Shown one piece after another: positions 1-63,934 of a DNA stretch of 63,934 nt. How positions within the stretch are numbered: position 1 is the stretch's first letter; each line of letters opens with the position of its first letter. Origin of the DNA: Vezdaea acicularis (taxonomy: Eukaryota); NCBI GenBank assembly GCA_026025075.1, contig JAPEUI010000094.1, positions 1 through 63,934 on the forward strand, in the 5' to 3' direction. A program made the position numbers and the translations under genes. The notes under the pieces were generated by a model. The model searched no databases. It had not been told where the DNA came from and was given only the letters and a program-made list of their open reading frames with translations.

Positions 1-415
1 TTGATGATCATACTACTTGAAATCATCCAAGTGTTCTATACGCCAATGATTAGCAAGTTGTATCAATGAACACTAGGATGATTTGGTTGAAGGGTGCGGA
101 AGCTTGTAAGGGCTTCCCCATGCATTCCAATACAATGGTAGGATATCAACGACAGATATAAGAGATGAGGGGCACATACGATGTTGAACGAGTCGGCAAT
201 CCAGAAGCCAACGAAATTCCAGGCTCCCCATTGCCGTCTTGCTGGTTCTACTACCTTCAAGTCGTGATTCTGCCTTTGGAACGTTAGTGCTTGCGATCTG
301 CATTGGTTTCTATAGGAACTTACAGCATCAATTGAGTCTTCGTAAGACCAGGCTCTGCATCCACGGCAATCTTATCCAGGAAGCTGCGAAGCCTGGAGGA
401 TTTGAGTTGAACCAT
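1..415 (-). CDS. NCS1-family nucleobase (uracil/allantoin) permease, 5' part; gene runs off the window start
   Basis: Exons 415-324, 273-180 and 35-<1 with gtaagt/gtatgt donors and ctaac/ctaat branch sites give MVQLKSS...[47 protein letters not shown], the typical N-terminus of fungal Fur4/Dal4-like NCS1 transporters. Confidence 0.9.
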
Positions 416-1814
416 GATGGGCAAGCTCTTCTGGAAGCTCAGCCGTAGCGGCTTTGAGAGGTACAGTACAGCCGATACGACACCGGTATGATCGCGGCGC
501 TGCAAGGAGACTGATGAGCCTTCAAGGAGAGGATAGTCTTCTTGCTCGGTCTCTAAAGCTTCAGCATCAACTGGACGGCTATCAGCTGATAAGTCGTGGA
601 GCTCGACTGCAGGCAGGCCCGTGAGAGGGTCCATGCCTCATGTTTTATATGCCTCTATCATTCGGCTATGCGACCTCGCTCGGTAACCGTCGACCATGGC
701 ACACGAGGGGTCCGGTCCAGTTGCAAAGGCCCGGTGATGGGGGGCAACGATGCCCTATTCGCTGAGCGGGGGTTGATGAGCCAAGCATCAGACCCGCATA
801 GCGTTATCGCAAGCGCAAAACAATAAGGCCAGCAGGGCGCTTGAACGAAGATCCTTGGTAGTTCAAGCAGTATGGCACTGGTAGCATGAGATGAAGATCT
901 CTCGTGGAGTCGTCGAGATAGGCGTGCGTTTCCCGAAGGCGGAAGCTACAGCACGCGCCTCTGCGTGGGAGGGAAGCTAAAGGCGAGATTTTTCCGGACG
1001 GCTACGAGGAGCCGGGCAAGACGACCAGTCACACCTCATATACTGCAATGGATCACGAGACATCCCCGGACGCACCCTGGGCACTCGTCCTGTGAAAATT
1101 TCGCCGTAGGGTCGGTCTGGCGGTTTCGGTGAGCAGGTGCCTAGGCAGACAGGAAGATAGTTGATCCATCCCAAGCCAGTGACGTTAGGGAATGCGATAA
1201 GAGTAGTCTTAGCTTGCGGCATGCATGCACTTCGTTTTTTCTGATCCCTGCTACGTGGCCTTCACGTTTTCCTGATGCGGGAATGTTTGGAGGATGAGCG
1301 TTGAAAAGTCGCTATGATATCAGCAGCCTTATCGGCGACATTTGGACAACCTTACTCGATGCCATCGAGTCAACCTCCAGCGCGGGGGAGGCCGATCATA
1401 ATGGCGCTACTAAGCGAGAGCGAGCCACTGGCGAGACTCCGCAGGAGAAAAAGCAAAAGCTCCGTCTCCGCTCCGATAAAGTTTAACTTTGCGAACAACG
1501 TGCACCACCAAATTCTCAAATTTTTTCTTCTTCTCAAGCACCGCCATGCAGTTCTCAGCTCTGGTTGCGCGTTCCTCATGTAGTTCATGGCCGAAGTACC
1601 ACCGCGATGTCATTACGGGATATGATCTTTAACTCTCTATCACTAACGTCCCTGCACCCTCAACTTGCCTTTTCCCGAACGGCACCTCAATACCCTATCG
1701 TTGGAAGGAGGCACCGCAGAAACATTTCCGGGACACTGGTGTAGTATGAGAGTATACGTAAGTTCATGGATGTTGAATCTTTTGGCTTTGTAGAGAGATT
1801 GCGCTGCACCTATG

Positions 1815-2763
1815 TCACAACCTGGTGACTACAAAGGTCAAACGCCTGGTACCAGGATCGTTCCAGAGATCCAACTTATTCTTTTTCGAGTAAGGTCCAA
1901 AGGCCTCCGTCAAATCAGCTTTGACTTTCCATTGCGTGCCTGTCTCCTCTCCAATCTCATTCCACATTTTCTCAAAGCTGCTTGCATCATGTCGATACCT
2001 TGTCTCATTCGGATGATCCCTGCGCGGATACTCTCCTGGCCTGATATTTCCAGCTTGACGTCCAAGTATCATGGAGCCTGCTTCCGCTCGCAAGATTCGG
2101 ACGAGGCGTTTGCAAGCTGCAATTTGATTGGCTCTATCGAACAAATGAAGAAAGGACGCAGCATGGATAATATCGATCTTGCAATCCAGCTGATCTAGTC
2201 CCCCTTTATCAGCAAATATATCGCCGACTAGGAACTTAGATTTTAGGCTTTCCCTGTCTAAGAATAGGTCATATCCAAGCTCCATGAACTCTCGCCGAAG
2301 GTCTGATCCATACAGCTGGGAAGAGTCCACTCCGTCTAATACAAGCCTTCGAATATCCTGTCCAAAGCAACACCCCATATCTAGGAGCGTTCGTGGAGGT
2401 TGAGAAGTCGTACTATCTTTCAATCGCTGGAGGACGTCTGGATATGCGGGTGATAGGCTAATGCTCAGGTCGAGAAAGCGAAATTGGCCAATGCATGGAT
2501 AGGGCCAAATCTGCCAAGCCCGGTTTCGCTGCAGATCGTCAGGCTTGAGTTTAAGGGGAGGGGTTGTAGCGTTTTCTTCCTGGTGAGCCGTAGACATAAA
2601 TTGCAAGAATACGTACAATACTCAGGACGTGAGGAATAACTTTGTCTGCTGCTATTCCACTATATTTTTCGAATAAGTCTCGCGCGGGTTGATTGATATC
2701 AGTCAGCTCTTGTGCAAACCAAGGCACATCCCCAGAGTGCGCGTTGACGGGCTCTGCAGTCAT
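1815..2763 (-). CDS. Class I SAM-dependent methyltransferase, AusD/Trt5-like fungal family
   Basis: Exons 2763-2617 and 2528-1815 (intron gtacgt...ctgac...cag). Motifs WPYPCIGQFRFL, LLDMGCCFGQDIRRLV (SAM-binding motif I) and DIIHAASFLHLF. Confidence 0.85.
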
Positions 2764-3322
2764 CTTGATCCAGTCTGAATGGATTTCTGTAGGTTGAAAA
2801 TAGCGTAAGGGCCATTGATCAGGCCATTGGCAGAAACAAGGCTTGATAAACAGCAGGTCGGTCTTCGGCGACGGATAATGCTCTGGTTAACTCCGGCGAT
2901 CGTCCTTTGATTGGCTGCTTAAACACATTACGTGACCTTCTCTCTCGCGTTCAAGTGGTTGTGCGCTATGACTTGCGAGGTCGAAATATTTTCCACAAGT
3001 ACCAAATCGTTTCCTTAATCATAAAACAAAGTCTTTCAGGGAATCACGGCTTCGCTCGGCCTGTGGTCAACGCTGCGGTTAGCCAGCGCTAGGCATGCGT
3101 CATTTGACCCACAATACAGAAGGGATCGGAGGGGCGCTGGGCCAAAGCTCTTCAGTTCTCCACTATTGACCACTATAATATGTCTACTATTTCAATATAC
3201 CTCTTGCTCGCCGTTGTATGACGCCTACGTCATATTCAATTGACCATAGTCTACTATCTACTCGCAAGCACGCTTCTTACAGAAGATGCACTTTTCCTTG
3301 ACAACATTACCTTACTCGGATC

Positions 3323-4158
3323 ATGGCCAAACGCAGGATACTGATAATAAATCCCAATTCGACTTCCTCAATGACCGATGCTCTCAAGCCTATTGTTGAG
3401 TCCCTTGGCTATACAGACGTATGCCTTACTTTCATTCCATATTTTCTTATTTAGCTAAACCCTCTCAGACCATATACACCTTTTTCACTGCTCCGAGCGG
3501 ACCTCCAAGTATTAATAATGCGGACGACGCCGGGGCATCTGCGATTGCATGCCATCAGGCGCTCTTTTCATATCTGAACTCCCATGACGGCTTTCTAGTC
3601 GCCTGCTACAGCGAGCACCCTCTCGTCAAACTGCTCAGGGAGCGAACACCAAAGCCTGTCGTGGGTATTTTCGAGGCTAGCATCTCGACATCTCTGAACC
3701 TGCTAGGCGATAGAGAGAAATTTGGCATAGTCACAACAGGAAAGATTTGGGAGAGCCTGCTTACGGACGGAGTTCAGAGGTTCCTGGCAGGAGGTGTCAA
3801 CGGTGACGTGATGACGCTTGACCCACATTACAGGTTTGCGGGTGTGAAGTCGACGGGGCTCGATGCAACAGAGCTACACGATGCTCCTGTAGAAGAGGTG
3901 AAGGCAAAGGTGCACCAGGCTACGAAGACGCTTGTCAGTCAACGTTCGCGCAGCGAAGTGCGCGCAATTTGTTTGGGGTGTGCTGGGATGGTTGGGATGG
4001 AGGAATGGGTGAGGAACGCATGCTATGAAGAGCTTGGACCTCAAGAATCAAGTAACATCAAGATCGTTGACGGGGTGAAAGCGGGCGTTGGGATGTTGCA
4101 GCTTCAGATTCGTGCAAACTTCTCTCAACATGTTGTCAATCCTGGGATAACAGAGTAG
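3323..4158 (+). CDS. DCG1: Asp/Glu/hydantoin racemase family protein (DCG1-like, possible allantoin/hydantoin racemase)
   Basis: Exons 3323-3418 and 3469-4158. N-terminal ILIINPNSTSSMTD, ACYSEHPLV, VVGIFEASI, ICLGCAGM and IVDGVKAG, with both racemase cysteine motifs present. Confidence 0.88.
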
Positions 4159-5531
4159 CCGACAGACGAATAGATGCAGTGGACAGCTTGTAAGAAGCTG
4201 AGTCAAAGAGACGCAGCTACTTACGGCCTTCGATGCTTGAGGGTTATAGCTATCGCTATTAGGGGCAACTGGCAAACTGTTCCGAGCAGATTGCTCCATC
4301 GTCTGTCAGCATTTCCCCTAAAAGACTTGTCAATTCTATACGTGAAGCCCAAGGGTTGTTGCATCGGACATAGTACGGCAAATGCCACTCTAGGCAGAGC
4401 CATAGCAAGCCGCCAGTCCAAGTAACTGATTACATGACTATCTAACGACCTAGTGTGTCCTGCGGAGCGTCTGATCATCGGAGGGTTGCCATATCACTAT
4501 AAGATTAACACGCATTGAGAGTTTCGCCGTTCGATCGGGTCCTTAAGGTAGGATAGGGCGAATGTACTTGTAATATTGGGTGACTTATCTAACGTCGCGT
4601 ATGACTATTCATATTACACAGGGACCATATGGCTTGGAGTTGTTCCCGTAGGGGTCTTGGGCGTCTTTGCTAAGTGTCACGTGAAGCCGACGACCAATAC
4701 TCTATGAATGGATTACAATATCGAAGCTGGCTTGTGAACAATGTTTCACTGCATGATCTGCATCACGAATTGAGCACATTATGCCTTGCTCCTGCTCGTG
4801 TGCTGCCCTGTATGCTTTTCCTGACAAGGCAGCTTCTAGCCCTGGTGCGGAAAGGCGAAAAGCCTCGCTAGGACCACTGCAGCTGAAAACAGCTTCGAAT
4901 CCTTAATGCGACTGCACTATCTCTCCTCAAGGAGATCGCCTCGACCGCCTCTTTCAACAATATTCCCCGTGTGATCATCCTCCCCTTGACCGGGTTACTT
5001 CAACACCATAAGGCTTGGTCATTAACTACAAATGTAGACGCCGCCACGACGCCACACAGTGCCAGTGTGCATGCCTTCCCCACCAACATCTCCGTCCTAG
5101 CCTATTGGCGCAGAGGCGGACATTGACTCCAGCTGAACCTCTGCCCATCATGACGGAACCTTGGGATTGTGCCATTCGCGAACTGAACGTGGAGAGCTGG
5201 ACTTGCCTGCCGAGGGCCGTGAAGGTGCCGTGAGATTGGCGCAGAGAGATCTGATCGAGCCTTAATAAGAATAGCAATGGAGCGTCGCAGGATTATTTGC
5301 CTGCGAGAGGCTCCTAAGAGCGCTCATCCTGCACGTACTCGAAGTTTTCAATATCTCTCTGGTGGCGTCGCAAAGATTGAAGTGAGTGGTGGAGGGTGAC
5401 ATGGTCCGCTATTACTGGCTAACGTGCTCCATTCATAAGTAGGCCTTGTTCAGTAGACATTGAGGAAGAGGTGATCTTTGGATTATCACGATAGCAAGAG
5501 TAGCGGTATCCCGCTTTGTTCTTCTCTGGCA

Positions 5532-6098
5532 ATGCCACCCTCCAATCAAACTCAGAGGCCCAATACCATCTTAAATGCAAGATCCTTCATTAAGAGCATC
5601 GTCTGGCGAACGACCCGTTTCCTGACTACACCGTCTCCGACGCTTTTCATAGCTTCATTTGCTCTCGTCGTCGCTGCAATCACGGCTGGGCGGATGCTTT
5701 CGTCGAGATGGCACGGGCACAGAACAGGCAAAGATGAAACTCCACCACGACATGTAAAGGATATGACATCGAACTCAAAGGCAGCCAATGTCCTTTCGCA
5801 GAAATTCTCGATCTCAAACCACGCCGAGGTTCCGCTGCCACCACGTCTTCCGCTCTACACTGCGATCGCCCCCATTCCGCCCTCGCCAACAGTAACTCCT
5901 TTCCAAATGCAACAACCAACTCCAGCCGCCTCTTCACATATCTCATACACTCGAAGGTCATCCGCAGACCCGAACCTGTTTCAACATGGACAAATCATCC
6001 GAGAAGGTGGTGTGCGCCGGCACATTAGAATCTTTGGGAACGTGGGGGGTGGGGAAACAGATGCTCATGGGGGACCTCGAAGGAAAAGCTGGCACTAG
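5532..6098 (+). CDS. Hypothetical protein with one predicted transmembrane helix
   Basis: First ATG of ORF 5478-6098 is at 5532. Hydrophobic stretch LFIASFALVVAAITAG followed by a Pro/Ser-rich tail. A canonical intron (5382-5442) just upstream suggests a + strand transcript. Family not recognised. Confidence 0.45.
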   Translation: MPPSNQTQRPNTILNARSFIKSIVWRTTRFLTTPSPTLFIASFALVVAAITAGRMLSSRWHGHRTGKDETPPRHVKDMTSNSKAANVLSQKFSISNHAEVPLPPRLPLYTAIAPIPPSPTVTPFQMQQPTPAASSHISYTRRSSADPNLFQHGQIIREGGVRRHIRIFGNVGGGETDAHGGPRRKSWH

Positions 6099-7380
6099 AG
6101 TTAAAGCGTTTTGAGGACTGATAGGTATCTAAGAGCCTTCACTATGTTCCGACTCGGGGTTATATGAGCCTAGACGGAAGGCATTCGATCAGGATGACTA
6201 ACGGTTTGTGCTACCTCTTAGGGGAGAAGGAGACATCAAAGAAACGTTAGGGATAGTTGATCTACCTCATGAGCTTGGAATAGTTGGTTGTGGTATGTGC
6301 AGATACGAGTCGCCGACGACAAGAATCAGGAAAACGTTAAAATCGGAAGGAGAGGTTGCTTGAGTCGGGTTTATACAGCCTTATATCATGGCGCTTACAG
6401 GGTCGTTTGGAGGTATCTTTAGAGTTTTGGCCGCATTCACGTGAATTGGAAATTGACCCGACTGCGGGCTATGCATTCGATCTTGTTCGCGCAGGCTTTG
6501 CAGTCCTTTACATTGAGTATACGACAAGAGAAGTCGTAACGAATTTACATGACGGTCAATTATTGGCGGCACATTGTTTAGAAATTAGGAAATAAAGGGG
6601 TTAAGGCTTGCGGTCGAACGTTTTTATTTGCGTCATATCTTCTTACAACAATACATGCTACTTTCATGAGTGGTGGTGCGGATAAGCAGGCTGGACTGTG
6701 CCGCAGTACGCGAGTGACAAGGACTGTTATTGAGGCTCCATACAAGGCTTTTGCAGTAATCCCAGCAACAATCAAGCGTGAATTTTCAAGCCTTAACTAT
6801 AAAGTCAGGGACTGAATCCACTGCCAGAACATCGATATTGATTTTGACATTCGACATCGCAAGTGCCGGTTGTTCCCGCTGCCTAGAAGCCGACAACATC
6901 AATCTCGAAAAAGGTCTACCACAGTACTTCACGCTCGAATCTAGACCCATTCAGCATGCCACAGAGTACTAAACATCCAGGCAAGCAGCCACCACCCATA
7001 GAGTGACACCTCCCCCAACGATTCGCCCCCTGGGGTGATATTGCTCACTTCGCCAAAGCGCCGGGGAAACTAAAGTCCGGGAAGGGTTACGCGGCCGGTC
7101 CATGTCGCATCTTAAAGTGTCCGACCTTTCACCGACGCGTCAGCCATGGCTGCGATATACATTCTTTAGCTCTTTTTCATGACTGACGAATGTATCTGCA
7201 ATTGAGATTGATTTTTGCATCCCATTTCCTCTTTTTGTCTCGTGCATTTTTAAAGGCTTCCCCGGATATCTCAAGTCGCTGAAAATACCAGCGAACCATC
7301 TCATCCCCTGTCTCTCATATATTGGCTTTTTCTTGTGATTCCATGCAATCGGAGCTTCCCCGTTGCATCGAAAGCTCATC

Positions 7381-8709
7381 ATGAGGTGGGGACCGATCCA
7401 TCTCAATGAGGATGACGGCGAGGAGGGCAGTGGCAGGGTCCAGAAGTTGCTTAATTACTTCAACTACGAGCGTCTATCAGACAGGTCGAAAGCCATGGCT
7501 CGATCTGGAATTATATGTTTTCTGATCTTCGTGTCTATCTTGTTTATTTCTCTCGGAACTTGGAAGCTGTTCGGGCATGCTGGGGGGCATCACCACCATC
7601 CCTGTCATGACAGTCCGTCGCACGAACCAAGTGGTAGGCATCGCCAGTCTCTTTTGTTCGGCCAGACAGCCGCTCTTGCTCGAGTTAAGCGGATTGAAGA
7701 GGCTCTGACTAACCTTTCTTCGCTTTTCCAGAGGTCACCCACCTCGACCCGGCGTACTTCCGGGACCTTGGTTCGAAGCGAGTCAAGATCCGTTACGGCC
7801 CCTATATCGCCCCTTCCATCCATGATAATGGCGGCATGGAGGGTTTTGGGGCTATGGACATCCTCAAGCCGTGTTCTGACTGCACAATCACGTGGATCCA
7901 AGCAGGGCTTGAATATCCCCACGGGAGCAACGCGAACATCGACACGGGCATGTGGCTACACCACACGCTGCTGCTGAACAGAGACAAGGAAGATGCGACA
8001 TGCGGAAAGCTGCCTCATGCCGAGCGAATGTTTGCATCAGGCAACGAGCGGACGCCTGTGGACCTGTGCTTGGGCGGGTAAACGAAGCTCCCCACTCCCC
8101 CTTTCAAGGGACCCAAAACTAAAAAGTCGCAACAGGGCCATCAAAAGGGGCTATTACATCGGCGCCAACGACAACTTCGACCTCAGCACCGAGCTGATGA
8201 ACGAGAACGAAGCCCCCTCGGAGGTCTACGTCGTCATCACCTACGAATACCTCCCCGGCCTCCCCCACGACTTCCATGCCACGAAGCAGATCTGGCTCGA
8301 CGTAGGCGGCTGCACCGGCTCCGGCCAACCCGCGAAACCCCACTCCTCTTTCGAACTCACCATGGAACGCCCCTGGATCTCACCCTTTTCAGGCCACGTC
8401 ACGTATATCGGCGGACACGTCCACGACGGCGGGACCCACGTCGAAGTCCTCAAGAACGACGTGGTGGTCTGCGACTGCGTGGCCACGTACGGCGGCGATC
8501 CGGAGTTTGTCGAAGGTGATCATGGGATGGGCATGCAGCATATCTCGCGCATCTCGACCTGTGAGGGGAATTTCCCGGTGGAAAAAGGCGATCGCTGGTC
8601 GATTATGGCGTATTATAATACCAGCGAGCATATGCCGATGGGTGATGGGCAGGGAGGCTTGGAGCCGGTTATGGGCATTGCGATGGTGTACGCTGTTGAG
8701 GATCAGTGA
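7381..8709 (+). CDS. Membrane-anchored or secreted His/Met-motif protein, SURNod19-like / copper type II monooxygenase-like (tentative)
   Basis: Exons 7381-7633, 7732-8077 and 8136-8709 join in frame across canonical introns. N-terminal TM segment then GHHHH; motifs SKRVKIRYGPY, KPCSDCTITWIQAGLEY, GMWLHH, ERMFASGNER, GGHVHDGG and EPVMGIA. Confidence 0.8.
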
Positions 8710-9659
8710 AGGCGCGCGGGGACACTTTGTATGGAGGTCCGCAGGTCTTTTTCGGGGGTTGTAGGTTGTCCGTATAGGCATGCAAGCTTGCAAAAGCCGT
8801 CCTCGAAACGTAAAATAATCTGCCTACCGACCATGCCGGGAAGTGGTTACTTCCTCCGTTCGTCCGCCCGTCTGTGAATAAACCACCGACCCCCCCTTTC
8901 TTAACGAAAAAGGTTCTTCTAGGCCAGACGCGTACCCGCCCAGCTAGTTCAGAGAAGAGGGATATAGTAGCTCCGCCCACACCCCTGCCCCTTTTTGCCG
9001 CGGCGATAATGGACAAATAGTCCCCATCGTCCGCCTCCACCGCCAAGAACAAGAAGCACCGCCTACTCCACGTATCCCGAATACCTTGTAAGTCAAAGAA
9101 GGAAGAGCCAGAGAGCCCGAGAGCGAGCGAGCGAGTGAGAAGAAGGAAGGGAAACGGAGGGAAACAGAGAATATGGGAGCCTGTCCACATAAGCATCCAA
9201 CCAATCAAACGGCGAAGGCATGGGGAAGAGAGAGAGAACGTAAGGGGGGCCAGACAAGAGCTCGATGTGGGGGGTTTGACGTGTATTTCTCTTCTCTATA
9301 GCAGCCTGGCCTGCTCTAGCCTCTTGTATGCGAGGGCTCGATCAGGGCTTCCTGCTTGCGGGGTTCATGACCGTACTCTACTCTACTCCGCCCCTATAGG
9401 TAAGTATTAGAGAAGGTGACTCGAGCGTCAACAGTAGAACTTGTGATTCTTGTGTTTATCGTCAAAATACATGACAGGGATGCCGTTTTGGTGACGCGGT
9501 GAACCCACTTGCCGTTCTTCCGTCTCCCCCTAGCAACAAGCTCCCGAGGGGGAGGGGAGGTGGTTTGTGAAAATCTCTTTGAAATCAGAAATGTACTTTA
9601 TATCCAGATATAAATGAAGTTTTTTCACAATGCCCCACAGGCGTAGGTACTTGTATGTA

Positions 9660-9897
9660 TAGTGGGGTTTCGTAAGTGCCGCATACCCGCAAAATGGTGG
9701 CTCCCACAATAATCATGCCCTAAGCACGGCAATCAACGAATCCATCCGTAAGAAACCTAGCTCACAGATTACCTGAAGAGGTCTCCATTATATCAATGGA
9801 GTAAATGTCTCATCCAATGCGGGCAGTTCTTGGTTCTTGGGTGGGATCCCGTATATTGGCGGTCTCGTGAATGTACAACACTTACGAACCCCCACTG
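9660..9897 (+). mobile_element. Non-autonomous Tc1/mariner-type MITE, copy 1 (238 bp)
   Basis: Imperfect TIRs tAGTGGGGTTTCGTAAGTG... / ...CACTTACGAACCCCCACTG, flanked by TA at 9658-9659 and 9898-9899. No ORF. Homologous along its length to the reverse complement of 12795-13044. Confidence 0.85.
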
Positions 9898-10332
9898 TAT
9901 GTCTATTTGAAGATTTTGATGAGAGATTAAGGAAAGGGTGCTGCGTTGCCCTAGGACGAACAAAGGGGCGGGAAAAAGTGAGGTGCAGGGGGGTGTGGGG
10001 CGGCTGGTGGCATAAATCTAGCTAGCTTCGTTTTTGGCGGGGGTAGGGGGGAGGTGGTGTGGTAGGGTTTGGTTGGGGTATTTGTGAGAGGGGTTGGGGT
10101 GGGCGGAGATATAAAGGCGTTTGTTTGGTGTATGGGTTTCAGCGTCTAGAAGGGTGTGTTGAGAGATTAGCTGTGAGCTCTAGTTCTTGGGTGGTTCGGC
10201 GTGGGGTATTCATTGCTTTCTTTCTCCCCCACCTATACCCCGCTACCGTAGGAGGGTGGGGTTTGCATTCTCTCTCGCGCAGAGACAATGGAGCGGGAGG
10301 GGAGAGACAGAAAGGAAAGAACCAAAGACGAC

Positions 10333-11987
10333 TCACCTCCCAACCGCAAACCCCAAAACCTCTCCCCACCCAGCCCTCCTCTCATACCTCCTGAGCACAA
10401 CCAACCAATTCCCCAACGCCAACAGCACCAGAATCCCCACATTCAACACCGCGACCGCGACGACCGGCTGCCATGCACTCGGATTACTCGGACTGCCGCT
10501 GATCTGACTGATATTCATGCCATAGATACCCGATATTAAGCTCAGGGGGGCGAAAAGAAAGGTGAAGGCGTTGGTCAGGGCGGTGGTGCGCGCGTCCCGG
10601 CGTTGTTGGCGGACGGCGCTCATTTTCTGGCGGGTTTCCCAGAGGAGGTTGGCTTGGGAGAGGAGGTGAGCGAAGTTTTCGGTGAGGATGGCTTTGGTTT
10701 CTTCGGGGAGGGAGTCGATGTCTGTCTCCCTCTCGTTCTCATCCTCATGTTCGGATTCATGTTGGCTCTTTGGCCGGTGGGAAGAAGTAGCAGAAGAGAC
10801 AGGCGTGGGCCAGCCCAAACTCCCGCCGCGCCCGATAATATCGGCCGTCTTGCGAATATCCTCGACCTGGGAGACGCTGGTGGTGGCAAAGCCGTTGGCG
10901 GCGGCGTCGGCGCGGCGCGTCGAGTCGATCAGCTGGTTCCAGCAGTAGCCGTTTAGCAGGAAGAGGGGGTGGATGGCGTAGAAGGGGGAGAGGGTGCAGG
11001 TGCGGAGGGAGAGGTGGGGGAGGCTGGTGAGGTAGAGGGCGCGGAAGGAGTGGAGCTTGTTGGTCGTGGCGGGGGGCGGAGGAGAGGGCGTTGGCGTGTA
11101 GAGCGGTGGTGCGACGAGGGTTTCGACGTGCAGAGAGATCTGTGAGTGCGAGTTGAAGAGGATGATGCCTAGGGTGATATATAAGTTTGGGGAGACGTAA
11201 GAGAATAGGGGCTTGAGCCCAAAAAAGGGGGTGCGGGAGAAAACAAACCCGTCCACTCCCCTTTCCTCCCCATCTTAACATACACACTAACCCTAAACCT
11301 CTCCGTCCCCCCCCTCTCCACCCTGTTCCCCCTCAGTACCTCAAAAGTAACCGTCGTGAACGGCGCCCGATGCCTCTGCGCCGGACTAAGCAGCAACCTC
11401 GAATTCCCCCTAAGATTCCACTGAAAGAACCTCGGATCGAGCTCCAACGCCGCCCCAAACGCCTCCATCACCCCCGCCGCCAAATCCCCCTGCTGTTCCG
11501 CCAGAAACAAGCGGACTTTCACACCATCACGATTAGGCGCGTCAGCAAGAAAGCTTTTCAGCGCACTGACATCATGGATGTCCTCGTGCCGCTGTAAGGC
11601 GTATGCGCTGGTAATGTCGACCACGCTGATCACTAGTCCCGCGTCTTCAAGGTCCTGTCCCATGTAGTTGTCCAATTCGGCGAGGTTGTCCCATCCGCCT
11701 AGAACAAGGTTGTGCACGTATTCGTGGTAGGGCTCGCGGCCGCGGGGTTCCCAGCCGGGCCATGGTTGGAGCGGCAGGGGGTGTTGGTGGTGGGAATTAC
11801 TAGTCGCGGTGCGGTGGCGGCGGGAGAGTTTCTTGAGGCCTTTGTATTCCGGAGGCACGAAGCGCGTGTTGATGCCAAGAGTAGGGACGGGCGCGTTGTT
11901 GGGGGAGGAGGCTTCGTCGTCGTCGGCGGGAGTGGGTGAGGGCGATGCGGAGTCCGGGGATGCGGGAGCGGGAGCGGGCGTCGCCAT
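10333..11987 (-). CDS. CorA-like Mg2+ transporter superfamily protein (fungal type, two C-terminal TM helices)
   Basis: Exons 11987-11249 and 11168-10333 (intron gtttgt...tag joins GEWT-GIILFN in frame). C-terminus ALTNAFTFLFAPLSLISGIYGMN carries the CorA GMN signature, followed by a second TM helix. Confidence 0.8.
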
Positions 11988-12605
11988 TTGTCTTGGCCTT
12001 TGCTTGGCAAGGCGGGGAGCGAGTGCCAAAGGTCGAGGTAAGGACCCAATCGATATTGGGGAGTGAGAGATAGAGACGAGATCAACCCCGAAATGATATT
12101 GGGATCAAAAGTGTCGACGGCTAAAAGGAGACGCGTGAAGGTCTCCCAGCAAAGCTTATTGGCTCAGCTGAACAGCCTCATGAGAGCTCGAAGCGGTTGA
12201 CAAAAATGATGGCGCATAAGCGAACGATAGGCATGTTAATCCATCAGTACAGGTTACTCTTAGTAGTACCAAGATCGTGAGCAATTGATGATGATTATTC
12301 TTAGCGTGAGCTCGATAGTACTGCGCCTTTACTCTTGTTAGACTATGATGCTCCGGTTTATACCCACGGCCTGACAGGGCCATTTTCTGTTTTTAAGTGT
12401 GAAGCATTTAGCTACGGGGGAATCCCCGTAAAATGCGCCGTCAATTTTGATCATCTTCGGCTTGATCTAGTGACTTTGGGGTCACATTATTTTGAAGGGT
12501 TACATACCAGTGGTCATGCGCATAGTCCAGGATCCATCTGAGTTCATGAACGAAGCCATACGAATTTCATTTTGAGTAGCCGTGCGGATCTACGAATTTA
12601 CTTCC

Positions 12606-12623
12606 AACCCTAACCCTAACCCT
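12606..12623 (+). repeat. Short interstitial telomere-like repeat (AACCCT)x3
   Basis: caaccctaaccctaaccctagg, i.e. three units of the TTAGGG-type repeat. Confidence 0.6.
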
Positions 12624-12794
12624 AGGATTGGTCCAAGACGGATACGACGCGAAAGCCCTCCTAGCAATGTCCTTAGAACTAGATAAGCAGCAAAGCGACT
12701 CTCCCATTTATTGCTTCGATTTCTAAGAAACGACCCTCTCACGTCAAGGCAAAAGTCTACCCAACACCGTCCCTGACCCAGACTACCCCACCTA

Positions 12795-13044
12795 CAATGG
12801 GGGGTCGTAAATGTTGTATACCTACTGCACATTTAGGAAACCGCTAATATATGTCCTAACACCCAGAAATCAAGAATTGCCTACATTCGATGAGACATTT
12901 GTTCAATTGATATATTGAAGACCTCCCCAGGTAATCTGTGAGATAGGTTTTCTTATGGATGGATTCGTTGATTGCCGTGCTTGGGGCAGAATTAATGGGG
13001 GAAACACAATTTTGCAGATGTACAACACTTACGACTTTCCACTG
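12795..13044 (-). mobile_element. Non-autonomous Tc1/mariner-type MITE, copy 2 (250 bp), inverted relative to copy 1
   Basis: TA|CAATGGGGGGTCGTAAATGTTGTA ... TACAACACTTACGACTTTCCACTG|TA. Shares a 26-nt exact block with copy 1 (9722-9747 is the reverse complement of 12957-12982), and the core is roughly 80-85% identical by eye. Confidence 0.85.
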
Positions 13045-14196
13045 TAGACTCCTTTTTCTCCTAAAACGTCAGATTCACAGACACACCCTCCTAAGCCTTT
13101 CCAGCCTCTCCCCAGAGCCCCAAGTCAGGGGCGTAGAACATCCAGGTCCACCTTCGCGCCCGTCCCCTCCCCTCCCAAGATCGAGCAATCACAACCCCAC
13201 ACCAACACTGATAACCAGCCCGACATGCATCCCCTACCTACCCCCAAGAACTCTGCACCAAACCCCAATACGCACTGGACAGAAAAAGTATTATGCTATC
13301 AAATCAAACCCGTCCACGATAAAGAAATGCAGATTTATCCCGTCGAAGGGAAGAGAAGAAAGACTCGCGTATAAAACTCAAAAGATGGAGTGTACGCCAC
13401 CAGGAAGCGCCCATACCCTAGACATACCCAGTGCATGCGATGTACAAACCGCTCTGGACAGACAATCCAGGGTAGACTAGAGATCGGCACGGTACGCGTG
13501 CGCTGGGTACATCACTTAACCCATGTTTGGCATGAGGGAGTTCCGTTCCTTTCCGTGTGATCGGCGGGTGGACTTGCATTGTGCAGGTTGTTGGGGATTG
13601 TGATATGAAGAGTATCCTATTGCATGGACGGCTTTCTGGGGGACGGAGAGACTCCTATGATGGGGCTCTCCCTTTGATGATATTGTTGGGAGGAGCCCGG
13701 GTATGAGAAGCAGTCTTATGTGTTATCAAGAAACTTCATCATCCAAGGGATGGTCCAGATCGCGAGCTACATTCCCGTACATCAGGCCCCCCTCCACCGG
13801 TCTCTCCTCGAGCCGAAGAGATCTAGGGAAGAGGAAGAAAAGGGAAGAAGGAGGGGGGCGCAAGCGCAGAAAAGGACGGGCCACGGCACACATTCCGCTC
13901 GCAGAGAACAGTTGCCGGAAAGATGCCTGCCCGACCCACCTTTCCTGCGCGAGTTCCAGCCCAGACGAAGAAGAAAAAACGGACAGCGGCATTCCGAGAA
14001 TGCCATATTCTCGTTTATGCGAAAGGTGGGGAATTGCGATGTCGCAGTTCAGCTTTCCCATTCCGCTCGTTCCCGGAGAGGGGCAAGCAGATGAAGGCTA
14101 AATGCATGCATGGGGGGCTCAGTCGGAACGTGAGGAGTCGAATATATGAGCAGTCAGAAAGACAGTACCAAAAAATAATGATGAAATGGGAAGGAA

Positions 14197-14225
14197 GATG
14201 AGATAAGATGAGATAAGATGAGATT
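14197..14225 (+). repeat. Short tandem repeat (GATGAGATAA) x ~3
   Basis: agatgagataagatgagataagatgagatt. Confidence 0.6.
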
Positions 14226-15084
14226 GCGAATCTCGCAACGATGACGATGCACGATAAGCTGATAACAAGGGAGGGGGGGAGATGGTGCCATCTGAAACCA
14301 AACTTGCTTCTTTTGCTCCTGTGCAGGCGTGGATCGTAACGCACAAAGACACATAGGTGCAACTGCTCTGCGTCAGGGGAAAAGAGCAGGAGAAGCCGTG
14401 ACTTGCTGCAGCGGAAAGAGAAGGAGAAGGAGAGAGTGGGGCTATACCTGCCCATCCAACCCAGTCGATGCAGCTGAAACACGACGCGAGTCGCCGATCA
14501 CATGAACCCTATCGCCATGTCGTCACCAGAGAGAGGAAAGAAAAGAGAAAGGGGGGCTCCCCAGTCCGTCCCCTCTCCCCACACGGCCGCCAGACGCGAA
14601 GGAAGACCCAAGCTCGATCCGACGACGGACATGCTGCTGTACGTGGGGCCCCACCGCTCGAGCTCGGCGGTTGTTGCATGATGCAGCCCATCTTATCAGG
14701 ATGTGCGGAGGGATGGAGCTGCGAAGAATATGACTTGCATCGCGAGGGATCGGGTTGCTGGTGGGGCCCCTGCTCTCCCCCCGTTTCGGCACTTCGCGTA
14801 TGCGTATGGGGGGAATCCTTGCGGCCAGGCACAGAGTGCCGAAGCGAGCGGATTGGCTTCCTTCGCTCGAACGAGACCGTCTCAAACAGCGCTTGTGGGG
14901 TCGAGATGGCCACGTGAGGAAGGGAGAGGGGAGGGGAAAGGGGAAAAGTGGTGAAAGAGGGTTGGTGGAGGCGACGAAGGAAGAGGCGGTGGGAACGGTA
15001 TTGCCGCCTCATCTCCCTCCTTCGGGCCTTGGAAGTGAAGAAAAAAAAGTCGAATCGGCTCCTGTCGTACGGGTTGCGACTACT

Positions 15085-15667
15085 TTAGCAGACGGCGGCG
15101 ATAACCGCACGATTCTGCTGCCCCCGTCGCGGATCTAAAGTTCTAGCACGTTGCTAGCAGGCGGTTAGCCAGCGATCGCATGTCCACCGAAGCTTCTGCC
15201 ATCGTTCTCACCGCCTCGCCGCCAAAACTCGGTGATGAGATGAGATGAACGAGGTGACGGAGGGGGTGAAACGAGAGCGAGGACAACGTGACGAGGAGCG
15301 TCCGGCCAAAGCGCCGCGATTGGAGCAGGGCGGGGGACGGAGAGAGGGAAGGCGCGACGACTTTCTCGCGCGAAGGAATGGCCGCGGACGTCGTCGTGGT
15401 GAGGGGTCGAGGAGCGTCGATGGCTCTTGCTCTTTCCGGTTTCAAGCTTAAAGTGGCCACGCTCGCACGCTTGGGCTGCTGCTGCTCATGTGACGATTTC
15501 GGGCTTGGCGCTTGGCGCTCGCGGAGCCCCTCATTTGCTGCTGTTGCTGCCTCCGTCTCATCTGCCCTCTGCTACTTCGGCCAAGAGCCGGCGATGACCG
15601 AGCACGCCGCCCCTTGGACCGAGCCCACCCAGGGGGGGAAACGATGGGGGCGTACCGATTCTGGCAT
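15085..15667 (-). CDS. Candidate small spliced hypothetical gene (~145 aa)
   Basis: Exons 15667-15656 (MPES|gtacgc), 15571/15568-15212 and 15153-15085. Both introns are phase 0 and keep the frame. Intron 2 is textbook (gtgaga...gctaac...ctag); intron 1 lacks a good branch site. No recognisable domain. Confidence 0.3.
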
Positions 15668-18600
15668 GGCCAACGGGGGGGGGGGATACGAGACCGGTGA
15701 GCAAAGTCGGGCGAAGGGAGGAGAGAAAAAAGCGTCGAGAGGGCGGTGCGGACGGCTCCGTTCGCAGTGGTTGCGCGTTCTAGCCCTCCGCCCGCGATGT
15801 GACCTGTCTCAATCTCACGTCCGACTCGCTCGACGCTCGACGCTCGACGCTCGAATGCTCGTCACGGCTCTGCGCTGCTCGTGCTCATCTCTCCTCCCTC
15901 TCCCTTCCGCTATCTCGCGATGCCCCCCCCCCCGCCCCCCACCTCCCTTTCCGTGCTACTCTCGCAATTTCTGGCTTTTTCCTTATCCGATGCCAATCCC
16001 GTGCATCGTGGAAATGGCCATCGTCCCAGCGTCCAATTGTACGTCTGAATTTCTCATTCTCTTGGCCCCGTCCATCATCCATCAAAGCTAAGGGCCGCGC
16101 GATGGTGGGCCAAACCGGTGGACAAGCGTCGCCGACCGGGGGGGGGGCCTCCAAGTGCCACCCGTCCGCTTGCTCGTCTCCGATTCAGGAACGTGGGACC
16201 CCGGCGCTTCTCCTTTTTGCTTTTTCGCCGCTCATCAAAGTCCTGTCGAGGTATCGGCACGCAAAGTGGACGTTGTTCGGGGGTTGAGCGCTCGTCGTCC
16301 GCAGAGAAACAGCCGGCGTGGACGAGCGGTCCCTCGCGATTGGTGCCGTCTGGTGGAATTGCAGTGACCGCGACGGTTGAGCGAAGGACGGCAGAGAGTC
16401 CGGCCATCGTCTCATTGGCATCGGATGCGAAGGCGGTGGGGCCAAGTGGCCGGGCTGCGAGCCCAGCAGCGCGGCAAGGTGGCGTTCAGCAGCGCGCCCG
16501 TTCGAGCGAGGCCTGCAGCACCGACCCAGCCCGTCGGTTCCGCTTCGTGCCGCGGACGATGAAGTAATTCCAGCGACGCCCGTCATGCCCGTCATGCACC
16601 CGTCCAATTTTCCATTCTCCTGGTTTTGCGGCGCGCGAACGGCCTGCGCACGCCGTCGCCGCAGGGAACCGACGATGCTAAAATCTCTGCTAGCACCGGG
16701 AAGGGGGACGAGACGATGAGGACCGTCGGGAATACCTTCTTCGGTGGCCATGCCACTCCACCAGGAGGTTTCGTCGCGGAGGATCAGGAACTGGAAACTG
16801 CCCCAGCACAATCAGGGAAAGAGAGGGTCACGAGGTCGGTGTCCCTCGCGGCGGCGGCCAATCGCGAGGCAGCCGAGGTCCGCCCGCCAGGCAGGCGCCC
16901 TCGGCCTGCGCTGGACCCTGCAGCAAGAGAATGAAACGGGCGCGCGCACGCAACTCGCGCCTTCGCCCTCGCACTCCCCAACGTAGCTGCGACGTCCTGC
17001 CCTGCACCGCCGCTCCCTGCACCGCTGCACCGCTTCCCTCCCACGGACGCTTCTGCTGCTGCCTGCCTGGCTGCCTGCGCGTCACGACGTCGTGCGTCGT
17101 GCGTCTGTGTGTCGGGACGTCGTGCGCAGCGATCCACGCTCGGCGACATGGGGTGCATCTGTTTTTTCTCGAGATCGAGCGGGAGCCGCCATTTTATCTG
17201 GCAACCCCCAGATCCGGCTGCCGCTGTCGCTGTCACGGTCAGGACCGACTGGCTGGGATAGACGCGGCATGGTGTTGACGAGATTAGGGAGCGTGCCCGG
17301 TTTGGCGCTTTCTCTGTTCGATCAATGGATGCATCGAGTCGTCCGCGCGTCGATGATCGCGGGTCTCGTGGGGAAGGAGCAACAGCTTGCAGCCTCGCCG
17401 CTCATACCGCCCATGCCGTGCGCGGCGGGACGTCGACGAGATAAGCAGGATCGTTGCTGTCGTCCGAGTAGAGCAATGCTTGCGACGCTTGGAAGGGACA
17501 GACGTCGGATCCGACAGACAAACAAACCCTTCTGAGGACGAGCTGCATCGTCGCATGCCCGAGGTCGCACCGCGATCTCCCTCCCCTCGTCGTCGCCGTG
17601 GTATGATGTGAAGGACGTAGGAGGTCCGAGTGCGCGTCGGACGGAGCAGGTCCTGCGTTTCGACGTCGAGATCTGACGCACGTGCATCAACCGCTTTCTC
17701 TCCCGTCTGAAGCATCCATCATCCAACACGTTCGTCTCGTCAATGCAACGAACGCAAGCTCTCAAAGGAGAAAGCAGATCCTCGCGAAGTCTCCGAAGGA
17801 GAGTACACAGTACGTAAGAGCAAGCTCACCCTGCTCGTATGCAGCATTGTCCCGCCCTTCGCAGCCTGCTCGTGGCTCGTATTCCTCTCCATCTGCGCTC
17901 CAGGTTTATGCAAATCGATGCGGACCAGGCTGCGAGCGGGAAGCACGCGATTCTGACGGCCGAAGCAGGAGAGGAGGGACGCGGGCGAGCGAGTCCCACC
18001 CCCAGACACCAAACCAAGCGGCGAGCCGGAGCTGAGGCAGTGCCAAGCCTGCGCTGACTCTTCGAGAAGGCCTCGGCGCTTCTCTCCCGTCGTGCGTGCC
18101 CATGGCGTTGGTGGACCAAGCCCGTCGTGCGATAAAGATAGCACGAAGAAAAAGCAAGAGACGCTTCCCTCCAAATGGGAGAATGAGGCATCAGATACGA
18201 CCATGAAAGCAGGTTCCAAGTACGTGAGATGGGACGTACGTAGACTCCCTCTGCTGCGCGCAGAATGGGCAAGGGCGCTCGTATGTATCCGGCAAGTGCG
18301 AATGCCGGCGATGAGATGACGACACGGTCGCCTTGGCCCCCCGTCCAGCGCGGGTCAGCGTCGTCGTCAGATTCGAATTATGGGTCATCCCGAGCGTGTC
18401 ATTGGCCGGCGGGTGCCAGAAATGCTTCAGCTTTTCTTTCGTGCTTGTGCTTGCATGGGCGATGCGATGCCATGGCCTGCTGTTGAGCAACGCACTTGGA
18501 ATAGACCTCTCTCTTGCAACTCATTAGCGGCCACCGACGCCGCACCGCCGCACCGCCCCAAATCTTGGAACCGCTCGTGGGGAAGCTGGAGTAGCCATTC

Positions 18601-19186
18601 AAGGCGGATCCCCGTCCATGAGATGCGAGGATCATGGCCGGAAGTCGTGCCAGTGCGGGCTGCTGCCCCCAACCCCAACAGAGCTGGAGGGGGGGAACAT
18701 GGTTTGAAACGGGCCTCACCGTCATATCACGGCAGCTAGGGGCGGCCGTCGAGGCTAACGGGGCCCACGAGCGACGGACCGGCGAGATCAACGATCAACG
18801 ATCAGCGATCTGTCTCTCGATGAACCGGCGGAGTCTACGCCGTGCCATTGCCTTCCCATCCAATGTCCGTGCCATCACCAACAAGCCAGTCACATTAGGG
18901 CAGAGACGCGGCCGGACGGGCAAGGTCGCCGGCTTGCGGAATGGCAGGAGAGGGAGCTGGGACTTTGTTCGCTGGAGCCGCGCTTAAAGGAAAATGCGAG
19001 GGCCAAGCACGCCGAGGCAGGCTGCAGCTAGTCGCTCATTTGGCGGCGGGGCGGACAGGGGCCGCGTCGAAGCCCGTCTCGAGCCCGCTCACCCTAGGCT
19101 CGACCTGCCGGTGGAAATTGTCGGTGGAGGGCGAGCGTGGGCCGGGCGAGCGCTGGCGGAAAAAGAGATGAGTTGGCGTTGGAGCC

Positions 19187-19208
19187 GCTGCTGCTGCTGC
19201 TGCTGCTG
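19187..19208 (+). repeat. (CTG)n microsatellite, ~7 units
   Basis: gctgctgctgctgctgctgctg. Confidence 0.8.
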
Positions 19209-20099
19209 AATATTGAACACCGCCTCGAAGCTCGAACTCACCCCTCGACAAGCAGCCGACTGGGAGTTGAGACAGCATCCGCACCGGGTGTGCCTTCTGT
19301 TCCGTGCGGAGGGCCCGCTCAAGTCGAAGTTACCCGCGCGACGCTTGCCGCTTGCACGGCCTAACGCCGACCCCTGGCCCTCCCTTGCCCCTCCCCCCCT
19401 CCCCCCTCCCTGGCCGGCGCTGAACCCCCGTTTCGGTACCTGGCGCAGCTCGCGCACGCTGATGCGTCCTGTCCCCACACATTCCGCCAGCCTTATCCTC
19501 CCCTCCCACCCCCCCTCCACCCCGGCCGGCCCCATCGCTTTTTTTTCTGCCGCGCCCTCCGGAAAAAGTGCATAACTCGCTGTGTGACTCTCGCGACCTC
19601 GACGACCTGCACACGACGTGGACCCTTCTGCGACCGACATCTTCGCTCGTAACATCGAATCCAGGAACGTCAATTCGTGCGTCGACGTCATCCCGATTCT
19701 GCGTTTCGTCTGAGGGCCCCTCTCTCCGTCGCCGTTCAAACAACGAAGCGCCCATCCGCCACCGGACCCTCAAACACTGCACGTCCTTCTTCGCGATCCC
19801 CTCCGAAAACCCTCGACTTGCGCGCCCCGCGGGGATCCGGCAGCGATCAACCCCTCCGCCCGCCGCCAGCAATTGGGATCCTGTCGCAGCATCACACACG
19901 AGCCGACGGTGACCATGTCGAAACCGTGATCGATTGTTTTCCGCCGGGAGAAGAGCAGCGACGAGCAGAGGAGCAGAGACGGCGGGACAAGCGAAGACGA
20001 AAAAACACATCGCGCTGCGTCACCGGGCACGATCGCACGAGCTGTCATTCTCCGGCAGATCACACGGCTGCGTGCGCAAACGAGACGGTTATACGCAGC

Positions 20100-20140
20100 A
20101 AGCAGGCAAGCAGGCAGGCAGGCAGGCAGGCAGGAGGCAG
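20100..20140 (+). repeat. (GCAG)n-type microsatellite in the PLC1 upstream region
   Basis: agcaggcaagcaggcaggcaggcaggcaggcaggaggcag. Confidence 0.7.
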
Positions 20141-20707
20141 CAAGCAGCAAGCAACAAGCAGCAGCATCCAGCAGCGACGACCTCGCGCTCGCCAGCGCCC
20201 CCCCTTAGCCCGACTTCCCCTTCGGGCCTCTTGCATTGCGGGCTGCAGCGTCACCCAACATCGCCAGTCCACAACAATACGTCTCATGCCGAAACCGACC
20301 ACACATCTCTCGAGAGCCTGCATCGTCAGCATCCACTGCTAGGCACCGCGTGCGCCTCGACCCTTCCCTCCAATTGATCTCTTTGGTCCGTCCGTCTGCA
20401 CCCCGACTTTTCCTTTCTCACCACCGCCCGCCTTGATAGGCCCGCCAATTCCTCCGTGCGGCCGCGGGCCTGAGAATGTGTCCGTACACCAGAACCGCCT
20501 CCGTCGAATAGCCTCGATCCTACCTATTCCAACCAGACCTGCATCGTACGGCCGACGTCCGAGCACACACCCTCCCGCTTCCCTCCCGTTTGCCGACCTG
20601 GAGCTGGCTCCATCAGGTGTGGAGGAGATATCATAAAAACAGAAGACCCCCCGTGCTACACCACGGACGACTCCCAAGCAGAGTCAAGAATACACATCAC
20701 CGGCATC

Positions 20708-23700
20708 ATGGCGGCGGCCACATACAATCCAACAGCGCGGGTGACGGCCAAGGCGCACGACGATGCTCCTCCACCGCCCACCGCGTTTGCTCGAAAACCC
20801 AAGCCAGGTGTGGATGGTCTAGTGTTGTTGACCATCACGCCGGCCAGTGCGGGCAGCACATCAACAACGCCATCACCGCATGACAGCGATGCCGAAACTA
20901 CAAATACCTCCCTCCAAACATCTCCAGACGGGCCCCACGAAGGCATCAGCCCCGTTCTTCCCCCACCTCCTCTCATCCTACCCGATGCCGTCACGGCCAC
21001 CCCGACAACCAGCGCCATGAACGAGGCGATTGCGAAGGGGCCTGGTCTGATGCGGCGTATCTCCCGTGGCGCAGCCAGCAAGCTGACCCGTGGGCGGACC
21101 TCCTCGAATGCTCACAAGAACCGTGATCACAGCTCCGGACCGGCGGTCATGCGGCGGCAGAGTGACAGCACGGGCAAGTTGGAGAACGATGCCACCGCCC
21201 TGGACATTGACTCGGACGACGACATATATGGGGCGACGACCGATGTGGCATGCGTCGATGGTGCACGGGATGGCACGGTTAGTCCCGCGAGGGGCGCTCC
21301 CGGAAGTATCATCGGTATCGGACCCGTCATCCCCTCCAGTTTACAGAATGGAACGTACATGACGAAAGTGACCAAGAGAAGGAGGAAGATTCTCAAGTTT
21401 TCCATCGACGATGATTCGGCCAAGGTGTTTTGGGACCCGACCAAGTCGTCGAAGCACTTTTCCATCGATGAGATTACGGACATCCGCGTGGGACCAGAGG
21501 CAAGGAACTACCGGGAAGACGCCGGGATCTCCGCAGACACAGAAAGTCGATGGTTCACGATACTCTATACCCGTGAGCGCTCGAAAGGCCGTGTGCACAA
21601 GTTCCTGCACCTCATCACGGCGACAGAGACTATCATGGAGCTCTGGGTTTCAACATTGGAAGACATCCGTCGGCATCGGATGGCCATGGCGACCAACTTG
21701 GCTGAGCGTGGCGAGAGGTCTCTTGGAACTCACTGGCGGAAGGAGATTGCCAAACTCAATGCGAACCTGCCGCTGTCAGAGGAGATCGAGCACCTCAACT
21801 TTGAGCGGGTGGAGAGCCTCTGCCGAAGCCTTCATATCAACTGCTCGACAGGCTTCCTGAAGCAGAAGTTCGACAAGGCCGACAAGAACTCCGACGGCTA
21901 CCTTGACTTTACCGAGTTCAAGGACTTTGTCAAGCACGTCAAGGAGCGAGAGGATATCATCCAGGTATACGCCGATGTCGCAGCGGATGCGGAGAAAGGG
22001 ATAGACATCAACGACTTCCTTGCGTTCCTTCGCGACTCGCAAGGGGTCGACATCGAAACCAATCCACTGCGCTGGAAGGCCATATTCGAGAAGCTCGCAA
22101 GGAGATCGAAAAGCAAAACTCCCTCATCGTCCCCCATTGAGGAGGAGTCTTCGTTTCTTGACGTCGAAGCTTTCGCTTATTTCCTCTCTTCGGCTAAGCT
22201 GAGTCCCGCCCTGGTCACTGGCTCTCGCACAACAGCTCTGGATAGACCAATTAACGAGTACTTCATCTCAAGCTCGCACAATACATATCTGCTCGGAAGA
22301 CAGGTCGCCGGCGAGTCGAGTACAGAAGCATACATCCGAGCGCTTCAGCAGGGATGTCGATGCATCGAAGTGGACTGCTGGGATGGCTCCGATGGTCAGC
22401 CCTCAGTCAGCCATGGGCATACCATGACAAGCAGCATTCCCTTTGTCGATTGCATCGATGTCATCGGCAAATGGGCGTTCATATCCACGCCATATCCGTT
22501 GATCATCTCCCTGGAGGTGCACTGTAGTCCACCACAGCAAGAAAGGATGACTGAGATTCTGAAGGAGAAGCTGGGAGACCAGCTGATATTGGAGCCTATC
22601 ATGGCCAACCCTTTCTGCCTACCGTCTCCTGAGGACCTGAAAAATCGCATTCTCATCAAAGTGAAAGCTAGCGACGAGCCCGACAACTCATTGAACCAGC
22701 AGAGCTTGCCAGTTGGACGGACCCGTAGGGCCTTTAGCTCTCCTCTGTCCCGCCCCGTCGTCCTGGATAACGGCAACATCTCACCAGCACCACTCGTCGC
22801 GAGTCCTACTCCCATGAGTCCGGTAGAGAAGAACCCTGTGTCCCAGTTCAACGGACGGGCTCATATTCATGGCAGCACGGCAGCCAGCATCAGTAGCGCA
22901 ACAGAAGATAGCGACGGTAGAGAAACCAGCCTTGCCAGAGAGCCGAAGAAAAAGAGGCAAAGCAGCATTGTGCAGTCACTCGGAGAGCTTGGCGTATATG
23001 CTCGCGGCACAAGATTCAAGTATGACTTCCACACCGCGGAGAGCAAGAGACATAACCACATCTTCTCTTTGGCCGAACGGACTTTCGCCAAGGTTTGCAA
23101 TAGCCGCGACTTGAAGGACGAACTCGAAAGGCACAACATGCGTTACTTCATGCGAGTCTACCCATCCAACTTTCGCGTCAACTCCTCGAACTTCGACCCT
23201 CTCACCTTCTGGCGCCGCGGCGTCCAGATGGTCGCGCTGAACTGGCAGACCTACGATCAGCCGATGCAGCTCAATAACGCCATGTTCGCCGCCGGCAACG
23301 ACCGCACTGGCTACGTCCTCAAACCTCTCGAGCTCCGCCGTAAAGCCCACAGCATGGACGTTTTCCCTGACGGCGACTCTACCTCCACTACCGCCAAAGA
23401 GAAGAAACTCGTCGCCTTCTCCATCGAAGTCGTCTCCGCCCAGCAGCTCCCCCGTGCCAAAGGCACCAACCAAGACCAAGGCATCGCACCCTACATCGAG
23501 CTGGAGACCTTTTGCGCGGACGACAAGGCCAAGGGCGTCGCCAGCGGCGAAGGCGGCATGGACGCCTCTGCTCGCAACGGCATGTTCGGCCTGGGCTCCC
23601 CGCACCGTCGCCGCACCAAGATTGTGCCCTCGAATGGCTATTCGCCTGTCTTCCACGACAAGCTGACCGTCCGCCTCGAGACCAAATTCCCCTCTCTGGT

Positions 23701-24007
23701 CTTTGTGCGCTTCACAGTGCGGAACTCGCACGATGGGCGCTCGTACGCGGACCGCAACGGCGCTTTGGCGACCTTTACCGCGAAATTGAGCAGTCTACAG
23801 GAAGGGTATCGACATCTGCCGCTGCTCGATAACAACGGCGAGAAGTTCATGTTCTCGACGCTGTTCTGCAAGATCAAGAAAGAGGAGATTGGCCCCGTCA
23901 GCCGCGAGAGCAACGCCGCGGCGAAGGTCAACTCCCTGAAACAGGTGGGGCGCAGCATGTTCCAGCGCACGCTGTCGACAGAGCGGAAGGCGACGCCTGA
24001 CGAGTGA
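20708..24007 (+). CDS. PLC1: Phosphoinositide-specific phospholipase C (PH, EF-hand, X/Y catalytic and C2 domains)
   Basis: Uninterrupted 1099-aa ORF. EF-hand DKNSDGYLDFTEF; X box YFISSSHNTYLLGRQ, CIEVDCWDG, SHGHT, PLIISLEVHC; Y box MRVYP...SSNFDP...QMVALNWQTYD; C2 region EVVSAQQLP...GYRHLPL. Confidence 0.97.
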   Translation: MAAATYNPTARVTAKAHDDAPPPPTAFARKPKPGVDGLVLLTITPASAGSTSTTPSPHDSDAETTNTSLQTSPDGPHEGISPVLPPPPLILPDAVTATPTTSAMNEAIAKGPGLMRRISRGAASKLTRGRTSSNAHKNRDHSSGPAVMRRQSDSTGKLENDATALDIDSDDDIYGATTDVACVDGARDGTVSPARGAPGSIIGIGPVIPSSLQNGTYMTKVTKRRRKILKFSIDDDSAKVFWDPTKSSKHFSIDEITDIRVGPEARNYREDAGISADTESRWFTILYTRERSKGRVHKFLHLITATETIMELWVSTLEDIRRHRMAMATNLAERGERSLGTHWRKEIAKLNANLPLSEEIEHLNFERVESLCRSLHINCSTGFLKQKFDKADKNSDGYLDFTEFKDFVKHVKEREDIIQVYADVAADAEKGIDINDFLAFLRDSQGVDIETNPLRWKAIFEKLARRSKSKTPSSSPIEEESSFLDVEAFAYFLSSAKLSPALVTGSRTTALDRPINEYFISSSHNTYLLGRQVAGESSTEAYIRALQQGCRCIEVDCWDGSDGQPSVSHGHTMTSSIPFVDCIDVIGKWAFISTPYPLIISLEVHCSPPQQERMTEILKEKLGDQLILEPIMANPFCLPSPEDLKNRILIKVKASDEPDNSLNQQSLPVGRTRRAFSSPLSRPVVLDNGNISPAPLVASPTPMSPVEKNPVSQFNGRAHIHGSTAASISSATEDSDGRETSLAREPKKKRQSSIVQSLGELGVYARGTRFKYDFHTAESKRHNHIFSLAERTFAKVCNSRDLKDELERHNMRYFMRVYPSNFRVNSSNFDPLTFWRRGVQMVALNWQTYDQPMQLNNAMFAAGNDRTGYVLKPLELRRKAHSMDVFPDGDSTSTTAKEKKLVAFSIEVVSAQQLPRAKGTNQDQGIAPYIELETFCADDKAKGVASGEGGMDASARNGMFGLGSPHRRRTKIVPSNGYSPVFHDKLTVRLETKFPSLVFVRFTVRNSHDGRSYADRNGALATFTAKLSSLQEGYRHLPLLDNNGEKFMFSTLFCKIKKEEIGPVSRESNAAAKVNSLKQVGRSMFQRTLSTERKATPDE

Positions 24008-24976
24008 TGAATGGCTTCTTGCGTCGTTGACACGGCTTCTACCTCTTCTCCATCTGCGGTTTCTCTCTCCTTTCCGCCCTCGTCTTTCTTCTCCCGAGTG
24101 CACGGGATTCTTCACATATATTCTCCGACACACCTGCATATCATCCATTTTCATCCTCCTCGTCCTCGTCTCCTCCTCTCCTCCAGCTATGACGACCAGC
24201 TGGTACTCAATCTCTTGAAGTAATATTTAGCGTAACGACCCTCCGGCTCCCCAAAAAAAAAAGAAAGACGCCGCAGGCTCGGAATCTTCCCCCCCCTTTT
24301 TCTACGCGGGAAACGCTGCCTTTTTCGCACGTGCGTGTGCGCATGTATGTATATCATTGATGACCTGCATTTAAGCGACAAACAGGACTCGCTTTTTTCT
24401 TTGGCTCTTTGGCTCTTTTGCTCTTTGCTCTTTGCTTCGCTTGGCTGGCTAACTGAACGGGGCTGACTGGCTGGCTGGGTTGAACTTTACGTGGCAGAAA
24501 GCGGAAATGGCTGGGCTGCTTTTTCTGGGAAGCGTCTCAAGGATCAAAAAATTCTCTGTTTTTTCTTATCCTTGAATTTGACCCCCTTTTTCAACTCGTG
24601 GAAACGGGCGTGGCGCAATTTTCTACTCGCTTGCATCGGGGGCTAGGGATGGAATGAGGGCTTTTCATGGCATTTTTTCGAACTGAGCTGGGCTGAGCTT
24701 TTTTGGCTCTGGGAGCTTTTGTCTTCTCTTCTTTTTTAGGGGGGGTTATGTAAGGGGGGTTTTACGACGTTTCTGAGATGGGAGGGGGTAGGGTAGGGGT
24801 TACTCTCGACGGCCGCTCGAAATGAGCCGAGCTGAGTCGAGTTGATGAATAGAAAGTTGGATTCCCATTAACCGCTGCACATACATGAACCATAACACCG
24901 CGCCCTTACCCCCTCCCTTCCTTTCCATGAACCACCCTTTTCCCAAAAACCAACCAACCATCATACACTCCCCCCA

Positions 24977-26524
24977 TCAACTCCCCTCCAACTCCCCCCA
25001 CAAATTATTCAAACTCTCCGCCAGCGCCGGATGGGCCCATACCGCATCCCTCAGCCGCTGCCAGGGCACTTTACCCATAATCGCCATCTGGACAATACTC
25101 ATCACCTCCCCCCCTTCCACGCCCAAGACGCTAAAGCCCAGAATGCTTCCATCATCTATATCCACCACAGCTTTCATCAGCCCGCGACTCTCATCGAGTT
25201 CTAAGGCGCGCGCGACAGATGTCATAGGCAGGGATGCGGTGCGGATGCGGCGGGAGGGAAAGGTGGCACGGGCGGTGTGTTCGTGGAGGCCGATGTGGGC
25301 GAGTTGGGGGTCGGTGTAGACGACGTTGGGGACGAGGCGGGTTTTGGTTGATAGGAGGGGAGAGGGAGGGGAGAGGAGGTTTGCTTTGAGGATGCGGTGG
25401 TCGTCGTAGGATATGTGTGTGAATGCTGGAGGACCCTTTGCGTCGCCGAGGGCGTAGATGCCGGGAATGTTGGTTTCGAGGTGCTCGTTGACGAGGATGT
25501 GGCCACGGGGGTTGGTGGCGATGCCGGCAAGGGGGAGGTTGAGGGAGTCGGTGTTGGGGATGCGGCCGGTGGCGAAGAGAATGTGAGAGGGGTTGAGGGT
25601 TGGGGGGGAGGTGGTGGATGTGGTGGTGGTGGTGGGTTGGTAGGTGAGGGTGAGGGAGGGGGGGGAGGTGGTGGGGCTTGGGGAGAGGTGGAGGGGGGAG
25701 GTGTTGAGGTGGACGTCGATGCCGTCTTCGCGCAAGATGGAGAGGAGGGCGGCGGTGAGGTCGGGGTCTTCGCGGGGGAGGAGGCGGTCAGCACGTTGGA
25801 AGACGGTGACTTCGCTGCCGAGGCGGCGGAAGAGCTGGGCGAACTCGAGGCCGACGTAGCCGCCGCCGACGACGACGAGGTGGCGCGGGAGCACGGGGAG
25901 TTCCATGATGGAGGTCGAGTCGAGGATGAGCTCGGGCGCGACGGAGTCGATGCCGGGGAGGGCGGGTTTGGCGGGGCGCTCGCCGACGTTGATGAAGATG
26001 GAGGAGCCGGTGAGGGTTTGCTCGGAGCCGTCGTTCAGCTGGACGAGGAGCGTCTTGGCGTCCTTGAAGGAGGCGCTGCCCTTGAGCAGGTCGACGCCGG
26101 CAGAAGTGACGCGGTGTTCGATGCCACTGCGGAAGGAGGTGATGAGGTCGCGCTTGCGCTGGAGCACCTTGGCTATGTCGACGGAGATAATGCCGTCGGT
26201 CCCGCCGGGGGTATGGATACCGTAGTCGGCACCGCGGCGGGTGTGGTAGGCGATGCGCCCGCTGGTTATCATGGTCTTCGTGGGGAGGCAGCCTTCGTTG
26301 ACGCAGCAGCCGCCCATGTGGGAGCGTTCGATCAGGGCGGTCTTGCGGCCGGCTTTGGCGAAAGCGCCCGCGAGCGGGTTGCCAGCTTGGCCTGAGCCGA
26401 TGATGATGCAGTCATAGTGGGTTGGGGCGGCCATTGTGGTGGTGAAATGCCGGTGGGGGGGGATATCAGGGGTAATTGGTCGATAGTGTAGCTGCTTGAG
26501 TATCTGGGAAGCACGCAGGAGCAT
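24977..26524 (-). CDS. Flavoprotein pyridine-nucleotide disulfide oxidoreductase, bacterial 'mercuric reductase-like' subfamily
   Basis: Intronless 515-aa ORF with a second ATG at 26434. FAD motif IIGSGQAG, redox-active GGCCVNEGCLPTK, NAD(P) motif VVGGGYVGLE, ATGRIPN, ALGD, AFTHISYDD and C-terminal HPALAE. No C-terminal Cys-Cys pair. Confidence 0.9.
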   Translation of the reverse strand: MLLRASQILKQLHYRPITPDIPPHRHFTTTMAAPTHYDCIIIGSGQAGNPLAGAFAKAGRKTALIERSHMGGCCVNEGCLPTKTMITSGRIAYHTRRGADYGIHTPGGTDGIISVDIAKVLQRKRDLITSFRSGIEHRVTSAGVDLLKGSASFKDAKTLLVQLNDGSEQTLTGSSIFINVGERPAKPALPGIDSVAPELILDSTSIMELPVLPRHLVVVGGGYVGLEFAQLFRRLGSEVTVFQRADRLLPREDPDLTAALLSILREDGIDVHLNTSPLHLSPSPTTSPPSLTLTYQPTTTTTSTTSPPTLNPSHILFATGRIPNTDSLNLPLAGIATNPRGHILVNEHLETNIPGIYALGDAKGPPAFTHISYDDHRILKANLLSPPSPLLSTKTRLVPNVVYTDPQLAHIGLHEHTARATFPSRRIRTASLPMTSVARALELDESRGLMKAVVDIDDGSILGFSVLGVEGGEVMSIVQMAIMGKVPWQRLRDAVWAHPALAESLNNLWGELEGS

Positions 26525-26886
26525 GCAGTACGAGTAAGCAAATATGCAGGCTTCTGAAGACGACCGATGACCAAATGATGAAGCAGACCTAGATCTCAGT
26601 GTGATCTAGAACTTGTCGATTGCCTTCCGTGGAGGATGGCATGTAGTCTCTTTAAGTAGTTACGGGACTCCGCGGTCACGGACTCGGCCTGTAGCAGTCG
26701 GGCCAATTGGCGATGAGACCGTTAAGCCTTACGGGTCGCTTCGGATCCAACCCCACTCAACCTGCACGTCTAGTTAGGCGAAGGTTAATTATTCAGCCTT
26801 ACTAAAATACTGCAGGCTACAGTAGCAGTAAAATCTCAAGTCGGGAGCTCGAAAGGATCATTAGACCTGCCGCCAGATTGGTCTAA

Positions 26887-28994
26887 TCACTTGGCCAAGA
26901 ACTTTTGGAATGCGGCCAACTCCACAACAACTCCACCCACAGCTTTTAGCTTCTTCCTTCCTTCCTTCTGCTTATCTAGCAGCTTCCTTCTCCTGCCGAT
27001 GTCGCTAGCATGTAGCTTCTGGAGCACGTCCTTGCGGAACGGCTTGATCGTCTCTCTAGCAACGATGCGTCTCCCAACGGCTGCCTGGATTACAATCTCA
27101 AACATCTGACGATCTACGTGCTCCTTGAACTTCGACACCCATTGCCTGCCCAGTCGATCAACCTGGCTAACATGCACGATTCGAGCTACCGCGTCGACAG
27201 GTTCTTTGTTGACCATCAGGCTTAGCTTCACGATCTTGCTTTTGCGGAAGCCAGCTTCTTCATAGTCAAGCGAGGCATATCCCTTTGTAGCTCCTTTGAG
27301 CTTACCGAAGAAGTCGTCGACTAACTGAGCCAGGGGAAGGGCATACTTGAGGATGACTTGAGTTGACGTAAAGTAGGTCAGCTCATTCTGTTCGCCACGG
27401 TTGCCCTCGCAGAGCTCAATGACCCGGCCAAGATACTCATCAGGAAGCGTGATGGTTGTCAGCACAAAAGGCTCTTGCAGCTCAGCTACCTTGTTAGTGA
27501 CCACATCGGCATCCGGAAAGTCAGCTGGGTTCGATATCGTAGTTTCCCGGCCGTCTTTCCAGACTATTCGAAAGGGTACCGAGGGAGGTGTGATGATGAC
27601 ACTCGCACCGTGTTCCTGTCGGAGGCGGTCTTCAAAGACGCTGCAATGCAGAGTTCCCAAGAAGCCTAGGCGCCAGCCGGCTCCGAGCGCGGACGAAGAC
27701 TCTTTTTGAAGAGTAACGCTACGGTCGTTTAGCGCGATCTGAGAGATGCTGTCCGAGAGATGCTCATAGTCGCTCTGGTTGACAGGGAAGGCGGCTACAA
27801 ATACCATGGCTTGAGGCTCCTCAAACCCGGGTAGTGCCTCAACTCGTGACGCTGTCGAGACATGCGTGTACGTATCTCCGATCTTGGCATCGGCACTGCG
27901 CTTCATGCCTGGATTGAAGAAGACATAGCCCACTTGCCCAGCACGTAGAATATTTTGAGGCGTTTCAAGGGGGTACATGATCCCAACTTCTCCGACAGTA
28001 TATTTCAGCCCTGTGTACAGAGATACGACGCTATCGCCGGCTTTGATCGTTCCGTCAAAGACACGGACCAGCAGGATTACACCTTTGTAGTTTGAATACC
28101 AGGAGTCGACGAGGAGGATTTTCAGCGGTGCAAGATGGTCGCCCGTAGGCCTTGTTAGGGTCAGTTATGCCTCGAGCTAAATGGAGGAGGGGACTAAGGG
28201 GCTTGGAGCGTACGCTGGGATATTTTCAATCACGCTCGGCAAGATCGCCTCCACATTGAGCCCGGTCTTTGCAGAAACCAAGACTGCCTTCTCTGTATCT
28301 AGTTCAAATGTATTTCTCATCTGCTCCAATGCTCTTTTGGAATCCGCGGATGGAAGATCAATTTTGTTGATAACGGGCACAAGCTTCAAACCCTCCGCGA
28401 ATGCCAGATAGAAATTTGCAACTGTCTGTGCCTGAACACCCTGGCTGGCATCGACCAGCAGTAATGCACCGCCACAGCTAGCATAGCTGCGCGAGACCTC
28501 TGCACGGAAGTCAACATGTCCAGGGGTATCGACAAGGTGCAGGAGGTAGTCGAGGCCACGGTAGTTGTATATCATGCTGCACGTCTGTGCCTTGACGGTA
28601 ATACCGCGCTCGCGCTCGACATCGAGTTTGTCGAGGATCTGCTTATTACCGCCAGCGGCAATGGTCCCGGTGAGTTCAAGGAGACGGTCGCTGACTACGG
28701 CATGCATTAGCTTCCGAGGCCCAAAAAGTACGTCATAGGGCATTTCATACGTGTGGATTTGCCATGGTCAACATGAGCAACAATGCAAAAATTGCGAAAC
28801 CTCTTTAGTGGTATTGCTTCAATTCTTCTCTCGACGTCGGTCGTTGAGGTTGCTTGCGCAAAGCTCCTCACGGGGGTAGAAAACCCCTGGAGATGCTCTT
28901 GTATGGCTCCGGACGGGCCATCTCGGAGAGATCGCGGAAATCTTGAGACATTCCAAGGTCTGAGCCATCTACTATACAGGTGGCATGGTCTCAT
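26887..28994 (-). CDS. GUF1: Mitochondrial translation factor GUF1 (EF-4/LepA)
   Basis: Exons 28994-28751, 28694-28214 and 28150-26887. [58 protein letters not shown]-terminal RKDVL...[12 protein letters not shown]. Arg-rich presequence. Confidence 0.97.
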
Positions 28995-29206
28995 GAGGAA
29001 ACATACGTAGCTCCAGCGAATTAGTCGTTGGCAGACAGGTAAAGTCGAAGCCTTCGGCAGAAATCTTTCGAGATCGAACTCGGCTAAGTTGCCTATTCGA
29101 GTACAAGTTTCACGGTTGCCGGGCCAAACACATTTGACCAAAACATTGCTCCCCTCGACTTGTCTCTCAGGCTTTCAGTATTACAACTTCCAATACAGCT
29201 TCTGCA

Positions 29207-30030
29207 ATGGCTTCAAAACCAGAAAAGGACAAATCCAAAGTGCATAAACTCTCCCTAAAGGGCAAGCGACATTCTCTCGAATCTCTATAACAATGCGCTG
29301 ATCCTTCGCAGGCTCGTCAAAACTAGTGTCGGAATTCTTCGAATACACAGTTCAGACAATCCTATTTCAGCGAGGAGTATATCCAGCTGAGGATTTTACC
29401 CCCGTCAAGAAGTATGGCTTGAACATGCTTGTATCTTCCGATGACCAAGTGAAAGCATATTTGAAGAAGATTATGAGCCAACTGCATCGATGGATGGGAG
29501 GAGGCAAGATCTCAAAGCTAGTAGTTGTGATAACAGATAAAGATACTGGAGAGAATCTCGAAAGATGGCAATTTGACGTATGTATTTTACTTCCACTAGG
29601 GCAAATAGAGCCGCACAGAAGGTATATAGATCTAACTCGTTGCGCCTCACAGGTCCAAATATTTAGCCAGTCCAGCAGCAAAACCAAGTCGGAGAAGCAG
29701 AAGGGGAGCGAAGACAAGGAAAACACGTCGCCGCCTTGCCCACCATCTGCCGCTGCTACTCCCCAGCTGGAGAAAACCGAAGCCCAGATCCAGGCCGAGA
29801 TCCAATCTATCTTCCGTCAAATCACAGCATCAGTCACTTTCCTTCCCCAACTCGATGGAAACTGCACGTTCAACGTACTGGTATATGCGGATGCTGACTC
29901 AGAGGTGCCAATGGAGTGGGGTGACAGCGATGCAAAAGAGATCAAGAACGGCGAGAAAGTGCAGCTTCGTAGCTTCAGCACCAGCAGTCATCGGGTGGAT
30001 ACGATGGTCAGCTACAGATTAGCAGATTAG
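29207..30030 (+). CDS. MAD2: Spindle assembly checkpoint HORMA protein Mad2
   Basis: Exons 29207-29261, 29312-29577 and 29653-30030; intron 1 is GC-AG. LSLKGSSKLVSEFFEY, ILFQRGVYPAEDF, ERWQFDV, RQITASVTFLP, VQLRSFSTSSHRVDTMVSY. Confidence 0.97.
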
Positions 30031-30345
30031 AAAGGTCGAAGCTGCGAATATTTCTGGATTCCTATGGTTCGGCGCGTCGGCGTACACTAATGGTTGGCCT
30101 TGCGATAGTAGCTCCGTTATGAGATGCGTTCTTACATGGATGTATTAGGATCTGTGTGTATGATAGAAATGGAGATCTACATCGCGTATTGTTTCAACAT
30201 GCGAGAATGTTGAGTTAATTAGTTTCGGACTCGCTCCGATAGAACCACCATTTTTTTCGCATGATTCCTAGGCGTTGCCAATACTGATATTCCAACAGTG
30301 TTGTCCAACTGAGGTCGACGTTCTGATAATTCGATTCGAGTAGCA

Positions 30346-31701
30346 ATGGCCGCTCTGATCGACTCTCAACCACTACCAACCCGGCCAATCAATCTTTTGG
30401 GCATCCGAGAAGCCCACGCGAGGATAGAAAAGTACATCATTCGTACACCCGTTCTCACTTGCGATGCCCTCTCGGATATTGCCTGCCAACCCCATAAGCA
30501 CCTCTCCGAGCTCTTATCGACCTCGAATAGAGATGATGGGGGGCTGCCCGCGGATTCTGAACATATAAACCTTTTCTTCAAATGCGAAAATCTCCAGAAG
30601 AAAGGCGCATTCAAAGTTCGTGGGGCATTTAATGCTATATCACGTCTACCACAAGATGCAGGGAAGAAAGGAGTCATCACTCACAGCTCGGGTACAATCC
30701 CGCTCCAGGTCATCCTCAAGCCCTAAACCCGCTCTGTTCAAGACACTCTATCTCCATATACGAGCGCACAATGCACTACGCTGACTTTCCTTGACACAGG
30801 TAATCATGCCGCTGCCCTTGCCTATGCATGGCGAATGTTTAAAGGAGACCGAGAAGAGAGTGTCGCAGCAGCGGAGCATACAGGGGTGGCACATGTAGTT
30901 ATGCCGTCCAATTCTATTCCCGTCAAAATTTCCAATACAAAAGAGGAACTCGCTATAATCGCGTTCTCAGGGCCCACAAGCTCCGAGCGCGCTGCAGTAG
31001 CCACTGAAGTTCGGTCCAAAACAGGCGCATATTTCGTCCCACCTTACGACCATCCAGACATCATCCTTGGCCAAGGTACTGTGGGTCTTGAATTGGACGA
31101 GCAATCAGAAGAACTCATCCGTTTCGCCTATGAAAATAATGACAATAACTATGTCCAAGTCTCGGCACGCAAGGATGAGGCCAACGACCACTCCCTCGAC
31201 ATTGTGGTTGTACCCCTCGGTGGCGGAGGGCTTCTCTCTGGCATTTGCACTTGGTTCTCAGACAAGCGTACGCTCGTTTTCGGTGCAGAACCCTCTCATT
31301 CTGGCGCCAATGATGCCGAGATAGGCCTGAAGCGCGGAGAGCGCATTACGCATGTGGACACAACTACAATTGCAGATGGTCTCCGCACGCCTGTTGGTGT
31401 ACTCCCTTGGAATATCATATCAAATCCTGGTAAATGCGCGGGCGTATACAGTGTCAGCGAAGAGCATATAAAGCTGGCTATGTTTCTAATAATTAAGCAC
31501 TTGAAAGTTGTCATTGAACCAAGTGCGGCGGTGGGGCTAGCTGTGGTGTTATTCAACAAAGAGTGGAGGAAAAAGCTTAACGAATATGCAGAAGAAATGA
31601 GCATAGAGAAGTTGAGAATTGGTGTCGTGCTGACTGGAGGGAATGTGGACATGGGAATGCTAGGGAAGATTTTGGAGGGGGGGCACGGAAGGCTTGTGTA
31701 G
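30346..31701 (+). CDS. PLP-dependent serine racemase / threonine dehydratase-like enzyme (fold type II, SRY1-like)
   Basis: Exons 30346-30691 and 30800-31701. FKCENLQKKGAFKVRGA (PLP lysine), HSSGNHA, GQGT, PLGGGGLLSG, TIADGLR, EPSAAV, TGGNVD. Confidence 0.92.
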
Positions 31702-32002
31702 ATGAAGCGTGTGAATTTAGTCTAATGTTAGACGTTTCCATAGAGCTTGTGGGTTAGTGCTTCGGACCATTCTTTTCTAGAACTTGGCAAAACGAATACA
31801 CATGAACCACTGAGGCAAATTTCGTCCTCAGGAGAACTAGACACGGATGAGATTTACAGGCCAGGAAGCCTCAAGAACAAGGCCAAGGTGCTCCGCGGGG
31901 GATTTTTGGCTTTTGCAGGTTGAAATCGCAGATGAGATTGGTATGAGGTCGCTGAAGAAAGCAAACACGGTGTTACATCTCTTCTACCACCTAATGGTCT
32001 AA

Positions 32003-33464
32003 TCATTGGTTTTCTGGCCGCAGCGACCTGTAGAAATAGGTTAGACAATAGTCAGACGCAACCACCGAAAAGGCCTTTCATGACGTACCTGACCGCCTTT
32101 CCAGCCCTCCAGATCTCTAGGTCTCGGATCTCTTGCATCTCTTTATCATACTTTTCCCTATAGTCCTTCTGACTGTTGAAATCCAGGCTCCTCTGTGTCT
32201 CTTTACCATCCTTTACCGAATCATAGAGTTCATTGAAGACAGGCTTCAATGTGTCTTTGAACTTTCCACTCCAGTCGATCGCACCACGTCGTGCTGTTGT
32301 ACTACACGCAGCATACATCCAATCCATCCCGTTTGCACCAATCAAAGGATAGAGACTTTGCGTCGCTTCCTCGACAGTCTCGTTGAACGCTTCGCTAGGG
32401 CTGTGACCCCGCTCACGAAGGACCTCATACTGTGCGAGGAACATTCCATGTATACCGCCCATCAGACAACCTCTTTCGCCATACAGATCAGAAAAGACCT
32501 CCTTCTCGAATGTTGTCTTGTATAGGTAGCCCGAGCCGACAGCAACACCTAGTGCAACCGCTTTCTCTTCCGCTTTACCAGTGATATCCTGGAAGACGGC
32601 AATGCTAGAGTTAATGCCACGACCTTCACGAAAGAGTGTCCGTACTGTACGACCGGAACCCTTGGGGGCCACAAGAATAACGTCGATATTTTTGGGCACG
32701 TCAACTTTTGTGAGATCTTTGAAGACTGGAGAGAAGCCGTGAGAGAAGTAAAGCGTCTGCCGACCATTAGCAAAATCCAGCCGAAATTCCAAAGGCACAA
32801 AAGCCCCAGAAACTTTACCTTGCCCTCCGTCAACAAAGGTTTGATGGCTGGCCACGTCTCACTCTGTGCAGCGTCGCTGAGAAGATTCATTACAATAGTC
32901 CCCTTTTTGATTGCTTCTTCGACTTCAAAGAGGTTGGTTCCTGGAATCCATCCATCCTGCTGTGCTTCTTTCCATGATGCGCCGTTCTTCCGTACTCCAA
33001 TTATTACATTCAGCCCGTTGTCCCGAAGATTGAGGCCCTGACCATGACCTTGAGAGCCATAGCCTATGAGAGCAAGGGTGTCATTCTTGAAGTATTCCTA
33101 CAGGTTATGTGAGTAATTACCCCGAATATCTACCATGATTCAGTCCAGCTCAAGAGGGATGCCTTACAAGCAATTTCTCTCGTGGCCAGTCCTCTCGTTC
33201 TGTTGAAAATGTTTGTCAGTAAGTGCATTCACCTCACGACGAAGATTATGCTATACCGTAGACCTTTTCCGGGCTACCCGCGAAGTCAATTGTCTTGACC
33301 CCTCTCACTTGCTGTGTCAACCCTACAATCAAGGGCTTTGCAGGAACAACACCAGCCCGAACACCTCGTAGTGCAGAAATGAAAGTGCGGCGTTGGACCA
33401 CTGGAAAAGCTAATTGGCGTGTGACCTGAGTCCTCAAAGCTCTTGTGAAGCTTCGAGATGCCAT
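32003..33464 (-). CDS. ILV5: Ketol-acid reductoisomerase, mitochondrial (branched-chain amino acid synthesis)
   Basis: Multi-exon gene with presequence MASRSFTRALR. Motifs ALIGYGSQGHGQGLNLRDNG, NLLSDAAQSETW, TLYFSHGFSPVF, APKGSGRTVR, SDLYGERGCLMG; last exon ends SLRPENQ*. Confidence 0.97.
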
Positions 33465-33629
33465 AGTGGATGCTGAACTTCAGATCAAAAGGTTGTTGAT
33501 GGACATGAAAGAACTTCAGAGCCTATGATGAAGTTTTCGTTGGTGTGGGTTATTGGCGGTGAGTCTAAGCTAGGCACGAAACTTTTTCTGCCGATGCAGT
33601 TTATTCCTTTAGCTGCGGGACATGGCATA

Positions 33630-33641
33630 GCCGACATCGGC
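33630..33641. promoter_or_regulatory. Putative Leu3/LeuB binding site (CCG-N4-CGG) upstream of ILV5
   Basis: GCCGACATCGGC about 170 bp upstream of the ILV5 ATG. It matches the Leu3-type everted repeat, and ILV5 is a known Leu3 target in yeast. Confidence 0.55.
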
Positions 33642-33783
33642 ACTCCGGAGTGGAGTATAATTGTTCGACGCACTTCACACGAAGCTAGCTAGAAACAATA
33701 TCTCTCTTCAGTGGGTCAAAAAGAGAAAAAAGGTAAATGAGCACGTTCTGATCCAACGATATCGTACTTGAAGTACAATGTCA

Positions 33784-33869
33784 TGGCGACAGTGGGAATC
33801 GAACCCACGTTGAATCGGAGTTGATCACATGTACCACAACGATACGTGCTACCACTACACCATGTCACC
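33784..33869 (-). tRNA. tRNA-His (GTG) with a short intron
   Basis: Reverse complement reads GGTGACA TGGTGTAGTGGTAGCAC G TATCG TTGTGG[intron]CGATT CAAC GTGGG TTCGATT CCCAC TGTCGCC A: acceptor stem, D loop (A box), GTG anticodon and T loop (B box). Confidence 0.88.
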
Positions 33870-34060
33870 TTCATATTGGCAAAATTATCGGTAAAACAAA
33901 CTATAAAACAACTATTTCATGAAAGCGAGAATCGCGTCTGTGAACTTTCTATACTGTCGGAACTACCCCTCCACTGCTTATCGAGATGACCAGCTCACCT
34001 GTTCTTCCTCATATAACTCACGATAATTCTTCCTACCCTCCTTCTCCAACCCTGGCAGCC

Positions 34061-35843
34061 ATGTCAGTGCCCTTACCTCCGCCGTTGTCTTCACCTTACC
34101 GGTCATCCAAGACGCTCCCTTACGAATTGCGGCAACACTGCTTGATCTATTTCGAAGAAGAGCTATGTAAGGAATATATACCTCTAGCTGTTCTAGCTAC
34201 TGATGAATATAATAGATACACAGGCCTTGACCCTTTTGCTGGATCTCCTGATAGCGGGCACGTCCTATCCATGCACAAACCCAGCCTATACCCCTCCCCC
34301 CCAACATCTTTCTCTAGCTTCGACTCTCCTCATTCATCCTTCTGTGACAACTCGCGCTATCTCAATCGACCGTCGGGATGTCTCTATCGTTTCTCTACGC
34401 CTACTGCGATCTGTATTGAAACAAGTTGGCCCAGTCAATGCTAGCCTGGACGTAGCATTTGCTTTCACAACACCAGCTTTCAACTCACGGCGCAATCGCA
34501 GCAGCACGACTCGTCGAGGCAGAGATACGGCGTCCGAGCATGGTGGTACGAAGGGCGAGACGGATTCTAACTTGATCATGTCAAACATTGCAAGGCAAGG
34601 CGGGATTTGGGCGAAAGCGGATGATTTCTGGCATTGTGTTGGGTGGGGCTTCAACTGCGCTTCTAAGCATCCAAAAAGATGGACACAGTGGAAAGTGTGG
34701 CTAGAATTCATGGTAGGAGCGCTAGAAGACGATTGGACAGAACGGTGGCGCCAGTATAAAATTGCGTTGGAAAGCAAATGGCGTATTGATAGGAAGATAA
34801 ATGGCGATCGGGATGGCTCTGAGAATTCAGAGGATGGCTCAAGGCTACTGCAAGAGAGCATGATTGCTACATATATATCTTGCGCCCTTCGACAATTTGG
34901 AGGTCCTCGCCGACTAGTGCGCTCTCTCTTCGCTGACGGGTCAGCCAACTCTCTAAACGAATTCGGCGAAATCTTCTCTGGCGAGACAAAGTCGGCGCCT
35001 CAGGATTCCTCGACTAGACTTTTAACCCCACGTATTCTGCCGGACGATCCTAGTGAAGGAGAAGAGTCAAAAATTGACATCAATGCAGACCTCTATGGTG
35101 ATTATCTGGACAATCGGCGTTCCTCATCCTCATCTCCCGAGCCAAATGTCCAAGTCACAACCTCTGCCCCCTTCACTGAGGGCTTGGAGCATTCTTCTCC
35201 ACGTTTTAGTGGGCCGGATATCGGCTTAACTCACCCTCTTCGTTCGCGTCTTATGTCCCTGATTAGCCTAACATCCTTCCATTTTTCCGCCTTGGAACTC
35301 TCTTCAGCGCAGGCCTCTTTCGAGATACTTCCCCTTGATGGGTTCTATAATGCGTTGATGGAACACGTACGACCCCTCCCACTTCCCGCTTTCTTTCTCT
35401 TCGCTACGCACACCCAACTTCGCGCCCTTCATTCGGATGGCTGCATCATGTTGTGGGAAGGGCTTCTCGAGGTTCTATTACCTGCATCAGCGCCAATACC
35501 ATCAAGCGTTCGTACGAAAGATAGAGGCACAGAGGAGAACGTACTCACACAAAATGTGCTAGAGACCTGTTACCTCCCGTTTCCTAGTAACAACAATAAT
35601 CTAATTGATAATGCAAAAGTTTCCCTACTCCTGGAAGGTTTAGTAGGGGTTCTCTTTGCGAGACGAGTCTTGGTCTGGACAAAACAGCTACAAGATGCTC
35701 TCGAAAACGGAATCGAGACAAGAATTAAGAAGGCTCACGACGGAAGGAGGAAGATGGGTATTGAGGAGAGTAGAATATGGCTGAGAGACAGCGCCGAGAG
35801 ATTAAGAGGTTACATGAGCATGTTACAATCGGGAGTGAGCTAA
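34061..35843 (+). CDS. Conserved fungal hypothetical protein (possibly Nse5-like Smc5/6 subunit; tentative)
   Basis: Exons 34061 (or 33986)-34166 and 34216-35843. Conserved-looking blocks PPPQHLSLASTLLIHP and DDFWHCVGWGFNCASKHPKRWTQWKVWLEFM. The gene is well supported; the family name is a guess from memory. Confidence 0.75.
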
Positions 35844-36129
35844 GACATAGTCGCTACAAAAAAATGCTATTGTAGGCTATCAACGGCTCATGATACATCT
35901 TTCACGGCTACTACATTGAATGTAATGAACTGGAGGCAAGATAATCTCAAGCAATGTGCAACAATGGACTCAAAGGCAGCCGATGAGCAGATCAGCAGGG
36001 ACGAGGAATCTCTCCTGAAAAGCTTACAGCTCAGGTCAATATTTGCCTAAATATAGAGAGCTAGCCTGGATATGAGACATCCACGAAGAACGTTTGAGTC
36101 ACCACTTTGACAAACATCAAATCAAGAGA

Positions 36130-37163
36130 CTATCTCTCCTCGCCAACACATCTAGTAATCTCAACGCCATCCTATAGTCGTTAGTATGGAACCATGATAG
36201 TGATCTTAAGTATCTTACCGGAATTCCTGTAGGCTCAAAACTTTTGACGAGCTTGCTTTCGTAGACGAGAAATGGATTGCCACGGATCTCTGTGTCGCCA
36301 CCATCTTCCCTCTCGTGACCAACCAGTGGATTCTCAACCCAACTGGCATGCTTCTCTCTGTACTTAGTGCTACCATCACCTCCTATTGAATACGACTTTT
36401 TCTTTTCGGTTACACTACTTCTTACGTACTCCAGATAGGGGGGATCTAGTGATTTAATTAGCTTCAGAAAGCGGACATTTTGAAGGGACAATTCCATACT
36501 TCCTGGTTTGATCACGTTGTCTGCAGCTAGCACAGTGCCTGGCCTCACCAATCGCAAATATTCACACAGCTTCAGATCCGTGAGATAAGCGGGCTTGTGG
36601 TGGTCTAGAAACAAGAGATCGATGTGAAGTAGTCTACCATCCATATGAAGGCGTTTCAAGCTCTCACTACTTGGTCCGACTTCGACCTGCACAATGCCTT
36701 GCAGTCCAGCCAAGTTGACTAAGGAGCTGACAACAGCTGCAAATTCAGGGCTTCTCTCGAGCGAGTAGTATCGGGTTCCACCTGCGGCCCTCAGTGCATT
36801 ACCAAAGAGCACCGCTGAATACCCAACATAGCCTCCTAATTCAACCATTATCTGAGGTTTGACCTCTGCGATGAGATCTGTAACAATTTTGCCCTTGTCT
36901 TCGCCTACATTCATAAGGTATTTCTTCTTTCGTCCATATTCATCTATTGCTTGCAGTACTCTTGTAGGGGATCCACGAATGTCGGCAAGAGAGGGATGAT
37001 TGTAGACGAAATGAAGAAGCTCGATCTCACGGCCATCATCATACTAATCGAAGAGTTCAGTAATGTTCCCCTTGCAGCTCCGTTGCAATTAAAAGTCGGA
37101 AAACGAACATACGTACACGTCTTCTTGTGAAGCGTAGGCTTTCTCCTGATTGAAGTCTGACAT
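36130..37163 (-). CDS. Catechol-O-methyltransferase-like O-methyltransferase (mycosporine O-MT, MysB-like role)
   Basis: Spliced gene reading MSDFNQEKAY...DDGREIELLHFV...YLMNVGEDKG, VELGGYVGYSA, LFLDHHKPAYLTD, ADNVIKPGNPPY, DGVEITRC. Divergent from DDGS. Confidence 0.9.
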
Positions 37164-38304
37164 CCTGATATAGTGGTATTGATACAGCCGTGATCTCAGC
37201 AGTCTGGGCAGCTTGAGCTGAGTAAAAAGTTTATGGGCTATAACATAAGCATGTCAAGCGATAGATAACTAGGGAAAGCAGCTTTACGGCATTTCCCTGC
37301 TCTAGTCTGATAACCTTCAGGCCCGTGCCATTATTATTGGCACATACAGGGGTGTAGCGGAGACTATCAGACGTTGCTCAGCATTCTCATTCTTGTTTCC
37401 AATTTTGCCCTCTGACTATCATTTCATGCTGTGCTACATACTTCGTGTGGAATCACGCCATCTTCGGGTTGCACGCAGCCTTTAGACCTGTCTAGTGCAT
37501 TTGGCAATAGTGTTGAGATCATCACTATGCACAGGCTGCAAGCTAAGTAATACATGGGTCAAGAAACCCGCAGTTTGCATCAAGTCATAGTGGTTGTGAC
37601 ATCAACTCGCAACATCGGAACCCCAGATTCTGACGACATGACACTGTCGTCCCCCGTAACGCTAGTGATGCCAAGAGTCAAATCCCTGTCAGACATTGGT
37701 CGGCGGATCTGAGCGATCTGATGAGGTTAACTTAATCTTCATCGAAATCAAAGGCCGATCGGTAGAACCCATTGTGATTCGAAGAACAACGCATACACAG
37801 AAGCACGTACTAGGAAACTTCTAGCGCGCCTTCTCCAAGATAGTGCAACGATTCTGAATGCCAGCGTAGCAGCCATATTCGATACGAGATTATGATGTTC
37901 CTGGAGATCATCTCCTGCATGATGAAGACTAGGGAGACGCCGGCTTTTTGCCCTCAAAGCCTAACCGCATGGATGCCATCGTCCTCACTTGCCTGCTGTT
38001 CTTCTTGTGAGGTGCTACAGGTGCGGGAAAGGGCTTTGCACTAGTCCACAGCGGATACTAACTTAGGAACTGCGCTCATTGATCCGTCATCCACTCAGGG
38101 CTTCGACCTACCGTTTCTAGACTGCCCATGGGCTCTAGAGGCGACATCCTTGCGGGACGGCTCTATAATAGAGCCTTCGTGACGTTCGTAAGCTCTAGCG
38201 TATGTGGAAGGGCTTGAGTACAGTTTATCAAACTATTCGAGGCTTTGTTGTCAAACCTTAGCCCAAACGACTCAGTCACAGTCTACATATCTCATCTCGT
38301 CAAG

Positions 38305-39918
38305 ATGTCTGATATGCAGGCATCAGTTTTAGAGACGAAGAACGGCTTCCATGTATCTGGTTACGAGAAAATCGACTATGGCTTCCAGTTTATCAGCGGC
38401 ATCTTCGACATTGCCAATCCTGATTTGGCTAACCAATACAAATCTTGGGGACGGGTCTTGTGAGGACTCTTAACTGGTGACGTTAAGATTAGCTGCTAAC
38501 ATCATCTTCGTCAGGGCTGTCACGGACTTGAATGTATTTAATATATACGGGGACGAGATGGAAGCATACTTCAAGCAATATGGCCTGAAGTTGAAGATCC
38601 ACAAAACCAAGATTGGCGAGAAAGCCAAAACTATCGATACCTTCTTAAGTATTGTCGACTCCATGACGGAGTTTGGCATCTATCGAAAGGTACTCAGAAG
38701 TATCCTGAGCTTGCTTCACAAACAGAGCTTACATTCACTAGGAGCCAGTCTTAGTCGTCGGTGGAGGACTCGTCACAGACGTCGCCGGGTAAGTTTAAAA
38801 GCAAGGCCAGTGAGATCCATTTCGAGGCTGATCCCTTAACCTCCAGATTCGCCTGCGCAGCGTACCGCCGTAACACCAATTTTATTCGAATACCTACGAC
38901 TGTAATTGGCTTGATCGACGCTTCAGTCTCCATAAAGGTAGCGGTCAATTATGGTAACTATAAGAACCGATTAGGTGCTTATCATGCGCCAATAATGACA
39001 TTCTTGGACTTTAATTTCCTCAAAACATTACCAATTGCCCAAGTGCGTAACGGCTTTGCAGAGTTGATCAAGATCTCCACCTGTGGCCATCTTGAGACCT
39101 TCGATCTTCTGGATAAGTATTGCGAAAGCCTCATAGAGTCAAAGTTTGGGCGCAAGGATGGCACACCCGCAGCAATTCGCGAAGTCGCGGATAAGATCAA
39201 TAGAAGTGGTATATATGAGATGCTGAAGCTAGAGACGCCAAACCTTCATGAGATTGGGCTTGACCGAGTCATTGCCTATGGTCATACGTAAGCAGCTAGT
39301 TCATTGTAAATGGAACCGTTAACTAAATCGTGTCACAGGTGGTCGCCGTTGCATGAGCTGACTCCCCAAACCCCTTTGCGCCACGGCCATGCAATCTCGA
39401 TCGATATGGCGTATTCCGCTACCTTAGCAAATAACAGAAAGTTGATCACTGACACTGAGCATTTCCGGATATTGAATCTCTTCTCCCGTGCAGGTCTGTC
39501 CATGGATCATCATCAATTCGACGAAGAGATGCTCGCCAAAGGTACTGCTGCTATCATGAAGACCCGTGATGGTAAACTTCGTGCCGCTGTGCCAAGTCCA
39601 ATCGGAACTTGCACATTCTTGAATGATGTAAGCGCCTCCGAGATGAACGACGCGCTCAGACGGCACAAACATCTCATGCAGGAATACCCTCGTCAGGGAG
39701 AGGGATTGGAAGCTTACGTTGATTCCTCTGATACCGGTTACACGGAGAACGGAAAAGAGATTGAGGCAACTATAAAGACGAATGGTGTTACGAACGGCGT
39801 CAATGGTCACAAATTCAGCAATGAGCCTAGCAAGTCCATGGGTGTTGATAGTGCCGGACTCCTCAATAGGACGAATGGTATCATCAATCATCCGGTAGAA
39901 GGAGTGGTCGTACCTTAG
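38305..39918 (+). CDS. Demethyl-4-deoxygadusol synthase (sedoheptulose 7-phosphate cyclase, MysA-like)
   Basis: Five exons. [85 protein letters not shown]...VIAYGHTWSP (DDGS-type PNLHE signature), [11 protein letters not shown]. Confidence 0.95.
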
Positions 39919-40279
39919 AGAGCAGTTTTAGCATAGTATTATATAGGCCTTCCGCTGCGTTTGAAGCCTATAGAATTATGGCATATTGAATGGACCTTCA
40001 GGTGATTGCAAGATGCATTCTCGCGAAACAAGAAGCTCGTCTTTGTCTTTCGCGACGTGCAAGATTCGTACGACCGCAGGGCAGAAGGTTTTTCTCTTTG
40101 GCCCACTAAAGTCACAACAACTCATTTGAGAAAAATCGCGATCGAATGAAAAGTCCCAAGGGCTGGTGCAGCTTCTATGTGCGCTCTCTTAAAATGACGT
40201 CATATTTATCTAGGTTCTCCACTCTGAATATGGCTATAAGGGTGACTATCCCGCGTGAGGGCGCTGGTAGACTGCAAAT

Positions 40280-41776
40280 ATGGCCAAAAACGACCTTCCT
40301 GTGCTCTCATCTGGGATGAACAGCTTCGTTCTTCTGATTTTGTCCCTCATCTTTCTTCCCTTCGACACCTTTATCCTTTTTTATAGCTATGCCCTTCGCC
40401 CTCTATTCTCGCGGCGTTCTCAACGCGCCAGTGCGCTCCGTGACCCCGCTTTCACCCCACGAACAGTTCTTATTACAGGCCTTTCCATGGCGAAAGGCCT
40501 TGCACTCGCGCGCGCTTTCCACAACACGGGCCACTCCGTCATTGGCGCAGACTTCGAAGACTATCGCATCCCTGTAAATGGTCGCTTCTCTCGATCTCTC
40601 AAAAGATTCTACAAATTACCACGCCCTACTGCTGGAGAAAGTGGAGGGCTAAAGTACATCGAGAGTCTCCTATCGATAATTACGAGTGAAAGTTGCCAGC
40701 TCTGGGTGTCGTGCTCAGGCGTAACGGAGGCGAGCGAAGATGGGGAAGCGGCCGAACTGATCAAGCGATTGACGAGGTGCAAGGTGGTGCAATTTGAGCG
40801 CCAATTGGTGGACACCCTACATGAGAAGCAATCGTTCATAGAGAAGACAAAAGCGCTGGGCTTACAGGTCCCAGAGACGCATCCCGTGACGTCAACAGAG
40901 GATGCCCTACGGCTCCTTGAGAGCAAGAAAGACGAAGAGCGGTACATCCTCAAAAGCGTGCACTACGACAATGCAACGAGGGGCGATATGACACTCCTTC
41001 CTCTTCAAACGCCGGCGAAGACAGAGGGGTACTTGTCAAAGCTAGATATCTCACTGTTGAACCCGTGGGTCCTGCAGCAGTTCATTTCAGGCAAGGAGTA
41101 TTGCACGCACGCTCTCGTCCTGAAAAACGAGATCAGGGCGTTCGTTGCATGTCCCTCCAGCGACCTGCTAATGCATTATCAAGCGCTCCCAGTGGACTCC
41201 GGACTCGCCCAATCGATGCTAGCGTTCACGAAAGAGTTTATGAGAGGAATCGAAGAAGAGATGACAGGACATTTGAGCTTTGATTTCTTAGTGAGGGAGA
41301 AAGCGACGAAGAATGGGGTCGTGCAAGTCTTGTATTGTATCGAGTGTAACCCAAGAGCGCATACTGCTGTTGTGCTGTTTGAAGATGTAGCAGACGTTCT
41401 AATTAGGGCTTATATGGATCTATTGTTGCCAGAGTTACCTTTGGACGATGGATTTGTAGGGAATCCGGCGTTTCTCAAGGAACCGAGGAGTAAGTATTGG
41501 ATTGGCCATGATTTGGTCTCTTTCGTGTTACATCCACTACTAAAGCTATTGGCTGGACGTGGTAGTTTCAAGCAATTCCAAGAAAGCATGGGCGTCTTTA
41601 TGGAGCATGTTTTATTTTGGAGGGATGGTACTTTTGAGCTCTGGGACCCCTTACCTTGGTGGGCGCTGTACCATATCTATTTCCCCGCGCATTTCCTATT
41701 GGCGATCTTTACAGGCAAAAGGTGGAGTAGAATAAATGTGAGCACTTCGAAATTCTGGTTACTGGCTGATAGTTGA
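40280..41776 (+). CDS. ATP-grasp amino acid ligase (mycosporine synthase, MysC-like)
   Basis: Intronless 498 aa. Hydrophobic N-terminus, VLITGLSMAKGLALARAF, GRFSRS, LHEKQSF, YILKS, WVLQQFISGKEYCTHA, TGHLSFDF, IECNPRAHTA, YWIGHDL, WDPLPWW. Confidence 0.92.
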   Translation: MAKNDLPVLSSGMNSFVLLILSLIFLPFDTFILFYSYALRPLFSRRSQRASALRDPAFTPRTVLITGLSMAKGLALARAFHNTGHSVIGADFEDYRIPVNGRFSRSLKRFYKLPRPTAGESGGLKYIESLLSIITSESCQLWVSCSGVTEASEDGEAAELIKRLTRCKVVQFERQLVDTLHEKQSFIEKTKALGLQVPETHPVTSTEDALRLLESKKDEERYILKSVHYDNATRGDMTLLPLQTPAKTEGYLSKLDISLLNPWVLQQFISGKEYCTHALVLKNEIRAFVACPSSDLLMHYQALPVDSGLAQSMLAFTKEFMRGIEEEMTGHLSFDFLVREKATKNGVVQVLYCIECNPRAHTAVVLFEDVADVLIRAYMDLLLPELPLDDGFVGNPAFLKEPRSKYWIGHDLVSFVLHPLLKLLAGRGSFKQFQESMGVFMEHVLFWRDGTFELWDPLPWWALYHIYFPAHFLLAIFTGKRWSRINVSTSKFWLLADS

Positions 41777-41883
41777 TGAAGGAAAGGAGTGGACTAGATC
41801 CCGATCTTTTCAAGTAGGTTATGTATATACCTATCAATCATCGCTCGTGCGGCTTTTCAAGTCGTTCGGCTGCCATGGGTTCT

Positions 41884-44800
41884 TTAGCCAACCTCTTCGT
41901 TGATTCCCATGCTTCTCTCCATCCACCGATAAATGAGTTTAAAATGTTCCTCAGTAATCGGGCCGACTTTCTTGAGCGTTGGTGCCACCTGCTCGGTATA
42001 TCTGGTGTCAAATGTTAAGTTTGTCTTTGCTGCTGCGGAGGATATATCGGGAGCGTAGCTCTGCCTCCAAAGATTCAATAATCTAAGGCTCGGATGACTT
42101 TCTCCTCTCGCTTCCATCGACTTTAGCCTCTCAACCCAAATTGATGGCGGGACGATGTCGAAATTCAGAGGCGAAAGACGACGAAGCCACGCAAGGAGGT
42201 CGACCCATCTCGCGGTTTTGTCATTGTTAAATAGGTGGTACACCTGAATTTTCGATTCATCTTCGCTTCCGAGCTTATGTCCACTGCCATGAGTGGCAAT
42301 CTCGAGTATTGCGGCTGCTGCAAGATCTATCGGAAACCATGCCAATACCTTATTCCTCAAGTTAATTAGAGTTCGCCCTCGCGGCACGTTGATTAGGTAT
42401 CGACTAACATCATCAAGGTCTGGTAAAGACCTGGTCCTGGTCATACTCGAGAGCATTAAGGGCCAAGCTTCATTAGCGTTCCAAATCCCTTTCTCGGTAT
42501 CTCCACAAAGCTGGCCAACCCTTACTATTACTATACGGCCACGTAGACGAGTGCTGTTTTGTGCTTGGTCACACATTTTTTCCGCAACCCATTTTGAACG
42601 TGAGTAGCCAAGGCTTGATGCAGATTCAGGATCGTTGTAGATTTTTTCCAACACGAGGTTATTTGGGGAGGCATTTATCACACTGGCCACAGATGAGCAG
42701 AATAAGAAGGCTGGTGGCTTTTGTCTTGGGGATTGAAGAGAGAAGTTGATAAGGTTTTGGAGGCCGCGGATATGATCTCTTACGAAGCTCTCAAGCGGCA
42801 TGCTAAAGTTAACTGCCCAAGCCGCCTAAAGTAGAGAAGCTATTAAGTAGTATGATAGCTCAGACTTATGGAGATTGAACTTACGTGAATGACAAGAGTT
42901 GCTTGGCTTAAAATATCGTTGTGCTGATCATTACTTAGACCTAGCCTCGGGTCCACAATATTTGCCTCGATGCAGATGACTCGATCGCTCGAAGGGAGTA
43001 ACGGGGGTTTTCCTCTTGCCAGTAGACTTCTGCAAACCCTGGTTAATGGTGAGCTCTCTCCTTTCTGGCGCACAAGGCAGTAGACTCGGTGTACATCCTC
43101 TCGCATCCGCAGCAAGTCTAGAATGTATGCGCCAAGTGCGCCTGTAGCGCCTGTCAGAATCTAATGACTGTTACCATTACTTCACTCGTATGGCAAATCT
43201 TCTATGTCTTACCACAGTCTCACCCTGCGGCTCGTGGATAGCTCCATTGGCGATGATTCCAGAATGCTCCGAGCTGTCAAATTTGCCATAATCTTCAGCT
43301 AATCTTTTCATAAGCTTTACATTATCCGATTTGGATGGAACACAATTATCTCGAAGACGTAAGAAATATGTTATCAATCTACTCATACTTAGTATCAAGA
43401 GAATCTACACAAACACAGAACTACATACCGACGGAGGTTTACGTTATCATATACGACATTCAAGGGTAGTATATTTATGTGCAGTTTCTGCTGCCATGCT
43501 TAGCTCCATGGAAAATACTGATTAGGAATTATCTCTTGCCTTTTGAAGATTCGTGCGTATTCTGATGCATACAATCGAATCGATCCCAGCTAAGAAGAAG
43601 TCTGTATCCATATCTAGATCATGTATTCCCGAAGCAAGTCGTACTGTCTCGCAGACAGCATTCTCGATAGCTTTATCGGTCATCGGATCGAAGAAAACCT
43701 CCTGGGGGTACGCATCCGATTCTTTCAGTCTTTCGTAGGCCTGCGAGATCTCTTCTTGAAATCTCTCCTCTACAGCGCCACGCAGAACCGTTCCCTTGCT
43801 ACTCTTCTCGTAGAGCAGTTTCTCAACTGGAAGAGCGATGAGCATATTTCGGGCAAGCCTTGCATGGTGCTGGCTCTGTCTATTTAAAGCTTCCACATTA
43901 GGCCAGATAGCTGAAACGAGCTCCTCATCAGTGAGTCCTGCTCTGGCCTGCGATCGAAACAGGAGGGCGCCAGGAAAATTTCGGCCATTTCCAAAGAGAA
44001 CGACGTCGTCGATCAGCGACAAGGTACCAAGAGCAGCTTCCAACGGAGCAGGATCGAACTTTTTTCCCGTGACTAAAGTTAGTTGGGAGTCGGCTCGAGA
44101 GTGATACCGCCAAGCATTTGGAATAACAGGATGAGGGATAAATAGGTCTGATGTAGCAAAAGACCCATCCGTACGGTTGGTCTTAGCCTATTTTGAAGTA
44201 TAAGTCGAGGAATGGCTAGCTCTCACGAATTGCTCACCAAAAACGGCCAATCTGGTAGCACGACCAACTCGAATGTACCATCACCTTGTGGCTCAAAGGC
44301 TAGGGACCTCGTTCCTTGCGGACAACGAAGGTACTGCCACTCAGTATCATGGCTGTAATCGCGGTGAGAACACAACAGGACTTATCAAAGGTGAGTAAGG
44401 AGAAAATCTCAGAGGTTGTAGAATACACTGACAGCCACATTCTATGCTGCCAAACCTCGAAACTAAATTTATCTTCTCTGAGACGAGGTGGTCTCCTAGT
44501 GACGCAGGTAACGCAGCGCCTCCTACACCGACAAGGTCCATTTGCTTTAGCAATGCCATACCAGCGTCATCTTCGGCCATCATTTGCAGGACATACGGCA
44601 CTGAGGAGAAGCACACTATTTCTCTATCAATCTTCGCTTCTTGAGCGGCCTTCAAACATCTGATGATATTTGTTGACGTGATAGGCATCCTCCCTGGAAA
44701 AAGCCAGATCATAGCGTCGCTTGTCCAAGCTCGAAATACGTCAGCGGTACCCCCGTGATAGAGAGGAGTCGTCGTAAAAGATGCGGTCTTTCGCTGTATG

Positions 44801-45648
44801 CTTGGGAGACATGGCAGTGCCCCAACTGCTGCCCTGTGGGTCTGGGGAATTGGTTTCGGGAGTCCAGATGATGTACCAGAGGTGTGATGCAGATAAGCGA
44901 CATCAGTCTCTTGTGCCGTATAGGTGGGTCGCCATGCTATCGTCCCTTGTGGAGACGTCTTTAACGTGTCTTCAGTGGGAGCGGGAAGAGAAATGGCTTT
45001 CAAAGGTGCAAGCAATAAGTCGTAACCATCCAAAGATGCTAGAGCAAAAGCATCGTGGGCTAGCTTGCCGTAAGAAGCATCGAAGAAGAGAATATTGATG
45101 GTACATGTCTTGCATAACTGTAAGACTGCTTTCGGCTGACATTGAGGCCTATCAGGCTAGTGAGTTCAAGGGTTTGGCATATTGATGTGCATCAGATGCT
45201 ATAAATTGGAAGACAAACGCTATGAGCAGGGTACTGAAGCCAAGTCTCAATAGACCCAGCCACGAGAGGAGAAACTCTGCAGAGCTAGGACATAGCAGCG
45301 CCACGCAACAGGACTTTATATCCACGTTGCGATGCTCGACTGCCACTTGCATCAGGTCATTAAGCTGTTCAGCCGTCGTCAAAGAAGCATCGCGAAGCTG
45401 CTTGAAGGCTGGAAAATCTATTAGGGTAAATCAGATATTCGAGAGGTCTTCAGATTACTCAAAACACGTGCATCCCATTTGCCACCTTCAGTGTGTGAAG
45501 GATATGGTAGACCGACCGCCGGAGTGGATGGACATTTTTGAGCTTGAAAGTCTAAGAATTCGTTGACAGTAGAGTATTTGTGGGGGCTCTGTTTATTTAG
45601 AACAGCAGCGTGACCGAGAGTGCAAGTGAAATAGTTAATTTCATCCAT
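41884..45648 (-). CDS. NRPS-like enzyme with A-T-R architecture (carboxylic acid reductase type)
   Basis: About nine exons splice into one frame. A domain AYLHHTSGTSSGLPKPIPQTH, PLYHGG, SRFGSIECG, FATSDLF, TGKKFDP; carrier domain DFFLAGIDSI; reductase ILTGATGALG, IHAAWAVNF, GYSRSKWVAE, RVGQLCGD. Confidence 0.92.
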
Positions 45649-47329
45649 CGTCTCTATACAAATCTGTATATATTGCGAAGGTATTATAGAGCAGTGCAAG
45701 TTGCACTCCTTGACTGGACTCCAAAGATGACGCCTACATTACCTAATTACAGCGCCAACATACGAAGGATACCCCTTATCCTTTGGTCCTCTGGTGCAGC
45801 CGTTAGCCAAAACAAGCTCTTAAATAGCATGTACTCCGCTGGATCGTTTGCTCCAACGCTGGTTAAGCTGAATCATAAGGCTTAGAATCATTGATCCGAG
45901 TAGTTTGCTCGCTTTGTAAATTTTTGACCAATCAGAATCGATTTCGCCCCAAAACCCTGTCTTCTCTTGGGTTAGAAGGCGAAGAAAGTGTACGTGTAGG
46001 TCAGCTGAATGACAAGTCCCAACGCAGAATGTTTGCGCGAGTCATGCAGGATAGGAGCAGTAGGCGCCAAAGGAAGATTCACAGATAGAAGTACTCGATA
46101 GATGTTTATGTTGTTGATTACTCGAAATCTATGCTAAGTGCTTCCCCATGGTTCTATCTAGGCACGGCGACATCATGTTGGCTCGGCGCAGAGCCTGTTT
46201 GCAACACGCACTGGACTTGGTACAGCGGTTTCAGGGAAGGACCAGCTGGGCGTATTGGCTTCGTCTTACAGCTAAGCCCGGTCTGCTTAGTCAGCCTGCT
46301 TTTGGGACTGGTACAGCCCAAGTAACGGGCTGAGTAGATTGGTGACAATTTCACGACTTCACGCCAATTTTAGCTAGAAAGAGTATACTAAGTCATCCAA
46401 GAGTTTTCGAGCAATATTCACCAAGGGTAGAAGAGACGAGAAACCATTAGTGTCATAAACCTAGTCCACCAGTGAAGGTGGTTGCTTTGGTCGCTCGCTC
46501 ACTCGCCATATGGCTTGTGCATACTTGTACTTGTGCCTTCGATGTTTTGAGCAGGGACGAAATATTTGAATGAAGAGGGCAATTTGACCAAATTCTTTGT
46601 GTACCTCAAAAGTCTTGATAATCCTTTAGACGTCTGCTCCAGTATTCCGAGACTCCTTATGAAAATGATGAGCCCCAGACAAGCTTTGACTCTGAACATA
46701 ATAGCTTGGTGAAGAAATTGAGACAAATAGAATAATGAAAGCTCCACCAAACCATTAGCCTCATGCTTAAATAGCACAGCTAGTCACTAGCTGCTCTCTG
46801 AGTATTATGGCCGGTGCCTCAAGTCCCGTTTCCGCCATAACTCGGACGTCTGAGATGACTATACATCGAGATTCTGTTAGTATGATTGGGGTCACCGCTA
46901 CTATTTCCCTGATGAACTGCAGGGTCGAAGTAGCAACGCTTGCATGCGATGATGAGTGCCCCCTTGTCATAACAAGAATTGCAATGAGTGCTACGTAATG
47001 TCAATGGCATGCGATCGACAGCTCTCCCTGTAAGATTCGAACATAGAGCTGACTACAAGGACATAGTCAGCTGACGTAAATCACGGTAAGCATTGCAGGA
47101 ATAATGGGTTGTCGATAGTATGGGGTCGTTTTCGAGCAAGCGAGACATAGAAATTTCTGTTTCAAACCATGCTTTGCAGGATCTCGCAAAATTGTACCAA
47201 ACATCTCATAGCACCACAAACCCGCGCTTAAAAAACCCCATACAAGTGAAAATGAAAACTGTAGCGCATAGGCTAACTGATCCGTAGCATTCGCACTATA
47301 GTAAAGCCAGGGCTCTGATAAGGCGACTT

Positions 47330-49449
47330 CTATGTAGCGGTCGGATCTAATGTGACAGCCAGGGCAAGTATGGCACCAAGGCCACCAATCACGATTCCCC
47401 CCAATGCTGTTGCGAAACTCAATGGGCGTGACGTAGTTTTGGCCTTCTTTCTGGGCGGTTCCTCGGTCTGAATTGCATCGGCTTGAGAATTAGAGCTTGC
47501 TCCCGACATTTCGAGCCGAATCAGCTCATGCCCTAGACCTTCAGGGTGTATTCCCAACATAGTAATATCTTCTGCTACTTGTAGTTCCGGAGTCTTATTC
47601 CTTCGTTGAAGAGGGGCCTGGCAGGCTTGTTCTTCAAAGATGGAGGTAGGGGTTTTCTCGAAAGTGGCCCATGACTCATCTTCGGGGTTGATCAAAGTGG
47701 AGATAGAGATAGCTTTCCTCTTTTGACCCGCTACAGTCGGCAGGGGGGAAGATGGAATTGCTGTCTTCGTACAGTGAGTTACCGCTTTATAATCTCCTGA
47801 GGGGCTGGGCCCAACTCCAACTGAGGAAATTGGCATGAAGGTCGAGATCGGTGGTATAGCTGGAGTACCTGAGAACTGTCTTCGATTCTCTTCACGGGAG
47901 CTGAAAAACATGCCTTTCCCGTGTTTATCATCCAGCTCTCGTGCACGCGCTGCCCTGGTGGTGTTGTCGTCGAAAGTACCGAGGGAGCTATGGTGTTGGG
48001 TTTCAGCAAACGATGAGTACTGTACACTATCAAGAACTTCATGTATCTCCTTGGCCGTCTTTTGTTCGAATGCATATAGCTCTTCTGTCGTGAGCGAAGA
48101 AGTCTCTTTGAGAGGCCCGGGGCTACTTGAAGTGCTCTCCGCGGCATTTCCTCCAGTCGAGTTAGCGCTGAACCATGACTCGCCGGGGATATTAGAATAA
48201 GTTTTGGGCAGCGGGGGATCTATGTTGAGCTCGGATAGGTCATCTTCCTCATCCGTTATGTCTGCGTCCTCATCGGAGTCAAAGACTTCGTCGGACTCTT
48301 CTCCGGAAACATCCCATCCGCAATCACGCGACGTAAAACTTGTTGGGTATCGCGGCACTTTAGTGGACGCAGATCCCGTCAAAGCATCCGCACCAATCTG
48401 CTCTTCCGGCGTCTGTTGTATATTAAGTGGGAGCTGGTGGAATATAGGCTCCATAATTGGTCCTTCCAAGGAACTATCTTCATCGCTACTGTCGATCAAA
48501 ACAGGGTTGTCGATGTCTTTGCCCGAGAAACCTGTATCCCTTATGGTGCTGCTATCTCTAGCATCTGGCATTGCCGGAATAGACTCTGGATTCATAGGTG
48601 GGCTCGAGGGTGCAAAGGTTTGGTTGAAGCTATCTTCATCCTCACTAATAGATTCTTCGCTCGCCTCAGCTTCCTCATCCACATCGTTATCGTCTGAATC
48701 CGGTACACTGAAGCGGTTGCTTGTAGCCGGATTTGAATCTGGCGTAATGGGCCTAGACGACTATGGTCAGTATGCCCCATGGCTCAAACCAAAACTTTTC
48801 ACAGAGGAGGTTCTTACCTTATCGAGTTCCAGCTGAACTCGACACAGAAAGATCGTGCAGGAAATACCTCTGATGTGAATAGTTAGTATTGGATTTCCTA
48901 TAATAAGATGAGAAACCTGCCCAAGCCACGAGAGACTTCACAGCCAAACTTTATAATTGAACCGTTCTTGATCTTCGTTGCCACATGTTTCTCTAGTCGC
49001 TTTGAATCGATAAAGCTACCATGCATAGATGCAGTATCGGTGACATACACAGCCTTCACAGCAACATCAGTATGGTCTTTAGAAATATGAGAATTTTTCG
49101 TACTTGCGGAGATGATGTGAAAGATATCTCTGCGTGTGATCTGGACATGACAGGGCTATCGAACCAAGCGTTATCGGCGGAGGGGTGTATATTCTTCACC
49201 TCGCTCCGTGATGATCTACCCACTTGCAAAGTCTGAGAATCCGACGTGAGAAGTATCGTACGAATTCGCGGATCCTCAGATGGTCCGGTTGGAGTCAAAC
49301 GGAGCTCAAGTGCTTGGGAGATATTAGCTAAGGCTTTGTTCGGAGCTGTTCACTCAAAGAAGGAGCTAAAGTGGTAGAGCTGCCGCAAAAGGCCACAAGA
49401 TCGAACTTTGGATCTTTTACAGGGTTGGCCTACCTTGATTACTTGCCAT
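47330..49449 (-). CDS. FHA-domain protein with an acidic low-complexity middle and a C-terminal TM anchor
   Basis: Spliced 5' exons give LQVGRSS, FDSPVMSRSHAEI and DTASMHGSF (FHA GR / SRxH / SxxG motifs). Long last exon ends FATALGGIVIGGLGAILALAV. Confidence 0.8.
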
Positions 49450-50512
49450 GTCTAGACCTTCCTAGTACGAAGACTTGAGAAGCTAAGTCGGGCTTAGAGG
49501 GTGGACTGGTGACAGAACGCAACAGAGCGGGGCAGAGGACTTAGGTCGATCAAAATAAATGACCATAGATTCTGCGAGTAGGCTGGATGAGGCAGCAACG
49601 TCCGTACTAAGCTCAGAAGATCTATAGCTATAGTTGGACTCGATGAACGGAAGTTGGTGGTGTGTTTTGGATGACAACCCTTTCTGGTTGGGAAAGTAGA
49701 GAGGGTGGTGATTGACAAGGTCTGTTGTAACAGGCAGCATTGTAAGCTGCGGGGGGGAACCCAAAGCGCCTAAATTTAGTGGGGCAAGCGATAAGGCCAA
49801 CGTCTCACAGCGACCTAACAGCTGGGCAAGATTTGGATAAGTTCGCACTCATTCATACGGGGAGCATGCATTGAGAAACCTTTAGTAGTGTTGGACAAGT
49901 TTATCTGCGAGGCTCAGTCTCGAACTTATCAAATGTATTGTCATCGGAACAGCTACCTAGAACCCTGAGACAATATACAGAAATCCGCTCTTAAGCAATG
50001 GCTCTTCGCGCTGCTCTCAAGAGCCAGCGACTTTACTCATCCATGGTTCGCAATTCTCGCTCGATGTCCGAATTTGTAGTGGATCGCTATTATTGTGCTC
50101 AAAATCACCCGCCGTGATGCTTGAAACCCGCTCTTCATCTCTCCGAAAGTTTAGCTTGCAGCCTTACATTTCCCCGCCGTTCCCAATTGCCAATCATGTC
50201 GATATTGTACAATACATCCTGATTTCGGCCTTATCAAAAACGAAGTTCCCCAATCAAGTAAGATACGACCTCATACTTTAGGGAAATATGGTTATATACA
50301 AGAAATTCTATAAATACTTAGGACTCTATGGGCATGAAAGTCCCTACAATCCTATGAAATATGCTGAGGAGAGATTCTGCCCTCCGATCGAAGCATTTTA
50401 GTTTGAAGCTAGCCCATATACAGTTGGCTTGAGATACCATCCGGATTATTGCTGCGGTCAGCACACTAACTAAAGCGTGTGCTGGAAGACGTTTTTCCTA
50501 TCAATATGCCCA

Positions 50513-52601
50513 TCATCGTATTGCGTTAGGATTAACCCCGCTCAAGTTCTTAAGCTTCTCTGCAAGCTTTGGATATCTCTCTTGTACCTCTAGCTGCGTC
50601 CTGGTGGCCTCAGCATAGGAGAGCGCGTTGATGATTTCACCTTCGGTCCTCGAGAGCTGTGCAGCTCTCTCGAAGTACTCCAGCGCTTCAGTAACCTTGC
50701 TTTGCTGAAGAAGAAGCTGGGCCATCGTTGCAACCGCGATGTCGCATTCAGGGTCAACTGTGACGGTAGGTTAGCCTCTAGTAAATGCCAATTATGCATT
50801 GAGCGGATATACTAATGAGGGCTTTTTTGCACAGCTTTTCTGCTTCCTGGAAATCATTTTTCCACTGGAAGAGAGCTAATGCTTTGTTGATGAGTGGAAG
50901 AACGTTCATGCCAGCTGGTTTCGTTTGCTTCTCCATTTCTATCGCCATATCGAACTTGGCAATGGCATCTTCGAACTTCTGTTGATCGAGTAATATTTCG
51001 CCATAGTAATTGTAAACGTCTGGCACCTTGTCGAAGTTTTTGATACATTTGCGGAATGTTGCCATTGCTGATGCAGTCGAGCCCATTTTGTATTGTGTAA
51101 CTCCAAGCTGAATATGAGAGAAGATGAAGCCACTATCAAGGTCAATTGACTTATGGTAATCCTTAGCAGCATCAGCAAACTCGCCAACGATGAAATGCAA
51201 TTGAGCACGATGATAGTAAATGTCAGGATCGTCGGCGTTATGAGTCATTGCTTGCTCGAAGTCATTCGATGCAGCTTCCCGATTGCCTAAATACGAATGG
51301 TCAATCGTTTGAAGTGAGTTGTTCAATTTGACTCACCTTGTTCCATATGCATGCTAGCTCGCTTAACGTAGCTCTGGGTCATGGACGGATCAAGCTCTAT
51401 ACTTTTGGATAGATCACTTAAAGCATCCTCGTTCTCACCTCGAAGATATCTGAAAGTGCCTCGCATATTGTAGGCAAAGGCCTCAAGATTGCCGAGATCA
51501 CCAACTTCAATTGCTTTGTCGAACGCCCGGGAGGCTTTTTCGTAGCTTTCACCAGTCTTTGTACTTAGGACAGCAAGGCCTAATTGAAGTTGGCCTCTGC
51601 CGCTCTCCTGTTCTAGTTCAGCAATATCCTCAAGGCCTACAGGCCTTGGTTTTGGCCGAAAGCTCTGTAAGTAATTGGCGACAAAGGTAGCGCTTGGTAA
51701 AGTCTTCTCTTTCGACGCAAGTATGGCTTTTGCTTTTTCTTCTGCAACAATCTTCAACAATCTCTCCACATTTTCTGCGCTTTTGCTATTAGAGAAATCC
51801 GTGAGAATACATCCGGCAGTTGTGTCCAGTAACGCCTCGCTATATCTACCAACATGCTCATATGCATTTGCTCTTCTGTTCAATGCCTTCAAATAGCCAC
51901 TATCAAGAGATATCGCCGCAGTGGTGTCCTCAATAGTTTGTTCCCAGTCTCCTAATGCATTGTGGCAGGCGGCCCGATTAGAATAAAAGATAGGATCTGG
52001 TTTGCACAGAATCGCCTTGCTGTAGAGTTCGATTGCCTTCTTGTAATTCTTTGACCCATATTCGTCATTGCCGGCTTTCTTTAGTCGAGCAGCATACTCA
52101 TTCTTTTGCTGTGACACTATTAACCGTTGGTCAGTGACTGTCAAATGGTCACCATACCTCGCTTGTCAATTGAGCAACTACTGCTTCATCTACTTGTGGA
52201 AGCTCTTGCTCTGACTCAACTCTGGTGGCCTCTGGTTGTTCTAGGCGTAGTCAGTAACTAAGCATGTCCAAATGATTCCGATTAAAACAAATACCTGAAA
52301 CCCCTGCCTTCTTTGCCTCTTCTGCCTGCTTTTTAGCTTTTCTCCGGTCCTTCTTACTTTTACGTTTTTCCTCCGCGGATCTGGTATCATCACCCGGCTT
52401 CCCTGTCTCAGAAAGATAATACACTATCCCGGCACCCGTGAATACTATCGCAACTGCTCCAACCGTACATACAATTACTTTATGCTCTGATATCCAATTC
52501 GATGCGCGACCCAAAAGGGAGGGTGTGGCGGAAGATGAAAGAAACGGAGAGTCGAGAGGTACATTCTGCGTGCCAGGAGACAGGATAGGCGTTGCAGACA
52601 T
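50513..52601 (-). CDS. TOM70: Mitochondrial import receptor Tom70
   Basis: N-terminal signal-anchor ([17 protein letters not shown]) plus basic stretch. TPR repeats LKKAGNDEY...[38 protein letters not shown], and C-terminal YAEATRTQ. Confidence 0.96.
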
Positions 52602-53248
52602 GGTGAAGATAATGGTTGCTGAGTTAGAGAAAGGAGAGAAGCTGTTCGAAACGAAGATAATGGCCCACACCTAGCCTTGAAAGAGAAAGAAAGGAAATGA
52701 GTACAACAGGACGATGTCGGCCGACCTTGATTAATGCTTGATATAGGGAGCTTTGGCCTCCTTGGCAAAGACTTCATGAGACGACACAGTCGAAAAGCTC
52801 GCTTCTTGGTGGTGATGCGGCTGCACCTTAATTATTCCTTACTAACTCTCGAGGTGCCAGCGTTCCACATGATCAACTCTATATATTTGGAGCAGGCACG
52901 GCAGCTGCCTCTATATCTTACGACGAACTTTACGTGTTTCTCTGTCGCGCGATCAACCATACTGTTAGAGGTGCCAAGAACGGTCACGTGAATGCAATCA
53001 TTGCTGCCAAGAGAAATACTTCAACTACAGTTGCCCTTAACTGGCCGACATAACATTACATCGAGGCATTCGCTTTCACAGCCTCCAAAAAAAGAAGTCT
53101 TAGGCTACAAAGATACCCATATGGCGCCAAGATTCTTGTTTCGACTTCGTCGAAGCTCTGTCCGGCTCTCATAATCTCTACATCAGTAAGAGCTTGGCCC
53201 TTTAGAGAAGCAAGTTTTCTGGCGTACGACCAGACCGTAATACCCCGA

Positions 53249-56200
53249 ATGGCAGATGACACTCGGCCTAACGAGCTGGACGATGGCTTTGAGCTATTCT
53301 CGTCCTTACGATATGATTCAATCCTAATCCAGAGTGCCCAGAATCAGGCACTTTCTGGGCTTTCGGACCAGCCCAGTCCATTCTACATGCTATCATATCA
53401 TAGAGATCGGGTTTTAGACGCGGCTTTGTACTTCGGATGGGAGAAGGTAGTCATCAGGCTCGAAGGTACCCAAGGCTGTGCACGTCTGCATCAAGATTTG
53501 CTAGATGAAGTCGCCAAAAGTCGTAGCGAAGGAAAGCCTGAAGAACCTCTGCGAGTTCGTTCCGAGGTCTTCGCAAATCAAGTCATTATTGCTAATATTA
53601 GCTCTAGATCCGTATTCTGTTTAACCAGGCTGGAGTGCTAAGCTGTGATATCAGCGGGACCCCTCCCGTTGGCCTCGATAGTTTGTTCCCGCAAACCCTG
53701 CAACCCCCTAAACCTCTTAACATCTCTCCCAGAACGGGCGGTGCTCTTCTTGCTGGACCAGACGAGAATTTCAATCGAGCAAGCAATTATGAGACGTGGA
53801 AAATCTATGTCGATTCCGTTCCCACCATTCCATCGCCATTCACGCGCTTCAAGACCACCCTCCGAGATGTGTATATTGCAGCCCGGGAGCGTGCAAGCAT
53901 CCAGTCCTTCCAAGCGAAGGCGGAGGTGATACTGTTTAATGCGAAACAAGAGCTCATGGAAGGAAGCATGACAAGTGTCTTTCTCTGGCGTAAAGGAAGA
54001 TGGACCACACCCTCGCTTGCTTCAGGGGGTCAAGCCGGAACAACTAGAAGGTGGCTCTTAGAGCAGGAAATGTGCGCAGAGGCAGTGGTTCGCGTCGACT
54101 CCTTAATTGATGGAGAGCACTGCTTCGTGAGTAATGGCGTGAAAGGCATCGTATGGGGCCAGATCAGTATTGGGGACAGAAGCAAGGATACTGGCCTTTC
54201 TTCTGGCACAGGCAAAGAAATTAGTGGAACGATGACACCTCCCGGGCGACGGAGTGTACAGTTCGCCCGGCCTGCTGTGAACATCGAGCAGCAAGAGCAG
54301 TCCTATTTAAGCCATGCGTTAGGTTCATCAGACCTAGATGATCAAGGAGAAGCTTCAAACAAAGAACGAAAGACAAGTGTCTCGCTATTGGACAAGCTCA
54401 AATCACTTGTTCCATCTGGTACCATGCCCCTTCATACCAGAACCCAAAGCGGATTTACAGTTGGCGGGAGTTCCCTCGGTGGTGATGAAACTCCGGGCAT
54501 ACCTCTTTCGCCAGAGGTGGAAAGGGACGAAAGGCGATTCCAAGACGTCTTGCGGGAAGGTGATGATGCTGATGCTGAGGAGAGCGGCGTTGATGATAAG
54601 ATTCCGAAGGCGAATCGAAAGAGATCAAAGCGTACTCGAACCTCCCCTGAAGACCGCGTACGCAAACCAGCTACTCCAAACACACCTGCTAATCGAAGCG
54701 TACACGCCCAGAGTCGCATGGCAGATTACAGTCCAACAGAAAACTTTCGCCCTTTCTTTCCCCGTCGTCGTGCTACGATGACTGATGTAGATCAAGGAGC
54801 AGCTGGAGTCTCCGAAGGAGAAGGACGTGATCGACTCGGTAAAGAGAGCCCTTGGAGGAGAGGAAGTCATTGGGTGCATTCTGCACGTGGCCAAAGTTAT
54901 GCTGGAACACTTGAGAATGGTGATCGAATTGGCTCTGAACAAAAACGGCCTAGTAACCTTCGCCGGTTTACGGGCTTTGCTGCTTCACATGATGGAGCTG
55001 ATGGCTCGCCTTCCGGTCTGTGGAAACTCAGAAACGAGCGTGCCTCGACCCTTAGTGCTGCCAAATGGAGATCTGTAAAAGCTAGTTTCAAGCTTATTGG
55101 CCGCCAAAAGAAGGAAGAGAACAGAATTGACAATGCGAAATCTGCAGAGCTTCTTGCTGAACTGACTGCGGGTACACCTGCAGCTCTGATTTTAGCAAGC
55201 ATGTTCCAGCGCGATGAACATGGAAATAAACGCATTCCAATTCTGCTTGAGCAGCTGAAGCTTCGTGTCACTGATAGTAGGAAGGTACATGGCAAGTCAT
55301 CCAGCGAAAGACATGTCGTCTTCAGGATCGAACTAGAGTATGGAAGTGGCCTCACTAGGATGAAGTGGGTCATACATCGATCTCTCAGGGACTTTGCAAA
55401 TCTACACATCAGATACAAGCTCCAAAGCGGTAGCGAGAAATACAAGCAACTATACGCTCGCTCAGACGAACAACGTCAGAAGTTACCACGATTCCCTAAG
55501 AGTGCTTTTCCATACCTGAGAGGAGTACGTGGTCTGGGTAGTGACGACGACGAGGAAGATGACGAAGAAGACACAGCTGCAACTGGTGGAGAAGATACAG
55601 CTAGTGGCCCCGAAGGATCTGCCAAAAAGAAACGAAGGATCTCTTCTTTCCACCATAGTCGAAGACAGTCAAGCGTGGGCCTATCTACTCTAGATGTAGC
55701 CGGAGCGAACGACGGTGGTGATGGACCGCACAGCACTGCCGTGATGAGTGGTGCCGCGCGGAGAGAGCAATATCCCGAGCGCCAGCGAAAGAAGTTAGAG
55801 CTCTACATGCAGCAGATGCTTCGTCACCTAGCCTTTCGAGCTGATAGTAACCGCCTCTGCAAATTCTTGGAGCTTTCTGCGCTTGGAGTTCGGCTTGCTG
55901 CCGAAGGAAGCTATCATGGCAAGGAGGGTTTTATGGTCATTCAATCAGTGAAAGGGTTGGATTTCAGAAGAAGTTGGCAGCCAAGTCAAGTTGCAAGTCG
56001 ACACTCGCCCAAATGGTTCTTGGTTCGGCATAGTTATATTGTCTGTGTCGACTCCCCCGAAGAAATGAACATTTATGATGTGTTTCTCGTCGATTCGGAT
56101 TTTACATTGCAACCCAAGAAGCGACGGCTTAGGGAGACAGTGCGAGATAAAAAGCCAAAGGATCTCGCGATCAGCGCCACCACCTCCGCGACTCACCCAA

Positions 56201-59200
56201 AACATCACTCGTTAAAGATCATAAATTCGGAACGTAGACTGAAGCTATTAGCAAAGAACGAGAGGCAACTACATCAGTTTGAGGACTCGATAAAATTTAT
56301 GGCTGCACAAACCCCATGGGCGAAGAAGAATCGCTTTGACAGCTTTGCCCCTGTAAGGCAGAACGTTTTTGCCCAATGGCTGGTCGATGGCAGAGACTAT
56401 ATGTGGAACGTCTCGCGAGCCATTAGTATGGCACGAGATGTCATATATATACATGATTGGTGGCTTAGTCCAGAATTATATATGCGTCGTCCACCAGCCA
56501 TCAGCCAAAAGTGGAGGCTAGATAGGCTGCTCCAAAGGAAGGCTGAAGAAGGCGTTAAGGTCTTCATAATTGTATATCGGAATATTCAGTCCGCCATACC
56601 TATCGACTCCACTTATACGAAGTTCTCTTTACTAGACTTGCATCCGAACATTTTTGTTCAGCGATCCCCTAATCAAGCCAGACAAGGCGCTTTTTTCTGG
56701 GCTCATCACGAGAAGATATGTGTCGTAGATCACACAGTGGCATTTGTTGGGGGCATAGATCTTTGCTTTGGACGTTGGGACACTCCTCAACACTCCGTTG
56801 TTGACGATAAATTGACTGGGTATGAAGCATTGGATATGCCTAAGGATGCCGACCATTGCCAGCTTTGGCCTGGAAAAGACTACTCTAATCCCCGTGTTCA
56901 AGATTTCTACGACCTTGACAAGCCGTATGAAGAGATGTACGATCGGACCAAAGTGCCGCGCATGCCCTGGCATGATGTTGCTATGCAGGTTGTAGGCCAG
57001 CCTGCGCGAGACCTTACCCGACACTTTGTTCAAAGATGGAATTATGTTCTAAGGCAACGAAGGCCGACCCGTCCTACTCCCTTTCTCCTTCCTCCCGCAG
57101 ATTTCAATCACGCAGATCTAGAAGCCCTCGGCTTGGATGGAACTTGCGAAGTACAAATGCTACGATCATGCTCTAATTGGTCTATCGGGACTCCTGAAAA
57201 AACCGAACATAGTATCATGAATGCATACATCAAGATGATCGAGAAATCAGAACATTTCGTTTACATCGAGAATCAGTTTTTCATTACAAGCTGTGAAGTG
57301 AGCGGGTCACGGATCGAGAACCTGATTGGTGACGCCTTAGTTGACCGCATCATCAAAGCAGCGGCAAATGAAGAGGACTGGCGTGCGGTTGTCATCATAC
57401 CGCTTATACCAGGCTTTCAGAACACTGTCGATGAGCAGGAAGGCACAAGCGTCCGCATCATCATGAATTGCCAGTATCAAAGCATCTGCCGAGGCGACTC
57501 TTCTATTTTTGGTCGTCTCAAAGCTCAAGGTATTGAGCCTGAAGATTATATACAATTCTACAGCCTGAGGACCTGGGGCAGAATCGGGCCAAACAAGACG
57601 ATTGTTACCGAGCAGCTATATATTCACGCCAAATGCATGATTGTGGATGATCGGATTGCTATCATCGGATCCGCGAATATCAATGAGCGCTCCATGTTGG
57701 GCTCTCGGGATTCTGAGTGTGCCGCGATAGTTCGTGATACCAACATGCTAGAGATTACGATGAACGGAGAGCCCTATCTTGTCGGCCAATTTCCGCACAC
57801 ACTTCGTATACGTTTAATGCGGGAGCATCTTGGGCTTGACGTCGATGATATTATGGAGAATGAGCGAGAAGATGGTGTGGATCGTCCAAGTGGGGAATGG
57901 GAGCAAGATATGAACCGGATATATGACGGAGACGTCGATGCGACTGGCTCTTCTGGAATTGATAAAGAAGTCGAGCAGAAGTTGGTCCAGTCACAACACC
58001 AGGCTCAAGATGACACTATCAACAAGTCAGAAAACATGTTTAGCTTTAGTCATGACGTCGATTGGGAGCAAGTCGAGAATTCCAATCTAATCTCACATAG
58101 AACCCTTACCTCAGATAAACGTGTTGTCGGCAATACCCGCCATCAACAAGACGTGAAAGGGGAAGGACCGGATCTCATGATAGAGGCAGAAAGGGGAGGC
58201 CTGTCTGGTGGTAGAGATTCCGTTCTCGTTAGTGGGCCCAGAGAAGTACTGGTCAGCAATGCTGTCCACGAAGGCAATGGGACGGTCACATCCTTGAAGG
58301 ACCAGAGTAACGAACATTTGCGGTCAAGCCAAGCAGCATCCGATGCTGTGGAAGCGGTCACGCCTCCTCTGCCGGAACAATCAGGGCAGCTGACATCTCA
58401 CTCAGAACTACCGCATTTGTCGCAACTTCCAGCCCTCCCCTCTACAGATGACGCTGACATCGGCGGCCCGGGCATCCAAGATACATTTTCAAAGCAAATC
58501 AGTGGTGCACTTGGACAGATGCTAGCTGAAATGCGACAGCCAGCAATTGACAAGGACTGTATGAAAGACCCCTTGGGCGACTCTTTCTATCTTGACGTAT
58601 GGCAAACTGTTGCAGAGAATAATACGAAGCTCTATCGGAACGTCTTCCGCTGCATGCCGGACAATGAAGTCCGAGGATGGGATGAATACAAAGAGTTCGT
58701 CGCATACTCAGACCGTTTTGCAAGAGCCCAGGGCCTCGAAATCGCTCAACCTACGAGGCAAGTTCAACCCGCCAAGAGCGGTCCACCTGGCCAAGGGAAT
58801 TTTGCAGATTCTATGGCGCTGTTCAACTCAGTAAGTGAGGTGGTGAGTAATTTGGAGAAGAAAGTTGGAGCTGCTGGTGATATGTTATCCGAGAAAACAC
58901 GCTCGAACGAAGAAAGCGACAGCAAACAGAAGTACAACCCCAAACCTGATTCAGGTTCAAAAGAGGCGCACGACCGCCAGTACGTTCGGGGTAGCCAAAG
59001 AGATTCTTTGAACATCAATGCATCAGCGGACAATAAGAATTTACATCCTATATCAGCTTCAGATGAAGGTCTCGAGAATATACTTCATCCTCAGGCAAGT
59101 GAGAACACAATGCAGGACGACTTGCAACGAAAACCCAGTCCATCCACAGCGCAAAAGAGAAGGCGCCGGGCAACGACACGTAGCAGCAAACGTGAATTCC

Positions 59201-59481
59201 ATGCAAATGATGAGGTCATCGACATGAAGGATGCGGAGGACATTTTAGGTCTTGTTCGGGGCCACCTGGTTGTCTGGCCATATGATTGGTTTGTCCATAG
59301 ATACTCGCATATCTTAGAAGCGGTTCGTGCTGACTTGAATTCGTTTAGGCTAGCAAGGGAGGAGCAGAGCGACAATTGGCTCTACGCCGTAGACCAAATT
59401 GCGCCCCTAGAGATCTAGTCAGTGATACAGCCATCAATTTCGCTATCGTACGTCAATACTGACATGATATCTAGCGACTGA
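53249..59481 (+). CDS. SPO14: In-frame fusion of an aminodeoxychorismate lyase-like class IV PLP enzyme (ABZ2-like) with phospholipase D (SPO14/PLD1)
   Basis: Exon 53249-53554, intron to 53607, then one open frame through FKTT, EGS, GTTRR, SNGVKG (ADC lyase motifs, ending ~54165) into RRSVQFAR, PX/PH regions and two HKD motifs (HHEKICVVD, YIHAKCMIVDD). Two 3' introns; ends EIYD* at 59481. Confidence 0.85.
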
Positions 59482-60735
59482 AGTTTACCGAGTAATCAGC
59501 GATGCCTTTGAGATAGGATGTTATGCTCTCGTCAAGATTTACCTTTGATCATACTTCGAGCGTTCGGCGTTTTATTGCACATGATCCACGTAGTGGTTAG
59601 CATATGGCATAGCGTCGGGGTCTTGGGTCAGCTGAGTGTCCTCTGTAAGATATGTTAGCAATCTTTGCGGGGTATTAGTCAGGCACGTGTGAATGAGCAC
59701 GATTAAATATATCTAAAGGAACTCTACACTGCCACTCAGTGATTTCCTGAGGAATCGGTTTTTTGATCTAGAGAGCGGTGAAGTAATAAGTATCGTCGAT
59801 CGAAAGATCCAATGCGGTGCTCCTGTAATCGCGTTCGTTCGAGGATCTGTGTAGCCCTAGATCTGGGTCAAAACCCAATACAGCTCTTGTGGCTTGATTT
59901 CGGCACATGTTTCAGTGACAAGCTTGGAAGGCGCTTTTGAATCAGATCAGGAAATAGAAGTTCTGCTATATATAATACCTTCATTGCGATTAATCTGGTG
60001 GACTAGGACTGTATTAGCTTGGCTAGTAGCCCCTCATTCTAGATGGTCTGCAATACGATGTCATCCTCTACGCGTTCATTCATCAAGCTGGTTATCCCCC
60101 CTCATCCTCTCGCGTCTATCCTACAGTCTGTGAAATCGCAGGGCCGCCTGGTACCCGCTAGTGCTGACGTCTGGAGTAGTAGATAATATAACTCTCTTTC
60201 CTTTGATCCTCGAATCATTGCGAAACTTCCATAATCTCTATTCATGACTATAACTATTCCTATAGATCCAAATTTTCATCAGCTCCCAGCTTCGAAGCCG
60301 CGTTTTCCACCATAGCTTAATATGATTCAGTAGATCATCAGATGAGGAAACGATCTCATTGAGGTCCGGCATGAGCGGGAGCATCCCACTGCGTGTGCTC
60401 CGGGCTCATCTTGATGTCACGGACCACCTGCGGCATAAGCTAGAAACATTCCACGCAAGCGCATTTCCCCCTCAAGCAATCTGACGGACACATTTGGTTT
60501 CTCGTAGGGTTTGGAACAGTATGGGCAAAGCTTTGAAACACGGGCCCTACGGGCATTTGTATGACCGCTTGGACTCAACTTCAATTGCCAAAGGAGCACA
60601 CTCTTTTGGCAACTCTCTACGCCGGTACCTGCGCACCGCCTTAAGAGGCCTGTCACCAAGATCTTATTGAGATAGAGAGGGCCTTGCTACTGGGAATTTC
60701 TTCAACCACAAGGGAACTCTCATGTATGCAACACA

Positions 60736-62703
60736 ATGTTCTCATCCATCATGAGCATTGTGTTATGGCAACTCCTTCGAATAATCTTACTTGCTCGCGC
60801 ATTACCGTCCCCAACGAGTAATGCCATTTTCGAGCAACTACCAGGTGTCCCACAAGGATGGCGGATGACAACTATTCCTTGGAGCCATACGAGATTGCAG
60901 CTTCGAATTGCAATGAAGCACCCAGGTCTTAAGAGCTTCGAGGACGCCATTCTGGGAATATCAACACCCGGTCATTCAAGCTACGGGAACCATCTGAGGA
61001 TTGATGAAATACGAAGGCTCATCACCCCGGAAGAGGAGGCAACTGCAGCTATTTTACAGTGGCTGACGTCAAGCGGGATACCTAGTAATGATATCAGGAA
61101 TGATACGGACTGGATTAGTCTCAATCTTACAGTTGGCCAGGCCGAGAGGCTTCTGGACACGAAGTATACATGGTTCTATCAGCAAGATAGTGGGATCTCA
61201 CTGGTTCGGACTCTTCAATACTCTATTCCCAAAAACCTTCACCGCTACGTCCATCTTATACAACCTACTACAAGCCTCAATACTTTTCAAGGGGGGGGCT
61301 CGACTCTAGGAAGAAGAAAGGTCAAGCGATTCGAAACCTCCGCGCATGATGCCATAACAAATTCCTCGGGCACTGCAACCAATGCGATGCTTCCAAGTGC
61401 CAATTCATGCGATAATTTAATCACTCCAGCATGTTTAATACAGATATACAACATTACAAGGTTCAACTTTACTTTGCCACCTAATGTCACGAATAAGATC
61501 GGCATTGCAGGCTTTCACGACCAGTTTGCGTCTCAGAGCGACATTAATTCTTTCCTGTCGACGACAGCACCTAATGCATCTGGGGCAAACTTTACCTTTC
61601 AGGGAATAGATGGATCCATCAACCAAGGCGGAGATGCCGCACTCGCGAGCACGGAGGCAAACCTTGATATAGAATATTCCGTAGCATTGGCGTACCCGGT
61701 CAACACGACCTTCTACAGTACTCCCGGGTACGCCCCAATAGTCCCGGATATTGAGGAACCTAATGTAAACAACCCTCATAATGAACCATTTCTATCCCTA
61801 ACGTCCTATTTGGTAAATCTTCCCGAGGATGAGCTACCCCAGGTGCTCATGTTCTCATATGGAGAAAACGAGCAGAGCGTTCCTTTAGGATATGCAAATT
61901 TAGTCTGCGAGGCCTTCCTTCTCCTCGGTGCTAGGGGCACGAGCGTTATTGTTGCCAGTGGAGACAGCGGTCCTGGCAGCGCTTGTCAGACCAACAATGG
62001 CACAAATGCGACAGCATACACCCCATATTTCCCCGCGGCATGCCCTTGGGTTACGACAGTCGGGGGAACTATTAACCCACTTAACGAAACAGCTTATGAT
62101 GCTAGTGGCGGAGGCTTCAGCAATTACTTTGGTCGCCCAAGTTATCAGGACGGCATCGTCGACAAATATCTCGAGGGACTTGGCAATGGTAATGCTGGAT
62201 TGTACAATGCATCAGGGCGAGGCTACCCTGACGTTGCAGTACAAGGCCAGAACTTCAGCTTCTACGATAAAGGCACGTCATACACTGTCCAAGGTACCTC
62301 GATTGGCCCTCCAATATTTGGAGGTATGATTGCCCAAATAAATGCAGCGAGACTGGCAACGAACCAGTCGGCTCTCGGTTTCTTGAATCCCTGGTTGTAC
62401 GAAGCTTCAGCAAGTGACGTCTCTCCGTTCAATGATATTGTTATGGGAGGCAGCGTTGGCTGCTATAACAGAAGCAGGTATAGTGGCTTGCCCGCTCCAG
62501 CCGTTCCTTACGCAGGCTGGAATGCCACAGTGGGATGGGACCCTGTTACTGGGCTTGGGTCGCCAAACTTCGGGAAGTTGCTACAAACCTTAAATTGGTC
62601 TGCTATCCTTGAAAGCAGTTCAGATAATATAACAAAATCAGACCCCGCTATCGTACAGATTTTCGATATGGTGGGTCAAGCAATCCCTTCAGCCATGGTT
62701 TAG
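60736..62703 (+). CDS. Secreted sedolisin / tripeptidyl-peptidase (peptidase S53)
   Basis: Signal peptide, pro-domain (ISTPGHSSYGNHL, RTLQYSIP), catalytic EANLD, oxyanion SGDSG, GRGYPDVA, GTS, and Ca-site GWDPVTGLG. Confidence 0.93.
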   Translation: MFSSIMSIVLWQLLRIILLARALPSPTSNAIFEQLPGVPQGWRMTTIPWSHTRLQLRIAMKHPGLKSFEDAILGISTPGHSSYGNHLRIDEIRRLITPEEEATAAILQWLTSSGIPSNDIRNDTDWISLNLTVGQAERLLDTKYTWFYQQDSGISLVRTLQYSIPKNLHRYVHLIQPTTSLNTFQGGGSTLGRRKVKRFETSAHDAITNSSGTATNAMLPSANSCDNLITPACLIQIYNITRFNFTLPPNVTNKIGIAGFHDQFASQSDINSFLSTTAPNASGANFTFQGIDGSINQGGDAALASTEANLDIEYSVALAYPVNTTFYSTPGYAPIVPDIEEPNVNNPHNEPFLSLTSYLVNLPEDELPQVLMFSYGENEQSVPLGYANLVCEAFLLLGARGTSVIVASGDSGPGSACQTNNGTNATAYTPYFPAACPWVTTVGGTINPLNETAYDASGGGFSNYFGRPSYQDGIVDKYLEGLGNGNAGLYNASGRGYPDVAVQGQNFSFYDKGTSYTVQGTSIGPPIFGGMIAQINAARLATNQSALGFLNPWLYEASASDVSPFNDIVMGGSVGCYNRSRYSGLPAPAVPYAGWNATVGWDPVTGLGSPNFGKLLQTLNWSAILESSSDNITKSDPAIVQIFDMVGQAIPSAMV

Positions 62704-63807
62704 AACTTTTCAATTTCTCCAACGCCGTAAGTGGGCACGAGGCATTGCAGCCCTTCACTAGTCCACCTCCATATCAAAATGAATAAAGTATCGACGGCAG
62801 CATTTGCCCTCACTTTGGTATTCCTCGATATACTTGTACTTATTCACCATTATGCTCTGTATGAGCCCCTAGCGACACGTCTGGAGTTACTTCCCAGCTA
62901 TTCACTGGGTCAAGGTGCATAGAGATCCTCTTGGCCTTGCGGCAGCTTGCATACAGGCAACAAGAAACTCTTTTGGGCACGTTGATACCCAGAGCTCGCC
63001 AAGTCGTAGCACAATCGTCCATCACGAAGAAATTGGCACGATGGAGACGCTGGTGAGTGTCTCAAACTGTCATCATTTAGAAAGATTGAGCGGAGGAACT
63101 CATCTTCTATGAAGTCTAGTGCGTAGACCGAGTTGTAGAGCCACGAGCAGAATGCTTGCATGAGTAATAGGTTGAGGCCGGGCGTATGTATTGCAGAGGA
63201 TTGAATCGTCATGTGATACGTTAGAGTATTAACATTACAGATAGAAGCTAAGGCCCCATAAGCGGAGTCATCCGGTGTTCGCGAAACTAGAGCCTCCATT
63301 GATGATAAAGTCATCGCGTTGTTCCCGCGACTTGATATCTGACCTGGTTCATGTCTGTTCAGAAGCAACTTGGTGCTTTACATACTAAATTGGAGATCAC
63401 AAGGTGAAATCACTATTCATGCTGTACACCAGCAAGAGTCCATACGTTGTTTGTGGATAGCATGATGGTCTGGGGGATCCCCAGAACATATAGAACCAGT
63501 TGTTTGTGGATAGCATCATAGTCTGGGGGGTCAACAGAATGTGTAGAACTAGCAAATTCGAAGCAATTAGGAGACAACTACCTATCACTAGAAATACAGA
63601 ATCAAACGCATTTACCTGCCCGAACGCGTCAAGACACCTCAGCATAGACCCCTGGAAGTTTCCGCTTCTCTAGCTACCACTTGAGAAGGGCAACAGGGCC
63701 GCTGGCGTCTCCGGATCCTACTTGTCAGAGCGCATCGTAGAGTACCGCCAGTGATGTGGCGGCTTCGGCTTTGGTGTTAGGTTTCGCCGACGAAATCTCG
63801 GACTTTC

Positions 63808-63934
63808 CTCCTTCTCCTTCTCCTTCTCCTTCTCCTTCTCCTTCTCCTTCTCCTTCTCCTTCTCCTTCTCCTTCTCCTTCTCCTTCTCCTTCTCCTTCTC
63901 CTTCTCCTTCTCCTTCTCCTTCTCCTTCTCCTTC
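63808..63934 (+). repeat. (CTCCTT)n hexanucleotide microsatellite, at least 21 units, running off the window end
   Basis: Perfect ctcctt tandem array to the last base. Confidence 0.97.

What the first reader, a model, noticed from the sequence alone, without database searches (positions are those of the whole stretch)
36130..45648. Complete four-gene fungal mycosporine (UV-sunscreen) biosynthetic cluster
Seen: O-methyltransferase (-), DDGS (+), ATP-grasp ligase (+) and NRPS-like reductase (-), contiguous and apparently intact within 9.5 kb between unrelated genes. Known: DDGS plus O-MT make 4-deoxygadusol from sedoheptulose 7-phosphate, and the ATP-grasp enzyme attaches an amino acid to give a mono-substituted mycosporine. 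No D-Ala-D-Ala-ligase-like or A-T-TE enzyme for di-substituted MAAs is present, so an oxo-mycosporine is predicted. No glycosyltransferase or transporter is visible in the cluster.
Basis: partly seen in the sequence, partly recalled or inferred. Interest (0 to 1): 0.8.

Follow-up and report, generated by a model that had tools for sequence, protein, structure and literature searches.

The report
Lichen fungus sunscreen gene cluster
A lichen-forming fungus carries an intact set of the three known genes for a natural UV-absorbing compound (mycosporine), plus a neighbouring reductase gene that may carry out a finishing step not yet tied to any enzyme; the cluster type itself is known.

Summary
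Four intact genes lie at 36130-45648: a COMT-type O-methyltransferase (287 aa), a cyclase (465 aa), an ATP-grasp enzyme (498 aa) and an A-T-R carboxylate reductase (1090 aa). A database record names the ATP-grasp protein as from Vezdaea acicularis. The cyclase is a DDGS: it has all three diagnostic residues and groups with cyanobacterial MysA (100/100). The ATP-grasp enzyme is a MysC homologue. The three-gene core is proven in Phaffia and common in ascomycetes, so a mono-substituted mycosporine (about 310 nm) is very likely. The fourth gene is less certain. Its orthologue sits within 10 kb of the ATP-grasp gene in only 4 of 47 non-redundant related loci (2 of 15 with enough flank). It does so in several gene orders and lineages, and in other genomes it lies 8-219 genes away. 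Most likely it reduces the amino-acid carboxyl toward the amino-alcohol of glutaminol/glutamicol/serinol-type mycosporines; this is inferred, and Phaffia's three genes reportedly suffice in yeast. No polyketide synthase was found in this 19 Mb assembly. Verdict: new member of a known kind, with one testable open step.

The parts
36130..37163 (-). O-methyltransferase of the catechol-O-MT type, 287 aa; exons 37163-37113, 37043-36500, 36445-36219, 36171-36130
   Evidence: Gene model; PF01596; best solved relatives are COMTs, 5ZY5 at 133 bits, against 28 bits for the cyanobacterial O-MT 3CBG; 25% identity to Nostoc mysB; D164, K167, D192, N193 align with the COMT metal and catalytic positions (roles recalled)
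37164..38304 (.). Divergent intergenic region (1141 b) between O-MT and DDGS, probably a shared promoter
   Evidence: Sequence; divergent O-MT/DDGS recurs in many loci and in Phaffia (PMC10057719); function inferred
38305..39918 (+). [quoted passage not shown]
   Evidence: 5TPR 181 bits against 4P53 98 and DHQS 60 or less; E255, A269, T348 match MysA E254, A268, T347; tree 100/100 with Nostoc mysA
40280..41776 (+). ATP-grasp ligase, MysC homologue, 498 aa, single exon
   Evidence: Model pLDDT 91 with an ATP-grasp fold, top matches L-amino-acid ligases; 31% over 436 aa to the gene after mysA-mysB in a Nostoc mysABCD locus, E 2e-66; no Pfam hit
41884..45648 (-). NRPS-like A-T-R carboxylate reductase, 1090 aa, 10 exons (45648-45459, 45408-45219, 45148-44433, 44380-44238, 44187-43540, 43490-43429, 43378-43213, 43160-42885, 42825-42409, 42348-41884)
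   Evidence: PF00501, PF23562, PF00550, PF07993; carrier Ser617, A10 Lys544, TGATGALG at 708, Ser842/Tyr871/Lys875; 157 of 157 invariant columns kept; acceptors of introns 1 and 5 could shift by 9 and 3 bases

Best explanation
An intact, vertically inherited ascomycete mycosporine locus. Step 1: DDGS cyclises sedoheptulose 7-phosphate to desmethyl-4-deoxygadusol (shown for orthologues; family tested here). Step 2: the COMT-type O-MT methylates it to 4-deoxygadusol (shown in Phaffia; inferred here). Step 3: the MysC-like ATP-grasp enzyme joins an amine, probably glutamine, glutamate or serine, to give a mono-substituted oxo-mycosporine absorbing near 310 nm (shown in Phaffia; the amine is not known here). 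Step 4 (inferred only): the A-T-R enzyme adenylates the amino-acid carboxyl of the mycosporine, loads it on Ser617 and reduces it with NAD(P)H to the aldehyde or alcohol. This would give the glutaminol, glutamicol or serinol forms typical of fungi; a general reductase may finish the aldehyde-to-alcohol step. I put steps 1-3 at about 0.93 and step 4 at about 0.6.
For: DDGS-diagnostic residues and tree. The best plasmid matches of both the cyclase and the ATP-grasp enzyme fall in one Nostoc mysABCD operon. The three core genes lie together in 20 of 47 non-redundant locus groups. The A-T-R orthologue lies beside the core in four further groups (L038, L077/79/83, L085, L091), which with the window give four different arrangements. 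All five fall in one 64-row clade (support 95, FastTree), and the window groups with Caeruleum, Pycnora and Candelina. The orthologue is 16-38 genes from the ATP-grasp gene on the same contig in four genomes and 8-53 accessions away in five Hortaea pairs. The assembly holds only two clear reductase-domain enzymes, LYS2 and this one. Fungal mycosporines often carry reduced amino acids (PMC4665425, passages). The A domain has His258 in all 50 orthologues where amino-acid NRPSs have the alpha-amino-binding Asp (the correspondence is recalled), which fits an N-substituted acid as substrate.
Against: Only 2 of 15 groups with at least 3 kb of free flank carry the A-T-R within reach. In Aureobasidium pullulans it is 212-219 genes away. 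Phaffia's three genes gave a product that co-migrated with mycosporine-glutaminol in S. cerevisiae, and the authors propose direct ligation of glutaminol (PMC10057719 section 2.3, HPLC co-migration). Same-chromosome retention can reflect ancestry without a shared function. No metabolite, RNA or enzyme data exist for this organism. The window allele has Cys306 in place of a near-invariant Tyr.
Confidence: 0.6

Rival explanations
1. Three-gene mycosporine cluster plus a bystander. The A-T-R is a conserved carboxylate reductase of another pathway that has stayed near the cluster since a common ancestor; local shuffling sometimes places it adjacent.
For: 13 of 15 informative locus groups lack it within reach; 212-219 genes away in A. 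pullulans; three genes reported sufficient in yeast (PMC10057719); a Gfo/Idh/MocA gene also recurs beside the O-MT in 10 loci, so recurring neighbours need not be pathway genes.
Against: It lies within about 3 kb of a core gene in five lineages and four gene orders, while other neighbours are not shared across those lineages. The chemistry it offers is what reduced fungal mycosporines need.
Confidence: 0.22
2. The A-T-R acts before ligation: it reduces free glutamine, glutamate or serine to the amino aldehyde or alcohol, which the ATP-grasp enzyme then attaches to 4-deoxygadusol.
For: The Phaffia paper proposes that the ATP-grasp enzyme incorporates glutaminol directly (PMC10057719). MysC is recalled to activate 4-deoxygadusol rather than the amino acid, so it would not need a carboxyl group.
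Against: The A domain lacks the usual alpha-amino-binding Asp (His258; recalled correspondence). Non-reduced mycosporine-glutamine, -glutamate and -serine are known from fungi (PMC4665425), as expected of intermediates.
Confidence: 0.13
3. The cyclase is an EEVS or DHQS, or the locus is decaying and makes nothing.
For: A few private amino-acid changes in the window copy (DDGS 73; A-T-R 53, 306, 612); no RNA evidence.
Against: DDGS residues at 3 of 3 diagnostic sites; a separate DHQS on contig C55; all frames open; conserved in a relative about 92% identical.
Confidence: 0.05

Closest known systems
Phaffia rhodozyma MYC cluster (DDGS-OMT-ATPG; PMC10057719: abstract, sections 2.1-2.3 and passages read)
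   Same: Same three enzymes of similar size (477/284/500 aa against 465/287/498); divergent DDGS and OMT; same DDGS signature stretch; glucosyltransferase not in the cluster.
   Different: Here the order is OMT(-) DDGS(+) ATPG(+), and an A-T-R reductase follows 107 bases downstream; an ascomycete, not a basidiomycete; product untested.
Cyanobacterial mysABC plus mysD or mysE (shinorine; PMC10666671 passages; Nostoc locus L095)
   Same: DDGS 55% and ATP-grasp 31% identical to the Nostoc mysA and mysC genes.
   Different: The O-MT is COMT-like, only 25% to mysB. No MysD was found. The NRPS-like enzyme ends in a reductase rather than a thioesterase domain, so it cannot be filed as MysE and a di-substituted product is not expected.
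Hypoxylaceae 'myc' NRPS-like clusters (PMC8403587, passages and supplement search)
   Same: NRPS-like gene clusters assigned to unidentified mycosporine-like compounds; a Xylariaceae protein falls in the same A-T-R clade.
   Different: The passages give no gene content or reductase function, and I did not see those loci.
Fungal A-T-R carboxylate reductases (CARs); PDB 8AEP, 5MSC
   Same: A-T-R architecture with PF23562; best solved matches are reductase domains and CARs.
   Different: A separate conserved orthologous clade; scores far below the cut-offs of bacterial CAR and LYS2 models; substrate unknown.

Membership tests
DDGS (MysA) | Glu254/Ala268/Thr347 instead of EEVS Leu267/Asp281/His360 (PMC10666671) | tested here: met
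   E255, A269, T348 aligned to 5TPR and 4P53
DDGS (MysA) | Groups with MysA, not with EEVS or DHQS | tested here: met
   8-row IQ-TREE, 100/100 with Nostoc mysA; 55% against 34-37% for three other SH7P cyclases and 25-26% for DHQS-type rows; small sample
DDGS (MysA) | Converts sedoheptulose 7-phosphate to desmethyl-4-deoxygadusol | not testable with these tools
   Needs an assay
MysC-type ATP-grasp ligase | ATP-grasp fold and homology to MysC in a mys operon | tested here: met
MysC-type ATP-grasp ligase | Identity of the amine substrate | not testable with these tools
   No solved MysC among the matches
Fungal mycosporine cluster | DDGS, O-MT and ATP-grasp genes adjacent and intact | tested here: met
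Fungal mycosporine cluster | A-T-R reductase as a constant member | tested here: not met
   4 of 47 groups, 2 of 15 informative groups; a recurrent neighbour, not a constant one
Fungal mycosporine cluster | Production of a 310 nm mycosporine | not testable with these tools
   No metabolite data
Cyanobacterial MysB-type O-MT | Close kinship to MysB | tested here: not met
   25% over 148 aa; COMT-type instead. It works like MysB by position and by the Phaffia genetics
MysE (A-T-TE) / MysD (Ddl-like) | Thioesterase end domain, or Ddl N-terminal domain | tested here: not met
   The C-terminal domain is PF07993; PF01820 has no match in the assembly; the 7 PF07478 matches lie on other contigs and were not examined further
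A-T-R carboxylate reductase | Adenylation motifs, carrier serine, SDR-type GxxGxxG and YxxxK | tested here: met
LYS2 aminoadipate reductase | TIGR03443 above cut-off | tested here: not met
   34 bits here; the true LYS2 on C58 scores 1530

The most novel reading that the evidence does not exclude
The A-T-R belongs to one conserved orthologous family across filamentous ascomycetes that is the dedicated, uncharacterised 'mycosporine reductase'. It would be the ancestral fourth gene of the cluster, since drifted away in most lineages. A GT8 glycosyltransferase found inside or beside two other clusters would be the missing glucosyltransferase. In this small lichen genome, where no polyketide synthase was found, the cluster may be the fungus's only sunscreen pathway.
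Probability: 0.5. Interest if true: 0.55.

Novelty: new member of a known kind. Interest (0 to 1): 0.33.

Why it matters
Fungal mycosporines mostly carry amino alcohols, but in the papers I could search no enzyme has been assigned to that reduction. A compact locus with all four genes makes a three-gene versus four-gene test simple and could complete a sunscreen pathway of biotechnological interest. It also bears on which lichen partner makes mycosporines, a question left open in PMC9318770 (passages): here the fungus has the genes. The core pathway itself would surprise no specialist.

Tried and rejected
The single-protein metagenome scan found no relative; the alignment scan did. The prokaryote genome scan gave one locus, a fungal-type cluster in a bacterial record. 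A homologue search from the Endocarpon protein did not return the named black-yeast proteins I wanted for gene-distance counts. Pfam and PDB sequence searches did not identify the ATP-grasp domain; the fold search did. Two wrong intron choices (O-MT donor 37116; A-T-R acceptor 44353) gave stops and were dropped. The deposited protein's spliced C-terminus (P0001) was not adopted, because the unspliced frame keeps the family's invariant N486, V487 and T489. Words shared by the three upstream regions gave no convincing motif and had no control. No RNA holder listed. A one-frame Pfam scan of the C255 region gave nothing. Balskus and Walsh 2010 and Miyamoto 2014 are not held; they may already mention the fungal reductase, and I could not check. 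Ten paper searches listed no study of this reductase's function or of mycosporines in Vezdaea; most subscription papers are outside the library. Earlier findings were not open. No complex prediction was run.
Full report
Source and anatomy. The window is a whole contig (C310) of an 18.9 Mb, 315-contig assembly. [quoted passage not shown] Splicing by coordinates gives four open gene models: O-MT 37163-36130 (-), 287 aa; DDGS 38305-39918 (+), 465 aa; ATP-grasp 40280-41776 (+), 498 aa; A-T-R 45648-41884 (-), 1090 aa, with nine introns of 49-70 bases, one GC-AG. The A-T-R model matches a profile of 50 orthologues from position 2 to 1072 of 1073 and keeps 157 of 157 invariant columns, which supports both the splicing and intactness. 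Four of six listed public runs were laid on 35000-46900: three moss metagenomes of one study hold near-identical DNA, and X5 holds a relative about 92% identical with the same gene order.

The cyclase is a DDGS. Its main exon scores 181 bits against Anabaena MysA (5TPR), 98 against the EEVS ValA (4P53) and 60 or less against DHQS entries; the last exon scores 134 against 47. PMC10666671 (passages) names three residues that separate MysA from EEVS; reading the alignments with the 34-residue offset of the 5TPR chain, the window has all three in the MysA state: E255, A269, T348. In an 8-row tree it pairs with a Nostoc mysA at 100/100. The fungus has a separate DHQS-type gene on contig C55.

The ligase and the methyltransferase. 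The 498-aa protein has no Pfam match, but its model (pLDDT 91) matches ATP-grasp structures, L-amino-acid ligases first. Its best plasmid match and that of the cyclase lie in one Nostoc locus reading cyclase, O-MT, this homologue, Ddl-like gene, at 31% over 436 aa. It is therefore MysC-like. The O-MT is of the catechol-O-MT type and only 25% like mysB. No Ddl N-terminal domain was found in the assembly, so an oxo-type product is expected.

How constant is the fourth gene? An alignment-based scan kept the best 80 of 120 metagenome loci; with L091 they form 47 groups at 90% ATP-grasp identity. Twenty groups show all three core genes and four show the A-T-R; of 15 groups with at least 3 kb free on both sides, two do. 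Flanks reached at most 10 kb from the ATP-grasp gene (6 kb for L091). The arrangements differ: ATR(+) DDGS(-) OMT(+) ATPG(+) in L077; ATR(-) DDGS(-) OMT(+) ATPG(+) in L091, and in L038 without an O-MT match; DDGS(-) OMT(-) ATPG(+) GT8(-) ATR(+) in L085; OMT(-) DDGS(+) ATPG(+) ATR(-) here. In a FastTree of 126 rows (hits of 900-1250 aa, 14 labelled proteins, four loci and the window; shorter and longer hits left out), all five fall in one 64-row clade with support 95. That clade also holds proteins of Xylariaceae, Oculimacula, Lachnellula, Cladophialophora, Alternaria, Hortaea and Xylographa. The window groups with Caeruleum, Pycnora and Candelina, which fits vertical descent. Accession numbers and locus tags put the two genes 16-38 apart on one contig in Pycnora, Caeruleum, Candelina mexicana and Xylographa pallens. 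Five Hortaea pairs are 8-53 accessions apart, A. pullulans 212-219 tags apart, and A. subglaciale 200 or more. The linkage is thus old and recurrent but loose. It is evidence of a shared history and only suggestive of a shared pathway.

Mechanism. Steps 1-3 follow from Phaffia, where deleting each gene abolished mycosporines and the ATP-grasp mutant accumulated 4-deoxygadusol (PMC10057719 sections 2.1-2.3). The fourth enzyme has intact adenylation, carrier (Ser617) and reductase (Tyr871, Lys875) motifs, and resembles carboxylate reductases. It is not LYS2, which lies on C58. Fungal mycosporines include serinol, glutaminol and glutamicol forms beside their acids (PMC4665425 passages), which calls for a carboxyl reduction. 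I infer reduction after ligation, because the A domain has a constant His (50 of 50 orthologues) where amino-acid NRPSs have the Asp that binds a free amine (recalled). Against this, Phaffia's three genes alone gave a peak co-migrating with mycosporine-glutaminol in yeast, and most ascomycete clusters lack the gene nearby.

Genome context. Searches for ketosynthase and acyltransferase domains returned three and two matches. The three ketosynthase matches read, by my recall of these families, as a mitochondrial-type ketoacyl synthase, fatty acid synthase alpha and a thiolase. The two acyltransferase matches were not opened; one is a 2126-aa frame on the fatty acid synthase contig. No polyketide synthase was seen, but the assembly is incomplete and the counts are lower bounds.

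Known or new. The three-gene fungal cluster is known and tested. NRPS-like clusters for mycosporine-like compounds were noted in Hypoxylaceae (PMC8403587 passages; the supplement search added nothing, one file cut). Ten searches found no test of the reductase; two key papers were not available. Other papers seen as passages only: PMC3252866, PMC3360786, PMC13157890, PMC7826186, PMC4426668, PMC12904256, PMC3083659, PMC9318770, PMC11195213, PMC13616976, 10.1101/2025.07.21.665953. Verdict: a real, intact, fairly ordinary member of a known cluster kind; its value lies in making the open reduction step easy to test. Interest 0.33.

Noticed in passing
L085:12721-13764 and L058:2967-4151: A GT8 glycosyltransferase (PF01501) lies directly beside the ATP-grasp gene in two unrelated loci (2 of 81), in L085 between it and the A-T-R gene: a candidate for the unknown mycosporine glucosyltransferase. 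The own genome has only a 34-42% match on contig C314.
   Followed up: partly
L013:4177-5049 and L018, L020, L023, L025, L065-L067, L069, L076: A Gfo/Idh/MocA oxidoreductase sits beside the O-MT in 10 of 81 loci; either lineage synteny or a helper reductase.
   Followed up: partly
L091:2-7500: A record titled as an Alphaproteobacteria genome holds a fungal-type four-gene cluster whose reductase groups with black-yeast-like proteins; probably fungal contamination of that bin.
   Followed up: partly
G000 (own genome), contigs C247, C293, C48, C175: No polyketide synthase seen among ketosynthase and acyltransferase matches, unusual for a lichen fungus; a probable multi-module NRPS lies on C255.
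   Followed up: partly
window 38578, 43592, 44612, 45492: All four listed coding differences shared by the other runs change a residue; at A-T-R 306 and 612 the other runs carry the family's consensus residue. Private mutations or assembly errors in the window copy.
   Followed up: partly
window 41735-41800: The deposited protein P0001 ends with a spliced tail, whereas the unspliced frame keeps the family's conserved end motif; probably an annotation error.
   Followed up: yes
window 15001-27000: GC rises to 0.50-0.65 against about 0.47 around the cluster; the stretch includes a phospholipase C gene (20474-24007) and a pyridine-nucleotide disulphide oxidoreductase (24977-26605).
   Followed up: no
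window 33944-35843: The left neighbour is an ascomycete protein of no known family; one atlas cluster with a 36% share of Nse5 scored 0.92, a lead only.
   Followed up: partly
L023, L046, L047, L068, L037: In some loci the ATP-grasp gene is separated from, or rearranged against, O-MT and DDGS, so even the three-gene core breaks up.
   Followed up: no
L095:6611-12511: A complete mysABC plus Ddl-like locus lies on a Nostoc plasmid.
   Followed up: no

What the first reader, a model, noticed from the sequence alone, without database searches (positions are those of the whole stretch)
41884..45648. Cluster-linked A-T-R enzyme as candidate for the reduction step to amino-alcohol mycosporines
Known: fungal mycosporines are often amino-alcohol forms (serinol, glutaminol, glutamicol), and fungal A-T-R enzymes reduce carboxylic acids to aldehydes or alcohols. 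Seen: intact adenylation, GxDS carrier and SDR (TGxxGxxG, YxxxK) domains, ending ~110 bp from the ATP-grasp stop. Inference: it activates and reduces the carboxyl of mycosporine-Gln/Glu/Ser, or of the free amino acid. To my knowledge this step is not firmly assigned, but I cannot check the literature.
Basis: inference. Interest (0 to 1): 0.75.

Follow-up and report, generated by a model that had tools for sequence, protein, structure and literature searches.

The report
Reductase gene beside fungal sunscreen cluster
A lichen-type fungus carries an intact carboxylic-acid-reducing enzyme gene directly beside its mycosporine (UV sunscreen) genes, a recurring but minority arrangement that makes it a testable, still unproven candidate for the step that turns the sunscreen's amino-acid side chain into an amino alcohol.

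Summary
Window 45648-41884 (minus strand) holds an intact 10-exon, about 1089-aa A-T-R (NRPS-like carboxylate reductase) gene. Its stop lies 107 bp from the stop of an ATP-grasp gene, inside a four-gene island (OMT, DDGS, ATP-grasp, A-T-R) flanked by housekeeping genes.

The enzyme belongs to a uncharacterised, vertically inherited ascomycete orthogroup.

For a pathway role:
- Members lie within 10 kb of the mycosporine core in four other dereplicated metagenome loci, each with a different gene order. One has a family-8 glycosyltransferase between ATP-grasp and A-T-R.
- In 5 of 13 named lichen or rock-fungus genomes the two genes share a contig, 15-38 gene numbers apart.

Against:
- 11 of 14 well-flanked clusters have no A-T-R nearby.
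- 17 Teloschistaceae assemblies list the ATP-grasp but no A-T-R.
- A published Phaffia three-gene set is reported to give mycosporine-glutaminol in S. cerevisiae, identified by HPLC co-migration.

The A domain is acyl-CoA-ligase-like (TPLYHGG). This favours an N-substituted acid such as mycosporine-Glu/Gln over a free amino acid.

No paper in nine library searches assigns this step. My confidence in the reduction role is about 0.45, and it remains untested by experiment.

The parts
41884..45648 (-). A-T-R (NRPS-like carboxylate reductase) gene, 10 exons, about 1089 aa. Exons: 45648-45459, 45408-45219, 45148-44433, 44380-44238, 44187-43540, 43487-43429, 43378-43213, 43160-42885, 42825-42409, 42348-41884 (stop included).
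   Evidence: Splice model. Junctions agree with the homologue alignment A2. Pfam per exon. 225 of 238 family-conserved columns kept.
43726..45648 (-). Adenylation (ANL) domain. A3 HTSGTSSGLPKP is at 44886-44851. The A4-position motif TTTPLYHGG is at 44775-44749. RFGSIECG spans the exon 3/4 junction. AMP-binding_C_3 is at 44091-43726, with EKSSKGT (putative A10 Lys codon 43797-43795).
   Evidence: Pfam AMP-binding and PF23562. Motif positions. The best solved-structure matches of the N-terminal core are 4-coumarate-CoA ligases and a fatty-acid transport protein / acyl-CoA synthetase.
43379..43659 (-). Carrier (T) domain, split by two introns. The GIDS phosphopantetheine Ser codon is at 43578-43576. 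The GC-AG intron is 43539-43488, the 59-nt micro-exon 43487-43429, and a GT-AG intron 43428-43379.
   Evidence: PP-binding hit on exon 5 residues 177-216. The micro-exon reads KLHINILPLNVVYDNVNLRR. This aligns with the LPLNVVxDCG stretch of the homologues in A2. The stop at 43524-43522 rules out any in-frame GT donor.
41887..43160 (-). Thioester reductase (R, SDR-type) domain. TGATGALG is at 43154-43131 and YSRSK at 42606-42592. A C-terminal helical part of about 150 aa is shared with fungal CAR R domains.
   Evidence: NAD_binding_4 and Epimerase hits. Motifs. The family profile matches 8aep_A (E 3e-53) and MxaA 4u7w (E 8e-39).
40280..41776 (+). ATP-grasp ligase (MysC/ATPG type), single exon, 498 aa, convergent with the A-T-R.
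   Evidence: ORF. 100% identical to P0121. 1294 homologues, about 50% identical to fungal ATP-grasp proteins. No Pfam hit.
38218..39918 (+). DDGS (DHQS-like sedoheptulose-7-phosphate cyclase), multi-exon. Approximate bounds; not fully modelled.
   Evidence: Pfam DHQ_synthase and DHQS_C on two exons. 61-83% identical to the DDGS stretches of the metagenome loci.
36120..37043 (-). O-methyltransferase, divergent from DDGS.
   Evidence: Pfam Methyltransf_3 / Methyltransf_24.

Best explanation
The gene encodes a stand-alone A-T-R carboxylate reductase of a conserved ascomycete orthogroup. In this genome it has become the fourth gene of the mycosporine island.

Proposed mechanism:
1. DDGS and OMT make 4-deoxygadusol.
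2. The ATP-grasp ligase couples it to Glu, Gln or Ser.
3. The A domain adenylates the free alpha-carboxylate of that mycosporine-amino acid.
4. The acyl group is loaded on the phosphopantetheine arm at the GIDS serine.
5. The R domain reduces the thioester with NADPH to the aldehyde.
6. The aldehyde goes on to the primary alcohol, either through the same R domain or through a separate aldehyde reductase. The products would be mycosporine-glutaminol, -glutamicol or -serinol.
7. The new CH2OH may then be the acceptor for glucosylation.

Shown here: gene integrity, domain set and motifs, and non-random linkage to mycosporine clusters.
Inferred: pathway membership, the substrate, and the two-step reduction.
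For: 1. Anatomy. All parts of a working A-T-R are present and conserved. There is no C or TE domain.

2. Context. The stop is 107 bp from the ATP-grasp stop. The island OMT-DDGS-ATPG-A-T-R sits between housekeeping genes. On one side are KARI, a PALP enzyme, HORMA and LepA. On the other are a TPR protein and an ORF with aminotransferase IV and PLD domains. The two nearest unknown ORFs have no counterpart at any of the 80 related loci.

3. Recurrence. 80 metagenome loci were fetched with the ATP-grasp alignment and dereplicate to 54 groups. Four groups hold an A-T-R in the stretch held. Together with the window that makes five different gene orders:
- window: OMT(-) DDGS(+) ATPG(+) ATR(-)
- L056: ATR DDGS OMT ATPG
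- L060: DDGS OMT ATPG GT8 ATR
- L067: ATPG ATR DDGS OMT
- L043: ATR DDGS ... ATPG

Random placement within 10 kb in a genome of about 35 Mb is about 6e-4 per genome (my estimate).

4. Orthology. The linked copies carry the family hallmarks TTTPLYHGG, RFGSAECG, EWQYLR and GKKFDP. They fall inside the family tree, and class labels on that tree need only the minimum number of changes. This indicates one vertically inherited orthogroup.

5. Loose synteny. The two genes share a contig, 15-38 locus tags or accession numbers apart, in Caeruleum heppii, Pycnora praestabilis, Candelina mexicana, Xylographa bjoerkii and X. opegraphella. That is 5 of 13 named genomes in which both were listed.

6. Accessory genes that fit the chemistry:
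- a family-8 glycosyltransferase between ATPG and A-T-R in L060
- an aldo/keto reductase 1 kb from ATPG in L067
- a Zn-alcohol dehydrogenase 3 kb from ATPG in L056

7. A-domain type. The A4 position reads TPLYHGG, and the closest solved A-cores are acyl-CoA ligases. This fits an acid without a free alpha-ammonium group.

8. R-domain relatives. They include a fungal reductase domain (8aep) and MxaA (4u7w). From recall, MxaA makes primary alcohols.

9. Literature. PMC8403587 (passages) files two families of four Hypoxylaceae gene clusters each under NRPS/NRPS-like and links them to still unidentified mycosporine-like compounds. No role is given for the NRPS-like gene. Its wording suggests, but does not state, that the NRPS-like gene sits beside mycosporine genes.

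10. Named members of the orthogroup come from lineages reported to make glutaminol/glutamicol mycosporines:
- Hortaea werneckii and Aureobasidium (passages in 10.1101/2025.07.21.665953 and PMC4227064)
- rock-inhabiting black fungi (passages)
- a lichen, Dermatocarpon (PMC6471344, listing and abstract only)
Against: 1. Among the 14 dereplicated groups with at least 8 kb on both sides of the ATP-grasp, 11 have no A-T-R. Overall 50 of 54 groups show none in the stretch held. It is therefore not a core cluster gene.

2. In 8 of 13 named genomes the two genes are on different contigs. Cross-matching contig lengths between the ATP-grasp list and both A-T-R lists gave no further shared contigs among the unnamed assemblies.

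3. 17 Teloschistaceae assemblies appear in the ATP-grasp list, but none appears in either A-T-R list. Two other taxa with the same locus-tag prefix style (Circinaria, Heterodermia) do appear. Because each list shows 120 of about 1000 hits, absence is not proven.

4. PMC10057719 (section 2.3 read whole) reports that Phaffia DDGS+OMT+ATPG alone give mycosporine-glutaminol in S. cerevisiae. It states that the ATP-grasp incorporates glutaminol. As far as the text shows, identification rests on RP-HPLC retention and co-migration. The figures and supplements were not seen.

5. There is no RNA or biochemical evidence for any member of the orthogroup.

6. The tree had no outgroup, so the orthogroup boundary rests on motifs and on 42-60% full-length identity.

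7. The three tight metagenome loci with full flanks lie in one clade. Independent origins of tight linkage number about three, not five.
Confidence: 0.45

Rival explanations
1. Unrelated neighbour. The A-T-R orthogroup has another role, such as reducing some other cellular or secondary-metabolite acid. It sits next to the mycosporine genes here through inherited regional synteny and a local rearrangement.
For: - Most clusters lack it: 11 of 14 well-flanked groups.
- In five lichens it is 15-38 genes away, which could be plain inherited synteny.
- The gene tree follows class-level taxonomy, like a conserved single-copy gene.
- Phaffia's three genes are reported to suffice for mycosporine-glutaminol.
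- Teloschistaceae list the ATP-grasp but not the A-T-R.
- No k-mers are shared between the A-T-R upstream region and the OMT-DDGS promoter beyond shuffled expectation.
Against: - Tight linkage recurs in five different gene orders and in at least three lineages. Chance or passive synteny does not explain this.
- In L060 and L067 the A-T-R lies inside the cluster, not at its edge.
- No alternative substrate-supplying gene (PKS, NRPS) is near it in the window.
- No names from Aspergillus, Penicillium, Fusarium, Neurospora or yeasts appear among the 240 listed hits, which does not fit a general housekeeping gene. The lists are truncated, so this point is weak.
Confidence: 0.33
2. Same pathway, different order. 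The A-T-R reduces the free amino acid (Ser, Gln or Glu) to the amino aldehyde or alcohol. The ATP-grasp ligase then couples serinol, glutaminol or glutamicol to 4-deoxygadusol.
For: - PMC10057719 writes that the ATP-grasp 'incorporates glutaminol'.
- Fungal A-T-R enzymes that reduce free Ala/Val/Ser, Leu/Ile, Tyr and Phe exist: clade I in PMC9605436 (passages).
- The linkage evidence is the same as for the best explanation.
Against: - The A4 position reads TPLYHGG, the acyl-CoA-ligase type. From recall, amino-acid-activating domains carry an FDxS with an amino-binding Asp there.
- The A-core's closest solved relatives are 4CL and a fatty-acid transport protein / acyl-CoA synthetase, not NRPS A domains.
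- Free amino aldehydes are reactive and cyclise or dimerise, as in the piperazine pathways cited.
- It does not explain the Phaffia/S. cerevisiae result either, since yeast is not known to hold glutaminol (recall).
Confidence: 0.12
3. MysE-like role. The enzyme activates a second amino acid and adds it to the mycosporine core, giving an imino-mycosporine (MAA) as in Anabaena. Or it performs some other tailoring step in the pathway.
For: Cyanobacterial shinorine clusters contain an NRPS-like gene next to DDGS/OMT/ATP-grasp (passage in PMC10057719). PMC8403587 links its NRPS-like clusters to mycosporine-like compounds by citing Miyamoto et al. 2014, a paper on actinomycete clusters.
Against: - The C-terminal domain is an NAD(P)-dependent reductase, not a thioesterase, and there is no condensation domain.
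- The A domain is not of the amino-acid type.
- Fungi are described as making only aminocyclohexenones (passage in PMC10057719).
Confidence: 0.04

Closest known systems
Fungal carboxylic acid reductases (A-T-R 'CARs', such as NcCAR; seven clades in PMC9605436)
   Same: Same A-T-R architecture and motifs. The R domain's best solved relative is 8aep_A, E 3e-53. That entry is deposited as 'acetyl-CoA synthetase-like protein'; from recall it is the Neurospora CAR reductase domain.
   Different: No member of this orthogroup is characterised. Known CARs act on aryl, aliphatic, aminoadipate or free amino-acid substrates and are usually described as releasing aldehydes. Here the inferred substrate is an enaminone-linked amino acid and the end product is an alcohol. 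I could not place the family in the seven published clades, because no reference sequences were at hand.
MxaA terminal reductase of the myxalamid synthetase (PDB 4u7w)
   Same: Second-best solved relative of the R domain, E 8e-39, over the whole Rossmann and substrate half. From recall it carries out a four-electron reduction of a carrier-bound thioester to a primary alcohol. That is the chemistry needed here.
   Different: MxaA is the last domain of a bacterial PKS/NRPS assembly line, not a stand-alone A-T-R. Sequence similarity does not show whether this R domain performs one reduction or two.
ATRR, fungal glycine betaine reductase (A-T-R1-R2; bioRxiv 10.1101/559534, abstract listing only)
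   Same: A stand-alone fungal NRPS-like enzyme that takes a small polar carboxylate through to the alcohol.
   Different: ATRR has a second reductase domain for the aldehyde step. This protein ends after a single R domain.
MysE (Ava_3855-type NRPS-like enzyme of cyanobacterial shinorine clusters)
   Same: An adenylating, carrier-containing enzyme encoded beside DDGS, OMT and ATP-grasp genes.
   Different: From recall, MysE is A-T-TE and adds serine to mycosporine-glycine. Here the terminal domain is a reductase, and the A domain is acyl-CoA-ligase-like.
Three-gene fungal mycosporine cluster of Phaffia rhodozyma (PMC10057719)
   Same: The same three core genes (DDGS, OMT, ATPG) are present in the window.
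   Different: The Phaffia cluster has no A-T-R, yet the yeast makes mycosporine-glutaminol(-glucoside). The window adds the A-T-R as a fourth gene.

Membership tests
NRPS-like A-T-R carboxylate reductase | ANL adenylation domain with core motifs: the A3 Ser/Thr/Gly-rich loop, the A7/A8 region and the A10 lysine. | tested here: met
   Pfam AMP-binding plus AMP-binding_C_3. HTSGTSSGLPKP, RFGSIECG, YHSRADSQLTL, GKKFDP and EKSSKGT are all present and aligned with 21 homologues.
NRPS-like A-T-R carboxylate reductase | Carrier domain with a phosphopantetheinylated serine in GxDS. | tested here: met
   PP-binding hit. GIDS aligns with the GVDS of the homologues. The domain is complete only with the GC-AG intron and the micro-exon.
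NRPS-like A-T-R carboxylate reductase | C-terminal SDR-type thioester reductase with TGxxGxxG and catalytic YxxxK, and no C or TE domain. | tested here: met
   NAD_binding_4 on two exons. TGATGALG and YSRSK present. Profile match to reductase domains 8aep, 4u7w and 5msc.
NRPS-like A-T-R carboxylate reductase | ATP- and NADPH-dependent reduction of a carboxylate, after activation by a phosphopantetheinyl transferase. | not testable with these tools
   Needs an enzyme assay.
Amino-acid-reducing A-T-R enzymes (clade I of PMC9605436: LnaA, HqlA, AsaC, 03009/06235) | NRPS-type A domain whose A4 motif carries the Asp that binds the substrate's alpha-amino group. This feature is recalled; it does not come from any call. 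| tested here: inconclusive
   The A4 position reads TTTPLYHGG in the window and in all aligned homologues. The closest solved A-cores are acyl-CoA ligases. No structural superposition was made and no clade I reference sequence was available.
MysE-type NRPS-like enzyme of MAA clusters | C-terminal thioesterase domain that releases the amino acid onto the mycosporine core (recalled). | tested here: not met
   The C-terminus is NAD_binding_4/Epimerase. No thioesterase hit on any exon.
ATRR-type A-T-R1-R2 reductase | A second, aldehyde-reducing R domain. | tested here: not met
   The protein and its homologues end about 150 aa after the single R core, in a helical region shared with 8aep.
Core gene set of fungal mycosporine clusters | Present next to DDGS/OMT/ATP-grasp in most clusters. 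| tested here: not met
   3 of 14 dereplicated groups with at least 8 kb on both sides. 4 of 54 groups overall. It is an accessory member, not a core one.
Uncharacterised ascomycete A-T-R orthogroup (PF23562-containing; 'putative NRPS-like protein biosynthetic cluster' in public annotation) | Full-length similarity, the hallmark motifs NYFxCTLGQA, TTTPLYHGG, EWQYLR, YHSRADSQLTL-GKKFDP and EKSSKGT, and a tree that follows taxonomy. | tested here: met
   51-58% identity on exon 3 to 120 listed hits. About 44.5% median over the full length. All motifs present, with GHA for GQA in the first. 225 of 238 conserved columns kept. Nearest rows in the tree are lichen fungi. No outgroup was included.

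The most novel reading that the evidence does not exclude
This conserved ascomycete A-T-R orthogroup is the missing 'mycosporine-amino-acid reductase'. A stand-alone CAR-like enzyme adenylates the alpha-carboxylate of mycosporine-Glu, -Gln or -Ser. With a single R domain it carries the group through to the primary alcohol. This would create the amino-alcohol side chain that sets fungal and lichen mycosporines apart from bacterial and algal MAAs. It would also provide the hydroxyl that a clustered family-8 glycosyltransferase glucosylates. The gene would be an accessory module that has been drawn into the cluster repeatedly.
Probability: 0.35. Interest if true: 0.7.

Novelty: new member of a known kind. 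Interest (0 to 1): 0.55.

Why it matters
From recall, fungal and lichen mycosporines typically carry amino alcohols (glutaminol, glutamicol, serinol) and their glucosides, rather than amino acids. No enzyme for that reduction turned up in nine searches of the held library. That library lacks most subscription journals.

The one functional study I read states that the ATP-grasp adds glutaminol. It does not say where glutaminol would come from.

A defined candidate gene with orthologues in tractable black yeasts makes the question directly testable. If confirmed, it would:
- complete the pathway for heterologous production of mycosporine-glutaminol(-glucoside) sunscreens
- add a new substrate class to fungal carboxylate reductases
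- explain why mycosporine clusters are sometimes flagged as 'NRPS-like' by genome-mining tools

If refuted, the Phaffia result stands, and the reduction must be sought in the ATP-grasp step or in host enzymes.

Tried and rejected
- RNA evidence. The look-up of sequencing runs listed 9 DNA-type holders and no RNA holder. The splice model and expression remain unverified by reads.
- Whole genome of the window. None is held, so paralogues and genome-level co-occurrence could not be checked.
- Searching the long metagenome records behind L002, L004, L006, L076 and L035 for a distant A-T-R. The records are not held and I did not pursue this further.
- Earlier findings of the scan.
- A single-exon search of solved structures gave nothing at E 1e-3. 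The family profile was used instead.
- ESM Atlas look-up with P0043. It returned only same-architecture clusters from Ascomycota, Basidiomycota and bacteria, and gave no functional lead.
- Shared promoter words between the A-T-R upstream region and the OMT-DDGS and DDGS-ATPG intergenic regions. Counts lay within the shuffled range: 11 shared 9-mers against a mean of 7.3 and a maximum of 19. No 8-mer is shared by all three.
- The unknown ORFs flanking the island (34197-35840 +, 47333-48760 -) as possible cluster members. They have no Pfam family and no counterpart in any of the 80 loci, so I rejected them.
- One reduction or two. The alignments put the family's 'RVGQL' opposite 'FR[SC]DMIL' of bacterial CARs and 'RPGRV' of MxaA. 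From recall, an Asp in that bacterial motif blocks aldehyde over-reduction. I could not verify this: a search found 0 papers and the paper is not held. It stays a lead only.
- PMC12904256, a 2026 review on cyclitols, appeared in the listing.
- Supplements of PMC10057719, and all figures, were not seen.


Full report
**What is there**

The window is fungal DNA with short spliceosomal introns. Its ATP-grasp ORF (40280-41773) is 100% identical to a public protein. That protein is labelled as coming from a metagenome-assembled Vezdaea acicularis, on a contig of the same length as the window.

On the minus strand, from ATG 45648 to stop 41886-41884, I modelled a 10-exon gene of 1089 aa. A NAGNAG acceptor would give 1090 aa instead. 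Eight introns are GT-AG, 46-70 nt long. One intron (43539-43488) has a GC donor (AAG|GCAAGA) and is followed by a 59-nt micro-exon. An in-frame stop at 43524-43522 leaves no GT alternative.

The micro-exon supplies the LPLNVVYD stretch of the carrier domain, which all homologues have (alignment A2). The other eight junctions also read through in register with 21 full-length homologues.

No listed hit was more than 58% identical. So an intact product of this gene does not seem to be in the protein collection. The unusual intron may be the reason; this is my inference.

**Domains**

Pfam, scanned exon by exon, gives AMP-binding, AMP-binding_C_3 (PF23562), PP-binding and NAD_binding_4 with Epimerase. 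It gives no condensation or thioesterase domain.

- GIDS
- TGATGALG
- YSRSK

So are the adenylation motifs HTSGTSSGLPKP, RFGSIECG, YHSRADSQLTL-GKKFDP and EKSSKGT.

The protein keeps 225 of the 238 alignment columns that are at least 95% conserved among about 200 family members. Its 13 mismatches are mostly conservative. They fall within the range seen for other divergent rows, which have a median of 2 and a maximum of 20.

**Surroundings**

The gene closes a four-gene island:
- OMT, 36120-37043 (-)
- DHQS-like DDGS, about 38218-39918 (+)
- ATP-grasp, 40280-41776 (+)
- A-T-R (-)

Beyond the island lie ordinary genes:
- upstream: a pyridine-nucleotide disulphide oxidoreductase, LepA, a HORMA protein, a PALP enzyme and ketol-acid reductoisomerase
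- downstream: a TPR protein and an ORF with aminotransferase-IV and PLD domains

Two low-complexity ORFs next to the island have no Pfam family. They also have no counterpart at any related locus.

**What family it is**

Exon 3 finds 1032 proteins. The best 120 are all 51-58% identical, nearly all have the same A-T-R Pfam set, and none carries a characterised name.

Named hits are Dothideomycetes, Chaetothyriales, lichen-forming classes and Lachnellula. A second search from a Xylographa member adds many lichen fungi.

A FastTree of 202 rows groups the class labels with the minimum possible number of changes: 4, against a shuffled mean of 33. It places the window nearest the lichen rows. The tree has no outgroup, and the window sits on a long branch.

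The family profile's best solved relatives:
- R domain: 8aep (deposited as 'acetyl-CoA synthetase-like protein'), E 3e-53, then MxaA, E 8e-39, then bacterial CARs
- N-terminal A core: 4-coumarate-CoA ligases and a fatty-acid transport protein

At the A4 position the whole family reads TTTPLYHGG. From recall, that is the acyl-CoA-ligase type, unlike the FDxS of amino-acid-activating NRPS domains.

PMC9605436 (passages) sorts fungal A-T-R enzymes into seven clades. I could not place this family among them.

**Is it linked to mycosporine genes elsewhere?**

I aligned 21 fungal ATP-grasp proteins (A1) and fetched 80 metagenome loci with up to 10 kb on each side. I then searched them with the window's four proteins.

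The loci dereplicate to 54 groups at 95% nucleotide identity. An A-T-R lies in the held stretch in four groups:
- L043: A-T-R directly after DDGS; the contig ends inside the gene
- L056/57/59: A-T-R, DDGS, OMT, ATPG
- L060: DDGS, OMT, ATPG, a family-8 glycosyltransferase, A-T-R
- L067: ATPG, A-T-R, DDGS, OMT

Among the 14 groups with at least 8 kb on both sides of the ATP-grasp, 3 have the A-T-R and 11 do not.

The linked copies carry the family's hallmark motifs. Their median identity to the family members is 42-51%, much like the window's own copy at about 44.5%.

L056, L060 and L067 fall in one six-row clade with the two Lachnellula proteins (99% local support). Tight linkage therefore stands for about three lineages: the window, that clade, and L043, whose best matches include Coniosporium and Cryomyces.

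Random placement within 10 kb would be expected in roughly 6 of 10,000 genomes (my estimate, for a 35-Mb genome). The linkage is therefore not chance. The different gene orders suggest that it has been kept through rearrangements or gained repeatedly.

**Named genomes**

I compared locus tags, accession numbers and contig lengths across. I assumed that numbering follows gene order, which I did not verify.

Same contig:

| Genome | Gap in tags or accessions |
|---|---|
| Caeruleum heppii | 38 |
| Pycnora praestabilis | 30 |
| Candelina mexicana | 33 |
| Xylographa bjoerkii | 24 |
| Xylographa opegraphella | 15 |

Different contigs:
- X. trunciseda
- Lambiella insularis
- Circinaria calcarea
- Icmadophila ericetorum
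- Sclerophora amabilis
- Candelaria pacifica
- Candelina submexicana
- Elasticomyces elasticus

That makes 5 of 13. Several of the separate contigs are only 11-30 kb long and so say little.

No other contig length is shared between the ATP-grasp list and the two A-T-R lists. Of the 43 named taxa in the ATP-grasp list, 14 (the window included) also have a listed A-T-R. The 29 without include 17 Teloschistaceae assemblies. Each list shows only 120 of about 1000 hits, so absence is not proven. Even so, a Teloschistaceae orthologue would have been expected to outrank the Dothideomycete hits. I count this against strict co-occurrence.

**Accessory genes**

Pfam scans of 59 flanking ORFs and tblastn of seven of them against all loci show a variable periphery:
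- a family-8 glycosyltransferase next to ATPG in L060 and L053
- an aldo/keto reductase 1 kb from ATPG in L067
- a Zn-alcohol dehydrogenase near L056
- a GFO/IDH/MocA oxidoreductase beside OMT in five groups
- a DUF3112 membrane protein after ATPG in four groups
- a short-chain dehydrogenase after ATPG in three groups

Only the A-T-R can activate and reduce a carboxylate.

The trio ATPG, glycosyltransferase, A-T-R in L060 is what a mycosporine-glutaminol-glucoside pathway would need. This holds if, as I recall but did not check, the glucose sits on the reduced carboxyl carbon.

**Literature**

Nine searches and passages from 15 papers gave no assignment of the reduction step.

PMC8403587 (passages) says that NRPS-like genes can form clusters for mycosporine-like amino acids. 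It says homologues occur in most Hypoxylaceae genomes, and that two families of four gene clusters each are associated with 'yet unidentified mycosporine-like compounds'. This points to such a linkage having been noticed in passing, but no function is given for the NRPS-like gene.

PMC10057719 is the main counter-evidence. I read the abstract, several passages and section 2.3 in full. It reports three things:
- Fungal clusters hold only the three core genes.
- Phaffia DDGS+OMT+ATPG in S. cerevisiae gives a peak that co-migrates with Phaffia's mycosporine-glutaminol.
- The ATP-grasp 'incorporates glutaminol'.

The text describes identification by RP-HPLC retention, co-injection and UV scans. 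I saw no mass spectrometry in that section, and figures and supplements are not held. The acid and alcohol forms differ by 14 Da, and this method may not separate them. I therefore treat the result as serious but not decisive.

**How it most likely works**

The domain logic is the standard one for A-T-R enzymes:
1. adenylation of a carboxylate
2. thioesterification on the phosphopantetheine arm
3. NADPH-dependent reductive release

Given the linkage, the acid is most simply the alpha-carboxylate of the amino-acid moiety of the ATP-grasp product. The non-amino-acid character of the A domain favours the conjugate over the free amino acid.

It is open whether the single R domain also reduces the aldehyde, as MxaA does (from recall), or whether another reductase does so. 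The AKR in L067 and the ADH in L056 are candidates.

My estimates:
- 0.45 that the enzyme makes amino-alcohol mycosporines by reducing the conjugate
- 0.12 that it acts on the free amino acid
- 0.33 that it is unrelated to the pathway
- 0.04 that it has another pathway role

**Verdict**

This is a real, intact gene and a sound, testable hypothesis that comparative data partly support. However, it is an accessory cluster member, not a core one, and published data contradict the simplest form of the idea.

It is a new, uncharacterised member of a well-known enzyme kind. Interest is moderate: 0.55 as it stands, and about 0.7 if the function is confirmed.

Noticed in passing
window 43379-43539: A predicted GC-AG intron (donor AAG|GCAAGA at 43539) is followed by a 59-nt micro-exon (43487-43429) inside the carrier domain. 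The acceptor is a NAGNAG (CAG|CAG at 43491/43488). No intact product of this gene appeared among the listed database hits, possibly because gene callers miss this intron.
   Followed up: partly
L014, L017/L019, L033/L035/L036, L046, L005 (for example L033:4060-4791 -): A GFO/IDH/MocA-type oxidoreductase lies directly beside the OMT in five dereplicated fungal mycosporine loci that have no A-T-R. It is a second recurrent accessory gene of unknown role.
   Followed up: partly
L004-L010, L076, L002/L003/L027, L005, L037 (for example L004:12337-13452 +): A DUF3112 (PF11309) membrane protein follows the ATP-grasp gene in four dereplicated groups. Two public gene models (P0141, P0202) fuse it to the ATP-grasp. 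It may be a mycosporine transporter or anchor.
   Followed up: partly
L002, L003, L027: An ATP-grasp homologue (50% identical to the window's) with DUF3112 downstream has no DDGS or OMT within 10 kb on either side. It is a lone copy, or the cluster is split.
   Followed up: no
L060:12721-13764 (-) and L053:3102-4100 (+): A family-8 glycosyltransferase lies next to the ATP-grasp gene in two groups, and in L060 it sits between ATP-grasp and A-T-R. It is a candidate mycosporine glucosyltransferase. PMC10057719 says the Phaffia enzyme is unlinked and unidentified.
   Followed up: partly
L012/L013:12050-12928 (+), L023, L070: A short-chain dehydrogenase (adh_short) lies immediately downstream of the ATP-grasp gene in three groups.
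   Followed up: no
L033:2013-3053 (+), also L035 and L036: A separate AMP-binding (acyl-CoA-synthetase-like) gene lies two genes from the OMT, next to the GFO/IDH/MocA gene, in one group. It is not similar to the A-T-R at E 1e-5.
   Followed up: no
window 10000-26000: G+C rises to 0.57-0.63 here, against 0.45-0.51 in the rest of the window. ORFs of 200 aa or more between 15.2 and 20.0 kb have no Pfam family. A PI-PLC gene follows at 20474-24007.
   Followed up: partly
P0261, P0266, P0272 (Hortaea werneckii): Public Hortaea models of 807-814 aa are named catechol O-methyltransferase, yet they cluster with the ATP-grasp protein. OMT and ATP-grasp are either fused or merged by annotation there.
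   Followed up: no
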